From: Sphaerochaetaceae bacterium
GTDB lineage: Bacteria > Spirochaetota > Spirochaetia > Sphaerochaetales > Sphaerochaetaceae
Length of the DNA: 64,000 bases
NCBI GenBank assembly: GCA_963677735.1
Contig: OY782505.1
Coordinates: forward strand, 3,192,770 to 3,256,769
Direction of reading: 5' to 3'
In this document: positions 1 through 64,000 of the stretch, in pieces
How the letters are laid out: every line of letters starts with the position of its first letter
How positions within the stretch are numbered: the first letter of the stretch is position 1
Position numbers and translations under genes: made by a program
The notes under the pieces: model-generated
Seen by the model: the letters and a program-made list of their open reading frames with translations, nothing else
Told to the model about the DNA's origin: nothing
Database searches by the model: none

Positions 1-16
1 CTTTTAAAAAATTCAT
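1..16 (-). CDS. 5' end of a leftward gene running off the window (only 5 codons visible, MNFLK...)
   Basis: The reverse strand reads AAGGAGactaaATGaattttttaaaag, a strong RBS 5 nt before the ATG. The gene is divergent from the TetR gene at 160. It is too short to identify. Confidence 0.3.
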
Positions 17-28
17 TTAGTCTCCTTT

Positions 29-56
29 GTATACACTTATATATAAGTATACACTT
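29..56. promoter_or_regulatory. Operator candidate in a divergent promoter region
   Basis: A perfect 14-bp palindrome ACTTATATATAAGT (35-48) sits inside two direct copies of GTATACACTT (29-38 and 47-56). It lies between the leftward gene start and the TetR gene. Confidence 0.35.
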
Positions 57-159
57 GTATTTTTTTTCTATTAATATAATAATTATATTTGAAAAGCTAA
101 GTCAATATTTCTAAGGAAGTTTGCACACATTGCTTAAATTTGTATACTGAGAGGTTTAA

Positions 160-729
160 ATGAATTTTACTAAAAAAGATTTACCAAATTTAACGAGAAC
201 AAAAAGATGGATAATTTCAGCACTTTTTAGACTGATGGAAACAGATGAATATAAAAAAATAACAATCACACAAATAATTGATGAAGCTGAAATTGCAAGA
301 AGAACTTTTTATGTCCATTATAAAAACAAGCATCAAATTATTAAGGAGTATATTGATGAAACTTTTAGTAGAATTTGGTTAGAATTCAATCAAGCTAAAC
401 AAAAATCACTTTATGATATTGCCTATTATTCTTTTAGTGAATGTTTCAAACATATTGAAATACTAAGAGTATTGCACAAACATAACCTGTCCAATTATTT
501 TTATGAGCAGTTTATAATTAAAATGAATAAAACTACAAAAGAATCTAATTTGGCTGTTTTCGACGTTTCTGATTTTTCTGAATCAGAAATGATATATTTG
601 AACATATTTCATGCTTCAGGTTTGGTTAAAATGATTGACCGATGGATCCAGGATGGTTGTGAAGACACACCAGAAAAAATGGCTGCCTTATATGTTAAGA
701 TTTGTAAGATTGGAATACTAAATGATTGA
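160..729 (+). CDS. TetR/AcrR family transcriptional regulator
   Basis: N-terminal TetR HTH (ITITQIIDEAEIARRTFYVHYKNKHQII). A GAGAGG RBS precedes the ATG at 160. Confidence 0.85.
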   Translation: MNFTKKDLPNLTRTKRWIISALFRLMETDEYKKITITQIIDEAEIARRTFYVHYKNKHQIIKEYIDETFSRIWLEFNQAKQKSLYDIAYYSFSECFKHIEILRVLHKHNLSNYFYEQFIIKMNKTTKESNLAVFDVSDFSESEMIYLNIFHASGLVKMIDRWIQDGCEDTPEKMAALYVKICKIGILND

Positions 730-753
730 AAATAATAAGATGAATCAGAAATA

Positions 754-1416
754 GAAGTTAAAATTATTTGTGGATATGAATTAAGATCTACAGGTTTTAA
801 CCTAAAAAGAGAATTAGATAAAGCTAATATTAATTGTAAAATAATGGCCCCTACTACAATATATAAAAAAAGATGGTAATCGAGTAAAGACAGATAATTT
901 AGATGCTAGAAATTTATCTCAAACATTATTTTAGAAAGAAAAAAGTAAGTAGTTCTAATCTCAGTTGAAGATGAAGCTACTAGAGACTTCATTAGAATGA
1001 GAGATGATATAAAAACACCATAAAAAAGCAAAGTAACAGTTAAAATCATTTATTCTAAGAAGAAATATTCATTACCCATTTCAAGAAGGAGCTTGGACTG
1101 ATGCATACAGATAATAGTTAAAGACTATTAAATTTGATTTAATGATTAATCAAATAACTTATAAAAAATATTTAGTAGAAATATATATATTGAAAGAAGT
1201 TATAGAGCGTTTTGATATAAAGATTGAAGAATTATCTAAAAATGAAAAATATAAAGAAGATGTAAAAAGATTACGGGGCTTTATAGGAATAGATCACATA
1301 TAGCTTTATCTATAGTATGTGAAGTAAAAGATTTTGCAAGATTTAATAAAGAAAGAGAGTTTTCATCATTTATGGGCTATGTGCAAGAGAATTATCTTGT
1401 TTTATCTAGGGAATGA
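754..1416 (+). pseudogene. Degraded, 5'-truncated IS110-family transposase gene (multiple frameshifts and stops)
   Basis: Three-frame reading gives EVKIICGYELRSTGFNLKRELDKANINCKIMAPTTIYKKR, then GNRVKTDNLDARNLSQTLF, then EDEATRDFIRMRDDIK. Further on it gives IALSIVCEVKDFARFNKEREFSSFMGYVQE. These match the conserved IS110 blocks (KTDxxDA; EIGDxxRFxsxxqfxSyxGL). No intact ORF remains. Confidence 0.6.
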
Positions 1417-1876
1417 TAACAAATAATATTTATGTCGAAATTGCATAATTAAAAAACTTAATAAAATGAAAAGTAAAGTAAAAGATGCATAAATAGATTG
1501 CTGACAGTAAAAGATCTAGCTATCTTCGATCAAATTATGATATACAAAATGTGATTCTCGCCATTAAAGAGAAAGAGCTGTAGGCGGATTATTTAGACTA
1601 TTGGTAACCAATCCACGTATATGAAAATAGTCAAATGCTGAAAACTGTAATATATGTTTATCAATTTATTACTATTTTTATTAGATTACATAAAAGTAAA
1701 ATGAAATATTAATAAAAAATAAGTGAAAATAGCTACTTGGCAGTAGTCACACATATGAATTTTTTAAAAATGTCTTAAAAGAAATCTCAAAGCTGAGATT
1801 ACAGTAGGTGTTGAAAAATATTTTCTACTTTTATAAGCGTTATGGTTTTAGAATGTAAAACCAATTTTTAGATAGG

Positions 1877-2386
1877 TCATTCGAATTTTAGTATTTCCAA
1901 TACTGAATTAGATATTTCTTTTTGGTCTAGCGGAGATTCATCTTCTAAAAAAGATAACAAAGAAGCAAAAAGTCCCCCAACAATGAATGTCCTTTGGACA
2001 TGATTAAAAGAATCTTTATATTTCCCTTTAGATAAAACAATATTCAAGTATTTTTCAAAAGGACGGTACATAACCATATGGAGGTTGTTTTTTAGATAAA
2101 GTTTGATATCAGATTTTAAAATTTGCCAAAAATTAAAACATTGAATCAAGGCTTCTTCTAAATCAAATTCTTCGCCTTGAAGTGATGAAATATATTCAGA
2201 GAATACTCGGTCAAAATGAAATTGAAGGATATCTTCCTTCTTCTCAAAATTTCTATAAAAAGTAAGTCTTGCTACTCCCGCTTTTTCAGTTATATCAGTA
2301 ATGGTAATCTGATCATAGGACTTTTCTTTTAATAGTAATAGTAATGCATCAGCTATCCATTGTTTACTTCTTTCTGATTGTTTCAT
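1877..2386 (-). CDS. TetR/AcrR family transcriptional regulator
   Basis: TetR HTH ITITDITEKAGVARLTFYRNFEKKEDIL. Transcribed divergently from the 2527-6011 operon. Confidence 0.85.
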   Translation of the reverse strand: MKQSERSKQWIADALLLLLKEKSYDQITITDITEKAGVARLTFYRNFEKKEDILQFHFDRVFSEYISSLQGEEFDLEEALIQCFNFWQILKSDIKLYLKNNLHMVMYRPFEKYLNIVLSKGKYKDSFNHVQRTFIVGGLFASLLSFLEDESPLDQKEISNSVLEILKFE

Positions 2387-2469
2387 AGCTTATAACCTCC
2401 ATAAGTGTAATAAAATCAACTATATTGTATCTTCTATTCTAGATTTTAATTAATTATAATTGAGTTATT

Positions 2470-2498
2470 AGTGTTACAGTTATAACACTTGTTACACT
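2470..2498. promoter_or_regulatory. Candidate TetR operator
   Basis: Inverted repeat AGTGTTA-cagtta-TAACACT (2470-2489), immediately followed by a further TGTTACACT half-site. It lies about 30 nt upstream of the 2527 start. Confidence 0.4.
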
Positions 2499-2526
2499 TT
2501 TAGTCAAAATTTAGGAGAAACAAATT

Positions 2527-3153
2527 ATGATTCTATTTTTAACTTTACTTAGTGGTGTTGCGTGGACAATAGTTTATATTGAAGCAATTAGGAAAGGGTT
2601 TAAAGATAAAACTTATGCAATGCCGCTTTTTGCATTAGGACTTAATATTGCATGGGAAGCTATTTATTCTATTACTGGGTTAGCAAATCCTAGTATTCAA
2701 ACGCCTGTTAATTTTATTTGGTTTGGACTTGATGTAGTGATTGTTATTACGTATTTTTTATATGGCAAAAAAGAATTTCCTAATAATGCAAAGAAATATT
2801 TTATACCATACAGCATACTTGCCTTTGCAACAACCTTTGCAATTCAGATGGCTTTTTACTTACATTTTTCTAGATCAGAAGCAGCTTCATATTCAGCATT
2901 TTTACAAAATGCAGCCATGTCGATACTATTTTTGACAATGATATTTCAACGTCAAAGCAAAAAAGGTCAATCCGTACTTCTATCTGTTGCTAAATGGATA
3001 GGTACTCTTGCTCCTGTTATAAGTTTTGGTTTATTAACGGAATTCAATATATTTGTTTTTATAACAGGAATTATATGTAGTGTGTTTGATATTATTTATA
3101 TCGTTGTATTAGTAAAATGGGATTCCATTAAAACTTCTACAAAAACATCGTAA
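2527..3153 (+). CDS. Polytopic membrane protein, Pyr4/PaxB-like (transmembrane terpene cyclase family candidate)
   Basis: AGGAGA RBS. About 6-7 hydrophobic helices. The block WTIVYIEAIRKGFKDKTYAMPLFALGLNIAWEAIYS resembles the conserved N-terminal block of fungal PaxB/Pyr4-type cyclases as I recall them. There is a C-terminal Asp in SVFDIIY. It is certainly a membrane protein; the family call is tentative. Confidence 0.5.
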   Translation: MILFLTLLSGVAWTIVYIEAIRKGFKDKTYAMPLFALGLNIAWEAIYSITGLANPSIQTPVNFIWFGLDVVIVITYFLYGKKEFPNNAKKYFIPYSILAFATTFAIQMAFYLHFSRSEAASYSAFLQNAAMSILFLTMIFQRQSKKGQSVLLSVAKWIGTLAPVISFGLLTEFNIFVFITGIICSVFDIIYIVVLVKWDSIKTSTKTS

Positions 3154-3171
3154 TTTTAAGGTGAAACTAAA

Positions 3172-3966
3172 GTGACAATTTTATATTTTACTGCAACTGG
3201 AAATAGTCTTTACGTGGCGAAACGGTTAGGGGGGACTTTATTTTCAGTTACTCAACAAATTAACCTAGAAAATTTTGTATATAAAGATGACAAGATTGGG
3301 ATAATATTTCCAGTTTATGGGCTATCGATTTCACAGTATATTGAAAACTTTATTAGCAAATGTACTTTTGAGACAAATTATCTTTATGCAATTATGACTT
3401 ATGGTCAATATGCGGGTGGAGTAACAGGATGTCTTAATAAGATTGCAAGGAAAAATTCTCTAGAGTTTTCATATATCAATTCTGTAAAAATGATTGATAA
3501 TTGGTTGCCTGGATTTAAAATGGAAGATCAGATAGGTACTGTAGGAGAAAAAGATGTCAACGGCCAGCTTGAGAAAATAATAAGGGATGTTAATTCAAAT
3601 GTGTGTTGGCAAAAAAAAGATAGCATTTTTGATAGATTTGCAACATCTATTTTAAAAAAAATGAAACCAACAAAGAAAAAGAAAGTAAGGTTTCACACAG
3701 AAGGTTTGAGAGTGTCAAATTATTTTTTCATTGATAATTCGTGTGTAGAATGCAGTATATGTACGAAAGTCTGCCCGGTAAAAAATGTTGAATTAAAGAA
3801 TTCAAAACCTTCTTTCAATGATAAATGCATCAGTTGCCTTGCTTGTGTGCAAAATTGTCCGAAAAAGGCGATTAGGGTAAAAGGTGAAAAAAGTCACGAG
3901 AGATACAGAAATTCAGAAATAAGCTTACAAGAAATAGTTGAATCTAATAATAGAATTGATAAATAG
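3172..3966 (+). CDS. Flavodoxin-like / 2x[4Fe-4S] ferredoxin fusion protein (EFR1-type)
   Basis: GTG start with AAGGTGA RBS. N-terminal flavodoxin-like YFTATGNSLYVAKRL. Two ferredoxin motifs, CVECSICTKVCP and CISCLACVQNCP. Confidence 0.8.
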   Translation: MTILYFTATGNSLYVAKRLGGTLFSVTQQINLENFVYKDDKIGIIFPVYGLSISQYIENFISKCTFETNYLYAIMTYGQYAGGVTGCLNKIARKNSLEFSYINSVKMIDNWLPGFKMEDQIGTVGEKDVNGQLEKIIRDVNSNVCWQKKDSIFDRFATSILKKMKPTKKKKVRFHTEGLRVSNYFFIDNSCVECSICTKVCPVKNVELKNSKPSFNDKCISCLACVQNCPKKAIRVKGEKSHERYRNSEISLQEIVESNNRIDK

Positions 3967-4001
3967 CGATAAATAATACAATAAGATTAGGAGTAATTAG
4001 G

Positions 4002-4370
4002 ATGACAATATTTGATAAATACTTTACTTTTTGGGACTCTGCTCTTTTAGATGAGTCTGCATTTAATGAATTGATGGACTTGTTTGCTGATGATGTAGTG
4101 GTTAAAGCACCTCAAGGCGAAGTGAAAGGTAAAGATAAATTAGGATTCGGTATTAAAGAAACATTAAAAAATTATTTTTCTATGAAACATGTTTGGAAAG
4201 AAAAAAATACGGATTATGGGCTAAAAGCGACATGGGCAGTTGTTCATGAATTGAAAAATGGAGAAATGCATGCTGCCGTAGGTGTTGATATTATCCAACT
4301 CAATGAATCCGGAAAAATAAAGCATTTAGAAATCAGACCGGAACAAAATATAACAAAAAAAATCCAATAA
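4002..4370 (+). CDS. NTF2/SnoaL-like small protein
   Basis: 122 aa with an AGGAG RBS. Its size and alpha+beta cone-like pattern (FWDSALLDESAFNELMDLFADDVVV...) fit SnoaL/NTF2-like proteins. Confidence 0.55.
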   Translation: MTIFDKYFTFWDSALLDESAFNELMDLFADDVVVKAPQGEVKGKDKLGFGIKETLKNYFSMKHVWKEKNTDYGLKATWAVVHELKNGEMHAAVGVDIIQLNESGKIKHLEIRPEQNITKKIQ

Positions 4371-4441
4371 TATTATTCTGCAATAAAGCAGGGTAGTATT
4401 TTGGTTTTTTCTAAAATTGATAATTTAAAAAGGAGGGAGGT

Positions 4442-5206
4442 ATGAATAATGCAGATACAGTTTATGTAAATATGCATAAAATATATGCAGGGAGGTTAAA
4501 ACTCGGTGTTGAAAGCGTTCCTGTTGAGTTTTATCTTATTGAGCATAAAAAAGGAATAATACTCTTTGATACTGGTATGCCTAGAGAATGTATGGATAAT
4601 CTCTCTGAATATTGGGGCGAGATGATAGCTAGTATGTCTGAAGTTGATATGACAGAGAATGAGTTAGTAGTAAATGCTATTAATAATCTTGGGTTTCAAG
4701 CTGAAGATATTAAATATGTCATTCAAAGCCATCTTCACTTAGATCACAGTGGCGGTATTGGATTATTTCCAAATGCAAACTATATAGTACAGCAAAGCGA
4801 ATGGGCTGCAGCACATGATTCCAAATATCCTTTTCCTATTAATCAACTTTACATACACAAAGATTTTGATAAACCAGTAAATTGGAAATTTCTCAAAGGA
4901 ATTGATGAAGATTGCTATGATCTGTTTGATGATGGATCTGTAATAGTTTGGTTTACGCCAGGTCATACACCAGGTCATCAAAGTTTAGTAATAAATACTA
5001 AAAATCACGGACACATTTTATTAACAGGAGATGCCTGTAACGATTATGCCACTTTACAAGGGGAAACAGGTTTTTCTTTGTGCTGGAATGAAGAAGAGTG
5101 TATAAAATCATTGAAGCGTATTCAAAAAGCAAAAAAAGATGGTTGGTTGCTACTCTTTCCTCATGATTCAAAGAATTGGAATAAAAATGAAAAATATTAT
5201 GATTAA
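4442..5206 (+). CDS. N-acyl homoserine lactonase-like metallo-beta-lactamase fold hydrolase (AiiA-like)
   Basis: HxHxDH motif SHLHLDHSGG, plus TPGHTPGHQSL and FPHD, closely paralleling the Bacillus AiiA motifs (HLHFDHAGG, PGHTPGHQS). GGAGGGAGG RBS. Confidence 0.8.
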   Translation: MNNADTVYVNMHKIYAGRLKLGVESVPVEFYLIEHKKGIILFDTGMPRECMDNLSEYWGEMIASMSEVDMTENELVVNAINNLGFQAEDIKYVIQSHLHLDHSGGIGLFPNANYIVQQSEWAAAHDSKYPFPINQLYIHKDFDKPVNWKFLKGIDEDCYDLFDDGSVIVWFTPGHTPGHQSLVINTKNHGHILLTGDACNDYATLQGETGFSLCWNEEECIKSLKRIQKAKKDGWLLLFPHDSKNWNKNEKYYD

Positions 5207-5225
5207 TCATAAGGAGGATAATTTT

Positions 5226-6011
5226 ATGGAACTATTAAAAGACAAAATAGCTATTGTAACTGGTGGAGCAAGTGGTATGGGTGCTGCCTATGCAAAACGT
5301 TTTATTGAAGAAGGGGCAAGGGTAATCTTTACTGATATCAATGAAGAACTCGGAACTGCTTATCAAGTTGAGTTAGGAAATCAAGCAGAATTCTATAAAC
5401 ATGATGTAGCTGATGAACAGCAATGGAAAGATCTTGCTTCGTTGGTTAAAGAAAAATATGGACATGTTGATGTTTTAGTAAATAATGCAGGTATTGGTGG
5501 TAACAAACCTATTCTAGATTTTCCAGTAGACTTATATATGCGTGTAGTTTCAGTAGACCAAGTTTCTGTACTTTTAGGTATGAAATATATTGGTGGTTTA
5601 ATGGCAAAACAAGGTAGCGGATCTATTATCAATATTGCTTCCACAAGTGGTCTTGATGGGCAGATATTTGGTGCGGCATATTGTAGTGCTAAATGGGCTG
5701 TTAGAGCTCTATCAAAAACTGGAGCACTTGAGTTTGCAAAATACAATGTGCGTGTAAATTGCTTGCTTCCCGGTTTTGTAGATACACCTTTAGTTTCTGC
5801 TCCTGAATATGCACAACTAAGAGCAAATTATGAAACGACAATTCCTCTTGGTCGGGCAGGGAAAGTCTCTGAAATTGCCAAGGCCTGTTTATTTCTTGCT
5901 TCAGATATGTCAAGCTATTGTAATGGCACAGAGTTAGTAGTTGATGGAGGATTGAGTTCCAATGCCCACGCATATTCTGATTATATGATTCGAAATTTAA
6001 AAATGTGGTAA
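5226..6011 (+). CDS. Classical short-chain dehydrogenase/reductase (3-alpha/20-beta-hydroxysteroid dehydrogenase-like)
   Basis: TGGASGMG cofactor motif, NNAG, catalytic YCSAKWAV. I chose the ATG at 5226 (MELLKDK) because AAGGAGGA lies 8 nt upstream. The ORF track opens earlier, at 5139. Confidence 0.85.
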   Translation: MELLKDKIAIVTGGASGMGAAYAKRFIEEGARVIFTDINEELGTAYQVELGNQAEFYKHDVADEQQWKDLASLVKEKYGHVDVLVNNAGIGGNKPILDFPVDLYMRVVSVDQVSVLLGMKYIGGLMAKQGSGSIINIASTSGLDGQIFGAAYCSAKWAVRALSKTGALEFAKYNVRVNCLLPGFVDTPLVSAPEYAQLRANYETTIPLGRAGKVSEIAKACLFLASDMSSYCNGTELVVDGGLSSNAHAYSDYMIRNLKMW

Positions 6012-6092
6012 TTGTGAAACATATTTAAATCATATTATTGTGGCGGATTGAAGTTTATTACTCAACCAACACTAGTCGTGATATTAATTTAA

Positions 6093-6345
6093 TTATTGCT
6101 CCTCTTGTTTTATTAAGTTTAAGAAACTTTCAACATCAGGAGCATTAAAAAGATTATCTCTAAAAGATTTATGACTTAATATACGAGCTAATCTACTTAA
6201 TATTCTTAAATGGTAACTACTACTTTTTTTGGGGCAACAAGTAAAAATACAAGTTTAACATTTTTTTTATCAAGTGCTTGTAGATTAATTTAAGTTTTAA
6301 GAGGCCTAACTGTTATCAATGATTTTTCCATTGATGAACATCTAT
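6093..6345 (-). pseudogene. Fragment of a PTS EIIA (fructose/mannitol/Ntr type) gene, frameshifted
   Basis: The reverse strand reads ...NVKLVFLLVAP, then a frameshift in an A-run, then KKSSSYHLRILSRLARILSHKSFRDNLFNAPDVESFLNLIKQEEQ*. This matches the typical EIIA-2 C-terminus (vxlvFllaxP....HLxxLaxLsrlLxdxxfrxxLxxaxxxeei). The upstream part is riddled with stops. Confidence 0.4.
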
Positions 6346-6787
6346 TTCAAATCCGCAATATTTAAATAAGCGTTTTCTAACAAACCCGCACTTTTTTAAA
6401 TAGCTAAGTCTTTGCAAAATAACAATTCTCATAAATTGATTTTATCCCCAACACTTAAGAATGTCTAAGAAAATTCAAAATGCTTAAGTAGTTTTATTAA
6501 AGAATAATTATTATCTACACTGAATTACTATTAGTGTGTAATTGTAAAAATTTGTGTTAATTTTTACAAATAGGATTCACAAATATTACTGAACAAACTT
6601 CATAGATACATAGTATTTTTTTAAAGTTCTTTAAGTCTTATAATTTTATTTAAAAAAAAATTAAACGAAATCTTATTAAAGATTATATTTTCAAATTAAT
6701 TTGATATAAAACTTGTTTATATCAAGTATGTTCGATAGTGATAGAATATACTTGATGAATATTGATTATAGTGATAATATAAATATT

Positions 6788-8017
6788 ATGAATATAAAAC
6801 AATTAAGATTAGTTTATTCGATACATTTATTTTTAAACTATTTACCTCTTGGGATATATTTTCCTATCAGTACTCTCTTTTTATTAGAAAAGGGATATTC
6901 ACTTGGATGGATAGGAACTGCTATGTCTATATTTTCTATCACGATCTTTTTGTTTGAGTTGCCGACGGGTGGTTTTGCAGACAAATATGGAAGAATAAAT
7001 ATATATAGAATAAGCAGAGTTATATATATTTTAAGCTTGTTAATCTTATTATTCTTTAATACTTTATTCTCTTTGTTTTTTTCAATGTTTTTATACGGGG
7101 TTGCTCGTGCTTTAAGTTCAGGAACAATGGAAGCCTGGTTTGTTGATATGCATGATACAGTTGATAGTAAAATAAATTTATCCAAAAGTATGAGTATTGT
7201 AGCAGGGGTTGCTCCAGCTGCACTAGGTATAAGTACTTTGTTAGGTGGATTTATACCCGACTTAGGAATTAAATTGAATTTGTTTAATTTACAAGGAAGC
7301 TATAATTTTAATATTGTGATAGCAATAATAGCTGTTGTAATGCATTTGATTTTGAATATTATATTTTTCAAAGAGACTCAAAGACAATCTAATGAAGAGA
7401 CAATAAATGAATATTGTAAAAATATTGTTAATTTTTTTAATAAATCAAAATCCCTTAAATACTTGATAGCTATTTCTTTTTGTCTTGGAATTGGATTAAA
7501 CTCAATTGAAAGTTTTTGGCAACCAAAGGTACAAGAAATTGCTCCAAACAGTCCAACATTTATTTTAGGAGTACTTGCATCATGTTATTTTTTTGCAGCT
7601 ACAGTTGGTAGTTTATTTTCAAATAAATTAACCCAATATTTAGGCGAAAAAAGAACATTATTTTTAATGAAATTATTTCATGGAATTACCTTAATAGCTT
7701 TAAGCTATAGTGCATCTTTGGTTGGTTTTTCTATAGGATTTGTTACTATATTTATATTCCATGGTGCTTTGAATGGCCCTCATCAAACATTGCTACACAA
7801 TTCAATACCCAATCAATATAGATCAAGTTTTCTTTCAGTAGATTCTTTAGCATTACAATTAGGTGGTGGATTGTCTGCTTTAATATTAGGCTGGGTTGCA
7901 CAATATAATTCAATATCTTTAGTTTGGAAAATTGCTGGATTGTTTGTAATTATTTCTTCATTCTTATATCTACCAATAAAGCAATCAAAAGGAGAAAATT
8001 GTGAATCTACAATATAA
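6788..8017 (+). CDS. MFS transporter
   Basis: About 12 hydrophobic segments. MFS loop motif GGFADKYGR. The ORF opens at TTG 6713; I chose ATG 6788 (MNIKQLRLVY...) as the most MFS-like N-terminus. No candidate start has a clear RBS, so the start is uncertain. Confidence 0.8.
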   Translation: MNIKQLRLVYSIHLFLNYLPLGIYFPISTLFLLEKGYSLGWIGTAMSIFSITIFLFELPTGGFADKYGRINIYRISRVIYILSLLILLFFNTLFSLFFSMFLYGVARALSSGTMEAWFVDMHDTVDSKINLSKSMSIVAGVAPAALGISTLLGGFIPDLGIKLNLFNLQGSYNFNIVIAIIAVVMHLILNIIFFKETQRQSNEETINEYCKNIVNFFNKSKSLKYLIAISFCLGIGLNSIESFWQPKVQEIAPNSPTFILGVLASCYFFAATVGSLFSNKLTQYLGEKRTLFLMKLFHGITLIALSYSASLVGFSIGFVTIFIFHGALNGPHQTLLHNSIPNQYRSSFLSVDSLALQLGGGLSALILGWVAQYNSISLVWKIAGLFVIISSFLYLPIKQSKGENCESTI

Positions 8018-9002
8018 TGAATCAGTAGAATTAGTATTAGCCTTTTTCGCTTGGACCTCTCAAGAGATGGGAGAATCATATTTTATGAATCAAATCCCTA
8101 AAGAAATAATTGAGTGGAAAGATAATCAAAATAAAAAATATTCTAACTTTTTTTTAGAACAATCAAAGTTATTGAGCTCAGAATTTCTTTTATTAATCTT
8201 TTCATTAATTAAGATTATTAACGTGAATAAAATTAATAGTGTTGATGAATTTATTCAATATTTGTCAAAGCTATCGGGAAAGTCTCTAGCTAAATATGTA
8301 ATTATGGGCGAGGATTTTGATTATGATATAGATCAATTAATTGAAAATCCTAAATTAGGTAAAGAAGTGATTGATAAAGCTGATGGAACAGTTAGAAAAA
8401 ATGAGGATGAACTATTTGTTGATTTTTTAAGCCACCCTGATTTTTATAGAGAACAATTATTTATACATTTAAAAAAGTTTTATAAATATTCAGTTCTTCC
8501 TTATCAAAAAGATATTTCTAAAAGAATGAATAGGCTATTAGAAGAAGAAAAAAAATTTGCTTTAAAGAATAAAAAAGCTTTTTTTGAGACAAGATTACAT
8601 TATAATACCCAATCAAATTGGGAAAATTTTCCAGAAACTATATACATTAGTTATTATGATTGTCTCGATTCTATACATATTAATTTACCATCTTTAGTAA
8701 TTTATGGTTGGAAAAATAAAGATTTCAATTCTAATCCTAATATTGAAGAAATCTATGGATTAATTACAGATGAAACGAGAAGAAATATTATTAAAGGTTT
8801 ATCAAAAAAAGATATGTTCAGTCGTGAAATTTCTGACAAATGGAATCTTTCACCATCAACTGTTTCATATCATATGAATAAGCTATATTCATTGGGATTA
8901 ATTAATCATAAACCAGGTCCAAGAAAGCGCTTATATCATGTTCTAAATAAAGAAAAACTTAACCAATTACTAGAATATTTAAAAAAGGATTTAATGGGAT
9001 AG
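8001..9002 (+). CDS. ArsR/SmtB-type winged-helix regulator with a ~250-aa N-terminal extension (DUF5937-like architecture)
   Basis: GTG start with AAAGGAGA RBS, overlapping the MFS stop by 17 nt. C-terminal wHTH DETRRNIIKGLSKKDMFSREISDKWNLSPSTVSYHMNKLYSLGLINH. Confidence 0.7.
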   Translation: MNLQYNESVELVLAFFAWTSQEMGESYFMNQIPKEIIEWKDNQNKKYSNFFLEQSKLLSSEFLLLIFSLIKIINVNKINSVDEFIQYLSKLSGKSLAKYVIMGEDFDYDIDQLIENPKLGKEVIDKADGTVRKNEDELFVDFLSHPDFYREQLFIHLKKFYKYSVLPYQKDISKRMNRLLEEEKKFALKNKKAFFETRLHYNTQSNWENFPETIYISYYDCLDSIHINLPSLVIYGWKNKDFNSNPNIEEIYGLITDETRRNIIKGLSKKDMFSREISDKWNLSPSTVSYHMNKLYSLGLINHKPGPRKRLYHVLNKEKLNQLLEYLKKDLMG

Positions 9003-9173
9003 AATAATTAATTATTTTGATGTTTGAATGAAAGTTTTAAAAAAGTTGATTTGTCCATTTTAAACTCTTTATGTATATACTTAGAGCTGTTATGCATTTA
9101 ACTTATTTAGGATTTACATAATATAAATTAATTAAAACAAAATTTATAAAGAACAAAAAGGATAAAAAGTAAT

Positions 9174-9692
9174 ATGAATAAAACAGAATTAATAAAAGAT
9201 ACTAGCTCTATAAATATTTTGCCAATAGAGAAATGTGATATAAATAAATATTTTATTGCAATCAAAGAAATGGATGAAGAAGCTAAATATTATACAAATA
9301 CTTTGCTTGATTTTACTTTTAGCCAGATAGAAGAATATGTTTTAAAAATTGAAAAAAGTAATTCAAGGAACCTTTTTTTAATTATTCTAGGAAATGAATA
9401 TCTTGGAGAAGTGGCATTATCAGATATAAGTGATAAGTCTTGTCATTTTAGAATATGTATATATAAAAAAGAAAATTTTTCAAAAGGATATGGTAATTTC
9501 GCTTTGAATTGGATAATTCAATATGCTTTTTCTACACTAAACCTTAGTGAAATTGAGCTAGAAGTTTATCCTTTTAATAAAAGAGCAATAAACTTATATG
9601 AAAAATTTGGATTTAAAGAAACCCATAGAATTTTTGATAATTCAAATTCTAAACCATATGATGAAATTATTACAATGTTGCTAAAAAAATAA
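9174..9692 (+). CDS. GNAT family N-acetyltransferase
   Basis: 172 aa. GNAT-like core (LGEVALSDI..., SKGYGNFALNWIIQYAF, NKRAINLYEKFGFKE). Confidence 0.75.
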   Translation: MNKTELIKDTSSINILPIEKCDINKYFIAIKEMDEEAKYYTNTLLDFTFSQIEEYVLKIEKSNSRNLFLIILGNEYLGEVALSDISDKSCHFRICIYKKENFSKGYGNFALNWIIQYAFSTLNLSEIELEVYPFNKRAINLYEKFGFKETHRIFDNSNSKPYDEIITMLLKK

Positions 9693-10368
9693 AATTTAAA
9701 ATATTTAATTTGTTTAAGTTCGAATAGAATTTGACTTATAATTTAATTTCATAAATCCTTTTGATTATTAAAAACACATTTTTTATTTTACGTTTTATTG
9801 ATTAAATAAATAGAAGTTTTTTAGATTAAATTTAAGAAAAACAGCTAAAAGATATTTAAAAGTAAATTCAACTTTTAGATTTAACACTAAATTAAATAGT
9901 AGAAAAAGTGAAACATTATCTAAAAAACAACAAATATGATTGTTGTAAATTTAATTTAATAATCGGTTAAAATTTTAAAACATAATGATCTGTTGTATAA
10001 AATGTATTTGAAAAAGGAATGCTAATTTTTTCAATTGATATTTAAAGTTTTACCATCACAATAATACAATTTATCAGGAAATTGAAATTATATAATTAGA
10101 GATGCAATTATTTAAATTCTTTTAAAATTGCTATTTACAACTTTAAATTCTATAAAAAAGTATATTAGCTTTAGAGAGATAAAGTTTGCCTTTAATAGAG
10201 CGATAGTTTAATTCTCGTTAATGAATTAGTCATTTTATAATGTGTTTTACTATATATATTTTAAATTTTTTATTTGATTTAATTTATTATTTATTTTTTA
10301 ACTGTAAATAATTTTATTTTTTTAACTTATAAGGTTCTTTTCCCTTGTGATAAAACTATATCAACTGT

Positions 10369-10399
10369 AATGTTAATGATATAAAGTATCATTAACATT
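10369..10399. promoter_or_regulatory. Perfect 13-bp inverted repeat (operator or 5'-leader hairpin) upstream of the RND operon
   Basis: AATGTTAATGATA-taaag-TATCATTAACATT. It ends 33 nt before the adaptor start codon at 10433. Confidence 0.45.
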
Positions 10400-10432
10400 G
10401 TTGTTTTACGATACACTACAACGAGGTGCCAT

Positions 10433-11530
10433 ATGAACCGTGCAGTAAACATTTTATCGATTAGTTTAATATTATTTATTTCTTTAATTTTTTCTTCATG
10501 CACAAAAAATGTAGAAGAAAAAGATTTTCTTGTGATAGATGAAGTTTCAGCAGTAACTGACTACACTCAAGTAGTATCCTCAGCTGTTGAAATAAGAAAA
10601 GCCGCTTTGCGGGATCGTGTGCTTGCTAGTGGAACTATTCAAGGCGTCGAGGAAGTAAATATCAAAGCACGGACTTCAGGCGTTATAAAATCAATAGATT
10701 TTAATTTGGGTTCAAAATTGGAAAAAGGCCAAGTGCTTTTAGTCTTAGATGATACAATTCCATCATTGAACGTTAGTCAGTTGAATAATCAGTATGAAAA
10801 TAGCGTAAAAGAACTTAATGCAAATAAACAATTATATGATCGAGGAGCTATCTCGCTTGTTCAATTGACCCAAACTCAAAGCAATGTTGATGGTCTTAAA
10901 GCTCAACTTGAACAAGTTAAAACTAATCTGAATAATACAAAAATCATAACACCTATAGCTGGTAGTGTGGCAGAGAAAACCAATTTTGTTGTTGGTGATT
11001 TAATACAAGCGGGAGAGTCAATTGTTAGAGTTGTAGATCTTGAACATCTTCGAATTACTGTTGCTGTAGGTCAAAAACAACTCTTCCTTATTAAGGAAGG
11101 TGCCCCAGCTCTCATTACTATTAATACACCTACAGAGATTATTGAAGCACAAGGAATTGTAAGTGGTATCAGTGCTAGCAGTGATTCAAGAACAGGTAGT
11201 TGGTCTGTACTTGTAGATTTTACTAATCCAAAACCTTCTGTTATTAAGGCAGGAATTAGTGCTGATGTAATAATTTTTAATGAAGATGCACCAATTTATA
11301 CATTGGTACCAAACTCTGCAATGGTTTATCGCGATGGGGTAACTTCAATATATATGGTAGATGGCAATAGTGCAAAACAGGTTAATGTGAAAGTAATTGA
11401 CCAATACGGAGACCAAAGTGCCATTGAAAGTCTTGATGAAAATATTGACCTCGTAGGAAAGAAAGTACTAGTAAGTGCGCTCTCTCGTATTTTAGATGGT
11501 ACCTCTGTAGTAACACAAGAAAACTTATAA
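10433..11530 (+). CDS. Efflux RND transporter periplasmic adaptor subunit (HlyD/AcrA family), lipoprotein
   Basis: Lipobox LIFSSC. Lipoyl/barrel-sandwich and coiled-coil pattern, with TKIITPIAGSV. GAGGTG RBS. Confidence 0.85.
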   Translation: MNRAVNILSISLILFISLIFSSCTKNVEEKDFLVIDEVSAVTDYTQVVSSAVEIRKAALRDRVLASGTIQGVEEVNIKARTSGVIKSIDFNLGSKLEKGQVLLVLDDTIPSLNVSQLNNQYENSVKELNANKQLYDRGAISLVQLTQTQSNVDGLKAQLEQVKTNLNNTKIITPIAGSVAEKTNFVVGDLIQAGESIVRVVDLEHLRITVAVGQKQLFLIKEGAPALITINTPTEIIEAQGIVSGISASSDSRTGSWSVLVDFTNPKPSVIKAGISADVIIFNEDAPIYTLVPNSAMVYRDGVTSIYMVDGNSAKQVNVKVIDQYGDQSAIESLDENIDLVGKKVLVSALSRILDGTSVVTQENL

Positions 11531-11541
11531 AGGAACAGATT

Positions 11542-14500
11542 ATGGATAACCAAAAAAGATTTAGTATTGGTAGATTCTCTGTAACCAAGCCGGTGATGGT
11601 AAATATATTAATGATAACCGTTCTACTATTAGGTGGCTTAAGTTTAGCACGTCTACCACAAGAACAGTTTGCAGAGATTCCATTTTTTTGGGTCAACGTC
11701 ATTGTTCCTTATCCTGGAGTTGGAGCTGAAGATTTAGAGTCATCAATTACTATCCCAGTAGAAAACGCATTTCAAGGTATGGATAAACTTAAGAAAATAA
11801 GCTCAACCACTAGTGAAGGGCTTAGTGTTGTTAGGGTTGAATTTGATGATGGTATTAGTCAGCAAGAGTTTAATTCTCTTTATCAAGAGGCTCAAACTAG
11901 GTTCAGTCAAGTTGTATTACCAGATGGTGTTCTTGACCCTATTGTTGATGATTTTTCATCATCTGACTTTCTTCCTGTTATTGAGGTTGTAATCAGTGGT
12001 AATTTACCATATGAGCAATTAAGAGAACAAGCTGTATCCCTACAGAATAAGATACTAAAGGTAAAGGACGTCGCTGATGTTGAGTTACTTGGACTTCCTG
12101 ATAGACAGATTTTAATTAACTTGGATAATAGTAGTCTTATTTCTAAGGGGTTGAGTGTTAATGAAGTTGTTAGAGCTATTTCTGATCAAAACAGTGTTAT
12201 CCCTAGTGGAACATTAAATACGGGTTCAAGGGAGTATCTTTTAAGGACTCTTGGTTCAATTGATAATGTATCTGACTTCGGTTCTGTAATTGTAAGACGT
12301 TCTACAGATTCCTCAGGATTAGTAAGAGTTAGTGATGTTGCAGAGGTAGTTGATGGCTTTGATCCAGATTCATCTCTTGCTCGTTTCAATGGTAACCCTT
12401 CTGTAAATTTAAGGGTTATTAAAGTTGTAAAAGGTAACTCAGTTGATATAGTAGAAGGTGTTACTAAAATTGTAGAAGAAGAGAGAATGCAAAATAATGT
12501 AGGAGCAAAGATTACTCTATTTAATGACTCAACTGTCCAAATCGCTTCAAGTTTAAGTGTGCTTTCTACAAACGCAATTATGGGGCTTTTTTTACTAGTT
12601 CTTATCCTTTGGCTATTTATTGGACTTCGTAATGCTCTAATAACAGCTTTAGGTATACCTGTAACTTTTGCTTTGACATTTCTTGTTTTAGACTTACTAG
12701 GAGAGACAATAAACACAAATACTTTATTTGGTCTAGTTTTAGTTTTAGGGCTTATAGTCGACCATGCAATTGTAATTATAGAGAATTCTTATCGGTTACA
12801 GTCTAACGGACTTCTACGTCATGATGCAGCAATAGAGGGGTCAAATCAAGTTATATGGCCAGTTGTTGCGGCAACAGCAACAACTGTAGCTGCCTTCTTG
12901 CCTCTTATGCTTCTACCAGGGACTATTGGAAAGTTTCTCAGAGTTATTCCTTTAACCGTAACAATTGCTCTAATAGTTAGTACTGGAGAAGCCCTTTTCT
13001 TTCTCCCAAGTCATTATGCTGAGTGGGGGCCAAGAGAAAAGAAGAAAAGGAAAAAAGAACCCGGGATTTGGTTTATTAAAATACAGAGAGGTTATTCTAA
13101 ATTCTTTGCTAAGGTTTATAAATTTAAAATTCTCGCCCTTATTCTTGCTTTAGTGCTTACAATTGGTGTCTTCTCTCTAATAGGATCTCTACGTCAAGAT
13201 CTTTTTTCAGCTGAAGATTATTCCTATTTCAATATTGAGATACTAACTCCGCGAGGTACTTCTTTAGATCAGACAAATATAATTGTTGAACAGTATGAGG
13301 ATATTCTGCTTAATAAGGTAGGAAATGGTGAGATAATGTCTATTAGTACTAAGATAGGGACATTAGGAAGTGGAGAAGCTAATTCCACTCAAGCTCAAAT
13401 AACTGTTGACCTTGCTGAGATTGGTGAAGGTAGAATGAGAAGTATTGATGAAATTATTTCTGAAGTTCAAAATGAAACCTATTATCTAAGTGGAGTTGAA
13501 AAGGTGTTTTTCCGTAAAGCACAAAATGGCCCGCCTACTGCAGATCCTCTGAGTTTTCGTTTCTCCGGAGATGAGTATAAGCAGATTATTGATTCATCAA
13601 ATGCTATAGTAAATTTGTTGAACTCCATTGATGGAGTAACAAATGTCGAGAGTGACTTTATAGCAGGTAGCCCTGAACTTCGTATTATTATTAATCAAGA
13701 ACGTGCAAGCGCACTTGGAATAACAGTGGCTAGTGTAGGCTCCTATATTCGTGCTCGATTTGATAATATACCAGCAGGAATTCTCTTTGAGAAGAATGAA
13801 CAAATAGATATTGTAGTACGTTTTGCGACATCTGATTCTAGACAGTATGAAAATCTTGAGCAATTATTGATACCCACAGATGATGGAAGACAGATTCCTT
13901 TATCTAGCATTGCAACCATTAAACTTGATAATTCCTTAGGATCGATTCGTAGGGTTGAAGGTAAACGTGAGATAACAGTTACTGCAAATGCTGTTGAATC
14001 CTTAGATCTTCAACAGGTTAACCAACGAGTAGAAGAACTTTGGAATAAAAATCTATCTAGCCGTTATCCTAATGTATCTTTTAAAGTAGGTGGAGAATTT
14101 GACGACTTTAATACTTTAATATTTGATATACTAAGAGTCTTTATACTTGGAATATTTTTAATCTACCTGATTCTTGGAACACAATTTAATAGTTATAGTC
14201 AGCCTCTATTGATATTATTTTCTATACCGTTTGCCTTTATTGGTGTTGTTTTATATTTATTTATTTCAGGTACTCCACTTTCAACAACAGTTATCTACTC
14301 TAGTGTAGCATTGGCAGGGATTGCCGTAAATGATGCAATTGTGTTGATTAGTTTTATTAATGAATTGAGAGCGACTGGAATATCTGTCAAGGAAGCTATA
14401 TCAGAAGCAGCTAGAACAAGACTTCGACCTATTATACTAACATCCTTAACTACGATTGTTGGCCTATTGCCAACAGCGATTGGAATAGGTGGTTACTCTG

Positions 14501-14628
14501 TAGTTTGGTCGCCTATGGCTAGTACTATTATCTTTGGATTAATATTTTCTACACTAACTACATTGTTCATAATTCCCATTCTATATGGAACTATATATGA
14601 CAAAAAGAAGAAGAGGAGTGAAGCATGA
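11542..14628 (+). CDS. RND efflux pump inner-membrane permease (AcrB/AcrD/AcrF superfamily)
   Basis: 1028 aa. Duplicated architecture: TM1, large periplasmic loop, then 5 TMs, twice. The N-terminus FSVTKPVMVNILMITVLLLGGLSLARLPQEQFAEI is typical. Confidence 0.9.
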   Translation: MDNQKRFSIGRFSVTKPVMVNILMITVLLLGGLSLARLPQEQFAEIPFFWVNVIVPYPGVGAEDLESSITIPVENAFQGMDKLKKISSTTSEGLSVVRVEFDDGISQQEFNSLYQEAQTRFSQVVLPDGVLDPIVDDFSSSDFLPVIEVVISGNLPYEQLREQAVSLQNKILKVKDVADVELLGLPDRQILINLDNSSLISKGLSVNEVVRAISDQNSVIPSGTLNTGSREYLLRTLGSIDNVSDFGSVIVRRSTDSSGLVRVSDVAEVVDGFDPDSSLARFNGNPSVNLRVIKVVKGNSVDIVEGVTKIVEEERMQNNVGAKITLFNDSTVQIASSLSVLSTNAIMGLFLLVLILWLFIGLRNALITALGIPVTFALTFLVLDLLGETINTNTLFGLVLVLGLIVDHAIVIIENSYRLQSNGLLRHDAAIEGSNQVIWPVVAATATTVAAFLPLMLLPGTIGKFLRVIPLTVTIALIVSTGEALFFLPSHYAEWGPREKKKRKKEPGIWFIKIQRGYSKFFAKVYKFKILALILALVLTIGVFSLIGSLRQDLFSAEDYSYFNIEILTPRGTSLDQTNIIVEQYEDILLNKVGNGEIMSISTKIGTLGSGEANSTQAQITVDLAEIGEGRMRSIDEIISEVQNETYYLSGVEKVFFRKAQNGPPTADPLSFRFSGDEYKQIIDSSNAIVNLLNSIDGVTNVESDFIAGSPELRIIINQERASALGITVASVGSYIRARFDNIPAGILFEKNEQIDIVVRFATSDSRQYENLEQLLIPTDDGRQIPLSSIATIKLDNSLGSIRRVEGKREITVTANAVESLDLQQVNQRVEELWNKNLSSRYPNVSFKVGGEFDDFNTLIFDILRVFILGIFLIYLILGTQFNSYSQPLLILFSIPFAFIGVVLYLFISGTPLSTTVIYSSVALAGIAVNDAIVLISFINELRATGISVKEAISEAARTRLRPIILTSLTTIVGLLPTAIGIGGYSVVWSPMASTIIFGLIFSTLTTLFIIPILYGTIYDKKKKRSEA

Positions 14629-16202
14629 AAAAATATCTACTACTAATATTAAGTATCCTATTCTCTGTTGCATCATCTTTTGCTGCAACTAACTATCCTT
14701 CTCTAGATATACAATATGAACTAGAAAATGAAGATGAAGTTGTTCTAGATCAAGAAAGCTTGAATACATTTATTCAACAATGGCAGGATGATTCTATTAT
14801 CACTTTCTCTGATGCAGAAAAAGAGTTGTATATTGCTCTTAGAGAGAGAAATATAGATCTTGAACAATTACAATCATTATATAATATACAACAAGAGCAG
14901 CTAGAGTATCAAAAGAGAGAGCAAGGTTTCAAGATAGGGCTTACTTCTCAACCCCTTTACTCTATAAGTAGAAGTATTAACCAAACTTCTACTGGAGGTT
15001 TTGATCTTTCCAATACCTTTGGTTTAGGTGCCTCAATCTCTAAACAACTTAGCACAGGGGCAGTTGCAACTTTAAGTGCAGCTCAAAAGTCTAGCTTAAC
15101 GAAAAATAGCACAACAGGATCTCAGTGGACGTGGACACAGAGTCCCTCCGCAAACCTTTCTTTGAATCAACCCTTATGGATTGGTGATGGTTTAATAGAT
15201 GTAGATTACTCGAAAAAACAGATAGAAAAATTAGTTATATCATCTGAGAATGCAAAGCTTTCTTATGACCAACTTTTAGAAGCCCTTGTCACTCAGGGAA
15301 ATAGCCAACTATCAGCCCTTCAAGCTCTGAAAGAGAGAAGATTTCTTCTAGGTGAGCAACTTATCATAGAGCAATCTTTAATTAAAGACGCTAAGAAAGA
15401 TTTAGAATCAGGTTGGATAAGTCGCAACTCATATGATGTAAGAGTTCTTAGCATCAATCAAATACGTTACTCGCTTGATGAGATTGAGAGGGAAATTGAC
15501 TCTCTAAAAAATTCCCTAGAAACTATATGGGGGAGCGATGATTTTCCTAAACAAATCATTATAGATAAGCAATTATTTGATAGATTACCAACAATTATCT
15601 TTGATAAAGAACAGCTTTTAAATATACTTTTAGCAAATGATTTTGCCTACGCACAGGCAACTAGACAACTGCGTTTAGCTGAGATAGATGCAAAGTTAAA
15701 GAGTCCAAGTGATGCTCCAATGTTAAGCTTATCTCTTCAAATCTATCCTTATTATACTCCAAGTACAGGAGCAGATTTCTTTACATCTTTCGACAATATG
15801 TTTACTAGTAGTGAGAATATATTTTCTTTATCAATAGGTTTTAGTGCTTCAGACCTTTTTCGCTCTGCTACTAATCTATCCTCCTCTATGGCCTCAGAGT
15901 CTGTTTTACAGGCAAAGATAGAGGTTGAGAAGGCTCGTGATGATTTAGAAATACAGGTTGAAGAGATTCAAAGAAATATTAAAGGTTTATTGCTCAACTT
16001 ATCAATTGCTCAGTATGAGTTTGAGCAACGCACAAATGATATAGAAGTGGAGCGAATTAGATTTGATATAGCAATGGCAAATGAGAGTAGTATAAAAGCT
16101 AAAGAAATTGCTTGGTATGACTCTGCCTTTAAGATTTTGCAAACCTTACGCGAGCTAAACTTGATAGCCTTAGACTTAAAAGCTAGAGGATTAGAGTTAT
16201 AA
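14625..16202 (+). CDS. TolC-like outer membrane efflux protein
   Basis: Start overlaps the RND stop (ATGA). Signal peptide ...SVASSFA. Long coiled-coil-rich repeats typical of outer membrane factors. The sequence is divergent. Confidence 0.7.
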   Translation: MKKYLLLILSILFSVASSFAATNYPSLDIQYELENEDEVVLDQESLNTFIQQWQDDSIITFSDAEKELYIALRERNIDLEQLQSLYNIQQEQLEYQKREQGFKIGLTSQPLYSISRSINQTSTGGFDLSNTFGLGASISKQLSTGAVATLSAAQKSSLTKNSTTGSQWTWTQSPSANLSLNQPLWIGDGLIDVDYSKKQIEKLVISSENAKLSYDQLLEALVTQGNSQLSALQALKERRFLLGEQLIIEQSLIKDAKKDLESGWISRNSYDVRVLSINQIRYSLDEIEREIDSLKNSLETIWGSDDFPKQIIIDKQLFDRLPTIIFDKEQLLNILLANDFAYAQATRQLRLAEIDAKLKSPSDAPMLSLSLQIYPYYTPSTGADFFTSFDNMFTSSENIFSLSIGFSASDLFRSATNLSSSMASESVLQAKIEVEKARDDLEIQVEEIQRNIKGLLLNLSIAQYEFEQRTNDIEVERIRFDIAMANESSIKAKEIAWYDSAFKILQTLRELNLIALDLKARGLEL

Positions 16203-16604
16203 GAATTTGGAATGCTTTTAGTCTTAAAAAAACTAGAAAAACAGTTATTGATTATAAAGTTGAATCACAAAGTATATATTTAAATTGTAAATTATTATCA
16301 ACTTGTTTGATTTATCAATTCATGGATTATGTCTACTAAATAAATAAAATATTGAAGAATTGTAAAGCAACTTTAGCTATAGGGAAAATAGTTTATATAC
16401 ATTGATGAATATTTTTAAATCTAACGGGAATTTATCTATTTTAATGAAAGCTTTATGTTTCTAGATATATCTTGGTTTTAATATATTTAAAACAATGTAT
16501 TATAAAAATGTTAATGTTTGTTTAATTTTTATTTATTAAATATTTTTTATAGATAAATTAAAAATATAGTTTTGTTATGGTAAATTAGAATGTGAATTTT
16601 ATAT

Positions 16605-16634
16605 TGCCATTTCAAGGTTGTTCTTAAAATGGCA
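16605..16634 (-). terminator. Hairpin downstream of rubrerythrin
   Basis: TGCCATTT-14 nt-AAATGGCA, 15 nt beyond the stop. The U-tract is weak. Confidence 0.35.
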
Positions 16635-16648
16635 TGAATTTAATACAA

Positions 16649-17203
16649 TTAAAACTCTACGTATTGTTCTCTTTTCGCACCACAAACAGGACAACGTTCT
16701 GGAGCAATATCTAAGACTGTGTGACCACATACAGGACAGATGTAAATCTTATCTAATTCCATATCATGACCAGCTTGAGCTGCTTCTTGTGCTTTTTTAA
16801 ATAGTTCAACATGAATTTTTTCAGCTTCTAGTGCAAAATGGAATGAGCGTTTTGCACCGGGTTCTTTTTGGAATTCAGCTGTATTTAAATATACAGGATA
16901 CATTTGTTTTACTTCATGAACCTCACCATTTATCGCGCCTTGAAGGTTATCTACAGTTTTTCCAACCCCGAAAACACCACCACCTGTTACAGCAGCATCT
17001 GAAGTAGTTCCACCTATTTCTTTAAAATGGTTTCCTGCATGTACACTTTCAGCATAAGCTATAGCTTTAAACAATCTAGCAATATTATTAAAGCCTTCTT
17101 TTTTTGCCATGTCGCTCCAAATTAAGTAGCGCATGTGTGCCATACTTTCACCACTGTATGCAGAATGGAGAAATTCTGAAGTCATTGCATTTTTTACACT
17201 CAT
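16649..17203 (-). CDS. rbr: Rubrerythrin
   Basis: Ferritin-like di-iron helices (AYAESVHAGNH, ALEAEKIHVEL) plus a C-terminal rubredoxin-like CPVCG...CPVCG. I chose ATG 17203 (MSVKNAM...) with an AGAGAGG RBS. The ORF track extends to 17287. Confidence 0.9.
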   Translation of the reverse strand: MSVKNAMTSEFLHSAYSGESMAHMRYLIWSDMAKKEGFNNIARLFKAIAYAESVHAGNHFKEIGGTTSDAAVTGGGVFGVGKTVDNLQGAINGEVHEVKQMYPVYLNTAEFQKEPGAKRSFHFALEAEKIHVELFKKAQEAAQAGHDMELDKIYICPVCGHTVLDIAPERCPVCGAKREQYVEF

Positions 17204-17509
17204 ATAAATACCTCTCTTGATAAATTTAGGGTTACTATTAGTTACACCTATTAATTTAACGATAATCCTGCTTCTTATTAATGTCAAATAAAATAACCTA
17301 TATAGTTAGGGAATAAATGTGAAAAAAAGTGTTTTTAATTGATATTATATATGTGTGAATATTTCTTTATACTAAAAATTTTAGATGTAATATATTACCT
17401 AAGAAGTTGTACTTTTAATTAGTGGTATTTATATGCAGTAACTTTTTATATATATAAGAGTATAGATTTTTTACTTTCTAAGTGGGATAGTCTTTTCTTA
17501 TATTACTTG

Positions 17510-18334
17510 TTATTTTACACTTCCCATTGTTAATCCTCTAACTAAATGTTTTTGTGAAAGTAGTCCGAAAATAATTAAAGGGAGAACTGTAATTATACCC
17601 GCTGCACTCATCGTTCCCCAATCAATTGATTTTTCACTTACAAATGAATTTACTAATACTGGTAAAGTTTGTGTATGTTTACCACTTAGAATTAGAGCAA
17701 AGAAAAATTCATTCCAAACCAATAAAGAAGCCAAAACAGCTGTTGCAGCAAGTCCTGGAGCAGCTAAAGGTATGACAATTTTCCGCAAAGCATAAAATCT
17801 ATTACAGCCATCAATCATAGCTGATTCTTCTAAAGATTTCGGTATATCTAAAAAGAACCCTCGCATCATCCAAATAACAAAAGGAAGAGATAAAAATATT
17901 CCCATTATTATTAGTGCTATATATGTGTCTGCTATATTTAGTTTAATAGCAATAAGAAAGAATGGAATTACCAATACAACTGGAGGAGTCATTCGAGCTA
18001 AAAGAATAAAAAGCAGTAGTTTTGGACTATTTTTTAATTTAAATCTAGCTAGTGCATAAGCAGTTGGTGTTCCAATTATTATTCCTAAGATTACAGACAA
18101 CCCTGTTACAATACAGCTATTTATAAAACTTTGAATAAAAATTTTATTTGAGAAGAAAGTAATATAATTGTCTAAGCTAGGGCTAAAACCAAACCAAGTT
18201 GGTGAAAATTGAGCACTTTTGGGTTTTAAGGACGTTACAAAAATCCAAAGAATAGGATATAGAGTCCAGACCATTAAAAAAACTACTACTAATAAATAAA
18301 TAATCTTTTTTTTCATATCTTTAGTATTTATCAT
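17510..18334 (-). CDS. Carbohydrate (CUT1) ABC transporter permease, MalG-like
   Basis: 6 TMs and an EAA loop (LEESAMIDGCNRFYALRKIVIPLA). Confidence 0.85.
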   Translation of the reverse strand: MINTKDMKKKIIYLLVVVFLMVWTLYPILWIFVTSLKPKSAQFSPTWFGFSPSLDNYITFFSNKIFIQSFINSCIVTGLSVILGIIIGTPTAYALARFKLKNSPKLLLFILLARMTPPVVLVIPFFLIAIKLNIADTYIALIIMGIFLSLPFVIWMMRGFFLDIPKSLEESAMIDGCNRFYALRKIVIPLAAPGLAATAVLASLLVWNEFFFALILSGKHTQTLPVLVNSFVSEKSIDWGTMSAAGIITVLPLIIFGLLSQKHLVRGLTMGSVK

Positions 18335-19218
18335 AAATCTACTCCTATTTTGTTTAGATAAGAAATTGTTAACCCAAGAGCTATTATCATTGTAATTATA
18401 CCAACTGTACCAGCCAAACCCATTGTATATGATTGAAAAGCTAGTCTATAACCATAGAATGAAATTATCTCAGATGATGAGCCAGGTCCCCCTGCAGTCA
18501 TAATGCTTATCGTATCAAAAACCCTTAGTGCTGTTAGTGTTCTCATAACAAGAGCAACAAGAATAGGCGATTTTAGTAAAGGTAAAGTAATATTTTTAAA
18601 TTTCTGCCATGAAGAGGCTCCGTCAACTTCTGCTGCTTCAAAAGGAGCTGTAGGTAATGATTTCATGCCCGCTAATAATACTAATATAACAAATGGTGTG
18701 AATTGCCAAACATCTACTAAAATTAGGATTAGTAATACAGTTTTTGAATTGGCCAATAGAGGAATTTCAATTAAAGATCCTAGGCCAATATTATTTAACA
18801 ACCTTGGTATTGGTCCAAAAGTATTATTTAATAGGAATTTCCAAGAAAACCCTACAACAATTGGAGCCATCATGAAAGGAATTAAACAAATTGATTGAAT
18901 AATTGAATGTCCAAAATAATCCCAATTTAGAACAGTTGCGATTAATAACCCTAAAATCATTTCTATTAACACAGCAAAAAATAAAAATATGAATGTTCTT
19001 GCTAATACTTGATAGGTGAATGAGTCAGTTAATATTGTAATATAGTTGTTTAGTCCAACAAATTTAATTCCTAATTCAGGTCTAATTAGTGTCCATTTTA
19101 CAAATGTAATTCCAATAGCATAAAGAAGAGGAATTAAAAAAATTATTCCAAGTACTATTAGCCCTGGGGAAAGGTATAATAAATCTTCTCGCTTGCTCTT
19201 TAGTATTCTATTTTTCAT
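18331..19218 (-). CDS. Carbohydrate (CUT1) ABC transporter permease, MalF-like
   Basis: EAA loop FEAAEVDGASSWQKFKNITLPLL. 4-nt overlap with the downstream permease. Confidence 0.85.
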   Translation of the reverse strand: MKNRILKSKREDLLYLSPGLIVLGIIFLIPLLYAIGITFVKWTLIRPELGIKFVGLNNYITILTDSFTYQVLARTFIFLFFAVLIEMILGLLIATVLNWDYFGHSIIQSICLIPFMMAPIVVGFSWKFLLNNTFGPIPRLLNNIGLGSLIEIPLLANSKTVLLILILVDVWQFTPFVILVLLAGMKSLPTAPFEAAEVDGASSWQKFKNITLPLLKSPILVALVMRTLTALRVFDTISIMTAGGPGSSSEIISFYGYRLAFQSYTMGLAGTVGIITMIIALGLTISYLNKIGVDL

Positions 19219-19235
19219 ATATTCTCCATGGTATT

Positions 19236-19258
19236 GAGAAGACTTTTTAAGTCTTCTC
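19236..19258 (-). other. Intercistronic stem-loop between the binding-protein and permease genes
   Basis: GAGAAGACTT-ttt-AAGTCTTCTC, a perfect 10-bp stem, between the stop at 19274 and the start at 19218. Confidence 0.5.
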
Positions 19259-19273
19259 TAATACCTAATTATT

Positions 19274-20602
19274 TTAGTAGTACCCGTTTTCTTTTAATAA
19301 TTCTCTAGTTGCGTTTGCTGCTTGCTCTAACAATTCTTGAGCAGAGTTATTTTTAGAAATATATTCTGAAACCATTGGAGCAATTATTCCATTAACAATA
19401 GACATTCCCTCTGGAATTAGTGGAACAATCGGAGTTGGAATACATGTGTTTAAAGCTTCTTGGAATTGTGGAATCCAAGGTACTTCTGAAATTAAATTTT
19501 CATCATTCATTGAACTAATTCTTGTAGGAATTGTCCCTAAAGTTGCTGTTTCTGTTAAAGCCTCTTTAGACGTAACATATTTAATCCATTCTAATGCTTT
19601 ATCCTTATCTTCGCATGAATCAGAAATTGCAAAACCCCAGGAAATGAATAATCTAGGACGTTTTTCATCCATAGCTTCTTCTGGTTTTGGGAAACCAATA
19701 AATGAAGCTTTATCTACAATTTGTGAACTTTCTGGGTCATTTACAGAGAACATTGCAGTTGTCCATAATTCAGCCATTGCGCTTTTTCCCATTTTAAATT
19801 CAGTTAAAGCTTCTTGGAAATCATAAGAATATGAAGCCGGGCTCGAATATTGGAAGAAGTCTTTAACTTGTTCTAAACTTTTTACTCCAATTTCACTATC
19901 AAATGTTGGTTCGTAATTATCATCTAGCAAATCTTCGCCATTAGCCCATAATCTGTTCATAAAATGTGTTGCTAAAAATATACTTCTTTTACCCATTAAT
20001 GTTACACCATATAATTCCGGTGGACGAGTAAAGAATTCTGCAAGGTCATGATATTGTTCTAAAGTTTTAGGAGGTGATAATTCATATCCATATTTAGCTT
20101 TGAAGTTCTTCATTTCTGTAGGATCTTCAAATAAATCTTTTCTATATACTATTCCACCAACCTCATTCATATATGGAATAAAGTAATAATTACCATCTAG
20201 TTGAGCACTTTGCAATCCCGGGATATCTTCTGGCAATGTTGGATCACCTTCAACAAATTCATTTAATGATTTGATATATCCTGCATTTGCTAAAGTCGGA
20301 TACCAAAGTAATGATATATATGGAATATCATATTCGTCTTGTCCTCCTGTATAACTAAGCATTAATTGATCAAAATAATTTGCATAAGGATGCTGAGTGA
20401 CCTCTAGTTCTATTCCTGATTGTTCTTGGAAAGATTCTATTTGAGTTTTCCAAGCCTCGGTATGAGTTCCTCTTTCACTAACTAATTGAAGAGGTTCAGA
20501 ACCTTCTATTTCTTCAGTGCCACTAGCACTAAGAGAAAGAAGTGGTAATGTTATAAGTATTAATACTAAAAATATATCTATTTTAAAATTTTTATTATTC
20601 AT
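19274..20602 (-). CDS. ABC transporter extracellular solute-binding protein (family 1)
   Basis: Signal peptide MNNKNFKIDIFLVLILITLPLLSLSASG. 442 aa, SBP_bac_1-like. First transporter gene of the operon. Confidence 0.8.
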   Translation of the reverse strand: MNNKNFKIDIFLVLILITLPLLSLSASGTEEIEGSEPLQLVSERGTHTEAWKTQIESFQEQSGIELEVTQHPYANYFDQLMLSYTGGQDEYDIPYISLLWYPTLANAGYIKSLNEFVEGDPTLPEDIPGLQSAQLDGNYYFIPYMNEVGGIVYRKDLFEDPTEMKNFKAKYGYELSPPKTLEQYHDLAEFFTRPPELYGVTLMGKRSIFLATHFMNRLWANGEDLLDDNYEPTFDSEIGVKSLEQVKDFFQYSSPASYSYDFQEALTEFKMGKSAMAELWTTAMFSVNDPESSQIVDKASFIGFPKPEEAMDEKRPRLFISWGFAISDSCEDKDKALEWIKYVTSKEALTETATLGTIPTRISSMNDENLISEVPWIPQFQEALNTCIPTPIVPLIPEGMSIVNGIIAPMVSEYISKNNSAQELLEQAANATRELLKENGYY

Positions 20603-21412
20603 TTAAACAACTCCGTTTTGTTTTTTGTAAGTTGATACAGCGGCTTTAAGTGCTATTTGAATTGATGTATCAACACCTTTTTTTATAAGCTTATCGTTTA
20701 TATCTTTTACAGATAAATCCATTTCTTTTTCATCTGTTTGATTAAAACGATTTTGATATATGGTTCCTATCATAGCTGTTGAAACACCTCTAAGATACCC
20801 AATAACAAATAATGCAGAAGCTTCCATATCAAGTGTCATTACACCTTTTTTTGACCATTGTAAAAAGTATTCTTTAGATCTTGAGTAAAAAGCTGAATGA
20901 GTCCAATTTATTCCAGTATGTACTTTGATATCTGTTTTATTCCCTTCTTTAATTAAATTTTGATATAAAATGGGATCGGCAATTGCTGGGAAATTATTTG
21001 GTACATAATATTGGGTTAATCCATCATCTCTAACACATGCACTGGGAATACATATTTCACCACGATTAATATCTGGCTGTATGGCAGCCATACTTCCTAC
21101 TCTAATGAGAATTCTAGCACCAAGATTAATTAGTTCTTCATAAACAATACCGGCAGCTGGACCTCCCATTCCTGTAGAAGTTACTGAAACTTCTACACCT
21201 TCAAAAGTTCCCTTATAAGTAATTAGGCCTCGGTTGTCAGAAATTTTAATAGGATTGTCTAAAAATTTAATAATACCTTTTACTCTTTCTTGATCTCCTG
21301 GTACAATAGCTATGGGAGCTATGTCTCCTTTTTTGCATTGAATATGGTATTGGAGCTTGTTTTCGACGCCTGTTCCTTTACCATAATCAATCTTTTCCAT
21401 CCATCTTTCCAT
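20603..21412 (-). CDS. Nucleoside phosphorylase, uridine phosphorylase-like (PNP_UDP_1 family)
   Basis: Blocks IAIVPGDQERV, SVTSTGMGGPAAGIVYEELINLGARILIRVGSMAAIQP and LDMEASALF parallel E. coli Udp. AGGAGGTATTC RBS. Confidence 0.8.
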   Translation of the reverse strand: MERWMEKIDYGKGTGVENKLQYHIQCKKGDIAPIAIVPGDQERVKGIIKFLDNPIKISDNRGLITYKGTFEGVEVSVTSTGMGGPAAGIVYEELINLGARILIRVGSMAAIQPDINRGEICIPSACVRDDGLTQYYVPNNFPAIADPILYQNLIKEGNKTDIKVHTGINWTHSAFYSRSKEYFLQWSKKGVMTLDMEASALFVIGYLRGVSTAMIGTIYQNRFNQTDEKEMDLSVKDINDKLIKKGVDTSIQIALKAAVSTYKKQNGVV

Positions 21413-21433
21413 GAATACCTCCTAAATATGTTT

Positions 21434-22189
21434 TTATATAGACCGTTTTCTCACGACAAGTAATTCAAAATTATTGCTGTCAATTAAGTCTATTGAATGC
21501 ATTAATATCTTCCCAGAAGTATCAAAATATGTTTCATTTAATTTTACTATTGGGTCACCTTCATTAATTGATAATGATTCTGCTGTTTCTTTATCTGCTG
21601 ATATTGCAGAAATTCTAGTAATTGCATGATTAACTGTGAAATTAGTAAAATTATCAATTATTTCAAAAATTGTGGTATTTACATTTGTACTACCTTCAAT
21701 TTTTAATGCAAAAGTTTCGGGATCATTATTGTAAAGCTCAGGATTTATGTAGCATATACCTTTAATAATTTCAGAATTATTTACTAAATATGTTTGTATA
21801 ATTCTAATTAGTTTTTGAGTATTATTAATTTTTAAATATGAAATAATTTCTTCATCAGGATTTACAACTTCTATTTTATTTTGTTTAAAACTAAGAGTTT
21901 TCCCTTCAGTAGCAACGATATTTTGTATTCCGTGTAAATTGTTTAATGCAGTTACTAAACTTGCTCCTTTTTGGTTGATAAATGTTCCAACACCATGTTT
22001 TTTGATTAAAACATCAGCTTTCTCGAGATTTTGTATTGCTTCTCTAACAGTGTTTCGGCTAACGCCCATATCTTTTGAAAGTCTAGCTTCACTAGGAATT
22101 GGTTTTGATTTATCCCATTCTTTAATTAAATTTAATATTTCATCTTGTACATATTCATATAGAGGTTTCTTTTGTCCAACTTTTCTCAT
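21434..22189 (-). CDS. GntR family (HutC subfamily-like) transcriptional regulator
   Basis: N-terminal wHTH IPSEARLSKDMGVSRNTVREAIQNLEKADVLIKKHGVGTF, plus a UTRA-sized C-terminal domain. Confidence 0.85.
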   Translation of the reverse strand: MRKVGQKKPLYEYVQDEILNLIKEWDKSKPIPSEARLSKDMGVSRNTVREAIQNLEKADVLIKKHGVGTFINQKGASLVTALNNLHGIQNIVATEGKTLSFKQNKIEVVNPDEEIISYLKINNTQKLIRIIQTYLVNNSEIIKGICYINPELYNNDPETFALKIEGSTNVNTTIFEIIDNFTNFTVNHAITRISAISADKETAESLSINEGDPIVKLNETYFDTSGKILMHSIDLIDSNNFELLVVRKRSI

Positions 22190-22217
22190 TTTATTTATCC
22201 CATTAATTTAATAGTGT

Positions 22218-22236
22218 TTAGACGTCCAACGTCTAA
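22218..22236. promoter_or_regulatory. Candidate GntR operator
   Basis: 8-3-8 perfect inverted repeat TTAGACGT-cca-ACGTCTAA, 29 nt upstream of the GntR start codon. Confidence 0.45.
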
Positions 22237-22546
22237 TGTTATTTGAAGAGTAAACTGGTTTTATTGCTTTGTCAAGTTTTTAATTATAATTGAATAGTGG
22301 GGGCAATATTTATTTGTCAATGAGTTATTTGATGAGTGAGACTATATGGAAAAGTTAAAATATAGAACAATACGCTTTGAATGTTCCAATGGTAAAATAA
22401 TGTTATAGGAACTAACAGAACAAACTGTTTTTATAGTAATATATTATTTAATATTTTAATACCTTTTTGCCTGATCTATTAAGTTAGTAATAAATATAGC
22501 AAAAAGGTATCTTAAATTTTATATAAATTTAGTTAGGATTTTGTTG

Positions 22547-23896
22547 TTAGACACTCTTATCAATTTGTTTAAGTTCTTTTTTTTCATTTTCTTTTTCGGT
22601 TGGTAAAATGATGTTTAAAATAACTGCAGTAAGAGTTGCTAAAACAACAGGAGATTTTCCAAAAATCATAATGAACCAAGGTGGGAAACTTGCAATAGCA
22701 CCACTAGCTTGGCTAATACCTACACCTAATGCAGCAGATAGACCAACAATTGATGAATTTCTATAATTCATCTTTTCGCTAGTTACTAGTTTCATGCCAG
22801 TCATAGCTATTGATGCAAATACTGAAATAGTTGCTCCACCTAGAACACATTGTGGAATAGTAATTAAAATAGCAGAGAATTTTGGAATTAAACCTGCGAT
22901 TAATAATATTGAAGCACTCATTCCTAATGTAATTCTATTAACAACTTTGGTACTTGCTACAATACCAACATTTTGAGAATAAGTTGATGTAGGAAGACCA
23001 CCAAATAATGCACCAATAACATTTGAAAGACCATACCCAATAATACCACCTTGCAGTTCTGAATTAGTTGGTTCTCTATCTAACCCACCAATTGTTGTTG
23101 CTGAAAAGTCACCTATTGCTTGAATAGCATTGATTGTAAAGAGAATGCCTAAAGCCATACAAGCTGAGAATTCAAAAGAAATACCAAAAGGTAAGAATTG
23201 TGGTAACTGAAATACTTTTGCTGTAGAAACAGGATTTAAATCAATCATTCCAAAGGGAATTGATACAATATAACCTACAATTATACCAATAAGGATTGAA
23301 GATAATTTGATTAAACCTTTTCCAAAATGATTAAGTGTTGTTACAATTGTAAGAGTTAATATTGCAATTGACCAATTTTCCCAACTTCCATAATTGGGAC
23401 TACCAACACCACCAGCCATGTAATTTATTGCTGTTGGATAAAGTGATAATCCAATAGTGAATACTACTGTACCCGTTATCATTGGAGGGAAAAAACGTCT
23501 AATTTTTCTAACAAAAACTCCAACTATAGCAGCTATAATACCACCTACAATTTGTGCTCCAAAAATAGCACTTAAATCATAACCTTCAGCTATTGCTAGC
23601 ATACTTGAGAGATATGCAAAGCTAACGCCCATTATAACAGGTAATTTGGATCCAAAGTATTTTCCTATTGGAAAAAGCTGAATAAAAGTTGCCAGAGCTG
23701 CAGTTATGAGTGCAGATTGAACTAATATTATTCCATGATTGTCAACTGAAGATGTGACAGCTTGAGAAATAATTAAAGCAGGGGTTACACAACCAACAAT
23801 CATTGCTACTACATGTTGTAGCGCCATTGGAATAGATTTTCCAATTGATGGCATTCCGTTAAGATCAAAAATAGAACTTTTCTCTAAGTTAAACAT
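22547..23896 (-). CDS. NCS2 family nucleobase:cation symporter (uracil/xanthine permease)
   Basis: 449 aa, about 13 TMs. Typical NCS2 blocks (ALQHVVAMIVG..., TSTYSQNVGIVASTKV). Confidence 0.85.
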   Translation of the reverse strand: MFNLEKSSIFDLNGMPSIGKSIPMALQHVVAMIVGCVTPALIISQAVTSSVDNHGIILVQSALITAALATFIQLFPIGKYFGSKLPVIMGVSFAYLSSMLAIAEGYDLSAIFGAQIVGGIIAAIVGVFVRKIRRFFPPMITGTVVFTIGLSLYPTAINYMAGGVGSPNYGSWENWSIAILTLTIVTTLNHFGKGLIKLSSILIGIIVGYIVSIPFGMIDLNPVSTAKVFQLPQFLPFGISFEFSACMALGILFTINAIQAIGDFSATTIGGLDREPTNSELQGGIIGYGLSNVIGALFGGLPTSTYSQNVGIVASTKVVNRITLGMSASILLIAGLIPKFSAILITIPQCVLGGATISVFASIAMTGMKLVTSEKMNYRNSSIVGLSAALGVGISQASGAIASFPPWFIMIFGKSPVVLATLTAVILNIILPTEKENEKKELKQIDKSV

Positions 23897-24211
23897 AAAT
23901 ACTCCTGATATATTATAATGAATTATGTTGCAATTTGTTGCAGTATAGTAGCATTAATATTATTTGCCAATAAATTTCATCAAAAAAAACAGAGATATTA
24001 TGCAAAAGCTGACAAATCTAGTAATAAGATCTTTTACAATTAAGTTAATAAATACTTTGAAATTTCTGATTTAATGGTTAGTGAATTTTTAAACTAAGCT
24101 AAGGTTTATTTAAAAACATTAGTAAACTTAAGAATAAGAGACTATTGTTATTGCTAACGAAAATTTATTATTTTATAATTAAGTAACAATTAAAAAAGAA
24201 AAGGGGGAAAA

Positions 24212-24655
24212 ATGAAAAAATTTATAATTTTAATTATAGTAGCATTAACTACTTTGTTTATTGGCTGTTCTACTTCAAATAAGATTGTTGATAATAAAGA
24301 AGATTATCAATATTTAATAGCAAATATTGAAGATAGTGTAGCAATAAAGGCATATCTAGAGAAAGAGAAATCTAAAGGAACTGATATTGATGCTGAAATA
24401 ATGAATGGAGATACAGTTTTAATGATTGCTGCACGCTATACTACTAATATTAAAGTTTTAGAGGTTATAGTTTCTTATTTCCCTGATATAAATAAAATGA
24501 ATTATAAAACAGATATGTCTGCTTTAGATTATTTAAGTCGTAGAGATAATGCTGATGAACTTTATAAGTATTTATTAGACGAATCTGTTAAATATGAGAT
24601 GAATAAAAAGGTCGATGGGATAAAGAATAATATAGTTAAGTCGATATTTGGTTAA
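24212..24655 (+). CDS. Small lipoprotein with ankyrin-repeat-like segment
   Basis: Lipobox LFIGCS. GDTVLMIAARYTTNIKVLEVIV...DINKMNYKTDMSALDYL resembles ANK repeats. Confidence 0.55.
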   Translation: MKKFIILIIVALTTLFIGCSTSNKIVDNKEDYQYLIANIEDSVAIKAYLEKEKSKGTDIDAEIMNGDTVLMIAARYTTNIKVLEVIVSYFPDINKMNYKTDMSALDYLSRRDNADELYKYLLDESVKYEMNKKVDGIKNNIVKSIFG

Positions 24656-24677
24656 TTTATATTTATTCTAAATTAAC

Positions 24678-24711
24678 AAAAGCTAGCTCTTGTATAAGAA
24701 AGCTAGCTTTT
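24678..24711. terminator. Bidirectional rho-independent terminator
   Basis: AAAAGCTAGCT-12 nt loop-AGCTAGCTTTT with T-rich flanks on both strands. It lies between convergent genes ending at 24655 and 24814. Confidence 0.65.
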
Positions 24712-24813
24712 ACTTTATATAAATTAAAAACAAATACCTACTTTTTAATGCTTTTTAAACTTTGATTCAAATTATAACAATGATAAAAAGCATTATAAAA
24801 TTTGAGATAATAT

Positions 24814-25734
24814 CTATTTAAAAATCAAATCAACTGATTTCTTATAGGCCATAATAGTTTGAGATTTTTGAATTTTCTTAATATCTTTAGCATTATTTGG
24901 GAAATTGATTTTCCAAACCTTCCAATGATCTTTCATCTTAAATAATAAACTTCTCTCACCATATAGGATATTAGAATATTGATTAAATATTGAATCATGG
25001 AATTCTTTAAATAGTTCTAAATTAGTTTTTTCCCCAGTTTTATATTCTTCAATTAATCCTGGATTTGCAATTAAACCTCTACCAATCATTATTTTGTTTA
25101 TTGTTGGAAAGTCCTTTATAAAATCTTTAATTTGAGTTGCACTGCATAAATCTCCATTATAACAGATTTCATTTTTTGAGCCTCTAACGATGTCTTTAAA
25201 AACATCTATATGAATAGGCCCTTTATAATAATCTTCTCTAACTCTAGGATGTACTATTAATTCTTTAATAGGATAATCATTGAATAGTGGAAGAAGAGAC
25301 TCCATTTCACTTGGATTAGAAAAACCAATTCTAGTTTTAATTGAAATCTCTTGGATTCTTTTGTTAAAAATTTCATCCAAAAAAAATCTAAGCCCATCAA
25401 GATCTTTTAATTGACCAGAGCCTTTTCCTTTACTAGTTACTGTCCCTGAGGGACAGCCTAAATTTAAATTTATTTCATCATATCCTTCATTTCTTAATTT
25501 TGATGCCACAATATTAAAAGTATTAGAGTTATTTGTAAGTAGTTGAGGAACTAGGTTAATATCTTTATTGTTTTCTTTTTTTATATCTTTTTCTGATTTT
25601 GAAACAAGACATCCATCTACGTTTGTATTTAGAAAAGGCGCAAAAAATTTATCTACACTCTTATAATAGCTTGCATAAGTATTTCTAAATATATAATTGG
25701 TGATTCCTTCTAAAGGTGCAAAATAAAATAACAT
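24814..25734 (-). CDS. tRNA-dihydrouridine synthase family protein
   Basis: N-terminal FAPLEGITNYIFR, INLNLGCPSGTV (catalytic Cys region), TIM-barrel-sized. Confidence 0.8.
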   Translation of the reverse strand: MLFYFAPLEGITNYIFRNTYASYYKSVDKFFAPFLNTNVDGCLVSKSEKDIKKENNKDINLVPQLLTNNSNTFNIVASKLRNEGYDEINLNLGCPSGTVTSKGKGSGQLKDLDGLRFFLDEIFNKRIQEISIKTRIGFSNPSEMESLLPLFNDYPIKELIVHPRVREDYYKGPIHIDVFKDIVRGSKNEICYNGDLCSATQIKDFIKDFPTINKIMIGRGLIANPGLIEEYKTGEKTNLELFKEFHDSIFNQYSNILYGERSLLFKMKDHWKVWKINFPNNAKDIKKIQKSQTIMAYKKSVDLIFK

Positions 25735-26177
25735 GTTGGTAATATAGAGTATTTGATAACTTTTGTTTAGATAGTGTCTATAATATCTCTCTTATTTATA
25801 AAAAAACAAGAAGTATTTTAAGCTGTTAATTGTTTAATTAAACCTTTAAATAATTAATTTTTGTAGTTGTTAGTTTTTAGTAAATCTAATGAAATTGTTT
25901 TGTATTGGAAAATGATTATTGAATAATTATACGAAAATTATACAAAAAATCTAACGATATTTTTATTAAATTTTCAATAAAATAGGGGAAACCTCTTTAA
26001 AACTCAGTAAAATTCTATATAATAATTGAAAAAATAATATTTTTACTTATCTCATGTGGTAGGTTTTAGATAATTATACAAAATATTTATTTTATAACGG
26101 TATAAAGTATGGATTATATTTTGTTACAAGATTACTATGGTAAAAATATAAAAAATGGTTGGCCGGAGTGAATAAAT

Positions 26178-26882
26178 ATGGAAATAGAGCAGTATATTAA
26201 GCGGGATGAAGATATAAAAGATCTTTTTCAATCTATGTCTATTTTAGATTTGGCAAAATTTGAAAAAAAAACTTATAAACAAAATGAATACTTAATAAAT
26301 AAAAATTGTTCTGCTAATAATATTTTTTTCATTTTTGAAGGAATTTGTGGAATCCTCCAAGATTTAGTTAATGGAGAAACATATTGTTCATATAAGATTA
26401 ACTCTCTAGCAATTATAGGATTATCTGAGATACTACCTAAAAAATCAAAAATAAGAATTGCAGATGTTATTGCAGTTAGTGATGTTGTAGCATTTTCTAT
26501 TAACAAATCTTGTTTTAAAAAATTTCAAATAAAATATCCAAATTTTTATAATAGATGCATTCAAATTATTATTGAAAGGCTTCACCAGAATCTAATGGTG
26601 CATATTGAATGTAAAAAATATAATGCTAAATTAAACATTGTTTCCTATTTGATTTACACATATAAATTATATTGCAAAGTATCAAAATTAAATAATAAAG
26701 GTGTATACATAAACGAAACACGACAAATGATTGCTGATTTTACTGGTATTTCCGAAAGATCTGTAAATTCTACAATTGAGCTTTTGAAAAATAGAGACCT
26801 TGTTACTGTAGAACGACAGAAATTATATATAAATGAATCGCAGTATGAGAATTTATTAGAGTATAAATTCCATAATACATAA
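26178..26882 (+). CDS. Crp/Fnr family transcriptional regulator (no Fnr Cys cluster)
   Basis: cNMP-binding-like N-terminal domain plus C-terminal HTH TRQMIADFTGISERSVNSTIELLKNRDLV. GGAG RBS. Confidence 0.7.
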   Translation: MEIEQYIKRDEDIKDLFQSMSILDLAKFEKKTYKQNEYLINKNCSANNIFFIFEGICGILQDLVNGETYCSYKINSLAIIGLSEILPKKSKIRIADVIAVSDVVAFSINKSCFKKFQIKYPNFYNRCIQIIIERLHQNLMVHIECKKYNAKLNIVSYLIYTYKLYCKVSKLNNKGVYINETRQMIADFTGISERSVNSTIELLKNRDLVTVERQKLYINESQYENLLEYKFHNT

Positions 26883-26973
26883 ATTTTATTTACAAGCTTG
26901 CAAAATTTCCTACTTAGATTGAAATCTAAATGGTATAAGGGAAACTATAAATAAAAATTTCTAGGAGTGTTTT

Positions 26974-27987
26974 ATGTTAAAAAAAGTTGTTGTTTCTTTT
27001 TTATTGATTTCAGTATTATTTGTAAGTTGTTCAAAAAGTAGTGAAACTGGAGAAGTTCAAGTTAATGAAACTGCAGAAAAAACTGTCAAAGTTGCTCTAA
27101 TTACATCATCAGGTGGACTTGGTGATAGATCTTTCAATGATGCAGCATATGAAGGATTAAAAAGAGCTGAAGCTGATTATGGTATCGAAATAAAAGTAAT
27201 AGAACCACAAGGTGTTTCTGATTATCAACAATCCCTTAAATTAATTTCAACAGCAGGTTTTGATTTAATTATTACAGTTGGAAACGATTGGAGTGATGCT
27301 CTTTCCATAATTGCTCCGAATTTCCCTGATACTAAATATGCTGCAATTAACTTAAATATTAGTTTAGATAATTTGCAAGTTGCTAAATTCGCAGATCATG
27401 AGGGATCCTTTTTAGCTGGAGCTTTTGCTGCTTTGATGACTAAAACTGGTAAAATTGGCTTTATCGGTGGTATGGATGTACCAGCTATCACACGATTCTA
27501 TGTTGGTTACGAAGAGGGCGCAAAATATGTTAATAATGATGTCGAAGTTATTCCCACTTATGTTGGTTCTTTTGCAGATCCCTTTAAAGGTAAAGAATTT
27601 GCATTGCAATTAATTGGAGAAGACTGTGATATCATTTTCCACGCAGCTGGTAAAACAGGAGAAGGTTTATTTGATGCTGTTAAAACTAGTGATGATGTTT
27701 ATGCAATTGGTGTAGATAGAGACCAAGATTCAATTGTTGAAGGAAAAATTTTGACATCAATGATTAAGAGTGTTGATGCTGCTATTTATGATATGGCAGG
27801 TTCTTTTGTTGATGGAACATTCGATACTGGAATTGTTATATATGGTTTAGAAGAAAAAGGCGTTGGTCTGTCCGAAATGAAATATACAAAAGATCTTGTT
27901 GGACAAGACGTTTTGAACCAATTAGATGATATCGAAGATAAAATTATTAATGGTGAAATTATAGTTACTGATGTATTTGAAAAGTAG
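26974..27987 (+). CDS. BMP family (PnrA/Med-like) ABC transporter substrate-binding lipoprotein
   Basis: Lipobox LFVSCS. BMP blocks SSGGLGDRSFND, GKIGFIGGMD, AIGVDRDQ. Confidence 0.9.
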   Translation: MLKKVVVSFLLISVLFVSCSKSSETGEVQVNETAEKTVKVALITSSGGLGDRSFNDAAYEGLKRAEADYGIEIKVIEPQGVSDYQQSLKLISTAGFDLIITVGNDWSDALSIIAPNFPDTKYAAINLNISLDNLQVAKFADHEGSFLAGAFAALMTKTGKIGFIGGMDVPAITRFYVGYEEGAKYVNNDVEVIPTYVGSFADPFKGKEFALQLIGEDCDIIFHAAGKTGEGLFDAVKTSDDVYAIGVDRDQDSIVEGKILTSMIKSVDAAIYDMAGSFVDGTFDTGIVIYGLEEKGVGLSEMKYTKDLVGQDVLNQLDDIEDKIINGEIIVTDVFEK

Positions 27988-27993
27988 GTAATT

Positions 27994-29541
27994 ATGGGTA
28001 AATATGCTATTGAATTAAATAATATTACCATGGTATATCCCGGAGCCAACTTCAAGGCTAATGATAATGTTTCATTAGCCATTGAAGAAGGCACTGTTTT
28101 ATGTTTGATTGGGGAAAATGGTGCAGGCAAATCTACTTTAATGAATATTCTTTATGGATTATTTGAACCAACTGAAGGGAAAATAATAATCAAAGGAGAA
28201 CATAAAGTTTTTCATTCAAGTTTAGATGCATTAAAATCAAATATTGGTATGGTCCATCAGCATTTTATGCTTGTTGAGGAATTATCTGTTCTTGAAAATA
28301 TAATTATTGGCTTTGAACCTAAGAAACGATTGTTTGTTAATAATTCTAAAGCTAGAGATGTTATTACTAAAATCATGAAAGATAATGGGATGGAAATTCC
28401 CTTAGATGAGAAAGTCTCAAATCTTCCTGTGGGGATTCAACAGAAAGTTGAAATAATTAAGATTTTATATAGAGGCGCAGATATCCTTATATTTGATGAG
28501 CCTACTGCAGTTTTGACACCTCAGGAAACTGAAGAATTATTTATTAATGTTAGACGGTTAATTAAATCCGGAAAAACTGTTCTCTTTATTACTCATAAAT
28601 TAAACGAAGTTATGGAAATCGCAGATAATATTGCTATTATGAGGCGTGGTAAGAATGTTGGTTTTGTAAAAAAAGAAGAAACAAATGCAACTCAACTCGC
28701 TGAATTGATGATTGGTTCAAAGATTCCAAAATTAAGAGATAGAAAAAATTTAAATTTGCCTGTAATTGCCAGAATTAAAGGTTTAACTGTGAATTCTAAA
28801 ATTCAAAAACCGCTTTTAAATAAGGTTGATTTAAATATTAGAAAAGGGGAAATTGTTGGTATTGCTGGTATATCGGGGAATGGTCAAATATCCCTAGCTG
28901 AAGCGATTACCGGAATAAAAAGACCTGATTCTGGATTATTTGAATTAAATGGTAAAGATTTTACTAATTTAACTCGCAAGGAAAAAATTCAAAATGGACT
29001 ATGTTATATCCCTTTTGATCGAAAGAAAGAAGGCCTAAATATGCAATGGTCTCTCGATCAGAATTCCATAGCAGGTTTTCATGATTTAGAAGAATTTTTA
29101 AAAAGCTATGGACCTTTAAAACTTTTAAATAAAAATAGTATTAAGCAAAACGCAGAGAAAATGATTGAGAAATTTGATATAAGAACACAAAGTTACAATA
29201 CTAAAATTTCTTCATTATCTGGAGGAAATCAACAAAAAGTTGTAATTGGTAGAGAAACTTTAGTTAGAAAACCTCAACTCTTAATTGCTGCAGAACCTAC
29301 TCGTGGAGTTGATATTGGTGCGATCAGTTTTATTCATGATTACATTTTACAATTAAGAAATGAAGGTACTGGTATCTTATTATTCTCCTCAGATTTGGAT
29401 GAGATTTTCACACTTTCAGATACTATTTTAGTTATGTATGAAGGTGAATTGGTTTGTAAGTTTAAATCAAATGAAATAACAAAAGATGAGCTAGGTTTGT
29501 TTATGGCTGGTGCAAAAAGAAATGAGGTTATTTATGAATAA
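27994..29541 (+). CDS. ABC transporter ATP-binding protein (duplicated ATPase, CUT2-type)
   Basis: Walker A GENGAGKST in the first domain, degenerate GISGNGQ in the second. Signature LSGGNQQKV. Confidence 0.9.
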   Translation: MGKYAIELNNITMVYPGANFKANDNVSLAIEEGTVLCLIGENGAGKSTLMNILYGLFEPTEGKIIIKGEHKVFHSSLDALKSNIGMVHQHFMLVEELSVLENIIIGFEPKKRLFVNNSKARDVITKIMKDNGMEIPLDEKVSNLPVGIQQKVEIIKILYRGADILIFDEPTAVLTPQETEELFINVRRLIKSGKTVLFITHKLNEVMEIADNIAIMRRGKNVGFVKKEETNATQLAELMIGSKIPKLRDRKNLNLPVIARIKGLTVNSKIQKPLLNKVDLNIRKGEIVGIAGISGNGQISLAEAITGIKRPDSGLFELNGKDFTNLTRKEKIQNGLCYIPFDRKKEGLNMQWSLDQNSIAGFHDLEEFLKSYGPLKLLNKNSIKQNAEKMIEKFDIRTQSYNTKISSLSGGNQQKVVIGRETLVRKPQLLIAAEPTRGVDIGAISFIHDYILQLRNEGTGILLFSSDLDEIFTLSDTILVMYEGELVCKFKSNEITKDELGLFMAGAKRNEVIYE

Positions 29542-30598
29542 AATAATTTTAGATACTTTAAAAAAATTATCTAATCCTATTATTGCTATTATTATATCTC
29601 TTATACTGGGTGTATTTTTAATAATTCCTACAGGAGAGAGTCCTCTAGAAGTTTATAAAATGTTGCTTATAGGATCTCTTGGAAGTACAACAAGTCTTTT
29701 TGGTACTTTTGCAGCTGCAACACCTTTATTGTTTACAGGACTTGCTGCGGCTATGTCCTTTAGGGCAGGTGTGTTTAATATAGGGTTAGAAGGACAATTG
29801 TATATGGGTGCAATGGCATCTGCCTTGTGTGGTATCTATTTTAATTTTTTACCATCCTTTCTTCTGGTCCCTCTATGTTTAATTGCAGCTTTAATTGCTG
29901 GGGCTATTTGGGGTTATATTCCAGCGATTTTAAATGTCAAATTAGATGTAAATATATTTCTAAACTGTATTATGATGAATTCAATCGCACAGTTATTTTG
30001 TAATTATTTATCAGCTTACCCTTTTAAGGGGGAACTTCCTATTTCTGCTACATATAAAGTTAGTGAGAATGCTTTTTTGCCTAAATTAGCAGGAAATATG
30101 AATGACTTGAACTTTGGTTTTATTATAGCAATAATATTGGCCTTTATAATTTATGTAGTTCTCTTTAAAACCCGATTTGGTTATGAGAGTAGGGCTGCTG
30201 GAATTAATAGAATCTTTTCAAGATATATAGGTGTTAATGCAGCTAGAAAAACAATAATTATAGTAATGATTAGTGGGGCCATAGCAGGTCTTGCAGGTGC
30301 TGAAAGGATTCTTGGTGTTAATCATCGATATATTGCAGATTTTTCAAATGGTGTGGGATATACAGGTATCGCAGTATCTTTACTTGCTATGCACAATCCA
30401 ATTGGTTGCATAATCACTTCAATCTTTTTTGGTGCATTAGAAAATGGTGCAATTCAAATGGAAGTAATGACAAATATATCACGTGATTTAGTTTCCTCGA
30501 TTGAAGCTATAATGATTATTTTCATGGCGGGAGCTTATAGTTTTCCAAGATTGAAGAAATTTTTGAACAATAGAAAGAAGGAGAGTATAAATGCTTGA
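29534..30598 (+). CDS. ABC transporter permease (BPD_transp_2 type)
   Basis: ATG 29534 (MNKIILDT...) follows a GAGG RBS and overlaps the ATPase stop. Multi-TM, with RFGYESRAAGIN typical of the CUT2/BMP-system permease. Confidence 0.85.
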   Translation: MNKIILDTLKKLSNPIIAIIISLILGVFLIIPTGESPLEVYKMLLIGSLGSTTSLFGTFAAATPLLFTGLAAAMSFRAGVFNIGLEGQLYMGAMASALCGIYFNFLPSFLLVPLCLIAALIAGAIWGYIPAILNVKLDVNIFLNCIMMNSIAQLFCNYLSAYPFKGELPISATYKVSENAFLPKLAGNMNDLNFGFIIAIILAFIIYVVLFKTRFGYESRAAGINRIFSRYIGVNAARKTIIIVMISGAIAGLAGAERILGVNHRYIADFSNGVGYTGIAVSLLAMHNPIGCIITSIFFGALENGAIQMEVMTNISRDLVSSIEAIMIIFMAGAYSFPRLKKFLNNRKKESINA

Positions 30599-31493
30599 TA
30601 GCTTGACTATAATTATTGAAGTTACAATAAGGGCTTTTCCTGCAATCTTGATGGGTGGGCTTGCTGGATTAATTACTCAAAGAATTAAGGTTGGAAACCT
30701 TGGACTTGAAGGTTTTATGTTGATAGGTGCATTTGTATCAGTGCTAGGTAGTTATTATTCTGGATCTTGTTGGTTTGGTATATTTCTAGCGTGTTTAGTT
30801 AATTCTCTTTTATGTGTTTTCTTTATATTTTTCAATCAAGAATTTAAAGCTGATAATGTTGTTATGTCTGTAGCAATTAATATGTTTGCCTTAGGGATTA
30901 CTAAATATTTGTTATCCGTCTTATTTGGGGTTAAAGGGGCTTTTTCTTCTCCTAAAATTATTGGTGTTCCAAAAATAAATCTACCATTTTTAGAAGATAT
31001 TCCTATACTAGCTGCTTTTGCACATCAGTCAGTTTTAGTTTATATTTCTCTACTTTCTTTAGTTTTTATTCAGTTGTTATTATTTAAAACTAGTTTAGGA
31101 TTGAGAATTCGAGCCACAGGACCAAATGAAATGGCTGTAATAACAGCTGGAGTTAGTACTCAAAAAGTTAAAATTATTACCTATATAATAAGCGGGATAT
31201 TGTGTGGTTTAGCCGGAGCTTATTTATCTCTAGGTCAACTTACAATGTTTACCGATAACATGACAAATGGTAGAGGTTTTATTTCTATGGCAGCAGCGAA
31301 CTTTGGTTTTGGTTTGCCTATGGGAACATTTTATGGAGCTCTGTTATTTGGATTTGCTGACGGAATTACAATGAGAGCTCAATTACAAGGATTTCCTCCT
31401 CAGTTGGTTTCTATAATCCCATATTTGATTACTATATTGACTCTCTGTGGAATTGGAGCCTATAGAAAATATCATTTGAAGGATATAGAATAA
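30591..31493 (+). CDS. ABC transporter permease (BPD_transp_2 type)
   Basis: Overlaps the upstream permease by 8 nt. LGLRIRATGPNEMA motif. Confidence 0.85.
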   Translation: MLDSLTIIIEVTIRAFPAILMGGLAGLITQRIKVGNLGLEGFMLIGAFVSVLGSYYSGSCWFGIFLACLVNSLLCVFFIFFNQEFKADNVVMSVAINMFALGITKYLLSVLFGVKGAFSSPKIIGVPKINLPFLEDIPILAAFAHQSVLVYISLLSLVFIQLLLFKTSLGLRIRATGPNEMAVITAGVSTQKVKIITYIISGILCGLAGAYLSLGQLTMFTDNMTNGRGFISMAAANFGFGLPMGTFYGALLFGFADGITMRAQLQGFPPQLVSIIPYLITILTLCGIGAYRKYHLKDIE

Positions 31494-31495
31494 TT

Positions 31496-33070
31496 ATGAA
31501 TATAAAGAAACAAAATATATTGTTAATCACAACTGATCAACAAAGATATGATACGATTGCTGATAAAAATCATAGTTTTATTCAAACTCCAAATTTAGAT
31601 AAGTTGATTGATGATGGAAAGTTATTTAATAATTGCTATTGTGCAATTCCAGCTTGTATTCCTTCAAGACATAGTATCTTAACAGGGCAATACAGTGCTG
31701 TACATAATATGGATCACAATTATTTCAATAATGAAGAATTTGTACCATTTGGTGTTCCATCCTTCCCTGAATTTTTATCTCAAGCGGGGTATGATACCCA
31801 AGGGATTGGGAAAATGCATTTTGTTCCAACTCGAAAATCTAATGGTTTTAATCATTTAAAATTGATGGAAGAAATACCGGATTACATTGAAGATGATGAA
31901 TATACTATGCATCTAAAAGATCAAGGGTATGGAAGATTTCAATCTGTACATGGGGTTAGACATCATTTATATATGCAACCGCAACAATCAATGCTACCTG
32001 AAAGCCTTCATGGTTCAGCTTGGGTAACTGATCAAACAATTGATGCAATGGATAGATTAGATGGCTCTAGACCTTTTATGTATTGGACTTCTTTTATATC
32101 TCCGCATCCACCCTTTGATGTGCCATCTAAATGGGCTCATATGTATGATGATATTCAATTGCCTGAATTAATTGAATCTAAAACACCTATTTCAAGTATC
32201 GCTATCGAAAATAGTAAAATTGGGGAGTATTCTAATAAGCAAAGGCAAGATAGAAGTAGAAGACTTTATTATTGCTCTATTTCGTATGTAGATTATCAAA
32301 TTGGAAGAATCCTTGATAAATTAAAACAAAGTGGAATTTATGATGATACTCTAATTGTTTTTACTTCTGATCATGGGGAGATGTTAGGTGATTGTGGAAC
32401 CTTTCAAAAATTTTTACCATACGATTTTTCATCTAAAGTACCTCTAATAGTAAAACCTCCAAAAGGTAGAACCTTGACGGTAAAAAGTGATGAAATAATA
32501 AATCATATTGATTTATTTCCTACCTTTATGGATATTGCAAATATCAATAATCCATTATTTGATGATTTGCCTGGGGAAAGTCTCTTCAAAAGAAATAGAG
32601 AAATTGAGAGAACTTATACCTTTGTTGAATATCATAGGGATAATAAAAGGTGGATATCTTTGGTTTCAAATACTTATAAATATAATTATTATTATGGTGG
32701 AGGAAAAGAAGAATTATTTGATTTAAAAAATGATCCTTTTGAAACTGTTAATTTATTACAAAAATCAAATATTAGTTCAAGTATATTAGAAATTCAAAAA
32801 ATATATAGAAAAGAGTTAATAAAAAAAGAAAAACAATATGGTCCAATAGGCTATGTTGTAAATAATGATTTTATAGTTTTAGATAGCTATCAACCTAATG
32901 GTTTTGTAGAAAGAAATTTTCCTAAGTTCCCAACTCATTTAAAAGAAGAAGCGAAAAAAAATATGATAAGTTTGGAAGAAGAAATACAACTTGCTGTTAA
33001 AAATGAACCATTAATGGAAGATTTTAAAATAGAAAAATTGAATATAGTTAGAAAAGTATATACTGAGTAA
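31496..33070 (+). CDS. Cys-type sulfatase, no signal peptide (predicted cytoplasmic)
   Basis: Starts 3 nt after the permease stop. N-terminus NILLITTDQQR. Formylglycine signature C-x-P-x-R in PACIPSRHSILTGQ. FTSDHGEMLGD metal-site block. Confidence 0.85.
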   Translation: MNIKKQNILLITTDQQRYDTIADKNHSFIQTPNLDKLIDDGKLFNNCYCAIPACIPSRHSILTGQYSAVHNMDHNYFNNEEFVPFGVPSFPEFLSQAGYDTQGIGKMHFVPTRKSNGFNHLKLMEEIPDYIEDDEYTMHLKDQGYGRFQSVHGVRHHLYMQPQQSMLPESLHGSAWVTDQTIDAMDRLDGSRPFMYWTSFISPHPPFDVPSKWAHMYDDIQLPELIESKTPISSIAIENSKIGEYSNKQRQDRSRRLYYCSISYVDYQIGRILDKLKQSGIYDDTLIVFTSDHGEMLGDCGTFQKFLPYDFSSKVPLIVKPPKGRTLTVKSDEIINHIDLFPTFMDIANINNPLFDDLPGESLFKRNREIERTYTFVEYHRDNKRWISLVSNTYKYNYYYGGGKEELFDLKNDPFETVNLLQKSNISSSILEIQKIYRKELIKKEKQYGPIGYVVNNDFIVLDSYQPNGFVERNFPKFPTHLKEEAKKNMISLEEEIQLAVKNEPLMEDFKIEKLNIVRKVYTE

Positions 33071-33118
33071 ATCCCTATATAAATTAAATTGTAGCATATT
33101 AATTTGCTTTAAATTTAA

Positions 33119-33153
33119 TGAGAGTGTTAATATTTTTTATATCAACACTCTCA
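33119..33153. terminator. Hairpin between the convergent sulfatase and LacI genes
   Basis: TGAGAGTGTT-15 nt-AACACTCTCA, a 10-bp perfect stem with AT-rich flanks. Confidence 0.5.
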
Positions 33154-33216
33154 ATTTGAATAATTAATTTATAAAAGCCATAATTTTAAATATATATCCT
33201 TTTAATATTAAAATAG

Positions 33217-34281
33217 TTAATTGTTTAAACTTTCTAGATCAGGGACATTGTTTTTAAGGTAGAGTGAAGGTAATATGTTATATCTTTCCTTCACTTCCTT
33301 TTTCATAATAAAATGTTCAAAAACAACTGATATTATTTTATAACCATGAATTTCAGGTTTTTGACTAATTATTGCATTAAAATAACCTTTATGCATGGCT
33401 TCTAATGATATTGAAAAAATATCACTTCCAACAAGTATAATATCTCTATCTTTTATAGAAGCTCCAATATAATTATATACTCCCGCAGTTGTTCTAGCAT
33501 TATTTGAATAGATCCCTTTAATATCATCAAAAGTTGTAAGTAAATCTTTTATAGTTCCATAAAGTTTCTCAGGATATTTAATTGACTCATATATTTCTAT
33601 AACCTGTAATTTAGGATTTGTAATAGACATTTGTGAAAAGAATCCGTTAACAATTTGGCTATGGTTAAATGAGTCTCTCCTAGTTCCCATTAAAATAACT
33701 CTACCACTTTCTTTAATCATACTACCAAGATATTCTGCAGCAAGGCGTCCAATTGTATTAGGATCTGTCATTACAATACTTTTTCTTTCACTAGATGGGG
33801 CATCAGATTCTAGGAGAAAAATTTCAATACCTTGTTCATGAAATCTATCAAGAATATCCAAGAATTTAGTCTCATCCCATATATTTGTAATAAGGCCTTT
33901 TATATTAATAGAGTGGTCATTTAGAATTTCTTCCATTTTAAATTTTTGGTCTTCTATTGAACCATTATATGTATATTCAATTATAGAAAGATTTGCTAAA
34001 GATAATTCATTAGTTCTTTTTCTAATTCCTTTCCATAAAAATTGGTAGTAGTATTTATCTGTATTAACCGGCTCAGGTAGAAGAACAGCAATATTACAAT
34101 TACATTCATTATTAATTTTCTTTTTATTCATGTAATTCATAGATTCAGCAATTTTAATTATTTGAGCTTTTTTATTTTCTCCAACACCTTTTTTATTGTT
34201 TATTGCTTTGTAGACTGTTCCTACAGAGACTTTTGCAACATTTGCAATTTCTTGTAGCGTGACTTTTTCATTGTCCTGCAT
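33217..34281 (-). CDS. LacI family transcriptional regulator
   Basis: N-terminal HTH VTLQEIANVAKVSVGTVYKAINNKKGV, plus a periplasmic-binding-protein-like effector domain. Confidence 0.85.
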   Translation of the reverse strand: MQDNEKVTLQEIANVAKVSVGTVYKAINNKKGVGENKKAQIIKIAESMNYMNKKKINNECNCNIAVLLPEPVNTDKYYYQFLWKGIRKRTNELSLANLSIIEYTYNGSIEDQKFKMEEILNDHSINIKGLITNIWDETKFLDILDRFHEQGIEIFLLESDAPSSERKSIVMTDPNTIGRLAAEYLGSMIKESGRVILMGTRRDSFNHSQIVNGFFSQMSITNPKLQVIEIYESIKYPEKLYGTIKDLLTTFDDIKGIYSNNARTTAGVYNYIGASIKDRDIILVGSDIFSISLEAMHKGYFNAIISQKPEIHGYKIISVVFEHFIMKKEVKERYNILPSLYLKNNVPDLESLNN

Positions 34282-34294
34282 TTTTTTCTCACCC

Positions 34295-34326
34295 TTTGTT
34301 AGTATATAAAATTTGTTAGTATATAA
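34295..34326. repeat. Tandem direct repeat, 2 x TTTGTTAGTATATAA with 17-bp period
   Basis: Identical copies at 34295-34309 and 34312-34326, 14 nt upstream of the LacI start. Confidence 0.6.
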
Positions 34327-34374
34327 GTATTATTACATAGGAATAACGAAAAAACAAGAAAAAAAGAAAAAAAT

Positions 34375-34434
34375 TAAGAAATTTTTCTTATTTTTCCTAC
34401 AAAATTAACAAAAAAATTGAAAAATTTTTCTTGA
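34375..34434. promoter_or_regulatory. Two related A/T palindromes in the tct promoter region (candidate operators)
   Basis: TAAGAAATTTTTCTTA (34375-34390, 7/8 arms). TTGAAAAATTTTTCTTGA with a perfect core GAAAAATTTTTC (34419-34430) overlaps a TTGACT -35-like hexamer. Confidence 0.35.
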
Positions 34435-34487
34435 CTTACCAATATTCGTCGGTTACTCTGTTACAGATTTAAAAAAAGGAACGAATA

Positions 34488-34934
34488 ATGGAAAAAAAGA
34501 AAAAAATTCTCGATAAAGAATTTATCGTAGGTGCGTTAGCAATCGCCTTTAGTTTGGGGTTTGTATTACTTGATAAAAAAAGTCTTGGACTTTATCCAAT
34601 AACAGTCTTCTCCCTTTTTACTGTTTTAGGATTGATTAGCATTTTAACAAGTTTAAAACGTCAAGAATCCAATGCAATTGCAAAAACTAATTTGAAAGAA
34701 ATAATTTTATTATTATTACTATTCATTAATCCCTTAGTAGCTAAGACAATCGGTTTTTATATTTCTGGTTTTGTAGAAATTTTTTTAATTTCAGTATTAA
34801 TTCTTCCAGAAAAAAATAAGAAATCGATATTTAAAGCAGCAGTATTCTGTTTAATTGCTGTAGTAATTGCTTATTTAATTTTCACAGTTTCTTTACGTAT
34901 AAGGTGTCCAAAAGGTATTTTTAACCTATTTTAA
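34488..34934 (+). CDS. tctB: Tripartite tricarboxylate transporter TctB-like small membrane protein
   Basis: 148 aa, 4 TMs, immediately upstream of tctC/tctA. Assigned by position and topology. Confidence 0.65.
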   Translation: MEKKKKILDKEFIVGALAIAFSLGFVLLDKKSLGLYPITVFSLFTVLGLISILTSLKRQESNAIAKTNLKEIILLLLLFINPLVAKTIGFYISGFVEIFLISVLILPEKNKKSIFKAAVFCLIAVVIAYLIFTVSLRIRCPKGIFNLF

Positions 34935-34959
34935 ATAATTTTCTAAAAGGAGTTTTTTT

Positions 34960-35919
34960 ATGAAAAAAATCTTATTAACCGTATCTGTTGCAATATTAGC
35001 AACAGCGTCAATTTTTGCATCAGGTCAAACAGAAGAAGAAAGTGCTACAGCTTTTCCAAGCAAAGAAATATCTTGTATTGTAATTGCAAAAGCAGGTGGT
35101 GGTACAGATACCATGGCAAGAGCTAACACTGTTCCTCTTGAAGAAACTTTAGGTAAACCTATTGTTGTACTTAATAATGGTACTGCTGGCGGTATGATTG
35201 CAATGGATGATATTAGTAAATCAGATGCTGATGGCTATACTATTGGAGTTTTCTCAAATACAGATGCACCAAACTTTGTTTATAGTGATACAGATCCTGG
35301 ATTCACTTTAGATGATTTCACATACATTGCAGGTCTTAACCAATCTGGAGATTTACTTGTATTGAAAAAAGATTCTCAATTTTCAAGTACAGATGAGTTT
35401 ATTGCTTATGCAAAAGCTAATCCTGGAAAACTAACTGTTGGGCTTCCTTCTCCAATTCAAGAAATGTCATTAAGCATGGTAGAAACTGGAATGGATATTG
35501 ATGTTACTTCTGTAGTTTATAGTGGTGGAAATAAAGTTTTTGCTGATCTAATTGGTGGTCATGTTGAAGCTGGTATTTTAGGAACAAAATTTGTTTCTCA
35601 ATTAAAAGAACAAGATATGAAAATTCTAGGTCTTCTTTTAAACGAAAGACTATCTTCAATTCCTGAAGTTCCTACCTTATTAGAACAAGGTTATCCTGCA
35701 AACAATCCTGTAAAAAGAATGCTAGTTGGACCTAAAGGTATGCCAGCTGAAATTGTTGCTAAATATGTTGCAGCATTAGAAGAAGGTTTTGCTGAAGGTG
35801 GAAAAATTGCAGAAAATATTATTAAAATTGGTGAAGTTCCAATGTTAGTAACCGGTGATGAGCTTGCAGCTTTCCTAGAAGAAGATTTTGCAATGCGTAA
35901 AGAATTTTTAAGTAAATAA
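34960..35919 (+). CDS. tctC: Tripartite tricarboxylate transporter substrate-binding protein (TctC/Bug family)
   Basis: Signal peptide, then FPSKEISCIVIAKAGGGTDTMAR and VVYSGGNKVFADLIGGHVEAG, typical Bug-family blocks. Confidence 0.85.
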   Translation: MKKILLTVSVAILATASIFASGQTEEESATAFPSKEISCIVIAKAGGGTDTMARANTVPLEETLGKPIVVLNNGTAGGMIAMDDISKSDADGYTIGVFSNTDAPNFVYSDTDPGFTLDDFTYIAGLNQSGDLLVLKKDSQFSSTDEFIAYAKANPGKLTVGLPSPIQEMSLSMVETGMDIDVTSVVYSGGNKVFADLIGGHVEAGILGTKFVSQLKEQDMKILGLLLNERLSSIPEVPTLLEQGYPANNPVKRMLVGPKGMPAEIVAKYVAALEEGFAEGGKIAENIIKIGEVPMLVTGDELAAFLEEDFAMRKEFLSK

Positions 35920-35940
35920 TTATTAGTTTAGGAGTGAATT

Positions 35941-37476
35941 GTGGAACTTTTTTCCGTCGTATTTAGTAACATTTTTTCCATAGATGTTCTTCTTATTTGT
36001 TTTATTGGAACTTTAGCTGGTATCGTATTAGGTGCGATACCAGGTATGAATGGTGGGATTGGGATAGCTGTAATGCTTCCTTTTACCTATTCAATGCAAC
36101 CTGCTCAAAGTTTATTGTTCTTAGGTGGTATGTATCTAGGATCTTCCTATGGTGGATCTATCTCAGGTATACTTATTAACTGCCCAGGAACAGCTGAGTC
36201 AGCCTGTACCACTTTTGAAGGGTACCAAATGACAAAAAGAGGCGAAGGAAAACATGCTTTATATTATTCAATATTCTCAAGTGGATTTGGTAGTATTGTA
36301 GGACTAATATGTCTTCTACTTTTTGCTCCTGTACTTGCTAAAGTTTCTGTAAAATTTGGCCCAGCTGAAATGATGCTTTTAGCTATCTGTGGACTAACTA
36401 TTGTAGGAAGTCTAACAGGTAAGAATGTGATAAATGGACTTATTGCAGCATTATTTGGATTATTTTTAGGAATGATTGGTGTTGAAGAAGCCACTGGTGC
36501 CATGAGATTTACTCTAGGATTGAGAACACTTAGAGGTGGAATAAATTTAATTCCTGCTGTAATTGGTTTGTTTGCTATTACAGAAATGGTAAAACAAGGA
36601 ATGGGTTTATTTAATACAGAAGAAGTTACAGAGATGAAATTAATTCCTGTTAAAGTCTCTAAAATTTTAAAAAACATTAAATCTAAATATTTAGGTATTT
36701 TAATCCGCTCATCCTTAGTTGGAACATTGATTGGTGTTCTTCCTGGAACAGGTGCTGCTATTGCTTCATTTATTGCTTATGGTGATGCAAAAAGTAGTGA
36801 TAAGGAGGGTACATTCGGAAAAGGTAATGCTGCCGGTATTATTGCACCTGAGAGTGCAAATAATGCAGCTGTTGGTGGTTCTCTTGTCCCAATGTTGTCC
36901 CTAGGTATTCCAGGATCTGCTACTTCAGCAATCATGTTTGGAGCCTTGACTATTCAAGGTATGGTTCCCGGTCAAAGCCTTTTCACTGAACATGCTGGTA
37001 CAGTTTATACGTTCTTAATTGGTATGTTTGTTGTTGCAATATTTATGGTTTTAATTGGAGTTTTTGGAATTCCAATGTTCTCAAAAATTGTAAAAATAAA
37101 AATGAAATTCATTATACCTGTAGTAATCCTTTTTTCACTCATTGGTGCTTATAGTGTTAACAATTCTATGGGAGATGTAACAATTGCTATAGTCCTAGGC
37201 CTTATTGGGGTTCTTTTTGCAAAAGTAGAAATTCCAAATACCCCTATAGTATTAGGTTTAATTTTAGGACAAATCGTTGAAAATAACCTTGTTAGAACAA
37301 TGACAATAGTTAATGCAGAATCAATCAATATTTTCAGTTATATATTTACTAGACCAATTTGTTGGGTAATTGTTTTTGTTACCGCATATCTAATCATTTC
37401 TAATATTAGGGTAATTAAGAAAAGTAAATTAATAAAAGAAGAATCAAATATTGAAATGGATTTAAATGAAGAATAA
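35941..37476 (+). CDS. tctA: Tripartite tricarboxylate transporter permease TctA
   Basis: GTG start after AGGAGTG. 511 aa, multi-TM. TctA blocks GAIPGMNGG and GVLPGTGAAIASFIAYG. Confidence 0.9.
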   Translation: MELFSVVFSNIFSIDVLLICFIGTLAGIVLGAIPGMNGGIGIAVMLPFTYSMQPAQSLLFLGGMYLGSSYGGSISGILINCPGTAESACTTFEGYQMTKRGEGKHALYYSIFSSGFGSIVGLICLLLFAPVLAKVSVKFGPAEMMLLAICGLTIVGSLTGKNVINGLIAALFGLFLGMIGVEEATGAMRFTLGLRTLRGGINLIPAVIGLFAITEMVKQGMGLFNTEEVTEMKLIPVKVSKILKNIKSKYLGILIRSSLVGTLIGVLPGTGAAIASFIAYGDAKSSDKEGTFGKGNAAGIIAPESANNAAVGGSLVPMLSLGIPGSATSAIMFGALTIQGMVPGQSLFTEHAGTVYTFLIGMFVVAIFMVLIGVFGIPMFSKIVKIKMKFIIPVVILFSLIGAYSVNNSMGDVTIAIVLGLIGVLFAKVEIPNTPIVLGLILGQIVENNLVRTMTIVNAESINIFSYIFTRPICWVIVFVTAYLIISNIRVIKKSKLIKEESNIEMDLNEE

Positions 37477-37486
37477 GGATTTAGAA

Positions 37487-38956
37487 ATGTCAAAAAAGAA
37501 TATTGTATATATTTTATCTGATCAGCATAACTCAGCAATAATGGCAAATGCTGGAGATGAATATATAAGGACTCCTAATATTGATAGTATCTTTGAAAAA
37601 GGTACTTCTCTTGAAAATTGTTATTGTGCCTCTCCTTTATGTGTACCAAGCAGATCCGCAATTCTAAGTGGATTACTTCCCACTTCAACTGGTGTTTATA
37701 ATAATATGCAGAGTCTATCGACTTGTAAGGCTACTTTTGTAAACTCATTAACCGTTGGAGGTTATGAAACTGTATTAAGTGGTAGAATGCACTTCGTTGG
37801 TTGGGATCAACGTCATGGTTTTGAAAAACGTTTTGTAGGTGATATTACACCATGCTTCGTTGGAGCCGATAACGAGAGAGAAATCTATGGTGACTTTATG
37901 AGAAGTTCTGGTCAAAATAGAATATCAATTGAGAAATCAGGAGCAGGACATTCTGCAGTTTTAGATTTTGATAGGGATGTTGTAGATAGTGCTTGTAACT
38001 ATTTAAAAGAAAGAACAGATGAACGACCTTTGTTTATGACAGTTGGTTTTTATGGACCACATTGTCCTTATGTAGCACCAAAAGAACTTTTTGATTACTA
38101 TTATGAAAAATTACCTGAAATACCATTTTTTGATTTAGAAGAGAAAGCTAAAATGCATCCAGCCATTCAAAAGTGGTATGAAAATAGAAATCTTGAAGAA
38201 ATAACACCTGAAGATGTTAGACGTATTAGAGCAGCTTATTATTCTCTTGTTGAAATGCTAGATGGATACGTTGGCGAGATATTAAAAACTGTTGAAGATA
38301 CAATTGGTCTAAAAGATACAATTATCATTTATGGTTCAGATCATGGTGATAATATTGGAGAGCATGGTTTATTCTGGAAAACTAACTTCTATGAAGGTGC
38401 TTCAAAAGTACCTATGGTATTTTTAAATGAAGAACTTTTTGAGGCTGGAAAAAGTATCAAAGCAAATACATCCTTATTAGATGTTGCTCCAACAATCATA
38501 GACTTAGCTATGACTCCTCAATTGCCAAAATATGATGGTATTAGTTTAACTAAATATCTTCAAGGCAATGAAGTTTTAGATGAAGAGAGACCAATTATTT
38601 CTATTTGTAGCGATATTAAAGGCGATATGCCAAGCGCTATGTTACGAAAAGGCAAATTCAAACTTATTGCTCACGCTGGGTATGAAGATTTTCAATTATT
38701 TGATTTAGAAAAAGATCCAAATGAACAAATCGACTTAGGCTGTAATGATGAGTATAAAGATATTATAAAAAAATTAAGCGAAGAACTATTTTCTTTTTGG
38801 GATTCTAAAGAAGCTGAAAAACAATTAGCAGATAGCAAAATCCATTTTCAATTGATGAAAGATTGGTTCAATATTACAAAACCAGAAATAATTGAAGAAT
38901 GGAGAGGTGATTCATCAAGAAATTATCTTTGTAATTTTCAAGATACTAATAAATAA
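37487..38956 (+). CDS. Cys-type sulfatase (choline-sulfatase-like), no signal peptide
   Basis: I chose ATG 37487 (MSKKNIVYILSDQHN) with an AAGGA RBS; the ORF track opens at 37466. C-x-P-x-R signature in SPLCVPSRSAILSG. YGSDHGDNIGEHG block. Confidence 0.85.
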   Translation: MSKKNIVYILSDQHNSAIMANAGDEYIRTPNIDSIFEKGTSLENCYCASPLCVPSRSAILSGLLPTSTGVYNNMQSLSTCKATFVNSLTVGGYETVLSGRMHFVGWDQRHGFEKRFVGDITPCFVGADNEREIYGDFMRSSGQNRISIEKSGAGHSAVLDFDRDVVDSACNYLKERTDERPLFMTVGFYGPHCPYVAPKELFDYYYEKLPEIPFFDLEEKAKMHPAIQKWYENRNLEEITPEDVRRIRAAYYSLVEMLDGYVGEILKTVEDTIGLKDTIIIYGSDHGDNIGEHGLFWKTNFYEGASKVPMVFLNEELFEAGKSIKANTSLLDVAPTIIDLAMTPQLPKYDGISLTKYLQGNEVLDEERPIISICSDIKGDMPSAMLRKGKFKLIAHAGYEDFQLFDLEKDPNEQIDLGCNDEYKDIIKKLSEELFSFWDSKEAEKQLADSKIHFQLMKDWFNITKPEIIEEWRGDSSRNYLCNFQDTNK

Positions 38957-38971
38957 TAATAGGAAGAGATT

Positions 38972-39973
38972 ATGAGAATACAATATAAAGACTTAGAAGC
39001 AGAGTTCAAAAGAGTTTTGTTAACTAGAGGTTTAAATGAAAAAAATGCAGCAGCTACTGCAACAGTTTTTGCAAAAAATAGCCTAGATGGTGTTTACTCT
39101 CACGGTGTTAATAGATTTGCAAGAGTTATTTCATATTTAGATCATGGAACAATTGAAGCAGATAATGTGGCTACTATGGAAAATTCTTTCATGGGATTTG
39201 AAAGATGGAATGGTCATAGAGGGCTTGGTCCTTTAAATGCTAATTTAGCAATGGATAGAGCTTGTGAACTTGCAAAACAATATGGTATTGGTATTGTTGC
39301 TTTAGGTAATAATAACCACTGGATGCGTGGAGGCTCATATGGCTGGCAAGCTGCTGATAATGGTTGTATAGGTATTTGTTGGTCAAACACACAACCTAAT
39401 ATGCCTGCATGGGGTGGCTTAGATAAAAAAATTGGTAACAATCCTTTTATTATGGCTGTTCCTAGACAAAATGGTGCTCATCTTGTTGTTGACTGTGCAG
39501 TATCTCAATTTTCTTATGGAAAAATAGAAGAGTTCAAAATGAAAGGTTTACAACTTCCTGTTCCTGGTGGATATGATAGTGAAGGTAATTTAACAACTGA
39601 TCCAGGTGAAATTGAAAAAAGCTGGAGAGTATTGCCAATGGGCTATTGGAAAGGTAGTGGTATTTCAATTGCTTTAGATGCGATTGCTACTGTACTTACT
39701 AATGCTAATTCTGTTCAAGAAATTGGAACATTCGGTGATGAAGTTGGTTTAACTCAAATCATGATTGCTATCGATCCTTCAAAAATGAATACACCTGAAT
39801 TAACTGATGAAATTGTATCTAAAATTGTTGAAGATATTCAAAGTTCTCAACCAATTAAGGAAGGTGGAAAAGTCTTTTATCCAGGCGAAATTGAATTAAA
39901 TACAAGACAAGATAATATCGAAAATGGGATTCCTGTTTTAGATGAAGTTTGGAATAAAATAAAAAGCTTATAA
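38972..39973 (+). CDS. dlgD: Ldh_2 family dehydrogenase, 2,3-diketo-L-gulonate reductase (YiaK/DlgD)-like
   Basis: Long collinear similarity to E. coli YiaK as I recall it: GVYSHGVNRF, NHWMRGGSYGWQAA, GICW, LPMGYWKGSG, and the end WNKIKSL versus WAKIQAL. Confidence 0.8.
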   Translation: MRIQYKDLEAEFKRVLLTRGLNEKNAAATATVFAKNSLDGVYSHGVNRFARVISYLDHGTIEADNVATMENSFMGFERWNGHRGLGPLNANLAMDRACELAKQYGIGIVALGNNNHWMRGGSYGWQAADNGCIGICWSNTQPNMPAWGGLDKKIGNNPFIMAVPRQNGAHLVVDCAVSQFSYGKIEEFKMKGLQLPVPGGYDSEGNLTTDPGEIEKSWRVLPMGYWKGSGISIALDAIATVLTNANSVQEIGTFGDEVGLTQIMIAIDPSKMNTPELTDEIVSKIVEDIQSSQPIKEGGKVFYPGEIELNTRQDNIENGIPVLDEVWNKIKSL

Positions 39974-39985
39974 AAAGGAAAATTC

Positions 39986-41002
39986 ATGAAATCAATTTGT
40001 ATAAAAAAACCAGGTGAAATATTTGAGATTGAGGTAGATACACCTCAAGCTCAACCATCAAAAGCTTTGATTAAAGTTCACGCAGCAGGTATCTGTGGAA
40101 GTGATTTAGGAGCTTTTAAAGGTACAAACAATCTTGTATCTTACCCTAGGATTATAGGGCATGAAATAGCAGGTGAAATTGTTGCTATTGATAGTGATAA
40201 TAAAAAAAATCTCAAAGTGGGGGATCGCGTAGTAGTAGATCCATACCTATACTGTGGTAACTGTTATCCTTGTTCTATAAAAAGAACTAATTGTTGTGAA
40301 GATCTAAAAGTTATTGGTGTTCATGTCGATGGTGGGATGGGGGAATATTACTTGCATCCAGATTCAATGTTGACTAAAATACCTGAAAATTTAAGTTATG
40401 AAGATGCAGTAGTATCAGAACCTTTAACAATTTCACTTCATGGTTTACATAGAGCACAATTAACAAAGGGTGAATATATTGTAATTTCTGGAGCTGGCCC
40501 AATAGGTATACTTGCAGCAATTGTTGCAAAACATTATGGTGCTGTTCCAATTGTTGTTGATATTGTTCAAGAAAGACTAGATATGGTTAAGGATATGGGT
40601 ATTGAATATACCATTAATAGTATGAAAGAAAACCCAGTAGAAAAGGTTAAAGAATACTGTAATGGACAATTAGCACAAGTATTGATGGAAGCATCAGGCT
40701 CTAATATTGCAATCAAAAATAGCTTTGATCTTGTATGTAATGCTGGAAGAGTTGTTTTAACAGGTTGGCCAAAAAATGAAACATCTATTCAAACTGGTAT
40801 TTTTACAAAAAAAGAATTAGATATTAGAGGATCAAGAACTAGTGCTGGAGAATTTGAAGAAGCTTTAGATTTAATTAACGAAGGAATTATTCCACTTGAT
40901 AAGATCATTACTAAAGTTATTTCATTAGATCAAGCTGCTGATACTGTTAGAGATATCGATAAAAATCCTGGAGATTACTTAAAAGTAATTGTAAAACTAT
41001 AA
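39986..41002 (+). CDS. Zinc-binding medium-chain alcohol/polyol dehydrogenase
   Basis: GHEIAGEIV catalytic Zn site. Structural Zn Cys cluster CGNCYPCSIKRTNCC. Rossmann ISGAGPIGIL. Confidence 0.85.
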   Translation: MKSICIKKPGEIFEIEVDTPQAQPSKALIKVHAAGICGSDLGAFKGTNNLVSYPRIIGHEIAGEIVAIDSDNKKNLKVGDRVVVDPYLYCGNCYPCSIKRTNCCEDLKVIGVHVDGGMGEYYLHPDSMLTKIPENLSYEDAVVSEPLTISLHGLHRAQLTKGEYIVISGAGPIGILAAIVAKHYGAVPIVVDIVQERLDMVKDMGIEYTINSMKENPVEKVKEYCNGQLAQVLMEASGSNIAIKNSFDLVCNAGRVVLTGWPKNETSIQTGIFTKKELDIRGSRTSAGEFEEALDLINEGIIPLDKIITKVISLDQAADTVRDIDKNPGDYLKVIVKL

Positions 41003-41102
41003 TTTAAAAATGAATAACATTGGAGTGCGAATCAAAATATTTGGGTTAAAAAGTTAATTCAAGTATAGCTACTTTATCTATACACTTCTTTGTTTTTGGG
41101 AT

Positions 41103-41141
41103 TATGTATAACTGATTTTCAATTCAAATCAGTTATACATA
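41103..41141. repeat. Perfect 16-bp inverted repeat
   Basis: TATGTATAACTGATTT-tcaattc-AAATCAGTTATACATA, 100 nt downstream of the ADH stop. No U-tract follows it. Confidence 0.6.
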
Positions 41142-41208
41142 TGACCTATAGATTTTATATATTAAAATTCATAATTCCCTAATAATACTAATTATTAAAC
41201 TTTATATA

Positions 41209-41237
41209 ATCCTAAATCAAATTAGGATATTTTTTTT
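41209..41237 (+). terminator. Rho-independent terminator for the tct-sulfatase-dlgD-adh operon
   Basis: ATCCTAA-atcaaa-TTAGGAT followed by ATTTTTTTT. Confidence 0.55.
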
Positions 41238-41380
41238 ATTTGCTTAAGATAATTATATATATAGTTGATCTAAATTTTTCTTATAATTTTATTACCAAAT
41301 AAAATTTATATTTTCTTTATTCAATGTTAATGTGTTCTAATTAAGTTCTTAATTTTATTGATTTTTATAATACTTATAGA

Positions 41381-41432
41381 ATAAAACTAAAATTAAACGG
41401 ACTGAATCCTGTAAATTACAGAAAACAATCCG
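41381..41432 (-). terminator. Rho-independent terminator for the ars operon
   Basis: The minus-strand RNA has ACGGAUUG...CAGUCCGU (8 bp including one G-U) enclosing CUGUAA-U-UUACAG. It is followed by UUAAUUUUAGUUUUAUU. Confidence 0.5.
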
Positions 41433-41502
41433 TCTAACCTAGAAGATATGTCCCAGTTTAGGGACTCACATCAAATCAAGGGGATTTTATATTTAATAGA
41501 AA

Positions 41503-41775
41503 TTAACAGCAAGAAGATGCTTCTTCATCTAGAATAGCTAATTCTCCATCTTCTACTGCAATTGTTACAGTTTCAGCTCTTTGTTTAACATCATCTTCCA
41601 TTAATACGGAAATACCATTGATTGAAGTTGCATTACTTCCATCTTCTAATTTTGCCAAGTTAAAAACAAGAGAAGTTCCACAACATGATTGTTGTACCTT
41701 AGCTTTTAGGCAGTTACAATTATTTGATGTGAATAATTCTTGAAGCATTGTTTTTGCATCGTTTGTAATTTTCAT
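41503..41775 (-). CDS. Small Cys-rich protein with vicinal cysteines and C-terminal CC (HesB-like / CC-Se motif family-like)
   Basis: 90 aa, 59 nt downstream of arsA on the same strand. Cysteines at NCNC, SCCG and the terminal SSCC. The layout is reminiscent of HesB/IscA-like single-domain proteins. Confidence 0.55.
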   Translation of the reverse strand: MKITNDAKTMLQELFTSNNCNCLKAKVQQSCCGTSLVFNLAKLEDGSNATSINGISVLMEDDVKQRAETVTIAVEDGELAILDEEASSCC

Positions 41776-41834
41776 TTTTATTACCTCTGATAAATATTTT
41801 AATTTTTAATTTTAACGTTTTAATTCGTTTTTTT

Positions 41835-43580
41835 TTAAGCTAATAAAGTTTTAAGATTCTCGCCTTTGATTTCTTCGGCTTGCCAAGCAATTACAGCAAA
41901 GTTTCCTTTAGCATGATCATCAACTTTATTTATCCATTCAATTTCATTGCTAGCTTTTGCTGATAGCATCGAATTGGTTGTTTTTGTTTGATATAGGGAA
42001 GAGTTGATAATCCACCATTTATTATTAATTTTAGCACGTTTTAAATCTGTTTCTAATCTTTTAGCTTCGTAAACAGGTGTAGCTTCAGGTAGAGTTACAA
42101 TTATTACTTCGGTTTCATCTGAATTATGAAGTCTTGGTAATAACTTTTTAGCAGATTCAGGAATATCGCCTTTAGAACGTTCAATTTCTTGATTATAGCT
42201 TTGTGTTGATTCTAAAAGTAACAATGTATGTCCTGTAGGAGCTGTATCTATTACAACAACTTCATTTTCTGCCTTTGCTACAATTTCAGCAAATGCTCTA
42301 AAGACTGCAATCTCTTGAGTACAAGGTGATCTTAAATCTTCTTCAATATAAGCTACATCTTCAGCAGACATAGTTTTTCTAGCATTAGATAAAACTTCTT
42401 CTTGATATTTTTTTAATTCTGCACCCTCATCAATATGACTCATTGTAATCCCATCGCTTTCAGAAATAACATATTTTAGATGAGCTGCTGGATCAGTTGT
42501 TGTAAGATGAACCTTTTTGCCTTTTTGAGCTAGACCTAAAGCAATAGCTGCTGCAATAGTTGTTTTTCCAACACCACCTTTACCCATGGTAAAAATAACT
42601 TTTTTGTTACTATTTGAGAGATCTTCAATAATATCTTTAAGATTAGGAATTTTTTTTGCATTTATAATTTGATCTTTTTGTATTAAGTTATCTCTGGTTA
42701 AAAGTGATCTAACATTCTCAATTCCTGTAACATTGTATCCTCTTAGAGGAACCATATATGTAACAATTGATTTTAGTTTTTCTGGCATAGCAGAAAGGGC
42801 TAATTGCTGTTTCTCATATAACCTTTGTGAAATTTCATCATCATGAGATGTCATAATACCATTTATTATAAGCAGCTGATTATTAACACCAATTTCAGAG
42901 AGTTCAATTGAAGCTCTTTCAGCTTCAACTAATGGTGCTGTTTCAGCACGTGCGACAAGCACAAGAGTAGTTAGTTTCTTATCAGACAAAGTATCTACAG
43001 CTTTTTTGTAAACTTCTTTCTTACCTTCAAGCCCAGATAGCTGTCCTAAACAAGAGGCTCCGTGAGTGCTCTCACTTATAAAATTGTCCCAAGCTGAGGG
43101 TAGTTGTAACATTCTAAGAGTATGTCCTGTTGGGGCAGTATCAAAGATGATGTTATCATATTTACTTTGAATATCTTCGTCAGTAATGAATTTAGAAAAC
43201 TCATTAAAAGCGGCTATTTCTACAGTACATGAACCTGAAAGCTGTTCTTCCATATTATTAAGTACAGAATCTGGAAGTTTACCCTTATATGGAGCAATTA
43301 CAGACTCTTTATATTCTTCAGCTGCTTTAACTGGATCTAAATTTGCAACAACAAGGTTTTCAACTTCTTTAATTGAAACGCCTTTGTTATTTAGTTCCGT
43401 ATTAAAAACATCTTGTAAATTAGATGCTGGATCAGTACTAATTAAAAGTACTTTCTTTCCATTATCAGCTAGATTAACTGCTGTAGCACAAGCTGTTGAA
43501 GTTTTTCCAACACCGCCTTTGCCTGTATAAAACATATATTTAGTTAAATTAATCTCTTGTGGATCAAAGTTTTGTATCAT
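41835..43580 (-). CDS. arsA: Arsenite-stimulated ATPase ArsA
   Basis: Two homologous halves, each with a P-loop (GKGGVGKTS, GKGGVGKTT) and the DTAPTGHTL signature. Cys residues sit in SGSCTVEIAAF, GASCLGQ and RSPCTQEIAVF, at the metalloid-site positions. Confidence 0.95.
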   Translation of the reverse strand: MIQNFDPQEINLTKYMFYTGKGGVGKTSTACATAVNLADNGKKVLLISTDPASNLQDVFNTELNNKGVSIKEVENLVVANLDPVKAAEEYKESVIAPYKGKLPDSVLNNMEEQLSGSCTVEIAAFNEFSKFITDEDIQSKYDNIIFDTAPTGHTLRMLQLPSAWDNFISESTHGASCLGQLSGLEGKKEVYKKAVDTLSDKKLTTLVLVARAETAPLVEAERASIELSEIGVNNQLLIINGIMTSHDDEISQRLYEKQQLALSAMPEKLKSIVTYMVPLRGYNVTGIENVRSLLTRDNLIQKDQIINAKKIPNLKDIIEDLSNSNKKVIFTMGKGGVGKTTIAAAIALGLAQKGKKVHLTTTDPAAHLKYVISESDGITMSHIDEGAELKKYQEEVLSNARKTMSAEDVAYIEEDLRSPCTQEIAVFRAFAEIVAKAENEVVVIDTAPTGHTLLLLESTQSYNQEIERSKGDIPESAKKLLPRLHNSDETEVIIVTLPEATPVYEAKRLETDLKRAKINNKWWIINSSLYQTKTTNSMLSAKASNEIEWINKVDDHAKGNFAVIAWQAEEIKGENLKTLLA

Positions 43581-43614
43581 TATTATCTCTCTTTGAAAAT
43601 TTTTTTTTTAGTCT

Positions 43615-43956
43615 TTATTTATTACTATCAATTTCTTCATCAATAAAATTAACAGGTAATTCTAGTAAATTTGCAAGTTCTTCATTAGTAGGGTATCTGC
43701 CGGTGATTAGAACTTCTTCATCTACTAAAGTGAAGGGCAAATTATCTACGCCATTATCATTTATCATTTTATTTACTGTTTTATTAGTCATAAACTTCAT
43801 TGGAGAAGAAGTTAAATTATATCGATTAACTTCTATCCCTTTTTTCTTTAAAGCATTGACTACAGTAGATATTCTAAGTAGCTCAGAATCAACACCAACA
43901 CCACACAGTCCTGTTGGGCAACACATAGCCGGTTCATATATAGTTATCTTTTTCAT
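43615..43956 (-). CDS. arsD: Arsenic metallochaperone/repressor ArsD
   Basis: N-terminus MKKITIYEPAMCCPTGLCG (the Cys12-Cys13-Cys18 motif). Confidence 0.9.
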   Translation of the reverse strand: MKKITIYEPAMCCPTGLCGVGVDSELLRISTVVNALKKKGIEVNRYNLTSSPMKFMTNKTVNKMINDNGVDNLPFTLVDEEVLITGRYPTNEELANLLELPVNFIDEEIDSNK

Positions 43957-43979
43957 ATAAAGTTGTACTCCTGTTCTTA

Positions 43980-45050
43980 TTATGATTTTAAAGTTTCATT
44001 TGATGGTTCTAAAAACCAATGTTTAGTATTATTTGCAATTTTAACGAGGGTTAGCATAACTGGAACTTCAACAAGTACTCCAACTATTGTAGCTAATGCA
44101 ACTGGAGAAGTTGTACCAAATAATGCGATTGCAACAGCAACTGATAATTCGAAGAAGTTGGAAGCACCAATCATACCCGCTGGAGCTGCAACATTATGTT
44201 CTAGCTTCAATACTCTTGCAGCAAAATATGCAATAAAGAATATTAAAAAGGTTTGAATTGTTAGTGGAATTGCAATTAATAATATGTGTAATGGGTTTTC
44301 TAAAATTACATCACCTTGGAAAGAAAATATAATGATTAGAGTTAATAGCAAACCAACTATAGTAATGTTGTTAAATTTGGGAATAAATGTTTCATTAAAA
44401 TATTTTTCACCTCGATTTTTTACAATTGAGATTCTAGTTAATACGCCAGCAACAAGAGGAATTACTACAAATAATACAACTGATAAGATAAGTGTATCCC
44501 ATGGCACTTGAACACCACTAACACCTAATAAGAAGGCAACAATTGGAGTAAATGCAACTAGAATAATTAAATCGTTTGTTGCAACTTGAACAACGGTATA
44601 TGCTGGGTTACCTTTTGTTAAATGACTCCATACAAATACCATAGCGGTACATGGTGCAGCTCCTAGAAGAACAGCTCCTGCTAAATAATCTTTTGCGAGA
44701 TCTGCTGGAATAATTGCTTTAAATACTACGAAAAAGAAGAAGGATGCAATAAAGTACATTGTAAAAGGTTTAATTAGCCAGTTTACTACCCAAGTTAAAT
44801 ATAATCCTTTTGGGTTCTTTCCAACGTTTTTAACACTTTGGAAATCTACTTTCATCATCATTGGATAAATCATAATCCAAATAAGAATTGCAATAGGGAT
44901 TGATACATTTGCATACTCAAATTTGCCTAAAAATTCTGGGATAGCAGGTGTAAATTTACCAATTAAAATTCCAACTACCATACATAGTGCTACCCATAAT
45001 GTTAGATACTTTTCAAAAAAACCTATATCTGCTGACTTTTTGTTGCTCAT
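43980..45050 (-). CDS. acr3: ACR3 family arsenite efflux permease
   Basis: 356 aa, 10 TMs. Conserved LGAAPCTAMV motif. N-terminus FFEKYLTLWVALCM. Confidence 0.9.
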   Translation of the reverse strand: MSNKKSADIGFFEKYLTLWVALCMVVGILIGKFTPAIPEFLGKFEYANVSIPIAILIWIMIYPMMMKVDFQSVKNVGKNPKGLYLTWVVNWLIKPFTMYFIASFFFFVVFKAIIPADLAKDYLAGAVLLGAAPCTAMVFVWSHLTKGNPAYTVVQVATNDLIILVAFTPIVAFLLGVSGVQVPWDTLILSVVLFVVIPLVAGVLTRISIVKNRGEKYFNETFIPKFNNITIVGLLLTLIIIFSFQGDVILENPLHILLIAIPLTIQTFLIFFIAYFAARVLKLEHNVAAPAGMIGASNFFELSVAVAIALFGTTSPVALATIVGVLVEVPVMLTLVKIANNTKHWFLEPSNETLKS

Positions 45051-45117
45051 ATTAAATTACTCCTTAATTAGCTTTTAGTTTCTATTTTTATTTATATTTT
45101 AATTTTTTAGTTATTTA

Positions 45118-45456
45118 TTAAATTAAACAGTTGCATAAATTTTCAGATTTACACTTTTCCATTCTTTTATTATCTTCTTTAAATGTTGATAAATCTTTTA
45201 ATTTCTCTTCAAGATATAACCAAAGTTGTTGATTTTGTTGTATAAATTCATTATTGATTTTGTAATATGACCATTGAGCTCTTTTGTAACTTTCTAAGAT
45301 TCCACTACCTTTTAGAGCAGATAGGTGACGTGATATATTCGATTGTTTTAAACCTAAACAATTTTCAAGTTCACATACGCACATATCATTCTCTAATAGA
45401 ATAGATAAAATACGAAGTCTACTTTCTTCTGCTAAAGCTTTAAATATTTCTACCAT
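45118..45456 (-). CDS. arsR: ArsR family metalloregulator
   Basis: ESRLRILSILLENDMCVCELENCLGLKQSNISRHLSALK, with the CVC metalloid site in the HTH. Confidence 0.9.
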   Translation of the reverse strand: MVEIFKALAEESRLRILSILLENDMCVCELENCLGLKQSNISRHLSALKGSGILESYKRAQWSYYKINNEFIQQNQQLWLYLEEKLKDLSTFKEDNKRMEKCKSENLCNCLI

Positions 45457-45498
45457 AATTTTATATCCTTTCTTATCTTAATATTACTATATGCTCAT

Positions 45499-45564
45499 TT
45501 ACTCATATACTTTGTTAAAAAAAATATAATTCTCATTTGTATATGAGTAATTACTCATACAAAG
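45499..45564. promoter_or_regulatory. Candidate ArsR operator: three copies of TTACTCATA(TA)C
   Basis: TTACTCATATAC at 45499-45510. Its inverse GTATATGAGTAA at 45539-45550 abuts TTACTCATACAAAG at 45551-64, forming a near-perfect palindrome. All lie within 110 nt upstream of arsR. Confidence 0.5.
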
Positions 45565-45972
45565 TATCATACAAAAAAAAATGTGTCAATTGATTTTTAA
45601 ATTATTCAAGAAAGTAATAGGAGAAAAAAACTTTAGAATTTAAGGTTTGAAGATTAATCTATTTTCATACTATCCTAAAAAAATAAAAAAATATTTAGAT
45701 TGCTAATTATAGTTTCATATAATACTATATAGCAATATTAGCAAATACAAATAGACTAAAATAAGTGATTATATTTTATACATTTGTATAATAAATAGAG
45801 GATAAAAAAACTTCATTCAAAATACATATATTTCAATATTTGTAAAAAACATGAATTAAAGTATAACAAACTAATATTATTCAATTTTTCTTTTCAAAAT
45901 TCAAACTTTTAAGAATTTGATAGGTTGCTTATGTATTTTATATTTATTAGTTTTTCATTATAGGAGTTACAG

Positions 45973-47871
45973 ATGGTAAAGACCGTAGCACAAATGTTTC
46001 ATAAAAGTACATTAGACAATCCAAAATTAACAATGCTTAGTTCTAAGGATAGAAAGGGTGTCTTTATTGATGAGACATACAGTGAAGTTGAGAATAAAGT
46101 TATTAGTTTAGCACTAGCCTTATTTGTTAACTTTAGATTTGAAGAACAGCAATTAGTTGCAATAATTAGTGATAATAGAAAGGAATGGATATATAGTGAT
46201 TTAGCCCTTCAATATTTAAGTTGTGCAGATGTTCCAAGAGGCTTAGATGCTACAGATATGGAACTAATACAAATACTAAATGATACAAAAGTAACAACCT
46301 GTTTTGTAGAGAATAATAGAACTATAAAAAGATTTAATTCCTTGAAAAAGGATTTACCATATTTAAAAACTTTGATTTTAATGGAAGATGCTAAATTAAC
46401 TCAAGAGAGTGACTTTGCACTTGTAAGATTGTATGATTTATTAGAGAAAGGAAACGCCCTAATTGAAAATGATTCTACGCTAAAGGATAAAATTCTTCAA
46501 AATCTTGAAAATGGAAAAGAAGATGATTTAGTTACTATTATTTTTACTAGTGGAACTACTGGTGCTTGTAAAGGCGTTATGCTAACAAATAAAAACTATA
46601 TTCATGAGGTAACCCATTTACAGAAATTTGTAAATAACCAATTCTTACCTGGTCAAAGATGGATGACTGTTCTTCCTATTTGGCATTCTTTTGAAAGATC
46701 TGTAGCATATGTTTCTATCTATTTTTCTCAAGCTATGTATTATAGTAAACCAATTAGTAAAATAATGCTTAACGACTTTCAAAAAGTAAATCCTCATTGG
46801 TTTTCTTCAGTTCCAAGAATTTGGCAATCAGTTAATAAGACAGTTGAAAAGAAAATTAGAAAAGCAAATAGTTTCACAAAGGCCTTAAGTTTAATTTTGA
46901 TTAAGAATGCTATTAATTTGAGAAAAGGCTATAATAAGGTTCATAATTTACTACCAAGATATAAAGAAAAAAACTTTAGAGGATTTGAAATAATTGATGG
47001 TCTTATAAAAATGGCTATTCATTATCCACTTTACTTGTTAGGCAAAAAAATGATGTTTAATAAAATTAAAGGTCTTTTTGGAAATAGCTTAATCGCTGGC
47101 ATCAGCGCAGGTGGTTCTATGCCAAAGGGAGTTGATAATTTCTTTAACTCAATAGGTATTACTCTATTAAATGGTTATGGTATGACTGAAACAGCTCCAA
47201 TTATAACTGTCAGAAATCTTATTAAACCTATTGTTGGTACTATGACTTTGGTAGATGGTTATCAAATAAAAATTGTTGATGAAGATAACAAAGAAGTAGG
47301 TGTTGGTCAAAAAGGTGTTTTAAAAGTTAAAGGTCCTCAAGTTATGAAAGGTTATTATAATAATGAAGAGGCTACAAAACTTGCTATTGATGAGGATGGA
47401 TATTTAAATACTGGAGATTTGGTAACACGAACTATCAACAATGATATTTCTATTGTTGGGAGAGCTAAAGATACAATTGTTCTCTCTGGTGGTGAAAACT
47501 TAGAACCCGTTCCAATTGAAGGTAAATTAAGTGAATTAGATTTTATAGAAAATGTTATTGTTATTGGACAAGATAGAAAGTATTTGTCTGCTCTTATTGT
47601 TCCAAATATGAATTCTATTAAAGAATTAATGGAGCAGTTGAATGAAAAATATAAAGATGATAAAGAGTTAATACATAGTTATATAAAAGAAAAAATTGAT
47701 GAAAAAATTAATTGTAAATTAGGTTTTAAAAAACATGAATTAATAAATAGATTCGTTATTCTAGAAAAACCTTTTGAGGTCGGAAAAGAATTAAGTGCTA
47801 AACTTGAGTTAAAACGTAATATTATTATGGAATGTTACAAAAAAGAAATTGAAATGCTATATGCTTTATAG
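45973..47871 (+). CDS. Long-chain fatty acid--CoA ligase (AMP-dependent synthetase)
   Basis: AMP-binding motif IIFTSGTTGACKGVMLT, plus GYGMTET and NTGD. AGGAG RBS. Confidence 0.85.
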   Translation: MVKTVAQMFHKSTLDNPKLTMLSSKDRKGVFIDETYSEVENKVISLALALFVNFRFEEQQLVAIISDNRKEWIYSDLALQYLSCADVPRGLDATDMELIQILNDTKVTTCFVENNRTIKRFNSLKKDLPYLKTLILMEDAKLTQESDFALVRLYDLLEKGNALIENDSTLKDKILQNLENGKEDDLVTIIFTSGTTGACKGVMLTNKNYIHEVTHLQKFVNNQFLPGQRWMTVLPIWHSFERSVAYVSIYFSQAMYYSKPISKIMLNDFQKVNPHWFSSVPRIWQSVNKTVEKKIRKANSFTKALSLILIKNAINLRKGYNKVHNLLPRYKEKNFRGFEIIDGLIKMAIHYPLYLLGKKMMFNKIKGLFGNSLIAGISAGGSMPKGVDNFFNSIGITLLNGYGMTETAPIITVRNLIKPIVGTMTLVDGYQIKIVDEDNKEVGVGQKGVLKVKGPQVMKGYYNNEEATKLAIDEDGYLNTGDLVTRTINNDISIVGRAKDTIVLSGGENLEPVPIEGKLSELDFIENVIVIGQDRKYLSALIVPNMNSIKELMEQLNEKYKDDKELIHSYIKEKIDEKINCKLGFKKHELINRFVILEKPFEVGKELSAKLELKRNIIMECYKKEIEMLYAL

Positions 47872-47961
47872 TATTAGTTCATAACATTTAATAAACACTT
47901 GTAAATGAGATTATTCAAATTCAAGTGTTTTTAGTTTTTATATAGATTAAAGTTAAAATAA

Positions 47962-48897
47962 TTAAAAAGTGGAAGTTGAACCTACACAAGATAAATTGCA
48001 TCTATTTTTAAATTCATTAATGAATTTAGATATAGCATAAATACCTGTACAGTGCATAGGAACTACTATGTTTGGTTCCAATTGTTTTAATGAATCTATT
48101 GTTTTATTTGTAATTTCTGAATTTATGTTTGCAGGTAAATGAAATCCTCCAATTACTCCATGTATTTTTTCAATGCCAGTTATCTTTTGGCAATATTTTA
48201 TGGTGTTAATAATTCCAGCATGTGCACAACCAGAAATTATAAGTAATCCTTTATCTTTAATGTTGATTACTATTGCTTGATCATCAAGAATGTTATCGAA
48301 TTCTTTAATACCATCTCTAGTTAGATAAGATTCATATTCTAATATTTCAAAATCTGTAATTCTAGGAATCTGCCCTGTTACAGCATAAAGTTGATTATCT
48401 GAAATATATGGATTTTTAGATTCAATTATTGAATTTCCATGATTTAAAATAGTTTCTCTCTTTGGACAATCGTTTATAATAGTAACTCCATTTTCAACAA
48501 ATGATCTACCGCTTAAAAATACATCGGGATGAGCTATTACACTAGCATTGTTACCTAATTGGGATATTATCCAAGCAAGTCCATGCGTGTGGTCGCTGTG
48601 AGCATGACTAATAACTAATGATTTTACAGTTTTTAAATCAATACCTAATATATCTATATTATTTTTTAGAGAAACTGCATTTTCTGCAGTGTCGAGAAGA
48701 ATATCATGTTTTAAATCATCTTTGTATATGCTTATTAAAAGGCACAAACTATGTTCAGCCATCAATGGTACTTTTAACTCTCTCCCATTTTTAGCTCCAA
48801 TTGCTCTTTTTACATATGGAGTATCTAAAAGAATCCAATCAGCATAATTATCCATAATTACAGTTATTTCGACTTTGTCCACTGCCTTTATTTTCAC
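47962..48897 (-). CDS. MBL-fold metallo-hydrolase (COG1237-like)
   Basis: VISHAHSDHTHG motif and SGCAHAGIIN. 311 aa. Confidence 0.75.
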   Translation of the reverse strand: MKIKAVDKVEITVIMDNYADWILLDTPYVKRAIGAKNGRELKVPLMAEHSLCLLISIYKDDLKHDILLDTAENAVSLKNNIDILGIDLKTVKSLVISHAHSDHTHGLAWIISQLGNNASVIAHPDVFLSGRSFVENGVTIINDCPKRETILNHGNSIIESKNPYISDNQLYAVTGQIPRITDFEILEYESYLTRDGIKEFDNILDDQAIVINIKDKGLLIISGCAHAGIINTIKYCQKITGIEKIHGVIGGFHLPANINSEITNKTIDSLKQLEPNIVVPMHCTGIYAISKFINEFKNRCNLSCVGSTSTF

Positions 48898-49204
48898 TAC
48901 AATTTCCTCTTTTGTATTAGTTTATATATTTTAGTTTACTTTCTATGAAGTGAGATATCAATAATAAAGCTTTATTCATTTTTTTTATCGTTGAATTATT
49001 TTATACTAGTTTTTATATTAGGGTATTACAAAGTAAACTTTATATTTAATCCAAAATCTTTATTGAATGAGTACAAAAGCTTCTTGTACTATTGTATTAG
49101 AGAAATATTAATCATCATTTTATATATATCTTGCTATGGTTTTCAATATATTTTTCTTGTATACTTAATATATATGCCGTAACATAAGATATGAGAGGTG
49201 AGAT

Positions 49205-50656
49205 ATGAAAGAAAACACAACCAACGCCAAAATTGTAGCTACCATAGGACCTTCTTCGAGAAGTTATGAAATGATTCGTGATATTATTAAGGCCGGGGCA
49301 AGAGTTATTAGACTTAATTTTAGTCATGGTGATCATCAAGAACATCAAAGAACTGTAGATTGGGCACGCCAAGTTTCAGAAGAACTTGATATACCTATTG
49401 CTATTTTTCAAGACTTGCAAGGGCCTAAAATTCGTGTTGGACAATTGGATGTAGATTCTTTTGAAGTGAAGGAAGGGGAAACTCTTAAAATCACAACAGA
49501 ATCTTGTGTTGGAAATAGAAATCAGATAAGTATCGACTATCCTTATTTACATGAAGAGGTCAAAATTGGGGCAAGAATCCTAATAGATGATGGCCTTATA
49601 GCTTTAAAAGTTATAGAAGTAAAATCAAAAGTTATTACCACTGAAGTTGTTGATGGCGGTATTGTAAAACCAAGAAAAGGTGTTAATCTTCCAGAAACTT
49701 TATTAAAGCATTTGTCTTCATACACTAAAAAGGATGAACAAGATTTAGATTTTGCATTTAAGAATGATTTAGATTTTGTTGCACTATCCTTTGTTAGAAG
49801 TTCTCAAGATGTACTCGCTTTGAGAAAGTTTATGTATAAAACTTATGGAAGAGCTATTCCAATAATTTCTAAGATAGAAAAACCAGAAGCTGTAACAGAT
49901 ATTACAAATATAATTGCAGAATCTAATGTAATTATGATTGCTCGTGGAGATTTAGGTGTAGAAACTTCTCCAGAAGAGGTTCCAGTAATTCAAAAGAGAC
50001 TTATTCGAGAATGTAATATAGCTGGACTTCCTGTTATAACTGCAACACAGATGTTAGAGTCTATGATTACTAACCCACGACCTACTAGAGCTGAGGCTGG
50101 AGATGTAGCAAATGCTATTCTCGATGGAACTAGCGCTGTTATGCTTTCAGGAGAGACAGCAGCTGGGGACTATCCATTACGTGCTGTGGAAATTATGAGC
50201 AGAATAATTACACATACTGAAGCTAGTTTAACTTATCAGAGACTTGTATTAGATCAACGTTTAAATCAAGAAGATATTGAAATAAATAGGAAAAAAAGTA
50301 CAACTGAAGCAGTTGGTGTGGCAACACGTGAATTAGCTATGGAAATTAAAGCTGCATATATAACTTGTTTTACTCATTCAGGAGGATCTGCTAGATTGAT
50401 ATCGAAATATCGACCTGCGGTTCCAATAATTGCCTATAGCCCATTCAAACAAACAGCTCAACGTCTTGCTCTCTCCTGGGGGGTAACTCCAATAATTATA
50501 CCTCAATTAAATTCATTAGATGAACTATTTGAGATAGCCCCAAAATATTTAAAAACACTTGGATATATACAGCCCGGAGACAAAATAGTAATTACTGCAG
50601 GAGTTCCTGTTGGTTCCCCAGGAAGAACTAATATGATAAAAGTTGTTGAGATTTAA
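49205..50656 (+). CDS. pyk: Pyruvate kinase
   Basis: TKIVATIGPSS, IISKIEKPEAV, MIARGDLGVE, MLSGETAAG. GAGAGGTGAG RBS. Confidence 0.95.
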   Translation: MKENTTNAKIVATIGPSSRSYEMIRDIIKAGARVIRLNFSHGDHQEHQRTVDWARQVSEELDIPIAIFQDLQGPKIRVGQLDVDSFEVKEGETLKITTESCVGNRNQISIDYPYLHEEVKIGARILIDDGLIALKVIEVKSKVITTEVVDGGIVKPRKGVNLPETLLKHLSSYTKKDEQDLDFAFKNDLDFVALSFVRSSQDVLALRKFMYKTYGRAIPIISKIEKPEAVTDITNIIAESNVIMIARGDLGVETSPEEVPVIQKRLIRECNIAGLPVITATQMLESMITNPRPTRAEAGDVANAILDGTSAVMLSGETAAGDYPLRAVEIMSRIITHTEASLTYQRLVLDQRLNQEDIEINRKKSTTEAVGVATRELAMEIKAAYITCFTHSGGSARLISKYRPAVPIIAYSPFKQTAQRLALSWGVTPIIIPQLNSLDELFEIAPKYLKTLGYIQPGDKIVITAGVPVGSPGRTNMIKVVEI

Positions 50657-50675
50657 TTATCTATATCTTATATAT

Positions 50676-50720
50676 TACCTCTAAAGTAGACTAAATAATT
50701 TTTTCAGAACTTTAGAGGTA
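50676..50720. terminator. Hairpin between convergent pyk and the 50790-51107 gene
   Basis: TACCTCTAAAGT-21 nt-ACTTTAGAGGTA, a 12-bp perfect stem, followed by TTCTTTT. Confidence 0.5.
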
Positions 50721-50789
50721 TTCTTTTATAGATAGTAACCTAAAATTTAGAAAAAAGTAAAAATTAAAATATCTTTAAACTTTACTATC

Positions 50790-51107
50790 TTAATTTGCCT
50801 CTTCATCCATAGCTTCAACTAGAAAACTAACGGGTCTAAATCCGTCATTGCATGAAAGCATTGCTGATTTACTATTTTTCATCCAGCCTTCATAAAAATT
50901 TGACCCCCCGTGAGAAAGCGCCATTACAAATGAAGAAATGCTTTGCCAAGCACTATCACAAAAGCCTTCAGGCTTTTTCCATCCATTTGCGATAAAAACT
51001 TGTCCTTCAATCATGTCACAAGGATTTTCTATAGGGTTTTCATATTTTTCAATTAAATCTAAATAACAAGCTTTTCTAATTACAGTTATTTTAACTTTTT
51101 TCATCAA
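50790..51107 (-). CDS. Small Cys-containing protein, TIGR04076-family-like
   Basis: 105 aa with four spaced Cys (KACYLD, NPCDM, GFCDSAW, LSCNDGFRPV). The pattern matches my recollection of the TIGR04076 family. Confidence 0.5.
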   Translation of the reverse strand: MMKKVKITVIRKACYLDLIEKYENPIENPCDMIEGQVFIANGWKKPEGFCDSAWQSISSFVMALSHGGSNFYEGWMKNSKSAMLSCNDGFRPVSFLVEAMDEEAN

Positions 51108-51490
51108 ATTTTATCCTTTATTGTTGAATATAAGTTTCATATAAAAAGAACTTAATATTTAACTGTTATTATATTTTTGCTCAATTTACTTTATTTATCA
51201 AGAGATCTTTATAAATATCAAAAGTTACCTATATTTAATGATTATATATAAATCTAACTACAAAAAAGAAAATTAAATAATCCTTTATCAATTTATTAAA
51301 TAGAATATAAAATTATATCCTTGGAAAAGAAATGTAGATTTTTAATCAGTAATTTTTGTTATAGTATCTTTATTAATTGTTGTTTTTATTATTCTTATGG
51401 TAAGCTTATCTTATAATTATTAAATGAAAGTATCTAAACTGATATTCTAAAGTATTGAGCTATGTTTTTATTTTGGATAGGAGCTGTTAT

Positions 51491-51847
51491 ATGGAAAATA
51501 ATAAAATATTTACAATGAGTTTTAATAAAATTTACCCCTTATATCTTAAAAAGGCAGAGAAAAAGGGTAGAAGTAAAGCTGAGTTAGATGAGATTCTGTA
51601 TTGGTTAACTGGATATAGCGAAAATGATATTAACAATGTACTCCTGAATAATATTGATTTTAAAACATTCTTTGATAATGCACCTAATTTAAATCCAGCT
51701 AGATCCTTGATTCAAGGGGTAGTTTGTGGTGTTAGAGTTGAGGATATAAAAGATCCTCTTATGAGAGAGATTAGATATCTAGACAAATTAATTGATGAAT
51801 TAGCTAAAGGCAAATCTTTAGATAAGATTCTTAGAAAAAACTCTTAA
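51491..51847 (+). CDS. DUF2200 domain-containing protein
   Basis: ATG 51491 after an [45 protein letters not shown] matches the DUF2200 N-terminal block. The ORF track opens at 51455. Confidence 0.65.
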
Positions 51848-51874
51848 CATATCTAACTCTATGATTAAAAAAGA

Positions 51875-52900
51875 TTAATTTCTTAAATCTTTTACTGAGT
51901 CTCTAACTACTAGTTCAACATCTAATTGTATATTAGGTTGTTCAATTTTTTGTTTCTTAATTAATTTCATAAGCATTGCTACTGCAATTCGCCCTTTATC
52001 GCTAGAGTTTTGATGAATAGTTGTGAGGTGAGGATGAATCATTCTAGAGAAGATATTGTCATCAAATCCTGTTATAGATATATCCTCAGGAACTCTAATA
52101 TTGCAGTCTTGCAAATAACTTACAGCCTCAGCAGCATAGTAATCGGATGAAAAAATTAACGCTGTGTAGGGCATTTCTTTGCTAGCAAGCTTTGAATAAG
52201 TCTTATATCTTTCCTTTCTCTCTTTAGATAATAGAATCTTATCCTCTAAGCTTATATCAATATCTTGCTCTTTAAATGCTCTTTGGCAACCTCTAAAACG
52301 ATGTAAATCAGTTCCAGAAAATAGAGTATCATTTGCAAGAAATATAACGTGGCGATGGCCCATTTCTACAAGGTGACGAGATATTAAATATCCACCTTCT
52401 TCATCTTTTAAACCCACACTATGATATTTTTCTTCATTTTCACTAAGGTGTGAATCAATAAAGACTACAGGACTTTCAACACTATCTAATATAATTGGTC
52501 CAATATTTTTAGGGACCCATACAAGAATTAACCCCGCAAGTTTCCAAGTTTTTGCCAGACGCACTACTTCTTCTTTTTTAGTTGTTGTATGTAACATAAA
52601 AAAGTAGCCCATTGCTCGAATTTCTTCTTCCATAGCCCCTAGAATTGCGGATGAAAAAGGATCTTCTAATACGGTTTCATTCCAACGAGGTTCCATAAAC
52701 ATAATTACGCCAATGATTCTAGAATCATTTTGCGCAAGAATCATAGCCCCCATATTTGGAGCATAATTATATTTTTTAAGGTATGTTTCTACTTTTTGGC
52801 GAGTTGCTTCAGACACCCTAGCATAATTTCCATGAAGGACATTAGTTACTGTAGTAGGGCTAACACCTGCTTTTTTAGCAATAAATTTAATCGTTGGCAT
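51875..52900 (-). CDS. LacI family transcriptional regulator
   Basis: HTH PTIKFIAKKAGVSPTTVTNVLHGN plus a sugar-binding-type effector domain. Confidence 0.85.
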   Translation of the reverse strand: MPTIKFIAKKAGVSPTTVTNVLHGNYARVSEATRQKVETYLKKYNYAPNMGAMILAQNDSRIIGVIMFMEPRWNETVLEDPFSSAILGAMEEEIRAMGYFFMLHTTTKKEEVVRLAKTWKLAGLILVWVPKNIGPIILDSVESPVVFIDSHLSENEEKYHSVGLKDEEGGYLISRHLVEMGHRHVIFLANDTLFSGTDLHRFRGCQRAFKEQDIDISLEDKILLSKERKERYKTYSKLASKEMPYTALIFSSDYYAAEAVSYLQDCNIRVPEDISITGFDDNIFSRMIHPHLTTIHQNSSDKGRIAVAMLMKLIKKQKIEQPNIQLDVELVVRDSVKDLRN

Positions 52901-52999
52901 TTTCTACCCTTATATTATTTTGTTTTGCTTGTATATATATCAGAACAGTAATTAAATGTGAAGAAGAAAACAAAAATTTTCTTCCTCACATTAGACTTC

Positions 53000-54355
53000 C
53001 TATTTTAAGTATCCAAGCCATTGTTTTTGAGTGTCAATCATTCTATCTACTAGTTCCTCAAGTTTTGATGCTTGATGTACTACTGGATTAGCTAGTAATG
53101 CTTGAACTACATATTTTTTCTTTTTATGAATTATAGCCTCAGCTGTTAAATCATAAACTCCTGCATAAGATCTAAGTAAAGCTAAGTACCCCTTTGGAAT
53201 GTCATTAATTTTAATTCCATTAACACCATTTTTATCAATTATTGCTGGAACTTCTAAAACAATCCAAGGTGGTAAATCTTCAATTAACCCATTATTTGGA
53301 ATATTTACAGCTGCTTCTTCATATCCAGAATTTGTTTCAATTCCTTCAATAATAGGAATTACTCTTTCAGTTGTTTGTTGTTTAATTTTGTAAAATGTTC
53401 TTTGAGATAAAGTTGTTTTATAATAATCATAAAAATCTAATATACCTCTGTGATCTACAATATCCCAAGCCCATCCTAAGTATTCACCAAAATGACTATC
53501 TACGGTAATTGGAAGTAAATTATAATTTTTTAACATTAATCGAGCTATATGTCGGTCAGCCCATGTGTAATTACTCGTTTTTTCACTTCTTGACTTAGAA
53601 AATTGTTCTTCAGATTGTAGAGTGCCTGATGCCAAATATTCATCATATACATCACTATAACCAGGTTCTTTTTCAAAGAAAGCATTTGCTTTTTTTAGTA
53701 CCTCAGGATATAAGTTGGCACCTGTTTTCTTATCATGAAGCTCAATCATACAACTGAAGTGATTTAAGCCAGCAGCTCTAAAATGTAAATCTTCTATATC
53801 TTTATCAAGCATAGGAGGTAACCATTTATATAACCAACCTATTTCATGACACATACCAATAAATTTAGCTTTAGGATATACTCTGTGAACTGCTGTACAT
53901 ATTGCTGTCATAGGATTTGAAAAGTTAAAAACGAATGCATCTGGACAGATTTCCATCACGTCTTTCATAATATCAAGTACAACAGGAATGATTCTTAGAG
54001 AATGGAAAACACCACCAGGACCACCATTTTCACCATAAACTTGATTAATACCATATTGTAGTGGTACCTTCCAATCCTGATCCCATAACTCAAACCTATT
54101 ACCAACTTCTATAGATGATATAATATAATTTGCATTTTTAAAGGCAACTTTTCTGTTTGTTGTTGCAGTTATTTTATTATTTAGAGAATGTTCTTTTGTA
54201 AAAAGTTTAGCACTTTCTAATACGTTATCTAAAGCTTCCTCATTTATATCGAGAAGAGTAATTTCACATCCTTTTAAAACAGAGCTATTAAAAATATCTC
54301 CAAGCATGCCGTACCCAAACTGGACTGAACCAGCGCCAACTAAAACAATTTTCAT
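53000..54355 (-). CDS. Glycoside hydrolase family 4 (NAD/Mn-dependent alpha-glucosidase/galactosidase/galacturonidase type)
   Basis: N-terminal Rossmann MKIVLVGAGSVQFG. GH4 blocks FNFSNPM and FIGMCHE. I preferred ATG 54355 over 54361 on RBS spacing. Confidence 0.85.
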   Translation of the reverse strand: MKIVLVGAGSVQFGYGMLGDIFNSSVLKGCEITLLDINEEALDNVLESAKLFTKEHSLNNKITATTNRKVAFKNANYIISSIEVGNRFELWDQDWKVPLQYGINQVYGENGGPGGVFHSLRIIPVVLDIMKDVMEICPDAFVFNFSNPMTAICTAVHRVYPKAKFIGMCHEIGWLYKWLPPMLDKDIEDLHFRAAGLNHFSCMIELHDKKTGANLYPEVLKKANAFFEKEPGYSDVYDEYLASGTLQSEEQFSKSRSEKTSNYTWADRHIARLMLKNYNLLPITVDSHFGEYLGWAWDIVDHRGILDFYDYYKTTLSQRTFYKIKQQTTERVIPIIEGIETNSGYEEAAVNIPNNGLIEDLPPWIVLEVPAIIDKNGVNGIKINDIPKGYLALLRSYAGVYDLTAEAIIHKKKKYVVQALLANPVVHQASKLEELVDRMIDTQKQWLGYLK

Positions 54356-54374
54356 AATCATTGTCTCCTAATAT

Positions 54375-55262
54375 TTATTTAATTGAACCTTCTACCATGC
54401 CTTTAATTATATATCGTTGTGCGAATAAGTAGAGAACGATAATCGGAAGCATAGCAATGAGGGTAGATGTTAGAATTAAATCCCATTGCTTTAAATATGC
54501 ACCAGCAAATGCTGTTACAGCAATTGGAATAGTTTGAACTTTTCCGTTAGATCCCAAAAGTAGTAATGGGAGTAGGTAGTCATTCCAAATCCAAATTCCA
54601 TTTAAGATTAGAACTGTAACAATAATGGGTTGAAGTAATGGAAAGATTATTACAAAGAATGTTCTTCCTCTTGAACAACCATCTATTGTTGCAGCTTCCT
54701 CAAGTTCATAGGGTATATTTTTAATAAACCCATGGAATATAAAAATTGAAAGAGGAGCTCCAAAACCTAAATAAGCAAATACAACTCCACCAACAGTCCC
54801 TAATAATCTTATGTTAATAAATGATCCTAATATTCTAAGCCATTGAACAAGAGGATACATAAGAACTTGAAAAGGAATTACCATAGCTGAAACAAAGGCC
54901 ATAAAAATAATAGTTGACCAAACAGTTTTATTCCTGACTAAAACCCAAGCTGCCATTGATGAAAATAGTGCTAAAACTAATAGTGAGAAAAAAGTAATGA
55001 CTGTACTATCTACAAAAGCTCCTATGTAATCAACTGTTGAGTTACTAAATATTAATGAAACATTAGTGAATAATTGAGTCCATGATGTTGGCCTAGCTAT
55101 AGCATTATATATAATTTCTTTAGATGTTTTTGCTGAGTTAATAACAACCATAACAAAAGGAATCATAAACAAAATGAATAAAATAATAGTAAATATTTCT
55201 AGAAATATTTGACCATATTTATTTAAAGTATATTTCTTTTTTTCTAATACAGGATTGCTCAC
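54375..55262 (-). CDS. Carbohydrate ABC transporter permease (MalG-like)
   Basis: EAA loop LEEAATIDGCSRGRTFFVIIFPLL. Confidence 0.85.
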   Translation of the reverse strand: MSNPVLEKKKYTLNKYGQIFLEIFTIILFILFMIPFVMVVINSAKTSKEIIYNAIARPTSWTQLFTNVSLIFSNSTVDYIGAFVDSTVITFFSLLVLALFSSMAAWVLVRNKTVWSTIIFMAFVSAMVIPFQVLMYPLVQWLRILGSFINIRLLGTVGGVVFAYLGFGAPLSIFIFHGFIKNIPYELEEAATIDGCSRGRTFFVIIFPLLQPIIVTVLILNGIWIWNDYLLPLLLLGSNGKVQTIPIAVTAFAGAYLKQWDLILTSTLIAMLPIIVLYLFAQRYIIKGMVEGSIK

Positions 55263-56146
55263 ATTTCCACCTCTTTCCTTTTATTAATTGTGACTTGTAT
55301 CAATGAGACTACAAGAAGTACAACGAAAAGTACTACAGCTTTAGCTTGGGCTTCTGCCATTCTATTTGCAGTTGCTGTATTAAAAATATTCATGGCAAGT
55401 AATTCACTAGCTTTGACAGGGGCTCCGAGGAATCTTGTTGCCGGTCCACCATTTGTTAATGTTAAGTTCATATCGAATTGTTTGAAGGACGTTGTAAGTG
55501 TTAGAAATAGAGAGATAGTAAATGCATTTGCCATCATAGGAATAAGGATTCTAAATACTCTTGTTGAATATTTTGCTCCATCAACATTTGCAGCTTCCAT
55601 AAGAGATGCTGGTATACTTTGAATAGAGGCTACATATATTAACATAATATATCCAGCATATTGCCACGTATTAACAACTGCCATTGTCCAAATAACAGTA
55701 TTAGCTTGACTTAAAAAAGAAGTTTGAAGGAACTCTATAGATAAAGTATTTCCAAGTTCAACTAAAATGTTATTGAATATGAATTGCCAAATATATCCTA
55801 GAACAATACCACCAATTAAGTATGGTACGAAAAATCCTGCTCTATAAAAATTCCTTCTTGGAATTTTGCTTGTAACGACAAGAGATAAAACAAAACTAAC
55901 AACATTTACAAAAATTACATTTATAAAAGTAAAGGCAATTGTTATTAGAAAAGAATAAAGAAAATCTGGGCTATTAAATAGATTCTTGAAATTAGCAAGG
56001 CCTACAAAATTTATATCTCTACTTATTCCATTCCAGTCTGTCATGGAATAATATAGACCAAAGAAAAATGGGATTATAATAATCATCAAGAAGGCAAATA
56101 GTGTAGGTACTAAAAAAAGCCCATTGATAAAACGGTTTTGCTTCAT
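55259..56146 (-). CDS. Carbohydrate ABC transporter permease (MalF-like)
   Basis: EAA loop LMEAANVDGAKYSTRVFRILIPMM. 4-nt overlap with the next permease. Confidence 0.85.
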   Translation of the reverse strand: MKQNRFINGLFLVPTLFAFLMIIIIPFFFGLYYSMTDWNGISRDINFVGLANFKNLFNSPDFLYSFLITIAFTFINVIFVNVVSFVLSLVVTSKIPRRNFYRAGFFVPYLIGGIVLGYIWQFIFNNILVELGNTLSIEFLQTSFLSQANTVIWTMAVVNTWQYAGYIMLIYVASIQSIPASLMEAANVDGAKYSTRVFRILIPMMANAFTISLFLTLTTSFKQFDMNLTLTNGGPATRFLGAPVKASELLAMNIFNTATANRMAEAQAKAVVLFVVLLVVSLIQVTINKRKEVEM

Positions 56147-56172
56147 TGTATTTTACTCCTGTTTCATAAAAT

Positions 56173-56208
56173 AAAGAGCTCTTGCAGCATAGTTACTGCA
56201 AGAGCTTT
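56173..56208 (-). other. Intercistronic stem-loop / partial terminator between the binding-protein and permease genes
   Basis: AGCTCTTGCAG-catagtta-CTGCAAGAGCT, an 11-bp stem, followed on the minus strand by a U-rich run and then the AGGAG RBS of the permease. Confidence 0.55.
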
Positions 56209-56220
56209 AAAGTTGTTTGC

Positions 56221-57492
56221 TTATTTAAAGCTTGCAACAGCGTTATTCATATCTTGGATAAATTGATCTACATTGTCAGGATCTTGTGCAAATAAATCAA
56301 AGATAGGTCCAAAGATGTTTTGTCCAGCACCATCAGGAAGCATTCCGAAGAATACACCATAGTTACCACCCTTAGCATTTGCATCCATTAGAGCTTGGCT
56401 AAGTTGTCCTGAAGGTTTTAGAGTAACTGATTTGAAAGCAGGAATCATACCAGCTTCGTTTACCATATATTTATGTCCTTCTTCAGTCATAGCAATTGAA
56501 GTTAAGAAATCTTTAGCAGCTTCAATGTTAGGACTTTGTGAATTTACAACATACCAGCTTGGAGCAAATAGGAATAATCCAGTTTCTTCTGTATCTAAGA
56601 AAGCATGAGGAGCATAACCAATTTCAAAATCAACACCTAATTGTGCTAAGTTTGGATCTACCCAGTTTCCTTGGTGTAAGAAAGCTGTTTTTCCTTGTGC
56701 AAATGAGCCAACTTGATCATCATAACTACCATTTAATAAGATTGCTTGATCAGCATATTTAAATAATAATTGAAGATATTTTGTATATTGCATGAAACGT
56801 TCTTGGTCTAATTCACCGTTAAGAGCTTTTTCAATTATTGAAGTATCATTGAAATCAAGACCGCCGCCCCAATAAACTGCTAAGTTATGTTGAGCTGCTA
56901 CCCACCACATTCCACCAGCTACGGAAGCTGCCATTGCTACAGGTGCATCAATTCCAAGTTCTTCTTTTTTCTCATCTAAGATTTTGAAAGCTTTTTCATA
57001 AGCTGCTCTTGTTGTAAGAGTTGCAGGATCGATTCCAGCTTTATCTAAAATTTCTGCATTATAAGCTAAACCATAACCTTCGATTGCTACAGGGAATCCC
57101 ACTACCTTTCCATCAGCCATAAATGCTAAATCAGTATCATCTACCCAAGGTTCATCACTTAAATCAGCAATGTAATCTTTCCAAATGTCATATCCACCTT
57201 GACCTTCAATAACGAAAATATCTGGCATTTGATCAGATTGTAGTTTTGCTTTCATAGCTCCACCGTAGTCTCCACCACCTCCTAGTGTTTCAACTTTTAC
57301 AGTTACGCCGTCTGTTGCTGCACTATATTGAGCTGCATAGGCATCAAGTGCATCTTTGATTTCAACTTTAAGTTGGAACATGTTTACAGTAGTCTCTCCA
57401 GATTGTTCGTTTGTACCTGAAGCAAAAATACTGGTTGTGATTAGTGAAAATACTAATGTGAATGCTAAAACTTTTGTTAATGTTTTTTTCAT
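56221..57492 (-). CDS. ABC transporter extracellular solute-binding protein (family 1)
   Basis: I chose ATG 57492 (MKKTLTKVLAF...) with a GAGG RBS and a signal peptide. The ORF track extends to 57561. Confidence 0.85.
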   Translation of the reverse strand: MKKTLTKVLAFTLVFSLITTSIFASGTNEQSGETTVNMFQLKVEIKDALDAYAAQYSAATDGVTVKVETLGGGGDYGGAMKAKLQSDQMPDIFVIEGQGGYDIWKDYIADLSDEPWVDDTDLAFMADGKVVGFPVAIEGYGLAYNAEILDKAGIDPATLTTRAAYEKAFKILDEKKEELGIDAPVAMAASVAGGMWWVAAQHNLAVYWGGGLDFNDTSIIEKALNGELDQERFMQYTKYLQLLFKYADQAILLNGSYDDQVGSFAQGKTAFLHQGNWVDPNLAQLGVDFEIGYAPHAFLDTEETGLFLFAPSWYVVNSQSPNIEAAKDFLTSIAMTEEGHKYMVNEAGMIPAFKSVTLKPSGQLSQALMDANAKGGNYGVFFGMLPDGAGQNIFGPIFDLFAQDPDNVDQFIQDMNNAVASFK

Positions 57493-57548
57493 TTTTAACC
57501 TCTTTTGTTCGATGTTTATGTTGCTTTTGGGAAGATTAATTGAGTAGG

Positions 57549-57560
57549 TGTTACGCAACA
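57549..57560. promoter_or_regulatory. Candidate LacI-family operator
   Basis: TGTTACGCAACA, a CG-centred near-palindrome (5 of 6 arm pairs) fitting TGnnAnCGnTnnCA. It lies 57 nt upstream of the binding-protein start. Confidence 0.4.
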
Positions 57561-57916
57561 TCTATAACTAGTATAGCATCAATTTTATCTCTGTCAATCA
57601 AAAAAATTTTAGTAATATTTTTTTAGAGGTAAAATTTGACTCAATTTATAGCTGATTTTTAAATAAAAAGGTAACAATTATTAAGAAATTAATGTAAAAA
57701 ATATCTTCAGCTTGATAGATTTGTTTTTTTGTAATCTAAGTAGAAAGCTATCTTTTTATTTTTAAATGTAGCTTTAATTAGGTTCATTACAAGTAAATGA
57801 TAATTTGAAAAAAATTAATGTAGTAGTTTTATATCTTTATAAGAATTCAAGAAATTGATTTTGGAAGAGAAAAGATGGTTTTTATTTTATTAAAATATTA
57901 CATAAATATATCTTAT

Positions 57917-57959
57917 AAAAAAACTCCTCTTTCTTTGTTTTTGAAAAGAAAAGAGGAGC
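57917..57959 (-). terminator. Rho-independent terminator of the 5'-nucleotidase gene
   Basis: The minus strand reads GCTCCTCTTTTCTTTTCAAAAACAAAGAAAGAGGAG followed by TTTTTTT. Confidence 0.7.
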
Positions 57960-57984
57960 AAAATTAATTAAAAGTTTATTTTTT

Positions 57985-59742
57985 TTAGTAATTTAGTAAA
58001 TCAGCTTCAGTTAAACTCTTGTAATATGGAGTTTCAATAGTTCCATTATTTACTAGTTCACAAGCTTTAGCTCTTAATTCTTCATCCCAACTATAACCTG
58101 TTAATTTCCAGTTGTTATCAACTTCAGGAGAAATAGTGCCTTCTTCTTCTAAATAGCTAACAATCATATCTCTAATAGAATTTGAGCTTTCCCAATTCCT
58201 CTTGCCAGAAATAATCTTTGCAGCTTTTAATCCAGAATATCTATAGTTATTAACACCTAAAGTTAAAGTTTGATTTGGATCTAATGGTTTGCCTTTGAAC
58301 ATAACATTTTCAATTCTGCTACCAATAGGTTTTGAAACATTAACTTCATAATCTACTCCTGCAAACATATCATAAAGATATCCAGGATATTCTTCATTGA
58401 AGGAAATATTTAAATCACCTTCTTTGAATGTGTTTAGACCTCTAACAGCCCATTCCATATAATCTTTTAGTTCAGCACCAGTTATTTCAACTGTATATAG
58501 TGTGTTATCATATTTGTAAATATCAAAGATGTTACCGTAGTTTAAATCACCTTTTGGTAAGTCACTTGTATCTTTAAATAGCGCTGCACTTACTACATCA
58601 GCATCACTATTCATTAATTCAACTTTGTTAATTAAATCAATAACAGCTGTATCCCTTAGTTTTCCTTCAGGAATTCCCATCATTTCATTTTCAGGTTGGA
58701 AAGTTTCACTAGCAGTACCCAGAGCAACGCTTTGAACTTCACCGTTCTCATCTTTTACTCCACCTTTAATAAAATCACGTGTTGCTTGATGAGCTTGTGC
58801 TACTATAGCAAGTTCTCTGATTTCAGCTGAAGGTTCATAATCTGCCATATCAACTAATTGAGTTTCAACCCCTGTTACTTCGTTGTACTCATTAACTGAA
58901 ATATCGAATCTAGCAACTGTTGCTGCATTTTTTTTACATTCTAGAATCTTAACACCGTTTACTTCATTTTGAACATTGCTGTGGAAGTGACCTAGCATTA
59001 ACATATCTAATTCAGGGCATTCTTCTGCAATTTTAAGTCCAGCATCACCTTCATTGTCTTGGTCAAATTCAGCTGTTTCACCTAAGTGAGCTACACAAAT
59101 TAAAATATCACATTGATCTTCAATTTCATCTATAACGGCTCTACATGTATCAGCACCACTTTTGAAAGTAAGAGCAGCTACTTTATCGCCATCCCAAGTT
59201 GGAGCATTAGGGTTTGTAATTCCAATTATACCAATCTTAGTACCATTTCTTTCAATAATGGTGTAAGAATTTGCTAAAGGTGTTCCATCAACATAACTTA
59301 CATTTGCTGCAAGTATAGGGAAATTAGCTTGTGCAATAATTCTATTTACCATATCAAGACCAAAATTGTATTCATGATTACCTAAAGTCATTGAATCATA
59401 TCCCATGTAATTCATAGCTTGAATTACAGGATGAGGGCCATCTTGTTTGTTGTAAATATCATCAGTTAAGATATTACCTTGAATGGTGTCTCCATTGTCA
59501 ACTAAAATGACATTATTTGGATTTTCTTCTCTAACTTGTTTAATATAAGTATAAGCTCTAGCCATACCTGTATTTTTTGTTTCACTGTCATTTTCATAAG
59601 AAAAACCCCAAATATCAGAGTGAATGTCTGTAGTTGCTAAAACAGTAATTGTTTTGGCTTCTGGCATTTCTTCTGGATACCCTTGAGCAAATAACGCGGT
59701 GGTACTTAATAAAAGAACCATCAATAAAGTTGTTTTTTTCAT
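57985..59742 (-). CDS. Secreted bifunctional metallophosphatase / 5'-nucleotidase (UshA/CpdB-like)
   Basis: I chose ATG 59742 (MKKTTLLMVLL...) with a GGAGGA RBS. Signal peptide. Motifs DIHSD, GDTIQG, GNHEYN, GHFH, plus a C-terminal 5'-nucleotidase domain. Confidence 0.85.
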   Translation of the reverse strand: MKKTTLLMVLLLSTTALFAQGYPEEMPEAKTITVLATTDIHSDIWGFSYENDSETKNTGMARAYTYIKQVREENPNNVILVDNGDTIQGNILTDDIYNKQDGPHPVIQAMNYMGYDSMTLGNHEYNFGLDMVNRIIAQANFPILAANVSYVDGTPLANSYTIIERNGTKIGIIGITNPNAPTWDGDKVAALTFKSGADTCRAVIDEIEDQCDILICVAHLGETAEFDQDNEGDAGLKIAEECPELDMLMLGHFHSNVQNEVNGVKILECKKNAATVARFDISVNEYNEVTGVETQLVDMADYEPSAEIRELAIVAQAHQATRDFIKGGVKDENGEVQSVALGTASETFQPENEMMGIPEGKLRDTAVIDLINKVELMNSDADVVSAALFKDTSDLPKGDLNYGNIFDIYKYDNTLYTVEITGAELKDYMEWAVRGLNTFKEGDLNISFNEEYPGYLYDMFAGVDYEVNVSKPIGSRIENVMFKGKPLDPNQTLTLGVNNYRYSGLKAAKIISGKRNWESSNSIRDMIVSYLEEEGTISPEVDNNWKLTGYSWDEELRAKACELVNNGTIETPYYKSLTEADLLNY

Positions 59743-59876
59743 AACTTTATCCTCCATAATTAATAGTTATATATTATCACAATTTGTTATAATGATAATT
59801 ATGTTTTATGTAAATTTTATGGTTTTGCGCTCTATATTTTGCTTTTTGTTAAATAAGGATTAATTATATTAATAAA

Positions 59877-60827
59877 TTATAAGTTCCATTTAGCTCCTGT
59901 TGCTTTTTCTGAAACACTCCAAAGCTTTTGTGCAACCTTTTCATCTAGAGCATGTTTTTCTAGTTTACATTCTCCTACAGGACCAACCCAATAACTTCTA
60001 CCGGTTGGACCATAAAAACCCTTTTCATCTAAATCCTTCTCTGTTGCACACATTAACTCTGGGTAAGATCCTTTTTCAGCAGATTGGGTTAATGGAGAGT
60101 GAGCCATTAAAAAGAATGAAAATCTCATAAATAAATTCCCACTAGTTGAAATTAGTGAAGTTCTTGAAGATCCTGGGTGACAAGCATATACCTTTACTTT
60201 ACTTTTATTAGCTTTCTTTAAGCGTTTTTGTAATTCATAAACACTCATTATTTGTGCTAGTTTACTTTGGCTATAGGCATTATTACCAGTATAACCTTTA
60301 TCCCAATTCATATTGTCAAATTTAATTGTTTTAATTCCCATTTTATAACCTTCACTTCCAACTACTACTATGCGTCCCTCTGATTTTTCAATTAGTGGAA
60401 ATAGTAAACTTTGTAATAAAAAGTGGCCATAGTGATTAACTCCAAGTTGGCTCTCAAAGCCATCTACTGTTAGTTTTTGTTTGGGAACTTGTGCAATAGC
60501 ACCATTACACATTAATACATCAATCCTTGATACTTTATTAAGAACTTCTTTTGCTGCTTTTCTTACTGATGATAAATCACCTAGATCTATTGTAATAAAA
60601 GAAATATCTATATTGTCACCTAATTCTTTTTTTAATATATCTATAACATTTGTTGATTTTTTAGGATTACGATTTAACATTACAACTTTTGCTCCTTTAG
60701 ATAGAAGAATCTTAGTTGCTTCGAATCCAGTGCCACTAGTAGCTCCTGTAATTAGAAATGTTTTTCCTTTTAATGATTTAATTCTTTCTGGTGTCCAACC
60801 TTGTCTTCCAAATTGTCTGTCAGCCAT
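59877..60827 (-). CDS. SDR family oxidoreductase (retinol dehydrogenase/WWOX-like)
   Basis: ITGATSGTGFE cofactor motif and catalytic YSQSKLA. Confidence 0.85.
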   Translation of the reverse strand: MADRQFGRQGWTPERIKSLKGKTFLITGATSGTGFEATKILLSKGAKVVMLNRNPKKSTNVIDILKKELGDNIDISFITIDLGDLSSVRKAAKEVLNKVSRIDVLMCNGAIAQVPKQKLTVDGFESQLGVNHYGHFLLQSLLFPLIEKSEGRIVVVGSEGYKMGIKTIKFDNMNWDKGYTGNNAYSQSKLAQIMSVYELQKRLKKANKSKVKVYACHPGSSRTSLISTSGNLFMRFSFFLMAHSPLTQSAEKGSYPELMCATEKDLDEKGFYGPTGRSYWVGPVGECKLEKHALDEKVAQKLWSVSEKATGAKWNL

Positions 60828-60998
60828 ATTTAACTCCTTAATTTTCAGTTTTATATTTTTAATTTAATAACGGTTTAGTTATCGTCTATATATAATATAA
60901 CTCTTGTATTAGTATAAATATAGTATAATTTATATCTAAAAATTGCCTAATTGTATCATTTAGTTGAAAAATATTATTATTGATGATAACTTTGACTC

Positions 60999-61916
60999 AT
61001 GAGAAAAGAACAAATAAAAGAGATAATTAAAGATAGAATTAATGAAGATGGTTTAATCGATACATCGATTAAAGGAGTTAAATTATTTAGAGTATCACAC
61101 TCTCATTTGTGTTCTCCTGCAGTTTATGAGCCAGTTGTAGTTGCAATTCTTAGTGGAGTTAAAGAAGCAATAGTAGATGGCAAATCATATTTATTTGACA
61201 GCAGTAAATATTTATGTTGTCCTATTTCAATGCCTGTTGAAGCTGGAACTCCCCAAGCAACAAAAGAAGATCCTTTATTAGGTGTATATATCTCTTTAGA
61301 TACAAAAATAATGAGAGAGATAACAATTGAGATGGAAAGTGTTATTAAAGGCTCTAGTAAAGATTCTACACATTCTTCTCCTTCTATTGCTGTATCTACT
61401 TGGGATGATTCATTTACTGACGCACTTTATAGATTATTAGCAATCGAAAAAGATCCTGTTGATACAGCAATACTAAAAGAAAGTAGACTTCGTGAATTAT
61501 ATTATACCATTTTAAAAGGAGAAGCTGGAAAAACAGCTAGGAGAGCTTTTGGAGTTGGTAATGAAATAGCTAGATCTATTGAATATATTTCAAAGCGTGT
61601 TGAACACCCTATTTCAATTGAAGATATGGCAGATCAAGTTGGAATGAGTAGGGCTGTTTTTCATCGGAAATTTAAACAAGCTACCACTATGTCTCCTATG
61701 CAATTTGTTAAATCTATGCGTCTAAATATGGGAGCGATGAAGCTTGCATCAGGAATGAATATAAATGAAGCTGCTTTGCAAGTTGGATATGTTAGCTCAT
61801 CTCAGTTTAGTAGAGAGTTTAAACGTATGTATGGACAATCTCCTAAGCAATGGAGTAAAACAGTTACTTTACCTGCTGATATAATACAAAAAAATACAAA
61901 TTATTTATATTCATAA
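60999..61916 (+). CDS. AraC family transcriptional regulator (AraC_N-type sensor domain)
   Basis: C-terminal dual HTH (IEDMADQVGMSRAVFHRKFKQ... and GYVSSSQFSREFKRMYGQSP). Divergent from the SDR. Confidence 0.85.
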   Translation: MRKEQIKEIIKDRINEDGLIDTSIKGVKLFRVSHSHLCSPAVYEPVVVAILSGVKEAIVDGKSYLFDSSKYLCCPISMPVEAGTPQATKEDPLLGVYISLDTKIMREITIEMESVIKGSSKDSTHSSPSIAVSTWDDSFTDALYRLLAIEKDPVDTAILKESRLRELYYTILKGEAGKTARRAFGVGNEIARSIEYISKRVEHPISIEDMADQVGMSRAVFHRKFKQATTMSPMQFVKSMRLNMGAMKLASGMNINEAALQVGYVSSSQFSREFKRMYGQSPKQWSKTVTLPADIIQKNTNYLYS

Positions 61917-62035
61917 AGAAATAAAGCCACTTGAGTGTACAAAAATATACCCTAGTTCTCTTCTTTAATTATCATTTAAATTAGAGAGAAGGGTATATTT
62001 AAAAAAGATGGTTTTAATATTTAAAATATTTGATA

Positions 62036-63091
62036 TTAAATTGTTTTGTAAAATCCAATCCCTATTTCATTGTTTGATTTAATAATAGGGTATGGGGTGA
62101 TAATATCAGTAAAAGCGGTTTTACTAGAACTATTTTTATAATCAATATTTCTTGTGAAATATGTTGCTATTGCCTGTCCGGCCAATGAAGATCCCATAAT
62201 AATGGATGCGAATGTTTTTTGTTCAATTGTAACAAAATCTTCTAAAATTAAGTTTGTAAATAAACCAATTAATGCTCCACCAATTCCCCCAACAGATACT
62301 AATCCACTTCTTGTAGATGACCATTGTATTTTATCCCAAAGAGGAAGAGAGCCAAAATATGCTGCATCTGAGATTCCCATTCCTAATAATATGGAGTTAG
62401 TAGAATCTAGATTGTCAAAAAATAATGTACTTAACCAGTAATAATAGTTTGTCCAAGCATATGTTTGAAGTCCAAAGAAAGCTTTTCCTTTTGGAATCTC
62501 TTTATCTTTGAGATTGTAGTAGGAGAGAAAAAGTGAAGCATTTAATGTGACTAATTCAGCAGATTGTAAAACTTTTTCTTCAACATCTTCATTATCAAAT
62601 AAGTTGTACTCATATGAAAGTGCTTTTAAATAATAAAAATTACCCATGGATATTATTTGATTTGTCAATATATTTGAATATAAATTGAAAGATATTGGCA
62701 TATCTTTCGACATTAGATAAGAGGATGAAATTCCTAATCCAACTCCAGTTAATCCAGCAAGTCCAATTGTTAATGAATCTTGCTCAATTTCAAATAAATT
62801 AAGTAACTTTATGGTTGTATAAGATAGAGTCGATAGGTTTCCTAAATAAAATGGAACGATCCCTGAGTTATCAACTTTATTGTTAATATCTAAAAGAAAG
62901 TTATTAGCTTTTATATTATAATTTGAATTAGGAAACTCAAATATCAATTGATTGAAAGATTCTCTCGCCTGCTCTTTATTATCATCGATTAATGATTCTA
63001 AGCCTTCTATATAAAGGGATGTATCATCATTTGCAAATATTGGATTTAATATAGTAATTAATAAAAATATTATTAATAAATTCTTTTTCAT
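62036..63091 (-). CDS. Hypothetical exported/membrane protein (N-terminal helical module plus Gly-rich hydrophobic segments)
   Basis: I chose ATG 63091 (MKKNLLIIFLLITILNPIFA) after an AGGAGA RBS. Several Gly-rich hydrophobic stretches (GLAGLTGVGLGISS, VSVGGIGGALIGLF). No family recognised. Confidence 0.6.
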   Translation of the reverse strand: MKKNLLIIFLLITILNPIFANDDTSLYIEGLESLIDDNKEQARESFNQLIFEFPNSNYNIKANNFLLDINNKVDNSGIVPFYLGNLSTLSYTTIKLLNLFEIEQDSLTIGLAGLTGVGLGISSSYLMSKDMPISFNLYSNILTNQIISMGNFYYLKALSYEYNLFDNEDVEEKVLQSAELVTLNASLFLSYYNLKDKEIPKGKAFFGLQTYAWTNYYYWLSTLFFDNLDSTNSILLGMGISDAAYFGSLPLWDKIQWSSTRSGLVSVGGIGGALIGLFTNLILEDFVTIEQKTFASIIMGSSLAGQAIATYFTRNIDYKNSSSKTAFTDIITPYPIIKSNNEIGIGFYKTI

Positions 63092-63580
63092 AAAATTTTC
63101 TCCTTGTTTTCTACTCACTTATTTTAGTTTAGATTTTCAAAATAAAATAGCAAATAATTTTATATTCACCATAATGAGTTATTTTTCTCTAAAAGTATAT
63201 ATTAAAAATCTTAACTTCGATCTGATAAATAAATTGAATTCAATTTTACACAATTTAACTCATAAATATTATCTAATTATTAGATTTTGATATTAATTTT
63301 TAGTTTCTTAAGGTTCTATTATCTTTCATAATTACTTAATTCTCACTAATAAATTAGTAATCACTAACAAATTTTAAAGTATAATTTTACATAATAAATT
63401 AATAAATATAATAAAAATTAGTATATATATGATTAAAATAAATCATATTATGTATATTTATAAAATAAATATTGACATACTTTGTTTTATAATTTATGTT
63501 AATTAAAGCAAACATTTTTATTAGTTATTATAATGTCTTAATATCGTTTCAAACTTTTTGTAAATAGGAGTTCATGTAGT

Positions 63581-64000
63581 ATGGATCAGAGTCTTGTTGA
63601 AAACCGGAAATCATTATTAAAGCAGCAGTATTCTCACACTCAAGCAAAAAAAAGATTATTTAGTTTTTTTTTAATCCCACTAGTATTTCTAATTGGTGGT
63701 TTAGCTGTTGCTTTTGGTTCTGCTGATATTGCATTTGTAGATGTTTATACAACTATTTTTAGTAAACTTTTGCCTTCTTTACAAATACCTCAAGAAACCA
63801 CAAGTATAATTATCTGGAAATTAAGATTACCAAGGGTTGTCATGGGGCTTTTAGCCGGTATTGCATTAGGTTCATCTGGTGCTGTTATGCAAGTTGTATT
63901 AAAAAACCCTTTAGCAGACCCCTATATGTTAGGTATTTCTTCTGCAGCAGGATTTGGGGCATCCTTAGCAATTATTTTTGAAATTGGTATTTTTAGTGGA
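63581..64000 (+). CDS. FecCD/BtuC family iron-siderophore or cobalamin ABC transporter permease (5' partial, runs off the window)
   Basis: AGGAG RBS. The frame is open from ATG 63581 to the window end. Canonical [49 protein letters not shown]. It is absent from the ORF track because it has no stop codon. Confidence 0.85.

Follow-up and report, generated by a model that had tools for sequence, protein, structure and literature searches.

In the stretch of Sphaerochaetaceae chromosome analysed here (the window, 64,000 nucleotides), a compact gene cassette was identified that had moved horizontally. It was more than a chance adjacency of genes, since the segment 1847-6035, a TetR gene with five cargo genes, aligned to locus L081 in one piece with unrelated flanks (Table 1). 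This single blastn alignment covered positions 7321-11525 of L081 at 83.6% nucleotide identity. At L084/L085 the block was also present, with internal deletions and about 85% nucleotide identity, so that it was found in two further unrelated genomic contexts at 84-85% identity. Terminal repeats were searched for around 1847-6035 and none were found. The constant functional core consists of the repressor and its operator, together with either or both of two proteins of cyclase type: the Pyr4-family membrane protein (TMTC) and a XimE-like protein. The families of both have until now been known only from biosynthesis of the antibiotic kind, yet here they are found without nearby biosynthetic genes. 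Tentatively, the cassette, inducible and modular in build, may serve to transform or detoxify a lipophilic prenylated quinone or phenol, the predicted class of substrate.

Table 1. Features of the cassette and its control region (window coordinates).
Feature	Coordinates	Strand	Evidence
Transferable cassette made up of the TetR gene and five cargo genes	1847..6035	.	blastn to L081, L084/L085
TetR-family repressor, 169 aa, divergent from cargo	1877..2386	-	TetR_N, E 2.5e-8
Shared control region, tetR/cargo	2387..2526	.	repeats and conservation across six cassette variants
Pyr4-family 7-TM membrane protein (TMTC), 208 aa, conserved core cargo	2527..3153	+	PF25129
EFR1-family protein, 264 aa, flavodoxin-like N-terminal and 2x[4Fe-4S] ferredoxin domain	3172..3966	+	NF038196
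XimE-like NTF2/SnoaL-fold protein, 122 aa	4002..4370	+	AF2 model, Foldseek
Hairpin and T-run between gene 3 and gene 4	4365..4403	+	consensus scan; dG -15.1 kcal/mol, z -4.9
Metallo-beta-lactamase-fold, lactonase-like hydrolase, 254 aa, accessory cargo	4442..5206	+	Lactamase_B, HLHLDH motif
Classical SDR oxidoreductase, 261 aa, accessory cargo	5226..6011	+	adh_short_C2, 210 bits

The first-pass annotation had described five same-strand genes with strong ribosome-binding sites, divergent from a TetR gene, and this layout was borne out. All six open reading frames were recovered at the same coordinates. The cargo genes (2527-6011) were separated by gaps of 18, 35, 71 and 19 nt, and the ribosome-binding sites before them included AAGGTG, TAGGAG, AAGGAGGGAGG and TAAGGAGGA. 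Values of dN/dS between 0.08 and 0.34 for the intact cassette genes indicated purifying selection. Orthologues of the repressor (66-79% amino acid identity, dN/dS 0.14-0.34) headed every cassette variant. The control region contained a -10-like TTATAAT at 2454-2460. Positions 2470-2498 held the palindrome AGTGTTA-N6-TAACACT and TGTTACA direct repeats at 2472 and 2490; an additional complementary half-site at 2403-2413 adjoined the tetR start. Despite differing cargo, the six cassette variants all agreed at 64 positions of the control region, TTATAAT and the half-sites TGTAACA/TGTTACA among them. The proposal of a repeat-rich operator at 2470-2498 was upheld by repeats kept in six related loci. 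TetR is predicted to bind them. The earlier description of a TetR-controlled unit of unassigned function was supported.

Family models and structure predictions agreed with the first-pass view of a cyclase-like membrane protein, a flavodoxin-ferredoxin fusion and an NTF2-like/SnoaL protein. TMTC matched Pyr4-TMTC (PF25129) with 97.4 bits against a cut-off of 27, and its AF2 model (pLDDT 94.6) comprised seven helices. Three buried intramembrane acids, E44, D69 and D188, were kept in 95-100% of 106 representatives with a median identity of 36%. E44 and D188 were likened by residue kind, not by direct alignment, to E63 and D218 of the Pyr4 active site (PMC6486709). Compared with L081, TMTC showed a dN/dS of 0.095. 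Hosts of the TMTC clade included anaerobic gut and rumen Firmicutes and a Spirochaete. A 2026 survey retained 264 of 1107 bacterial Pyr4-like proteins and dropped the others because they had no terpenoid neighbours (PMC13307353). The EFR1 protein scored 183.9 bits with NF038196 (cut-off 75), and the motif CxxCxxCxxxCP occurred in it twice, at residues 191 and 219.

The XimE-like protein reached 26.4 bits with SnoaL_2, just below the cut-off of 27; its NTF2 fold was confirmed by an AF2 model (pLDDT 90.6). Foldseek aligned it to XimE (6isk), the pyran-forming cyclase of xiamenmycin, with TM 0.88, rmsd 1.5 A and E 2.8e-9, although the closest structure overall was the uncharacterised Exiguobacterium protein 3ER7. 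The two proteins share a fold, a similar length (122 and 124 aa) and 26% identity. Y46, H102 and E136, the functional residues of XimE, align to the invariant Y7, H63 and D96 of the XimE-like protein, the acid residue being Asp here and Glu in XimE. XimE, the closest characterised relative of the XimE-like protein, converts epoxidised 3-geranyl-4-hydroxybenzoate into a benzopyran (PMC4053376). Its partners, the epoxidase XimD, the prenyltransferase XimB and the chorismate lyase XimC, are all absent here. The XimE-like family comprised only eight members among 5.8 billion proteins searched, and four of seven known contexts of the gene were TetR/TMTC cassettes.

The lactonase-like hydrolase and the SDR are lineage-specific additions. 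The lactonase gene was intact only in the window; it carried a frameshift in L081 and survived only as fragments in L084/L085, and because it decays in these sister cassettes it is not central to the cassette. Its earlier designation as an AiiA-like lactone hydrolase held for the fold and the HLHLDH motif. AiiA/AttM quorum-quenching lactonases share the metallo-beta-lactamase fold and HxHxDH motif and were the best sequence matches, with AHL lactonases of the PDB matched at E 1e-34 to 3e-39. However, the protein scored about half the equivalog cut-offs (205.7 bits against 390 for AttM, 147.4 against 375 for AiiA), and its gene had no AHL or gamma-butyrolactone context. The suggested lactone-bearing substrate was not supported, as it rested on the lactonase, a gene lost to decay in each of the two other lineages once carrying it. 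For the SDR, the most likely start is 5226 and not 5139 as in the ORF list. The SDR carried the motifs TGGASGMG and YCSAK and showed 92% amino acid identity to its counterpart in L081, and was absent from L084/L085. Its hydroxysteroid-type label reflected the top PDB match, 3alpha,20beta-HSDH 2hsd (E 8e-51), and was not retained, given that the SDR reached only a generic NCBIfam subfamily cut-off and no equivalog cut-off.

Cargo differed among cassettes with orthologous TetR. L081 carried TMTC-EFR1-SnoaL-pseudoMBL-SDR, L084/L085 deleted TMTC-EFR1-SnoaL-MBL fragments, L086 SnoaL alone, L001 TMTC-FUSC_2 and L002 TMTC-[IS110]-SnoaL-FUSC_2. The conservation of five genes as a unit was therefore partial, holding in the nearest relatives and failing among the more distant orthologous-TetR cassettes. 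This bears on the first-pass proposal that the genes act one after another in a single catabolic or tailoring pathway, dedicated to a lipid, terpenoid or signal that is cyclic or bears a lactone, which we regard as improbable. Tight packing on one strand, the strong ribosome-binding sites, purifying selection on all intact genes and the whole block kept in order in L081 would fit such a pathway, in which SDR and lactonase could plausibly oxidise and then hydrolyse. Against it stand the lactonase decay and subthreshold scores, the deletion in TMTC and missing SDR of L084/L085, a TetR driving SnoaL alone in L086, and TMTC without EFR1, MBL or SDR in L001 and L002. Moreover, none of the four enzymes recurred with TMTC in 80 genomes, apart from EFR1-like proteins in two loci; TetR alone recurred. 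The remark that no characterised pathway has this composition was supported by literature searches, which turned up none. It is also decidedly improbable that the genes have no functional link and simply happen to lie side by side, with TetR and the first gene as the unit and the others as independently expressed passengers. Wide cargo variation among relatives and the hairpin with T-run after gene 3 point that way; the hairpin may be a partial terminator and is a caveat to reading all five genes as one operon. However, it was not conserved in the two closest relatives, L081 and L084, and the 71-nt gap held no promoter-like site with room ahead of the ribosome-binding site. The block also moves in one piece, and the very rare XimE-like gene recurs in TetR/TMTC cassettes.

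Neighbourhoods of TMTC were surveyed in 80 genomes, with a family tally of 141 neighbour genes in 38 low-GC loci. TetR was the sole recurrent neighbour, adjacent in about 40 of the 80 loci; TetR_N had 21 members in the tally, and any family without a TetR domain had at most three. On a Streptomyces plasmid the TetR and TMTC genes overlapped as an operon. The majority of TMTC loci had TetR only, without any enzyme partner. The second most common partner was a flavodoxin-fold reductase of four non-orthologous kinds directly downstream: EFR1 in the window clade, L032 and L035, Flavodoxin_2 in Listeria, Lactococcus and Bifidobacterium, Flavodoxin_4 in L006 and L098, and an FNR-like gene in L004. 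CrtC-like hydratases lay inside the TMTC operons of L020 and L030, and FUSC_2 membrane proteins (Pfam: fusaric acid resistance protein-like) occurred at L001, L002, L019 and L020. Prenyltransferase and terpene synthase genes were not recurrent near TMTC in the 80 genomes, nor were polyprenyl synthase, UbiA or terpene synthase genes in the tally.

The main rival is that TMTC is no enzyme but a small 7-TM carrier of SWEET/PQ-loop fold that moves the TetR ligand out of or into the cell, in the classical arrangement of TetR plus transporter, with the neighbouring reductases and hydrolases as separate cytoplasmic detoxifiers. We consider this unlikely. The best Foldseek matches of TMTC were cystinosin, the KDEL receptor and SWEET (probability 1.00, TM 0.55-0.63), a tandem paralogue at L059 gave a weak MtN3_slv (SWEET) Pfam match, and TetR with the membrane protein alone is the commonest arrangement. 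The clade is 47-50% identical across phyla; the biosynthetic cyclases, unlike it, are divergent. Proton coupling would fit the buried acids. However, the fold-search E-values were only about 1e-2, the curated cyclase-family match was strong, and E44 and D188 are conserved and match in kind the Glu and Asp that Pyr4 uses as active-site residues. In Listeria, Paratissierella and Bifidobacterium, TMTC is translationally coupled to reductases, which suggests that they take part in the same chemistry. The characterised family members described in PMC13307353 and PMC6486709 are all cyclases. A minimal or decayed biosynthetic cluster, turning an endogenous prenylated metabolite into a meroterpenoid with a prenyltransferase encoded elsewhere in the genome, appears very improbable. 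The known roles of both cyclase-type families and an isopentenyl phosphate kinase gene beside a Nostoc homologue would agree with it. Yet prenyltransferase, polyprenyl synthase, PKS and oxygenase genes were absent from the window flanks and not recurrent in the 38 loci, and the local TetR, sporadic distribution, frequent decay and inter-phylum transfer better fit an accessory response module.

Compared with known systems, TMTC shares PF25129, the 7-TM build, a length of about 200-240 aa and the buried Glu and Asp with Pyr4-like cyclases (Pyr4, AscF, XiaH, TylF and the zig-cluster cyclase). Whereas characterised members sit in meroterpenoid or terpenoid clusters with prenyltransferase and epoxidase, members of the TMTC clade lie beside a TetR gene, in many cases with no further partner or with a flavodoxin-fold reductase, and show unusually high conservation, with about 50% identity between phyla. 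The small divergent TetR gene, palindromic repeats overlapping the cargo promoter and accessory, horizontally transferred character recall the TetR-TetA and QacR-QacA modules, but the cargo here is a cyclase-family membrane protein with soluble redox and hydrolytic enzymes and no known efflux pump. Near TMTC or the XimE-like gene, various genomes encoded flavodoxin-fold quinone/azo reductases, nitroreductase, glyoxalase, aldo-keto reductase, SDR, OYE-type enoate reductases, DoxX, and HxlR or TetR regulators. Such gene types resemble those of Firmicutes quinone and electrophile stress regulons (Bacillus subtilis MhqR, YodB and CatR), the link being one of gene content only. These regulons have MarR/DUF24-type regulators and are not known to include proteins of the Pyr4 family or of XimE-like type.

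The cassette is best read as serving transformation or detoxification rather than biosynthesis. This reading is favoured by the transfer of the block as a discrete unit, purifying selection, the TetR-TMTC linkage, the non-biosynthetic neighbourhoods, the flavodoxin-fold redox partners, the conserved acids, and the same TetR and operator driving different cargo in L001, L002, L084 and L086, and a prenylated or aromatic substrate is hinted at by the CrtC-like hydratases, FUSC_2 and the XimE relationship. Several observations weigh against it: the TMTC fold resembles carriers and receptors (TM about 0.6) and its buried acids equally fit proton coupling, enzyme-free TetR-TMTC loci are in the majority, and EFR1 relatives also occur at loci without TMTC nearby. 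An epoxidase or oxygenase is missing from the cassette and host context, though epoxides are the typical substrates of relatives of Pyr4 and XimE. Several host organisms are not known to make isoprenoid quinones, which would require the substrate to come from outside the cell. The inducer, most likely a lipophilic prenylated quinone or phenol from the surroundings, would bind TetR, which would leave the TGTAACA/TGTTACA repeats just after the -10 box and allow transcription to start. In the membrane, the Pyr4-family protein would protonate a side-chain C=C bond or epoxide and cyclise or isomerise the side chain. EFR1 would supply low-potential electrons, for example for reduction of quinone to quinol, and the XimE-like protein would close or open an O-heterocycle by acid-base catalysis. 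Where present, SDR and lactonase would further oxidise and hydrolyse the product.

The cassette comprised a TetR gene and five divergent cargo genes, encoding the membrane protein TMTC, the flavodoxin-ferredoxin protein EFR1, an NTF2 protein, a lactonase-like hydrolase (MBL) and an oxidoreductase (SDR). The first-pass annotation had described the locus accurately, and its ORFs, domains, gaps, ribosome-binding sites and repeats were all recovered. Position 5226 was the most likely start of the SDR gene, rather than the 5139 of the ORF list. The gaps between the cargo genes were 18, 35, 71 and 19 nt, and each gene was preceded by a strong Shine-Dalgarno sequence. In the intergenic region shared by TetR and cargo, a palindromic putative operator overlapped the cargo promoter. 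It consisted of the palindrome AGTGTTA-N6-TAACACT and TGTTACA direct repeats, immediately 3' of TTATAAT. The region was kept in six of six cassette loci; TTATAAT was invariant, and downstream of it came the half-sites TGTAACA/TGTTACA, reverse complements of one another. The regulatory design is ordinary TetR logic. Judged from the sequence, the short gaps and ribosome-binding sites favour co-transcription of the five genes from one promoter. A stable hairpin with a T-run between the third and fourth genes was rejected as a conserved terminator because it was absent from the closest relatives; this non-conserved hairpin is the point left against a single five-gene transcript.

Features of the cassette and its surroundings in the window
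Feature	Position	Strand	Basis
TetR-family gene, unrelated to the cassette TetR	160-729		TetR_N, TetR_C_8
IS110-family transposase remnant	1142-1426		Transposase_20
TetR gene, 169 aa	1877-2386	-	ORF list; TetR_N PF00440, 34 bits vs cut-off 24
Putative operator	2470-2498		Palindrome and direct repeats
TMTC gene	2527-3153	+	ORF list; PF25129
EFR1 gene	3172-3966	+	ORF list; NF038196
NTF2 gene	4002-4370	+	ORF list; SnoaL_2
Hairpin with T-run	4365-4403		
Lactonase-like MBL gene	4442-5206	+	ORF list; metallo-beta-lactamase
SDR gene	5139/5226-6011	+	ORF list; classical SDR
AT-rich stretch	6012-6712		GC about 0.24
MFS transporter gene and gene for 333-aa protein	6713-9002		
Tripartite RND efflux set	10433-16202		

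Cassettes headed by an orthologous TetR (66-79% amino acid identity) were compared. The block at window 1847-6035 aligned in a single piece with locus L081 on a MAG contig, at 83.6% nucleotide identity. L081 carried the same five cargo genes, but its lactonase gene was frameshifted: it aligned as three HSPs, each in a different frame, and had not been called as a gene. In a second relative, L084/L085, the block was present at about 85% identity in a deleted form. Its TMTC gene had lost 410 bp internally (window 2594 to 3004), the EFR1 and NTF2 genes were intact, the lactonase gene consisted of two fragments and the SDR gene was missing. Other TetR-orthologue cassettes held different cargo. At L086, the NTF2 gene (window 3989-4369) was fused straight to a segment with the TetR gene and its promoter region (window 1864-2507, 76% nucleotide identity), and this mini-cassette was placed between two OYE-type flavin reductases. 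The latter were enoate-reductase-type flavoproteins of ~670 aa with OYE and Pyr_redox_2 domains (L086:4213-6240 and 7477-9471), and the host was a Eubacteriales MAG. Of the Bengtsoniella cassettes, L001 carried TMTC followed by a FUSC_2-family membrane protein, and L002 carried TMTC, an IS110 insertion, the NTF2 gene and then FUSC_2. Since different cargo was found behind an intergenic region conserved in six loci, one regulator-operator pair probably switches different cargo. Parallel or optional functions that respond to one signal class are thereby favoured over an obligate linear pathway. Intact cassette genes showed dN/dS values of 0.08-0.34, which indicate purifying selection. Conservation as a unit, suggested as a check in the first-pass annotation, held for L081 and in part for L084/L085, but not for the cassettes with other cargo, and the idea of a fixed five-gene pathway had to be given up, with cargo varying, the lactonase decayed and the SDR absent in relatives. 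The dispensability of lactonase and SDR is well supported, as are the regulatory unit, the modularity and the non-biosynthetic context of the cassette.

The flanks of L081 were quite unlike those of the window: the block was bordered by phage-tail and reverse-transcriptase genes at one end and by MATE and HTH genes at the other. For the individual genes, the next relatives came from Firmicutes (Bengtsoniella, Eubacteriales), and the cassette has therefore crossed phyla. Terminal inverted or direct repeats were sought at the cassette ends, with no convincing result, and the only trace of mobility was the IS110-family remnant just upstream. An intact IS110 transposase was located within the related Bengtsoniella cassette (L002:8774-10270). 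In L081 (positions 1-6800), the cassette abutted phage-tail/baseplate genes and a pair of reverse transcriptase and bAvd genes that looks like a diversity-generating retroelement. GC content was rejected as a sign of foreign origin, with 0.318 for the cassette versus 0.301 for the window and lower values only in the non-coding flanks. Homology to the sister cassette stopped at 6035. The AT-rich stretch of ~700 bp between SDR and the next gene contained no ORF of at least 60 aa.

Among the surroundings, the second TetR-family gene was situated 1.1 kb upstream of the cassette TetR and had no obvious divergent cargo. Downstream, the MFS transporter gene overlapped by 17 nt with the gene for a 333-aa protein, which showed a C-terminal ArsR-type HTH (residues about 255-305) and a long N-terminal region without domain match. 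The RND set consisted of an adaptor, a 1028-aa permease and a third gene encoding 525 aa without NCBIfam match, which may be the outer-membrane factor. An RND efflux system downstream of the cassette fits a diderm host. The host's pyruvate kinase grouped, at 90% identity or above, with proteins carrying the Sphaerochaetaceae name, and this together with the RND set marks the host as a low-GC member of that family.

TMTC matched PF25129 with 97.4 bits (E 1.4e-27, cut-off 27), its residues 4-169 aligning with profile positions 19-186 of 227. The AF2 model (pLDDT 94.6) comprised seven long helices and a short C-terminal one; a profile sequence search of the PDB yielded no solved relative. Residues E44, D69 and D188 were kept in 95-100% of 106 diverse representatives and retained in homologues of 29-35% identity from Nostoc and S. 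clavuligerus. E44, in a WE motif, and D188 were present in 95-97% of the representatives and were invariant down to these distant homologues. From their position only, E44 and D188 would be the counterparts of the active-site residues E63 and D218 of Pyr4 (PMC6486709). TMTC is a Pyr4 family member by sequence and architecture, but the biosynthetic-cluster context that is the hallmark of this family was not found around it.

TMTC relatives numbered 608 in a set of 5.8 billion proteins, with about 1,500 clusters at 50% identity, and 397 loci were present in species-representative genomes, with 47-65% identity to the window protein. Carriers included Lachnospiraceae, Oscillospiraceae, Lactobacillaceae, Listeria, Lactococcus, Chloroflexi, Bifidobacterium, Microbacteriaceae and Streptomyces, among them some strains of Listeria monocytogenes and Lactococcus lactis. 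When plasmids were searched with TMTC by tblastn, only those of Streptomyces and Nostoc matched, and no Firmicute plasmid did. Extra or tandem Pyr4-family copies were observed in some genomes (L031:7346-7984, L059:8642-9310, L002:4107-4292), and Bengtsoniella held two full cassettes and a partial third copy. In Lactobacillus acetotolerans DSM 20749 (L011), a whole contig of 1605 bp was made up of a TetR gene and a Pyr4-family gene, suggesting that repeats or mobile DNA flank the pair at both ends. Of 1107 bacterial Pyr4-like cyclase sequences, a 2026 survey retained 264, mostly actinobacterial; the other 843, about three quarters, were dropped because they had no terpenoid neighbours and were not studied there (PMC13307353). 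A literature search returned nothing on this TetR-linked TMTC clade.

In the 80 best loci, the TetR gene was the only broadly recurrent neighbour of TMTC. It was divergent in about 30 of them and co-directional just upstream in about 10, and on a Streptomyces plasmid it overlapped TMTC. In a Pfam census, the 141 genes lying no more than 1.5 kb from TMTC in 38 low-GC loci gave TetR_N 21 times and TetR_C_8 14 times; no other family, including SDR, Flavodoxin_2, FUSC_2, GNAT, Fer4 and CrtC, was found more than three times. No prenyltransferase, polyprenyl synthase, terpene synthase or epoxidase family occurred two or more times in this census. Many loci consisted of TetR and TMTC alone. The commonest co-directional gene downstream of TMTC encoded a flavodoxin-fold reductase, of four non-orthologous kinds: EFR1 in the window clade, Erysipelotrichaceae (L032) and Paeniclostridium (L035); NQO-type Flavodoxin_2 in Listeria (stop/start overlap), Lactococcus (decayed) and Bifidobacterium; Flavodoxin_4 in locus L006 and, overlapping, in Paratissierella (L098); and an FNR-like gene in Flexilinea (L004). 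That analogues replace one another as the reductase partner suggests that the job of TMTC is coupled to a reduction. Flavodoxin_2 enzymes typically reduce quinones. CrtC-like lipocalin hydratases were part of TMTC operons in Parasporobacterium (L020) and, as two in tandem, in a Eubacteriaceae MAG (L030), and CrtC-like neighbours missed by a BLAST search were detected via Pfam. The substrates of such hydratases are isoprenoid double bonds. In four loci, TMTC or the NTF2 gene was followed by a gene for a FUSC_2 membrane protein, a family that Pfam describes as fusaric acid resistance protein-like. The family is akin to aromatic-acid exporters. A soluble protein of ~250 aa without Pfam match was encoded co-directionally and immediately 5' of the Pyr4-family gene in five loci (L098:5232-5984, L022:7197-7955, L005, L006 and L026).

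The NTF2 protein (122 aa) scored 26.4 bits against SnoaL_2, marginally under the cut-off of 27. Its AF2 model (pLDDT 90.6) showed the NTF2/SnoaL fold of about 120 aa and matched XimE (6isk) in Foldseek with a TM of 0.88, an rmsd of 1.5 A and an E of 2.8e-9. An uncharacterised Exiguobacterium protein (3ER7) matched equally well (TM 0.88), followed by ketosteroid isomerases (KSI; 0.66-0.79). The family was small, with eight proteins in the 5.8-billion set, and TetR/TMTC cassettes made up four of seven contexts of the gene. XimE acts on epoxidised 3-geranyl-4-hydroxybenzoate to form the benzopyran ring of xiamenmycin (PMC4053376), and its functional residues are Y46, H102 and E136 (PMC8827043). 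In a profile alignment, these corresponded to Y7, H63 and D96 (Glu to Asp) of the NTF2 protein, invariant in the seven-member family. On this residue evidence, the NTF2 protein would work like XimE. Unlike XimE, which has a flavin epoxidase and a prenyltransferase as partners, it had neither in the cassette or its variants. A steroid or bile-acid pathway, prompted by the HSDH best match of the SDR, the KSI-like fold and the OYE-type reductases at L086, was not adopted: XimE and 3ER7 fit the NTF2 protein better than KSI (26-28% vs 13-19% identity; TM 0.88 vs 0.66-0.79), and the SDR label is generic.

EFR1 exceeded the NF038196 cut-off of 75 with 183.9 bits. A weak Flavodoxin_5 match marked its N-terminus, and two CxxCxxCxxxCP 4Fe-4S motifs, CVECSICTKVCP and CISCLACVQNCP, followed the flavodoxin-like domain. 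Nothing on its function was found in the literature, and the context of the nearest non-cassette EFR1 was uninformative. The lactonase-like protein matched PF00753 with 68.5 bits and carried the zinc motif HxHxDH as HLHLDH at residue 97. The earlier assignment as an AiiA-like lactone hydrolase stood as far as the MBL fold and zinc motif common to this hydrolase and AiiA/AttM, but the best NCBIfam models scored about half their equivalog cut-offs (AttM 205.7 of 390 bits, AiiA 147.4 of 375). A metagenome scan for lactonase relatives retrieved one weak locus only. The SDR contained the cofactor motif TGGASGMG at residue 12 and the catalytic motif YCSAK at residue 152. Its best PDB match was 2hsd (E 8e-51), with many unrelated SDRs scoring almost equally, and a generic subfamily model alone passed its NCBIfam cut-off. 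Both lactonase and SDR count as generic within their superfamilies.

The locus is read as a TetR-switched, modular, horizontally shared cassette for transforming or detoxifying an exogenous lipophilic prenylated quinone or phenol, with substrate class and chemistry being what we infer. The quinone/prenyl reading is suggested by TMTC and the NTF2 protein, two unrelated proteins: the closest characterised relatives of both act on a prenylated aromatic compound by cyclising its prenyl chain. The recurrent TMTC partners fit quinone or prenyl chemistry. Against transformation or detoxification, the cassette of this anaerobe lacks an oxygenase for epoxide formation, many TMTC loci have no enzyme partner, and EFR1 relatives also occur without TMTC nearby.

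As the main rival, the TMTC clade may be a carrier and not an enzyme. In Foldseek, the TMTC model matched proteins that share a fold of the 3+1+3 PQ-loop type, namely cystinosin, the KDEL receptor and SWEET transporters, with a TM of about 0.6 and an E of about 1e-2, and the Pyr4-family paralogue at L059 had a weak SWEET match in Pfam (MtN3_slv). A small membrane protein beside a TetR gene is the classical efflux arrangement, and the buried acids of TMTC would suit proton coupling as well as catalysis. The five-step pathway of the first-pass annotation is less likely, as is a cryptic biosynthetic cluster; the window flanks were searched for prenyltransferase, polyprenyl synthase and epoxidase genes, and none was found. 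Mere adjacency of the genes is also less likely. To our knowledge, the one role so far assigned to Pyr4-type and XimE-type cyclases is the building of meroterpenoid natural products. Their use as an inducible, TetR-switched, horizontally shared defence against, or transformation of, membrane-active prenylated quinones or phenols in anaerobic gut, rumen and food bacteria is a tentative and, on balance, rather improbable proposal. On this proposal, a flavodoxin-fold reductase would yield the quinol, and the membrane cyclase would lock the side chain as a redox-inert chromanol-like ring. With carriers available in culture, the hypothesis can be tested directly.

Novelty lies in the cargo and how it is distributed, not in the regulatory design. 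TMTC belongs to a large, conserved, TetR-linked, non-biosynthetic clade of a 'natural-product' enzyme family, and in this locus it is joined by a low-potential electron carrier and a cyclase of a second type. Active mining for drug-like meroterpenoids targets Pyr4-like membrane cyclases, and much of the discarded remainder of the survey may resemble the locus and its relatives, which form a clade that is strongly conserved, linked to a TetR switch, often accompanied by a flavin reductase and transferred among gut, rumen and food-associated bacteria. If the reading as defence or transformation is true, it would give the family its first role outside biosynthesis and would account for the majority of bacterial Pyr4-like genes, those discarded in genome mining. 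If the clade acts on dietary or microbial prenylated quinones or phenols, it would stand for a novel kind of resistance or biotransformation in the gut and a new physiological role for this enzyme family, and would offer compact TetR-ligand pairs as biosensors.

Follow-up and report, generated by a model that had tools for sequence, protein, structure and literature searches.

What would a relative of the terpene cyclases of fungal meroterpenoid pathways be doing in a spirochaete, with no terpenoid genes beside it? The question is raised by a gene near the start of a 64,000-nucleotide stretch of a Sphaerochaetaceae genome (the window), in which a sequence-only reading had recognised a bacterial homologue of Pyr4 and PaxB with no obvious role in an AT-rich anaerobe. 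That description of the host is reasonable. Given a G+C content of ~30% throughout the window, housekeeping proteins that share 90%-identity clusters with proteins of Sphaerochaetaceae MAGs and the presence of a rubrerythrin gene, we take the organism to be a member of the Sphaerochaetaceae that is AT-rich and presumably anaerobic.

The open reading frame begins with an ATG preceded by AGGAG 8 nt upstream, and its translation is indeed the 208-residue membrane protein that had been described, with the block GVAWTIVYIEAIRKGFKDKTYAMPLFALGLNIAWEAIYS at residues 10-48 and SVFDIIY at residues 185-191. In a profile search of Pfam it matched PF25129 ('Pyr4-like transmembrane terpene cyclases') with 97.4 bits and an E-value of 1.4e-27, far above the gathering cutoff of 27, and no other family at E ≤ 1; no NCBIfam model was found for it, and a sequence search of the PDB returned no relative. 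The Pfam alignment spans residues 4-169 and ends before the last helix, so this region was checked separately against fungal homologues, using 12 of the full Pyr4-homologue sequences in Supplementary Data 7 of PMC11109268. The window cyclase aligns with these over its full length at 25-31% identity (BLASTP, E 1e-14 to 8e-21), and HHalign comparison of a profile built from it and 35 homologues with a fungal profile gave a probability of 99.95% (E 2e-37) over residues 3-205, which pair with residues 22-234 of an Aspergillus homologue and place SVFDIIY of the last helix opposite the fungal FILDVSY. Fungal Pyr4, PaxB, AndB, AscF and onoceroid-cluster HomoB-type proteins belong to the same Pfam family, and like the window protein the fungal cyclases carry seven transmembrane helices in about 200-250 residues. 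The gene is under purifying selection, with a dN/dS of 0.095 between the window and the copy in the Sphaerochaeta MAG L083. Motif, profile, full-length alignment and the AlphaFold2 model described below together make family membership solid, and the protein is almost certainly a true Pyr4-like transmembrane terpene-cyclase family member, as the proposed kinship with Pyr4 and PaxB had implied.

We then considered the acidic residues essential to Pyr4. In the alignment, Glu-44 of the AWE motif shares a column with the fungal glutamate (E63 in Aspergillus sequences), and Asp-188 in the last helix shares one with the fungal aspartate (D217 in the A. burnettii homologue). The two acids had been singled out from the sequence alone, and both proved invariant, in 83 of 83 bacterial sequences (80 loci) and in all 12 fungal ones. 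The row for the S. clavuligerus pSCL4 homologue, read in a wrong frame, is disregarded in the bacterial comparison. The active-site residues of Pyr4 are E63 and D218 (PMC6486709), and the alignment shows E44 and D188 as their putative equivalents, with the numbering inferred via close Pyr4 homologues rather than from the Pyr4 sequence itself. Around this pair, W13, Y17, N40, W/Y43, W65, R142, G147, G159 and Y191 are also kept family-wide in the comparison with the fungal proteins, and each helix has one strongly conserved face, with invariant residues at i, i+3/4 and i+7 spacing. The bacterial clade differs from the fungal cyclases in lacking the loop ahead of the last helix and in an invariant polar set of its own (Q58, N62, Q107, Q127, N128 and Q148), together with an invariant C184, where the fungal proteins have F, H or C. 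Judged from the alignment, such a Gln/Asn set would be unusual for a cavity expected to stabilise carbocations, and to that extent it weighs against reading the protein as a cyclase.

Bacterial copies had been thought few and unusual, a view that did not survive a wider search. Among 185,579 species genomes (one genome per species), relatives of the clade occur in 371 species, and the best 80 of these 371 are 46-80% identical to the window protein and come from Bacillota, Actinomycetota, Chloroflexota, Bacteroidota, Acidobacteriota and Pseudomonadota. The clade spans at least six phyla and is not rare in bacteria. One archaeal MAG record also stands among the best 80 of the 371. A search for homologous proteins gave 608 clusters at E ≤ 1e-3, the best 120 of which are 51-90% identical and all contain PF25129, and an exhaustive profile search gave 1498 clusters (50% identity) at E ≤ 1e-3, of which 214 reach E ≤ 1e-30. 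Several members are already called 'transmembrane-type terpene cyclase' in RefSeq or UniRef, and a survey of nr (JACS, 2026) counted 1107 bacterial Pyr4-like sequences, only 264 of them near terpenoid genes and just four of those 264 from Bacillota (PMC13307353). This survey kept solely homologues near terpenoid genes, and most loci of the type seen in the window would therefore have been lost to that filter. We found no characterised member of the clade in the searchable literature. Many of the host species are fermentative anaerobes, and the hosts include rumen, gut and lactic-acid bacteria; among cultured carriers are Bengtsoniella intestinalis, Listeria, Lactococcus lactis and Blautia schinkii. 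After the Sphaerochaeta copy, the nearest cyclase is that of Bengtsoniella (Bacillota), at 80% identity, and its partner TetR is 66% identical to the window TetR; the closeness of both proteins suggests that the pair may have been exchanged between phyla. Searches for mobile carriers of the cyclase gave no match in phages, and the plasmid matches were only to Streptomyces and Nostoc, at 32-45% identity.

The survey of gene neighbourhoods identified a single recurrent partner. We called ORFs in 81 loci and clustered the neighbours, calls that are approximate in high-GC loci, and by Pfam annotation a TetR_N protein lies directly upstream of the cyclase in 33 of 78 loci and is the only recurrent neighbour; more than half of the loci are without an adjacent TetR, although the crude calling of genes may have missed some where GC is high. 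The regulator is divergent at a distance of 0-300 bp in 26 loci, the window included. It is co-directional with the cyclase in Microbacteriaceae and also on a Streptomyces plasmid, where the TetR gene overlaps the cyclase start. Identities of TetR and cyclase across loci co-vary (Spearman 0.57, 325 pairs; shared phylogeny contributes), which indicates that the pair travels together. The cyclase is one half of a conserved TetR-cyclase pair.

The intergenic region that separates the two window genes contains an inverted repeat with the core AGTGTTA-N6-TAACACT, the central palindrome GTTATAAC and a repeated TGTTACA, which we regard as a candidate TetR operator. Half-sites of the form TGTTACA/TGTAACA stand at the equivalent position in the loci of Sphaerochaeta and Bengtsoniella, and the Flexilinea locus has a TGTAACA/TGTAACG pair. 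A promoter scan gave 20 matches against a mean of 24.6 in shuffled sequence, and it supported no promoter.

Features of the cassette around the window cyclase (positions within the window)
Feature	Position	Strand	Description
TetR-to-SDR cassette	1847..6035		4.2 kb; single blastn block common with Sphaerochaeta MAG L083
TetR-family regulator	1877..2386	-	169 aa; divergent from cyclase; presumed repressor; TetR_N, 34 bits
Candidate TetR operator	2457..2502		inverted repeat in 140-bp divergent intergenic region
Pyr4-type transmembrane terpene-cyclase homologue	2527..3153	+	208 aa; 7 TM helices; PF25129
EFR1-family flavodoxin-like/2x[4Fe-4S] ferredoxin	3172..3966	+	264 aa; NF038196, 184 bits (cutoff 75)
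SnoaL/NTF2-like small protein	4002..4370	+	122 aa; SnoaL_2, 26.4 bits, just under cutoff 27
MBL-fold lactonase, AttM/AiiA type	4442..5206	+	254 aa; Lactamase_B
Short-chain dehydrogenase/reductase (SDR)	5223..6011	+	262 aa; adh_short_C2, 210 bits

Downstream, the cyclase heads a five-gene, operon-like cassette in which it is followed on the same strand by the genes for the EFR1 ferredoxin, which begins 18 bp after the cyclase gene, the SnoaL-like protein, the lactonase and the SDR, with gaps of 16-71 bp among the downstream genes. An EFR1-family gene likewise follows the cyclase in Paeniclostridium (L035). The SnoaL-like protein matched PDB entries 3er7 (E 2e-10) and 6isk, which is XimE (E 1e-4); XimE is its best characterised PDB relative. 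The lactonase scored 206 bits against the AttM model, under the equivalog cutoff of 390, and matched AHL lactonases at E 3e-39, and the SDR is given the ATG at 5223 as its start, a start farther upstream being possible. The same set of genes is found in the Sphaerochaeta MAG L083, where blastn aligned window positions 1847-6035 with positions 7321-11525 as one block at 83.6% identity, running exactly from the TetR gene to the SDR gene. In that genome the cassette is flanked by phage-tail/DGR genes and a MatE gene, and in the window by a second TetR gene, a transposase fragment and an MFS gene. Given that the cassette is common to both genomes while its flanks differ, it is a discrete transferable unit that has been relocated. 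The claim that the gene has no obvious role can be narrowed: it belongs to a TetR-cyclase pair, and in the window it opens an operon-like cassette of five genes.

The wider neighbourhood does not resemble that of a terpenoid pathway. Pfam annotation of 49 ORFs in the 64-kb window found no polyprenyl synthase, UbiA prenyltransferase, terpene synthase, squalene-hopene-type cyclase or epoxidase, in agreement with the original remark that neither prenyltransferase nor terpene synthase lies nearby, and across 78 loci terpenoid-pathway families are absent from the 25 Pfam families found most often in the immediate upstream or downstream genes. The biosynthetic gene cluster (BGC) context of the characterised members, with genes for a prenyltransferase, polyprenyl synthase or epoxidase, is seen neither in the window nor among these most frequent neighbour families of the 78 loci. 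The downstream neighbours vary and lean towards redox proteins, with 4Fe-4S ferredoxins in 5 cases, Flavodoxin_5 in 4, FMN_red in 3, SDR in 3, AKR in 2 and Flavodoxin_2 in 2; these accessory neighbours are enzymes, not transport partners. A second, weaker association is with two-lipocalin proteins of the CrtC fold (carotenoid 1,2-hydratase-like), the only isoprenoid-linked family seen among neighbours in the 78 loci. Such proteins score above the Pfam cutoff in L010, L019, L022, L055 and L067, were recognised by BLAST clustering in L069 and in the genome of the window, whose protein matches CrtC models only weakly, and the Streptomyces plasmid has a further one by annotation. The CrtC-like gene of the window crosses its left edge and is divergent from the first TetR gene, and in Lactobacillus (L010) genes for a CrtC-like protein, a flavin reductase and the cyclase stand in a row behind a divergent TetR.

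We modelled the cyclase with AlphaFold2 from a 36-sequence alignment. The model (pLDDT 93.5, pTM 0.87) shows a predicted fold of seven long helices followed by a short C-terminal helix. In a Foldseek comparison with the PDB its best matches were SWEET, cystinosin and the KDEL receptor, with TM-scores of 0.55-0.64 and a probability of 1.0, but with an E-value of only ~1e-2 and an rmsd of 5-6 Å; no Pyr4-type fold was among the PDB matches. The possible resemblance to the SWEET/PQ-loop/KDEL receptor group would be that of a predicted 3+1+3 seven-helix bundle of ~200 residues, and may extend to the lysine-rich loops, which suggest an N-out/C-in topology, the topology of SWEET proteins. The cyclase is unlike these proteins in having no sequence or profile similarity to them, no PQ motif and no detectable internal 3+1+3 repeat (N-half against C-half, HHalign probability 0.2%), and the Pyr4 family is known for catalysis, not for transport. 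A search of the literature for a link between the two folds found nothing.

The predicted fold nevertheless raises the possibility that the protein is a small secondary transporter or exporter, induced through TetR by a toxic compound and using E44 and D188 for proton coupling. Besides the fold matches, such a role would suit the divergent TetR beside a small polytopic membrane protein, which is the classic layout of an efflux determinant, the polar, Gln/Asn-rich character of the conserved helix face, and a JGI record that labels one homologue a DMT-like permease. However, the only Pfam family recognised is that of the cyclases, the structural matches carry the modest E-values given above and the repeat expected of such a fold is undetectable, while the two conserved acids are exactly those essential to the cyclase activity of Pyr4 and all characterised members of the family are enzymes (PMC13307353). 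We therefore regard transport as improbable, and hold that the window cyclase is probably an enzyme rather than a transporter. If it is an enzyme, it could be an ordinary biosynthetic cyclase acting on an endogenous isoprenoid or meroterpenoid, such as a quinone side chain or a carotenoid, with its partner genes elsewhere in the genome. All characterised members are biosynthetic (PMC13307353; PMC11109268), fungal pyr4-like genes stand alone in 690 of 1050 cases (PMC11109268), and in Streptomyces the conserved position of the cyclase gene beside one for a class-V aminotransferase suggests vertical inheritance as a core gene. Terpenoid families are nonetheless missing from the frequent neighbours of the 78 loci, as are terpenoid-precursor genes from the 64-kb window, and regulation by TetR and, in this lineage, the occurrence of the cassette at different sites fit an accessory, inducible trait better than a place in core lipid synthesis. 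Many of the hosts, moreover, are fermentative anaerobes, and these often have no isoprenoid quinones, so that an endogenous role of this kind appears rather doubtful.

A further enzymatic alternative is a cofactor-free isomerase or hydratase of C=C bonds that detoxifies unsaturated fatty acids in the manner of the linoleate isomerases that gut and rumen bacteria carry in their membranes. The rumen, gut and lactic-acid hosts would suit it, the L010 row of hydratase-fold protein, flavin reductase and cyclase resembles fatty-acid saturation pathways, and lai of Bifidobacterium breve is induced by linoleate, with a TetR regulator proposed from expression correlation (PMC12181875). The validated B. 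breve isomerase (BBI/LAI) is also a small polytopic membrane enzyme of a gut bacterium that carries out a one-step isomerisation of a lipid C=C bond. Its gene, however, is 993 bp long and encodes a protein with nine predicted transmembrane helices, and its carriers are B. breve, B. longum, B. dentium and B. pseudocatenulatum (PMC9636412, PMC12048573), species without the clade. At ~330 residues and nine helices against 208 and seven, a comparison made by description, we rejected the identity of the clade with BBI/LAI; the clade has a member in Bifidobacterium, that of B. scaligerum, and its listed relatives, which all have PF25129, include no protein from BBI-carrying species, among them B. 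breve, B. longum and B. dentium. One family member of 330 residues (P0253) was likewise rejected as a BBI, since it comes from rumen Clostridia MAGs and the match in length is coincidental. As the family has no direct link to fatty acids, we consider an action on them very improbable.

The reading that we find best overall, and to which we would give about even chances, is that of an inducible, oxygen-independent, membrane-embedded Brønsted-acid enzyme that acts on a lipophilic olefin or epoxide outside terpenoid BGCs. TetR without inducer would bind the palindromic site at 2457-2502 and repress the divergent promoters until released by a lipophilic ligand, either the substrate or a relative of it. 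The cyclase would then reside in the cytoplasmic membrane, where E44 would act as Brønsted acid, assisted by D188, and protonate a C=C bond or epoxide of a compound partitioned into the membrane, starting a cyclisation or isomerisation that would need neither oxygen nor cofactor. The conserved glutamate has been proposed as the Brønsted acid in bacterial Pyr4-like cyclases (PMC13307353). In the window genome the co-transcribed ferredoxin/flavodoxin, SnoaL-like protein, lactonase and SDR would probably process the product further; accessory genes vary among the loci, and this proposed downstream pathway is therefore limited to the cassette of the window. As to the substrate, the most likely class comprises isoprenoids or prenylated compounds of exogenous origin, or other olefinic lipids, rather than an endogenous meroterpenoid intermediate: this is favoured by the absence of precursor genes, the inducible regulation and the relocation of the cassette within the lineage, and by hosts from gut, rumen and food habitats and the CrtC-fold proteins that recur nearby.

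This proposal can be taken one step further, to a TetR-linked clade that is not biosynthetic at all and provides inducible, oxygen-independent resistance to, or biotransformation of, membrane-active prenylated or terpenoid compounds. The targets would be made by plants, fungi or other microbes, and a prenyl C=C bond would be protonated and cyclised, perhaps onto a hydroxyl group close by, yielding a product of the chroman or pyran type, with the SnoaL-like protein, lactonase, SDR, ferredoxin or CrtC-like hydratase as cassette-specific finishers. We offer this more specific function tentatively, and think it unlikely to be right as it stands.

How does the window cyclase compare with the cyclases that have been characterised? 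The fungal proteins differ from it in their setting, since in the window there are no PKS, PaxC/UbiA prenyltransferase, epoxidase or SHC genes nearby, the host is an anaerobe to which epoxidation by FMO or P450 enzymes is unavailable, and the clade has TetR as its partner. Nearer at hand are XiaH, TylF, DmtA1, GroF and ZigF, which are bacterial, belong to the same family and have the conserved Glu, but which, compared by description, lie in meroterpenoid BGCs with prenyltransferases and P450s and come mostly from Actinomycetota (PMC13307353). Family assignment is already provided by Pfam and RefSeq, and the bare finding of a family member is accordingly ordinary. The branch to which it belongs, however, highly conserved, paired with TetR, found outside BGCs and in anaerobes, and carrying its own polar signature, is not described in the searchable literature.

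Pyr4-type cyclases are prized as the enzymes that form the scaffold of meroterpenoids in fungi and actinomycetes, and genome mining retains only the copies beside terpenoid genes, a filter that three quarters of the bacterial homologues fail (PMC13307353). Described here is one large group among those filtered out, which is highly conserved (46-80% identity across phyla), retains both catalytic residues and is paired with TetR, and whose carriers include anaerobes unable to make epoxide substrates with oxygen; the scale and regulation of the clade would mildly surprise specialists. Should its members prove to be transporters, they would show the recruitment of a seven-helix transporter fold to carbocation chemistry. 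If they transform exogenous lipophiles, a cofactor-free, membrane-embedded acid catalyst would join the biotransformation repertoire of gut and rumen bacteria, and the clade would be a source of easily expressed bacterial enzymes for biocatalysis. A function in resistance, if true, would give the Pyr4 family a new physiological role and the bacteria of gut, rumen and food a new type of defence against xenobiotics.

Divergent transcription links a carotenoid 1,2-hydratase-like (CrtC-fold) gene, cut by the left edge of the window, to a second TetR gene, and the two form another pairing of a TetR regulator with an isoprenoid-type enzyme, 2 kb away from the Pyr4-family cyclase. Six further loci and a Streptomyces plasmid also have CrtC-like genes close to the cyclase gene. 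In one of these loci, from Lactobacillus (L010, 4583-8618), a CrtC-like hydratase-fold protein, a 568-aa reductase with FAD_binding_2 and FMN_bind domains and the cyclase are encoded in a single row behind a divergent TetR gene; known members of both the hydratase-fold and the reductase families found in this row act on C=C bonds.

Features of the window discussed in this part (L001, the locus from the window's own genome)
Feature	Window position	Strand	Details
CrtC-fold gene	1-14, continuing past left edge	-	314 aa; start at ~14; L001 5975-6919
Second TetR gene	160-729		divergent from CrtC-fold gene
Transposase_20 fragment	~1140-1409		89-aa ORF called at L001 8045-8314
Cyclase cassette	1847-6035
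Cyclase	2527-3153	+	208 aa
SnoaL-like protein	4002-4370		in cassette
RND-type tripartite efflux system	10433-16202		Pfam: membrane-fusion protein, outer-membrane factor
Sulfatase/TctABC locus	31496-41002		two sulfatase genes on either side of LacI-type regulator gene and TctABC tripartite transporter

Within the cassette itself, the SnoaL-like protein gave a weak match (E 1e-4) to XimE (PDB 6isk). XimE is the pyran-forming cyclase in the pathway to xiamenmycin, a prenylated benzopyran. The match is a second, faint hint of prenyl chemistry in the cassette.

The Transposase_20 fragment lies between the two TetR genes, immediately outside the left edge of the cassette. In a Sphaerochaeta MAG with the same cassette (L083), phage-tail/baseplate genes directly adjoin it, as does a pair resembling a diversity-generating retroelement, consisting of bAvd and a reverse transcriptase; these flanking genes lie in L083 1-6800. 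Farther along the window, the middle gene of the RND system (1028 aa) was assigned from its translation alone, the other two being annotated by Pfam, and the outer-membrane factor gene fits a diderm host. In the sulfatase/TctABC locus, genes for an Ldh_2-type and a zinc-dependent dehydrogenase follow the sulfatase, regulator and transporter genes; this looks like a locus for the use of a sulfated substrate that bears no relation to the cyclase finding.

The cyclase gene is duplicated in tandem in a Muribaculaceae MAG, a Candidatus Onthomonas MAG and Lawsonibacter (L034, L058 and L067, respectively), whereas the two copies in Bengtsoniella (L003 and L004) lie apart on the chromosome. The nearest fungal relative of the window's cyclase is the chytrid protein HDV00_012830 (Rhizophlyctis rosea; PMC11109268 Suppl. 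Data 7), with 30% identity (E 8e-21) over an alignment that extends through Asp-188. It has bacterial-type residues at the columns of Asn-128, Gln-148 and Lys-156, and it may be the trace of a transfer between bacterium and fungus, or else preserve the ancestral state.

The AF2 model of the cyclase resembles SWEET (5ctg), cystinosin/PQ-loop (8dyp) and KDEL receptor (6i6j) structures, with TM scores of 0.55-0.64 and a probability of 1.0. No published connection between the Pyr4 family and this fold class was found in the literature searched. The Pyr4 family may have originated from a 7-TM transporter scaffold.

Follow-up and report, generated by a model that had tools for sequence, protein, structure and literature searches.

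Genes and Boundaries of the Locus

Throughout, the window denotes the whole 64-kb stretch of DNA that was analyzed, which is part of a Sphaerochaetaceae genome. From its ORFs and Pfam matches, seven genes can be deduced at the positions claimed by the initial annotation (Table 1), encoding the three components of a tripartite tricarboxylate transporter (TTT), a sulfatase, a DlgD/YiaK-type dehydrogenase (DlgD) and a Zn-dependent medium-chain dehydrogenase (Zn-ADH), all with one-operon spacing and divergent from the gene of a LacI-family regulator. The intergenic gaps amount to 25 nt (tctB-tctC), 21 nt (tctC-tctA), 15 nt (sulfatase-DlgD) and 12 nt (DlgD-Zn-ADH). With its longest ORF, the sulfatase gene would share 11 nt with tctA; an ATG at 37487, with AGGA 7 nt upstream, agrees with the starts of homologues and leaves a gap of 10 nt to tctA. 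A terminator scan of the window did not reveal any terminator within the sulfatase-DlgD-ADH stretch, and the genes from tctB to Zn-ADH are presumably co-transcribed.

Table 1. Genes and sequence elements of the locus, numbered by position in the window.
Feature	Position	Strand	Basis
Hairpin, 15-bp stem	33119..33153	strandless	Terminator scan and sequence
LacI-family regulator	33217-34281	−	Pfam LacI (PF00356) HTH and Peripla_BP_4 (PF13407) sugar-binding domain
Operator candidate AAGAAA-TT-TTTCTT	34376..34389	strandless	Variant of family palindrome AGAGAAA-N2-4-TTTCTCT
Second operator-like element ATTGAAAAATTTTTCTTGAC, half-conserved	34416..34435	strandless	Sequence; putative
TctB, small membrane subunit of TTT	34488-34934	+	Pfam PF07331; synteny conserved
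TctC, secreted substrate-binding protein of TTT	34960-35919	+	Pfam PF03401; N-terminal signal peptide
TctA, large membrane subunit of TTT	35941-37476	+	Pfam PF01970, 450 bits
Sulfatase	longest ORF 37466-38956, probable start 37487	+	Pfam Sulfatase PF00884, E = 3.8e-37, and SGSH_C
DlgD/YiaK-type 2-oxo/2-hydroxy sugar-acid dehydrogenase (Ldh_2 family)	38972-39973	+	Pfam Ldh_2
Zn-ADH, Zn-dependent medium-chain dehydrogenase, probably RspB/PRK10083 type	39986-41002	+	Pfam ADH_N and ADH_zinc_N
Non-coding region 3' of operon	41103..41240	+	Sequence reading

The hairpin at the left edge of the cassette is located between the ends of the LacI gene (−) and of a neighboring operon (+) and is likely a bidirectional terminator. 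On the other side, a long hairpin (41103-41141) is followed by a low-GC stem with a T8 run (about 41212-41240); the terminator scan listed neither of them, and the region probably holds the 3' end of the transcript. The neighboring operon, directly upstream at 26178-33070 (+) and absent from the initial annotation, is a second transporter–sulfatase operon (Bmp-ABC–sulfatase, its enzyme here termed sulfatase-1), which is conserved in a clostridium beside nucleoside-catabolic genes.

Regulator and Candidate Operator

A LacI orthologue (34-50% identity) is encoded at the equivalent place in 18 loci from genomes, and in additional loci from metagenomes. In 16 of the 18 LacI-bearing loci, the LacI–tctB intergenic region, which spans 206 nt in the window, contains the family palindrome, a sequence found nearly nowhere else. 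Its variant in the window occurs only once in the 64 kb, at an expectation by chance of 0.05. The second element overlaps the −35-like hexamers TTGAAA and TTGACT, probably belonging to the tctB promoter, with a promoter-like match at 34417-34446, and its right half-site TTTTTCTTGA is also present in two further loci (L008 and L009). A central CG is common in LacI-family operators, and the AT-rich candidate operator lacking it is atypical in this respect. The divergent LacI gene noted earlier is accompanied by a conserved candidate operator. The LacI protein would bind the AT-rich palindrome overlapping the tctB promoter and presumably leave it in response to the substrate or the product of desulfation, resulting in repression and induction of the cassette.

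The Conserved Transporter–Sulfatase Unit

For all 44 loci with a sulfatase at least 56% identical to the window enzyme, found in spirochaetes (Spirochaetota) and in Bacillota (Enterocloster, Lachnospiraceae and Oscillospiraceae), tctA is located directly upstream of the sulfatase gene, and adjacency of TctC and TctA is kept in most loci down to 45% sulfatase identity. This arrangement is far beyond chance, and the co-occurrence search suggested in the initial annotation accordingly revealed a strongly conserved link between transporter and sulfatase. TctC orthologues in the cassette loci are 49-63% identical; in the PDB, the window TctC comes closest to Bug/TctC proteins, with E values no better than 4e-28. 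Binding proteins of TTT and TRAP systems characteristically bind carboxylates. The carboxylate importer proposed for the locus is borne out as far as the tctA, tctB and tctC genes are concerned, but TTT type does not by itself prove a carboxylate substrate. Overall, the conserved unit consists of the LacI gene, the palindromic operator, tctBCA and the sulfatase gene, whereas DlgD and Zn-ADH are lineage-specific accessories.

Catalytic Equipment of the Sulfatase

Judged by its residues, the window sulfatase is a cytoplasmic Cys-type formylglycine (S1) sulfatase belonging to a distinct clade related to the choline sulfatase BetC. The formylglycine motif reads C59-V-P-S-R63 (CVPSR), and 119 of 120 homologues carry the C, P and R of CxPxR, with a gap at these columns in the one left. 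Apart from this gap, D19, Q20, C59, R63, N80, H109, H199, D292, H293 and K305 are invariant across the 120 homologues. Correspondingly, the BetC residues D14, Q15, N75, H104, H201, D296, H297 and K309 are all retained, and only LysA (K102 in BetC) is conservatively replaced by an invariant arginine, R107. By its residues, the enzyme is catalytically intact. Moreover, the location of D19 and Q20 at the N-terminus does not leave room for a signal peptide, in line with the leaderless enzyme described initially. Two motifs, S-G-A-G-x-S and D-[IV]-K-G-D-x-P-S, are new to the family and invariant within it. Genes for the maturases anSME or FGE are not encoded within the 64-kb window, while a bona fide anSME (TIGR03942, 396 bits versus a cutoff of 349) or homologues thereof are found near sulfatase homologues in seven loci (L023, L024, L030, L064, L075, L078, and L085).

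Accessory Dehydrogenases

The window DlgD is indeed the close YiaK homologue it had been taken for, scoring 442 bits against the NCBIfam equivalog PRK13260 (cutoff 316) and sharing 47% identity with E. coli YiaK over the full length of 334 residues. Both His44 and His116 are conserved, the invariant active-site histidines of the DlgD/YiaK family (3-dehydro-L-gulonate 2-dehydrogenases), and all characterized Ldh_2 members act on 2-oxo or 2-hydroxy acids (PMC3527362). For the Zn-ADH, the best equivalog is NCBIfam PRK10083, matched at 241 bits and hence short of its cutoff of 376, and the best PDB match is E. coli RspB (4ILK, 5e-61).

A DlgD gene adjoins the sulfatase gene in 17 of the 44 close loci and a Zn-ADH gene is adjacent in 13 of them, both also in a further locus (L065) in which an SsuA/NMT1-like ABC importer replaces the TTT, while sulfatase, DlgD, Zn-ADH and LacI genes are kept. 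This cohesion of the three enzymes despite a swapped transporter argues for a single pathway. In another locus (L021), a TRAP system takes the place of the TTT, upstream of a 55%-identical sulfatase homologue. However, most clostridial cassettes lack both dehydrogenases, among them those of Enterocloster, Lachnospiraceae and Oscillospiraceae; Enterocloster, L035/L036, L038 and L032 are examples of such bare cassettes. Since more than half of the cassettes do without them, DlgD and Zn-ADH are not obligatory, and the anticipated co-occurrence of sulfatase and Ldh_2 protein turned out to be frequent without being part of the core. In two loci (L037 and L045), a YiaL-type DUF386 gene is inserted between sulfatase and DlgD genes, its product being 33% identical to E. 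coli YiaL. Homologues of yiaL, lyxK, sgbH, sgbU and sgbE were not found in the window; in the related loci searched, yiaL-like genes are limited to the two mentioned and lyxK-like matches are weak.

Proposed Pathway and Its Substrate

Taken together, with about even confidence we consider the locus a catabolic cassette under LacI repression. Its substrate would be a sulfate ester that is small, hydrophilic and anionic, with a sulfated sugar acid of keto-/hydroxy-aldonate type as the most likely case. Secreted TctC would capture the sulfated compound and TctA together with TctB would move it over the inner membrane. After conversion of Cys59 to formylglycine, the leaderless sulfatase would then hydrolyze the ester in the cytoplasm. 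In spirochaetes, including the strain of the window, the hydroxy or keto acid set free might subsequently be converted by the YiaK-type 2-oxoacid dehydrogenase and the RspB-type Zn dehydrogenase to a mainstream sugar-acid intermediate; in which direction and sequence these redox steps run is inferred, as is the nature of the substrate. The initially outlined sequence of import, cytoplasmic desulfation and redox steps hence agrees with the conserved unit, the intact leaderless sulfatase, the cohesion of the enzyme trio and the YiaL-type partner in L037 and L045, but its last part now applies to accessory enzymes and the carboxylate is a presumed feature. A sulfated sugar acid is a plausible, partly supported reading.

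Alternatively, the substrate could lack a carboxylate and be a neutral sugar, polyol or glycoside bearing a sulfate, with TctC recognizing the sulfate and DlgD and Zn-ADH either acting later on an oxidized product or being peripheral. In Enterocloster aldenensis, a different sulfatase family (sulfatase-1-type) is combined with a TTT beside nucleoside and ribose genes, with IU_nuc_hydro, RpiB, transketolase and sugar-isomerase genes, suggesting that the sulfate alone might provide the anionic handle, and TctA is also paired with other sulfatase subfamilies in four loci (L014, L015, L023, and L027). In addition, bare cassettes need no acid-specific enzymes, and the SsuA/NMT1-like family providing the importer of L065 is associated with sulfo compounds. 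On the other hand, an Ldh_2 protein scoring above the DlgD equivalog cutoff is the most frequent enzyme partner, and the characterized members of its family all act on 2-oxo or 2-hydroxy acids; the general carboxylate preference of TTT and TRAP binding proteins likewise speaks against a neutral substrate, which we regard as rather unlikely.

Two independent modules might also simply be neighbors, one with TTT and sulfatase for an unrelated sulfate ester, the other with DlgD and Zn-ADH for an acid without sulfate (2,3-diketo-L-gulonate or an L-aldonate, for example). The many clostridial cassettes without dehydrogenases would be in line with this, as would the position of DlgD upstream of LacI and outside the operon in L006, its separation from the sulfatase by a second LacI-like gene in L014-L016, and the finding that no operator copy precedes these detached DlgD genes. 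Yet, such a division is improbable considering the terminator-free gaps of 12-15 nt in the window, the adjacency recurring in at least three arrangements and also with the other transporter (L065), and the lack of a separate importer for the dehydrogenase pair.

Further constraints on the substrate come from comparison with BetC of Sinorhizobium meliloti (SulfAtlas S1_12; PDB 6FNY, 6G5Z, and 7PTH), the nearest solved relative (closest match 6FNY, E = 7e-67, 35% identity). In BetC, choline is bound by Trp129 and His145 within the hairpin GW-X13-WYHN (PMC9063841), while Glu386 recognizes the quaternary ammonium group and its replacement by Leu lowers the efficiency on choline-O-sulfate about 1000-fold (PMC5870055). 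Among the 120 members of the window sulfatase family, the corresponding columns show G/A/V/R for W129, S/T/A for W142, S/P/D for W143, G/N/D/F for Y144 and Q/P for H145, whereas the Glu386 column is I/V/L in 116 and devoid of Glu in all 120. In addition, D383, K385, D387 and R107 are invariant. With every choline determinant of BetC lost, 'choline-sulfatase' is a misnomer for the family; the label 'choline-sulfatase-like' holds only for nearest homology.

The same pocket bears on sulfated hydrophobic host or plant conjugates with a carboxylate, such as bile-acid or phenolic-acid sulfates. These conjugates bear both carboxylate and sulfate, and many carriers of the cassette live in gut or rumen (Enterocloster, Lachnospiraceae, Hadza and rumen spirochaete genomes). 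However, replacement of the aromatic BetC pocket by small polar (S/T, S, G, Q, N) and charged (D, K) residues suits a hydrophilic leaving group. As regulator and partners are also of sugar type (LacI) and sugar-acid type (dehydrogenases), and relatives of about 50% identity are found in a soda-lake and a marine alphaproteobacterium as well as in a Planctomycetota genome, hydrophobic conjugates appear very improbable.

Finally, an enzyme for choline-O-sulfate, for sulfur scavenging or for non-sulfate esters (phosphonate or phosphate ester) is hardly credible: choline sulfatases are the top NCBIfam and PDB matches, several homologues are named 'choline-sulfatase' by JGI and a weaker PehA match reaches 150 bits, but the window enzyme scores only 318.6 bits against the choline-sulfatase equivalog TIGR03417 (cutoff 433.45), the GW-X13-WYHN clamp and Glu386 are missing throughout, bet genes are absent nearby, the regulator is a LacI-type repressor and not one for sulfur starvation, and the transporter type fits organic anions, while choline sulfate is zwitterionic.

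Comparison With Known Systems

Like BetC, the window sulfatase appears to be a cytoplasmic formylglycine enzyme for a small imported sulfate ester, but it is encoded alongside TTT, LacI and sugar-acid enzymes instead of betaine synthesis genes. With the E. coli plaR/yiaK-yiaL-yiaMNO-lyxK-sgbHUE system for uptake and catabolism of 2,3-diketo-L-gulonate, the cassette shares a repressor gene in divergent orientation, a secondary importer that takes up an organic anion by means of a binding protein, the YiaK-type dehydrogenase and, in L037 and L045, the YiaL-type protein. In contrast to E. coli, the importer is a TTT and not a TRAP system, the repressor belongs to the LacI family, a sulfatase is placed between transporter and dehydrogenase, and kinase, decarboxylase and epimerases are missing, with a Zn-ADH present instead.

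The Pseudomonas ats locus combines the sulfate-ester ABC importer AtsRBC with sulfatases for sulfur scavenging from aromatic and alkyl esters under sulfate-starvation control. Here as there, a dedicated binding-protein-dependent importer would provide a desulfating enzyme in the cytoplasm with sulfate esters, and L065 makes use of a distantly SsuA-like binding protein. Unlike ats, the cassette has a sugar-type repressor, carbon-catabolic partners and normally a TTT. Sulfatases of Bacteroidota polysaccharide-utilization loci (PULs), of which solved examples appear among the structural matches, are secreted enzymes whose glycan substrates are desulfated in the periplasm, prior to import. They share with the window enzyme the S1 family and an active-site residue requiring anaerobic maturation (anSME), while in spirochaetes and Firmicutes the sulfate ester is predicted to enter the cell intact and to lose its sulfate in the cytoplasm.

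Implications

We did not find a description of such a TTT–sulfatase cassette in the literature. Tentatively, and with more doubt than for the sulfate ester in general, the cassette might represent a pathway devoted to a free sulfated sugar acid, the first of its kind. Candidates are an aldonate or keto-aldonate with a 2-O-sulfate, such as L-ascorbate-2-sulfate or the ring-opened form thereof, and a uronate sulfate from host or algal glycans. In that case, desulfation would expose exactly the alpha-hydroxy-acid group used by the YiaK-type enzyme, and the upstream Bmp-ABC–sulfatase operon would do the equivalent job for sulfated nucleosides. Spirochaetes and Firmicutes would then feed cytoplasmic sulfatases via organic-anion importers that depend on binding proteins (TTT, TRAP and SsuA-like ABC systems), a strategy opposite to the periplasmic desulfation in Bacteroidota.

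Organization of the cassette

From ORF listing and Pfam analysis, the seven genes that the initial annotation had placed at this locus are confirmed together with their positions, i.e., a LacI regulator gene divergent from tctBCA, encoding a tripartite tricarboxylate transporter (TTT), followed by genes for a sulfatase, an Ldh_2 protein and a zinc-dependent alcohol dehydrogenase (Zn-ADH). The gaps from tctB through to the Zn-ADH gene amount to 25, 21, 10, 15 and 12 nt, with the 10-nt distance between tctA and the sulfatase gene assuming that the latter starts at ATG 37487, which has AGGA 7 nt upstream and is the same start as in the sulfatase homologues. No strong terminator was seen within the cassette operon, while a strong hairpin lies between the LacI gene and the upstream operon and further hairpins are present 3' of the Zn-ADH gene. 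A long inverted repeat (GTATATAACTGATTT...AAATCAGTTATACAT), located about 100 nt past the Zn-ADH stop codon and devoid of a trailing T-run, may either be a hairpin that stabilises RNA or serve as a binding site for a protein. The right boundary of the cassette is an unrelated arsenic-resistance operon. An Rfam scan of the whole window returned no RNA family and, hence, no riboswitch.

Features of the window, given as window positions
Feature	Position	Strand	Basis or remark
208-aa membrane protein	2527-3153	+	Pyr4-like transmembrane terpene cyclase family (PF25129, E = 1.4e-27)
333-aa protein	8001-9002	+	ArsR-type HTH at C-terminus only
Nucleoside-related genes	17510-23896	−
147-aa ORF	24212-24655	+	no Pfam match
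Second transporter–sulfatase operon	26178-33070	+	in order: Crp/Fnr-like regulator, Bmp/PnrA-type binding protein, ABC ATPase, two permeases, leaderless sulfatase-1
Strong hairpin	33119-33153
LacI regulator	33217-34281	−	ORF listing and Pfam
Candidate operator	34376-34389		AAGAAA-TT-TTTCTT
Second operator-like element	34416-34435		half-conserved
TctB	34488-34934	+	ORF listing and Pfam
TctC	34960-35919	+	ORF listing and Pfam
TctA	35941-37476	+	ORF listing and Pfam
Sulfatase	37466/37487-38956	+	ORF listing and Pfam; two candidate starts
Ldh_2 protein	38972-39973	+	ORF listing and Pfam
Zn-ADH	39986-41002	+	ORF listing and Pfam
Inverted repeat	41103-41141
Arsenic-resistance operon	41503-45456	−	ArsR, ACR3-type SBF permease, ArsD, ArsA, 90-aa ORF without family match
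Nucleoside-related genes	57985-59757	−
360-aa ORF	62036-63118	−	no Pfam match

The window has a G+C content of about 30%. It encodes an RND/OEP efflux system, consistent with a diderm host. At 90% identity, its pyruvate kinase clusters with proteins from Sphaerochaetaceae, and a contig of assembly GCA_041595915.1 also carries the proteins of the window. Elsewhere, a gene for a Pyr4-like membrane protein is followed by one for an Fe-S (Fer4) protein. Clusters of small ORFs were mostly dismissed as antisense artefacts.

A sulfatase clade distinct from choline sulfatases

The sulfatase is of the Cys-type (C59-V-P-S-R63) and lacks a signal peptide, bearing out the previous assignment as leaderless. 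The closest solved structures are those of the choline-O-sulfatase BetC from Sinorhizobium meliloti (6FNY, E = 7e-67), with which it shares 35% identity. However, the protein scores under every NCBIfam equivalog cutoff, reaching only 318.6 versus 433.45 for choline sulfatase. In an alignment of 120 database homologues and BetC, with residue roles in the latter taken from PMC9063841 and PMC5870055, every catalytic and metal-binding residue is conserved throughout, with the exception of BetC Lys102, whose counterpart is an invariant arginine (R107). The choline determinants of BetC are all replaced in these homologues, W129, W142, W143, Y144 and H145 by small polar residues and Glu386 by Ile or Val within D-[IV]-K-G-D-x-P-S, a motif that is new and invariant. 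The enzyme therefore belongs to a clade of its own, in which the leaving-group pocket is predicted to be rebuilt and more polar. The label 'choline-sulfatase', wrongly applied to this clade with its more than 2,500 database homologues at E ≤ 1e-30, is consequently rejected as an annotation artefact, given the score below cutoff and the replacement of every choline determinant. Genes for anaerobic sulfatase maturases (anSME) are found near sulfatase homologues in seven loci, among them a member of the close cassette group (L064) and L023, where the maturase scores 396 bits against the TIGR03942 cutoff of 349; none was found in the 64-kb window.

Conservation of the transporter–sulfatase core and its operator

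For assessing conservation, a family profile search yielded 31 loci from species-representative genomes and 43 from metagenomes, further loci were added by direct look-up with Pfam labelling of their neighbours, and the window proteins were run by tblastn against all collected loci. TctA is encoded immediately upstream of the sulfatase in all 44 loci with a sulfatase at least 56% identical, and TctC, TctB and the divergent LacI orthologue are likewise present wherever the contig is long enough. Carriers of the cassette include many Sphaerochaetaceae/Spirochaetales genomes as well as Enterocloster citroniae DSM 19261, E. aldenensis, Lachnospiraceae, Bariatricus and Oscillospiraceae. At 45–55% sulfatase identity, most loci still have TctC and TctA side by side, with a change of regulators and downstream genes. 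In one such locus (L040, 9071-18590), a 52%-identical sulfatase and TctBCA are accompanied by a GntR/UTRA regulator and, downstream, by a Zn-ADH, a split transketolase and a 3-hydroxyacid-dehydrogenase-like gene, representing a chemistry unlike that encoded in the window. In another (L041, 10001-20240), a 54%-identical sulfatase and TctBCA are under an activator of the σ54/PrpR_N-type, and the locus adjoins a 2HCT transporter and a citrate-lyase set (ACP, HpcH_HpaI, CitF and citrate lyase ligase), which may be either coincidence or part of a pathway for a sulfated hydroxy-tricarboxylate. In the same genomes, other sulfatase subfamilies are also paired with TctA, and multi-sulfatase islands with TTT genes are present (L014/L015 at about 650-3500, L023, L027 and L021). 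TTT systems supplying cytoplasmic sulfatases seem to be a general pattern among these anaerobes.

In 16 of the 18 LacI-bearing genome loci, the LacI–tctB intergenic region contains the palindrome AGAGAAA-N2-4-TTTCTCT, which is essentially missing from the remaining roughly 500 kb of flanking sequence and from loci without this LacI. This confinement indicates a single regulatory cassette, made up of LacI, operator, transporter and sulfatase, which has been transferred from one phylum to another. The candidate operator in the window is a degenerate version, unique within the 64 kb at 0.05 occurrences expected by chance, and the second, operator-like element overlaps −35-like hexamers. The promoter scan gave 78 σ70-like sites, no more than the 89.9 expected from shuffled sequence, and was used solely for recording overlap with the candidate operator.

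Dehydrogenases as accessory components

The Ldh_2 protein is indeed a close homologue of E. coli YiaK/DlgD (2,3-diketo-L-gulonate reductase), as proposed from the initial annotation, scoring 442 bits against the DlgD equivalog cutoff of 316, sharing 47% identity over the full length (BLASTP) and retaining both Ldh_2-family histidines. The Zn-ADH is nearest to E. coli RspB and to NCBIfam PRK10083, the score for the latter being under the cutoff. In Bacillus subtilis, yjmC/yjmD is presumably an Ldh_2/Zn-ADH pair within a LacI-regulated hexuronate locus. TctC possesses a signal peptide and has only distant solved relatives.

Among the 44 close loci that share the transporter–sulfatase core, DlgD is adjacent in 17 and Zn-ADH in 13, nearly always in spirochaetes. 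Enterocloster and several Clostridia possess a bare cassette without either enzyme, and the ORFs 3' of it look, from their sequences, like unrelated housekeeping genes. Where DlgD genes are detached (L006, L014-L016), no operator copy was found before them, leaving co-regulation unproven in those loci.

Nevertheless, three arrangements tie the accessory genes to the sulfatase. In L065, the LacI gene, sulfatase (55% identical), DlgD (54%) and Zn-ADH (56%) are kept together, with an ABC system instead of TTT, having an NMT1-like, distantly SsuA-like binding protein. In L021, a TRAP system with subunits 35% identical to YiaN and 29% to YiaO is encoded directly upstream of a 55%-identical sulfatase; according to the operon annotation, YiaMNO of E. 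coli is the 2,3-diketo-L-gulonate importer. Finally, in L037 and L045 a DUF386 gene of the YhcH/YjgK/YiaL family is inserted between sulfatase and DlgD, mirroring the yiaK-yiaL pair of the E. coli plaR/yiaK-yiaL-yiaMNO-lyxK-sgbHUE system.

A second transporter–sulfatase operon

Directly upstream of the cassette, a second transporter–sulfatase operon with a CUT2-type ABC transporter had been overlooked. Comparison with two loci (L043 and L044) shows the same gene order in the clostridium Maledivibacter halophilus, there continued by two nucleoside phosphorylases and a cytidine deaminase, and in E. aldenensis a 48%-identical sulfatase-1 homologue joined to its own TctCBA, beside a nucleoside hydrolase, RpiB and a split transketolase. 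These gene contexts suggest that the operon is a separate system whose substrate may be a sulfated nucleoside or ribosyl compound. Moreover, the association of a sulfatase-1 homologue with TctCBA makes TTT–sulfatase pairing a wider theme that need not imply a carboxylate. Nucleoside-related genes also surround the sulfatase island in the window, among them those for a xanthine/uracil permease, a 5'-nucleotidase and a GntR/UTRA regulator accompanied by a PNP_UDP_1 phosphorylase and a sugar-type ABC transporter.

Proposed pathway and implications

In the proposed pathway, a small anionic sulfate ester would be captured via TctC, taken up through TctAB and hydrolysed in the cytoplasm by the matured formylglycine sulfatase. 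In spirochaetes, two redox steps catalyzed by the YiaK-type 2-oxoacid dehydrogenase and the RspB-type Zn dehydrogenase would follow, and the sugar-type repressor would govern the whole unit. Four features point to a hydrophilic, carbohydrate-derived anion as substrate: the polarity of the sulfatase pocket, a regulator of the sugar type, importers for organic anions (TTT, TRAP and SsuA-like ABC) and dehydrogenases for sugar acids. Of the route initially envisaged for a sulfated sugar acid, the outline of import, cytoplasmic desulfation and redox steps is thus retained; support is only partial, as DlgD and ADH are accessory rather than core, and both a carboxylate and any specific substrate are hypothetical. 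As an attractive refinement, the sulfate may be carried by the alpha-hydroxyl of an aldonate, a keto-aldonate or ascorbate-2-sulfate; in that case, Ldh_2 enzymes act on precisely the group that desulfation would uncover.

Combining an importer with a cytoplasmic sulfatase is an already known kind of system, with BetC as one example and the Pseudomonas ats system as another. A literature search, with most subscription-journal papers outside its reach, found no published functional description of the cassette, in agreement with the initial annotation, whose author was not aware of a characterised TTT–sulfatase–DlgD pathway. Not described in the literature found are the TTT/LacI/sulfatase cassette, its operator, the DlgD/ADH/YiaL extensions and the non-choline clade. 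To our knowledge, only a minority of sulfatase subfamilies have known substrates, and hardly any TTT transporter from outside Proteobacteria has a known ligand. In the cassette, a single well-defined sulfatase clade is associated with a transporter, two sugar-acid dehydrogenases and a repressor whose operator can be recognised, and its presence in the cultured gut species E. citroniae DSM 19261 and E. aldenensis makes the cassette testable in culture. If true, the proposed pathway would represent a route by which gut, rumen and sediment anaerobes deal with sulfated small molecules in the cytoplasm, and the widespread 'choline-sulfatase' annotation would be corrected.
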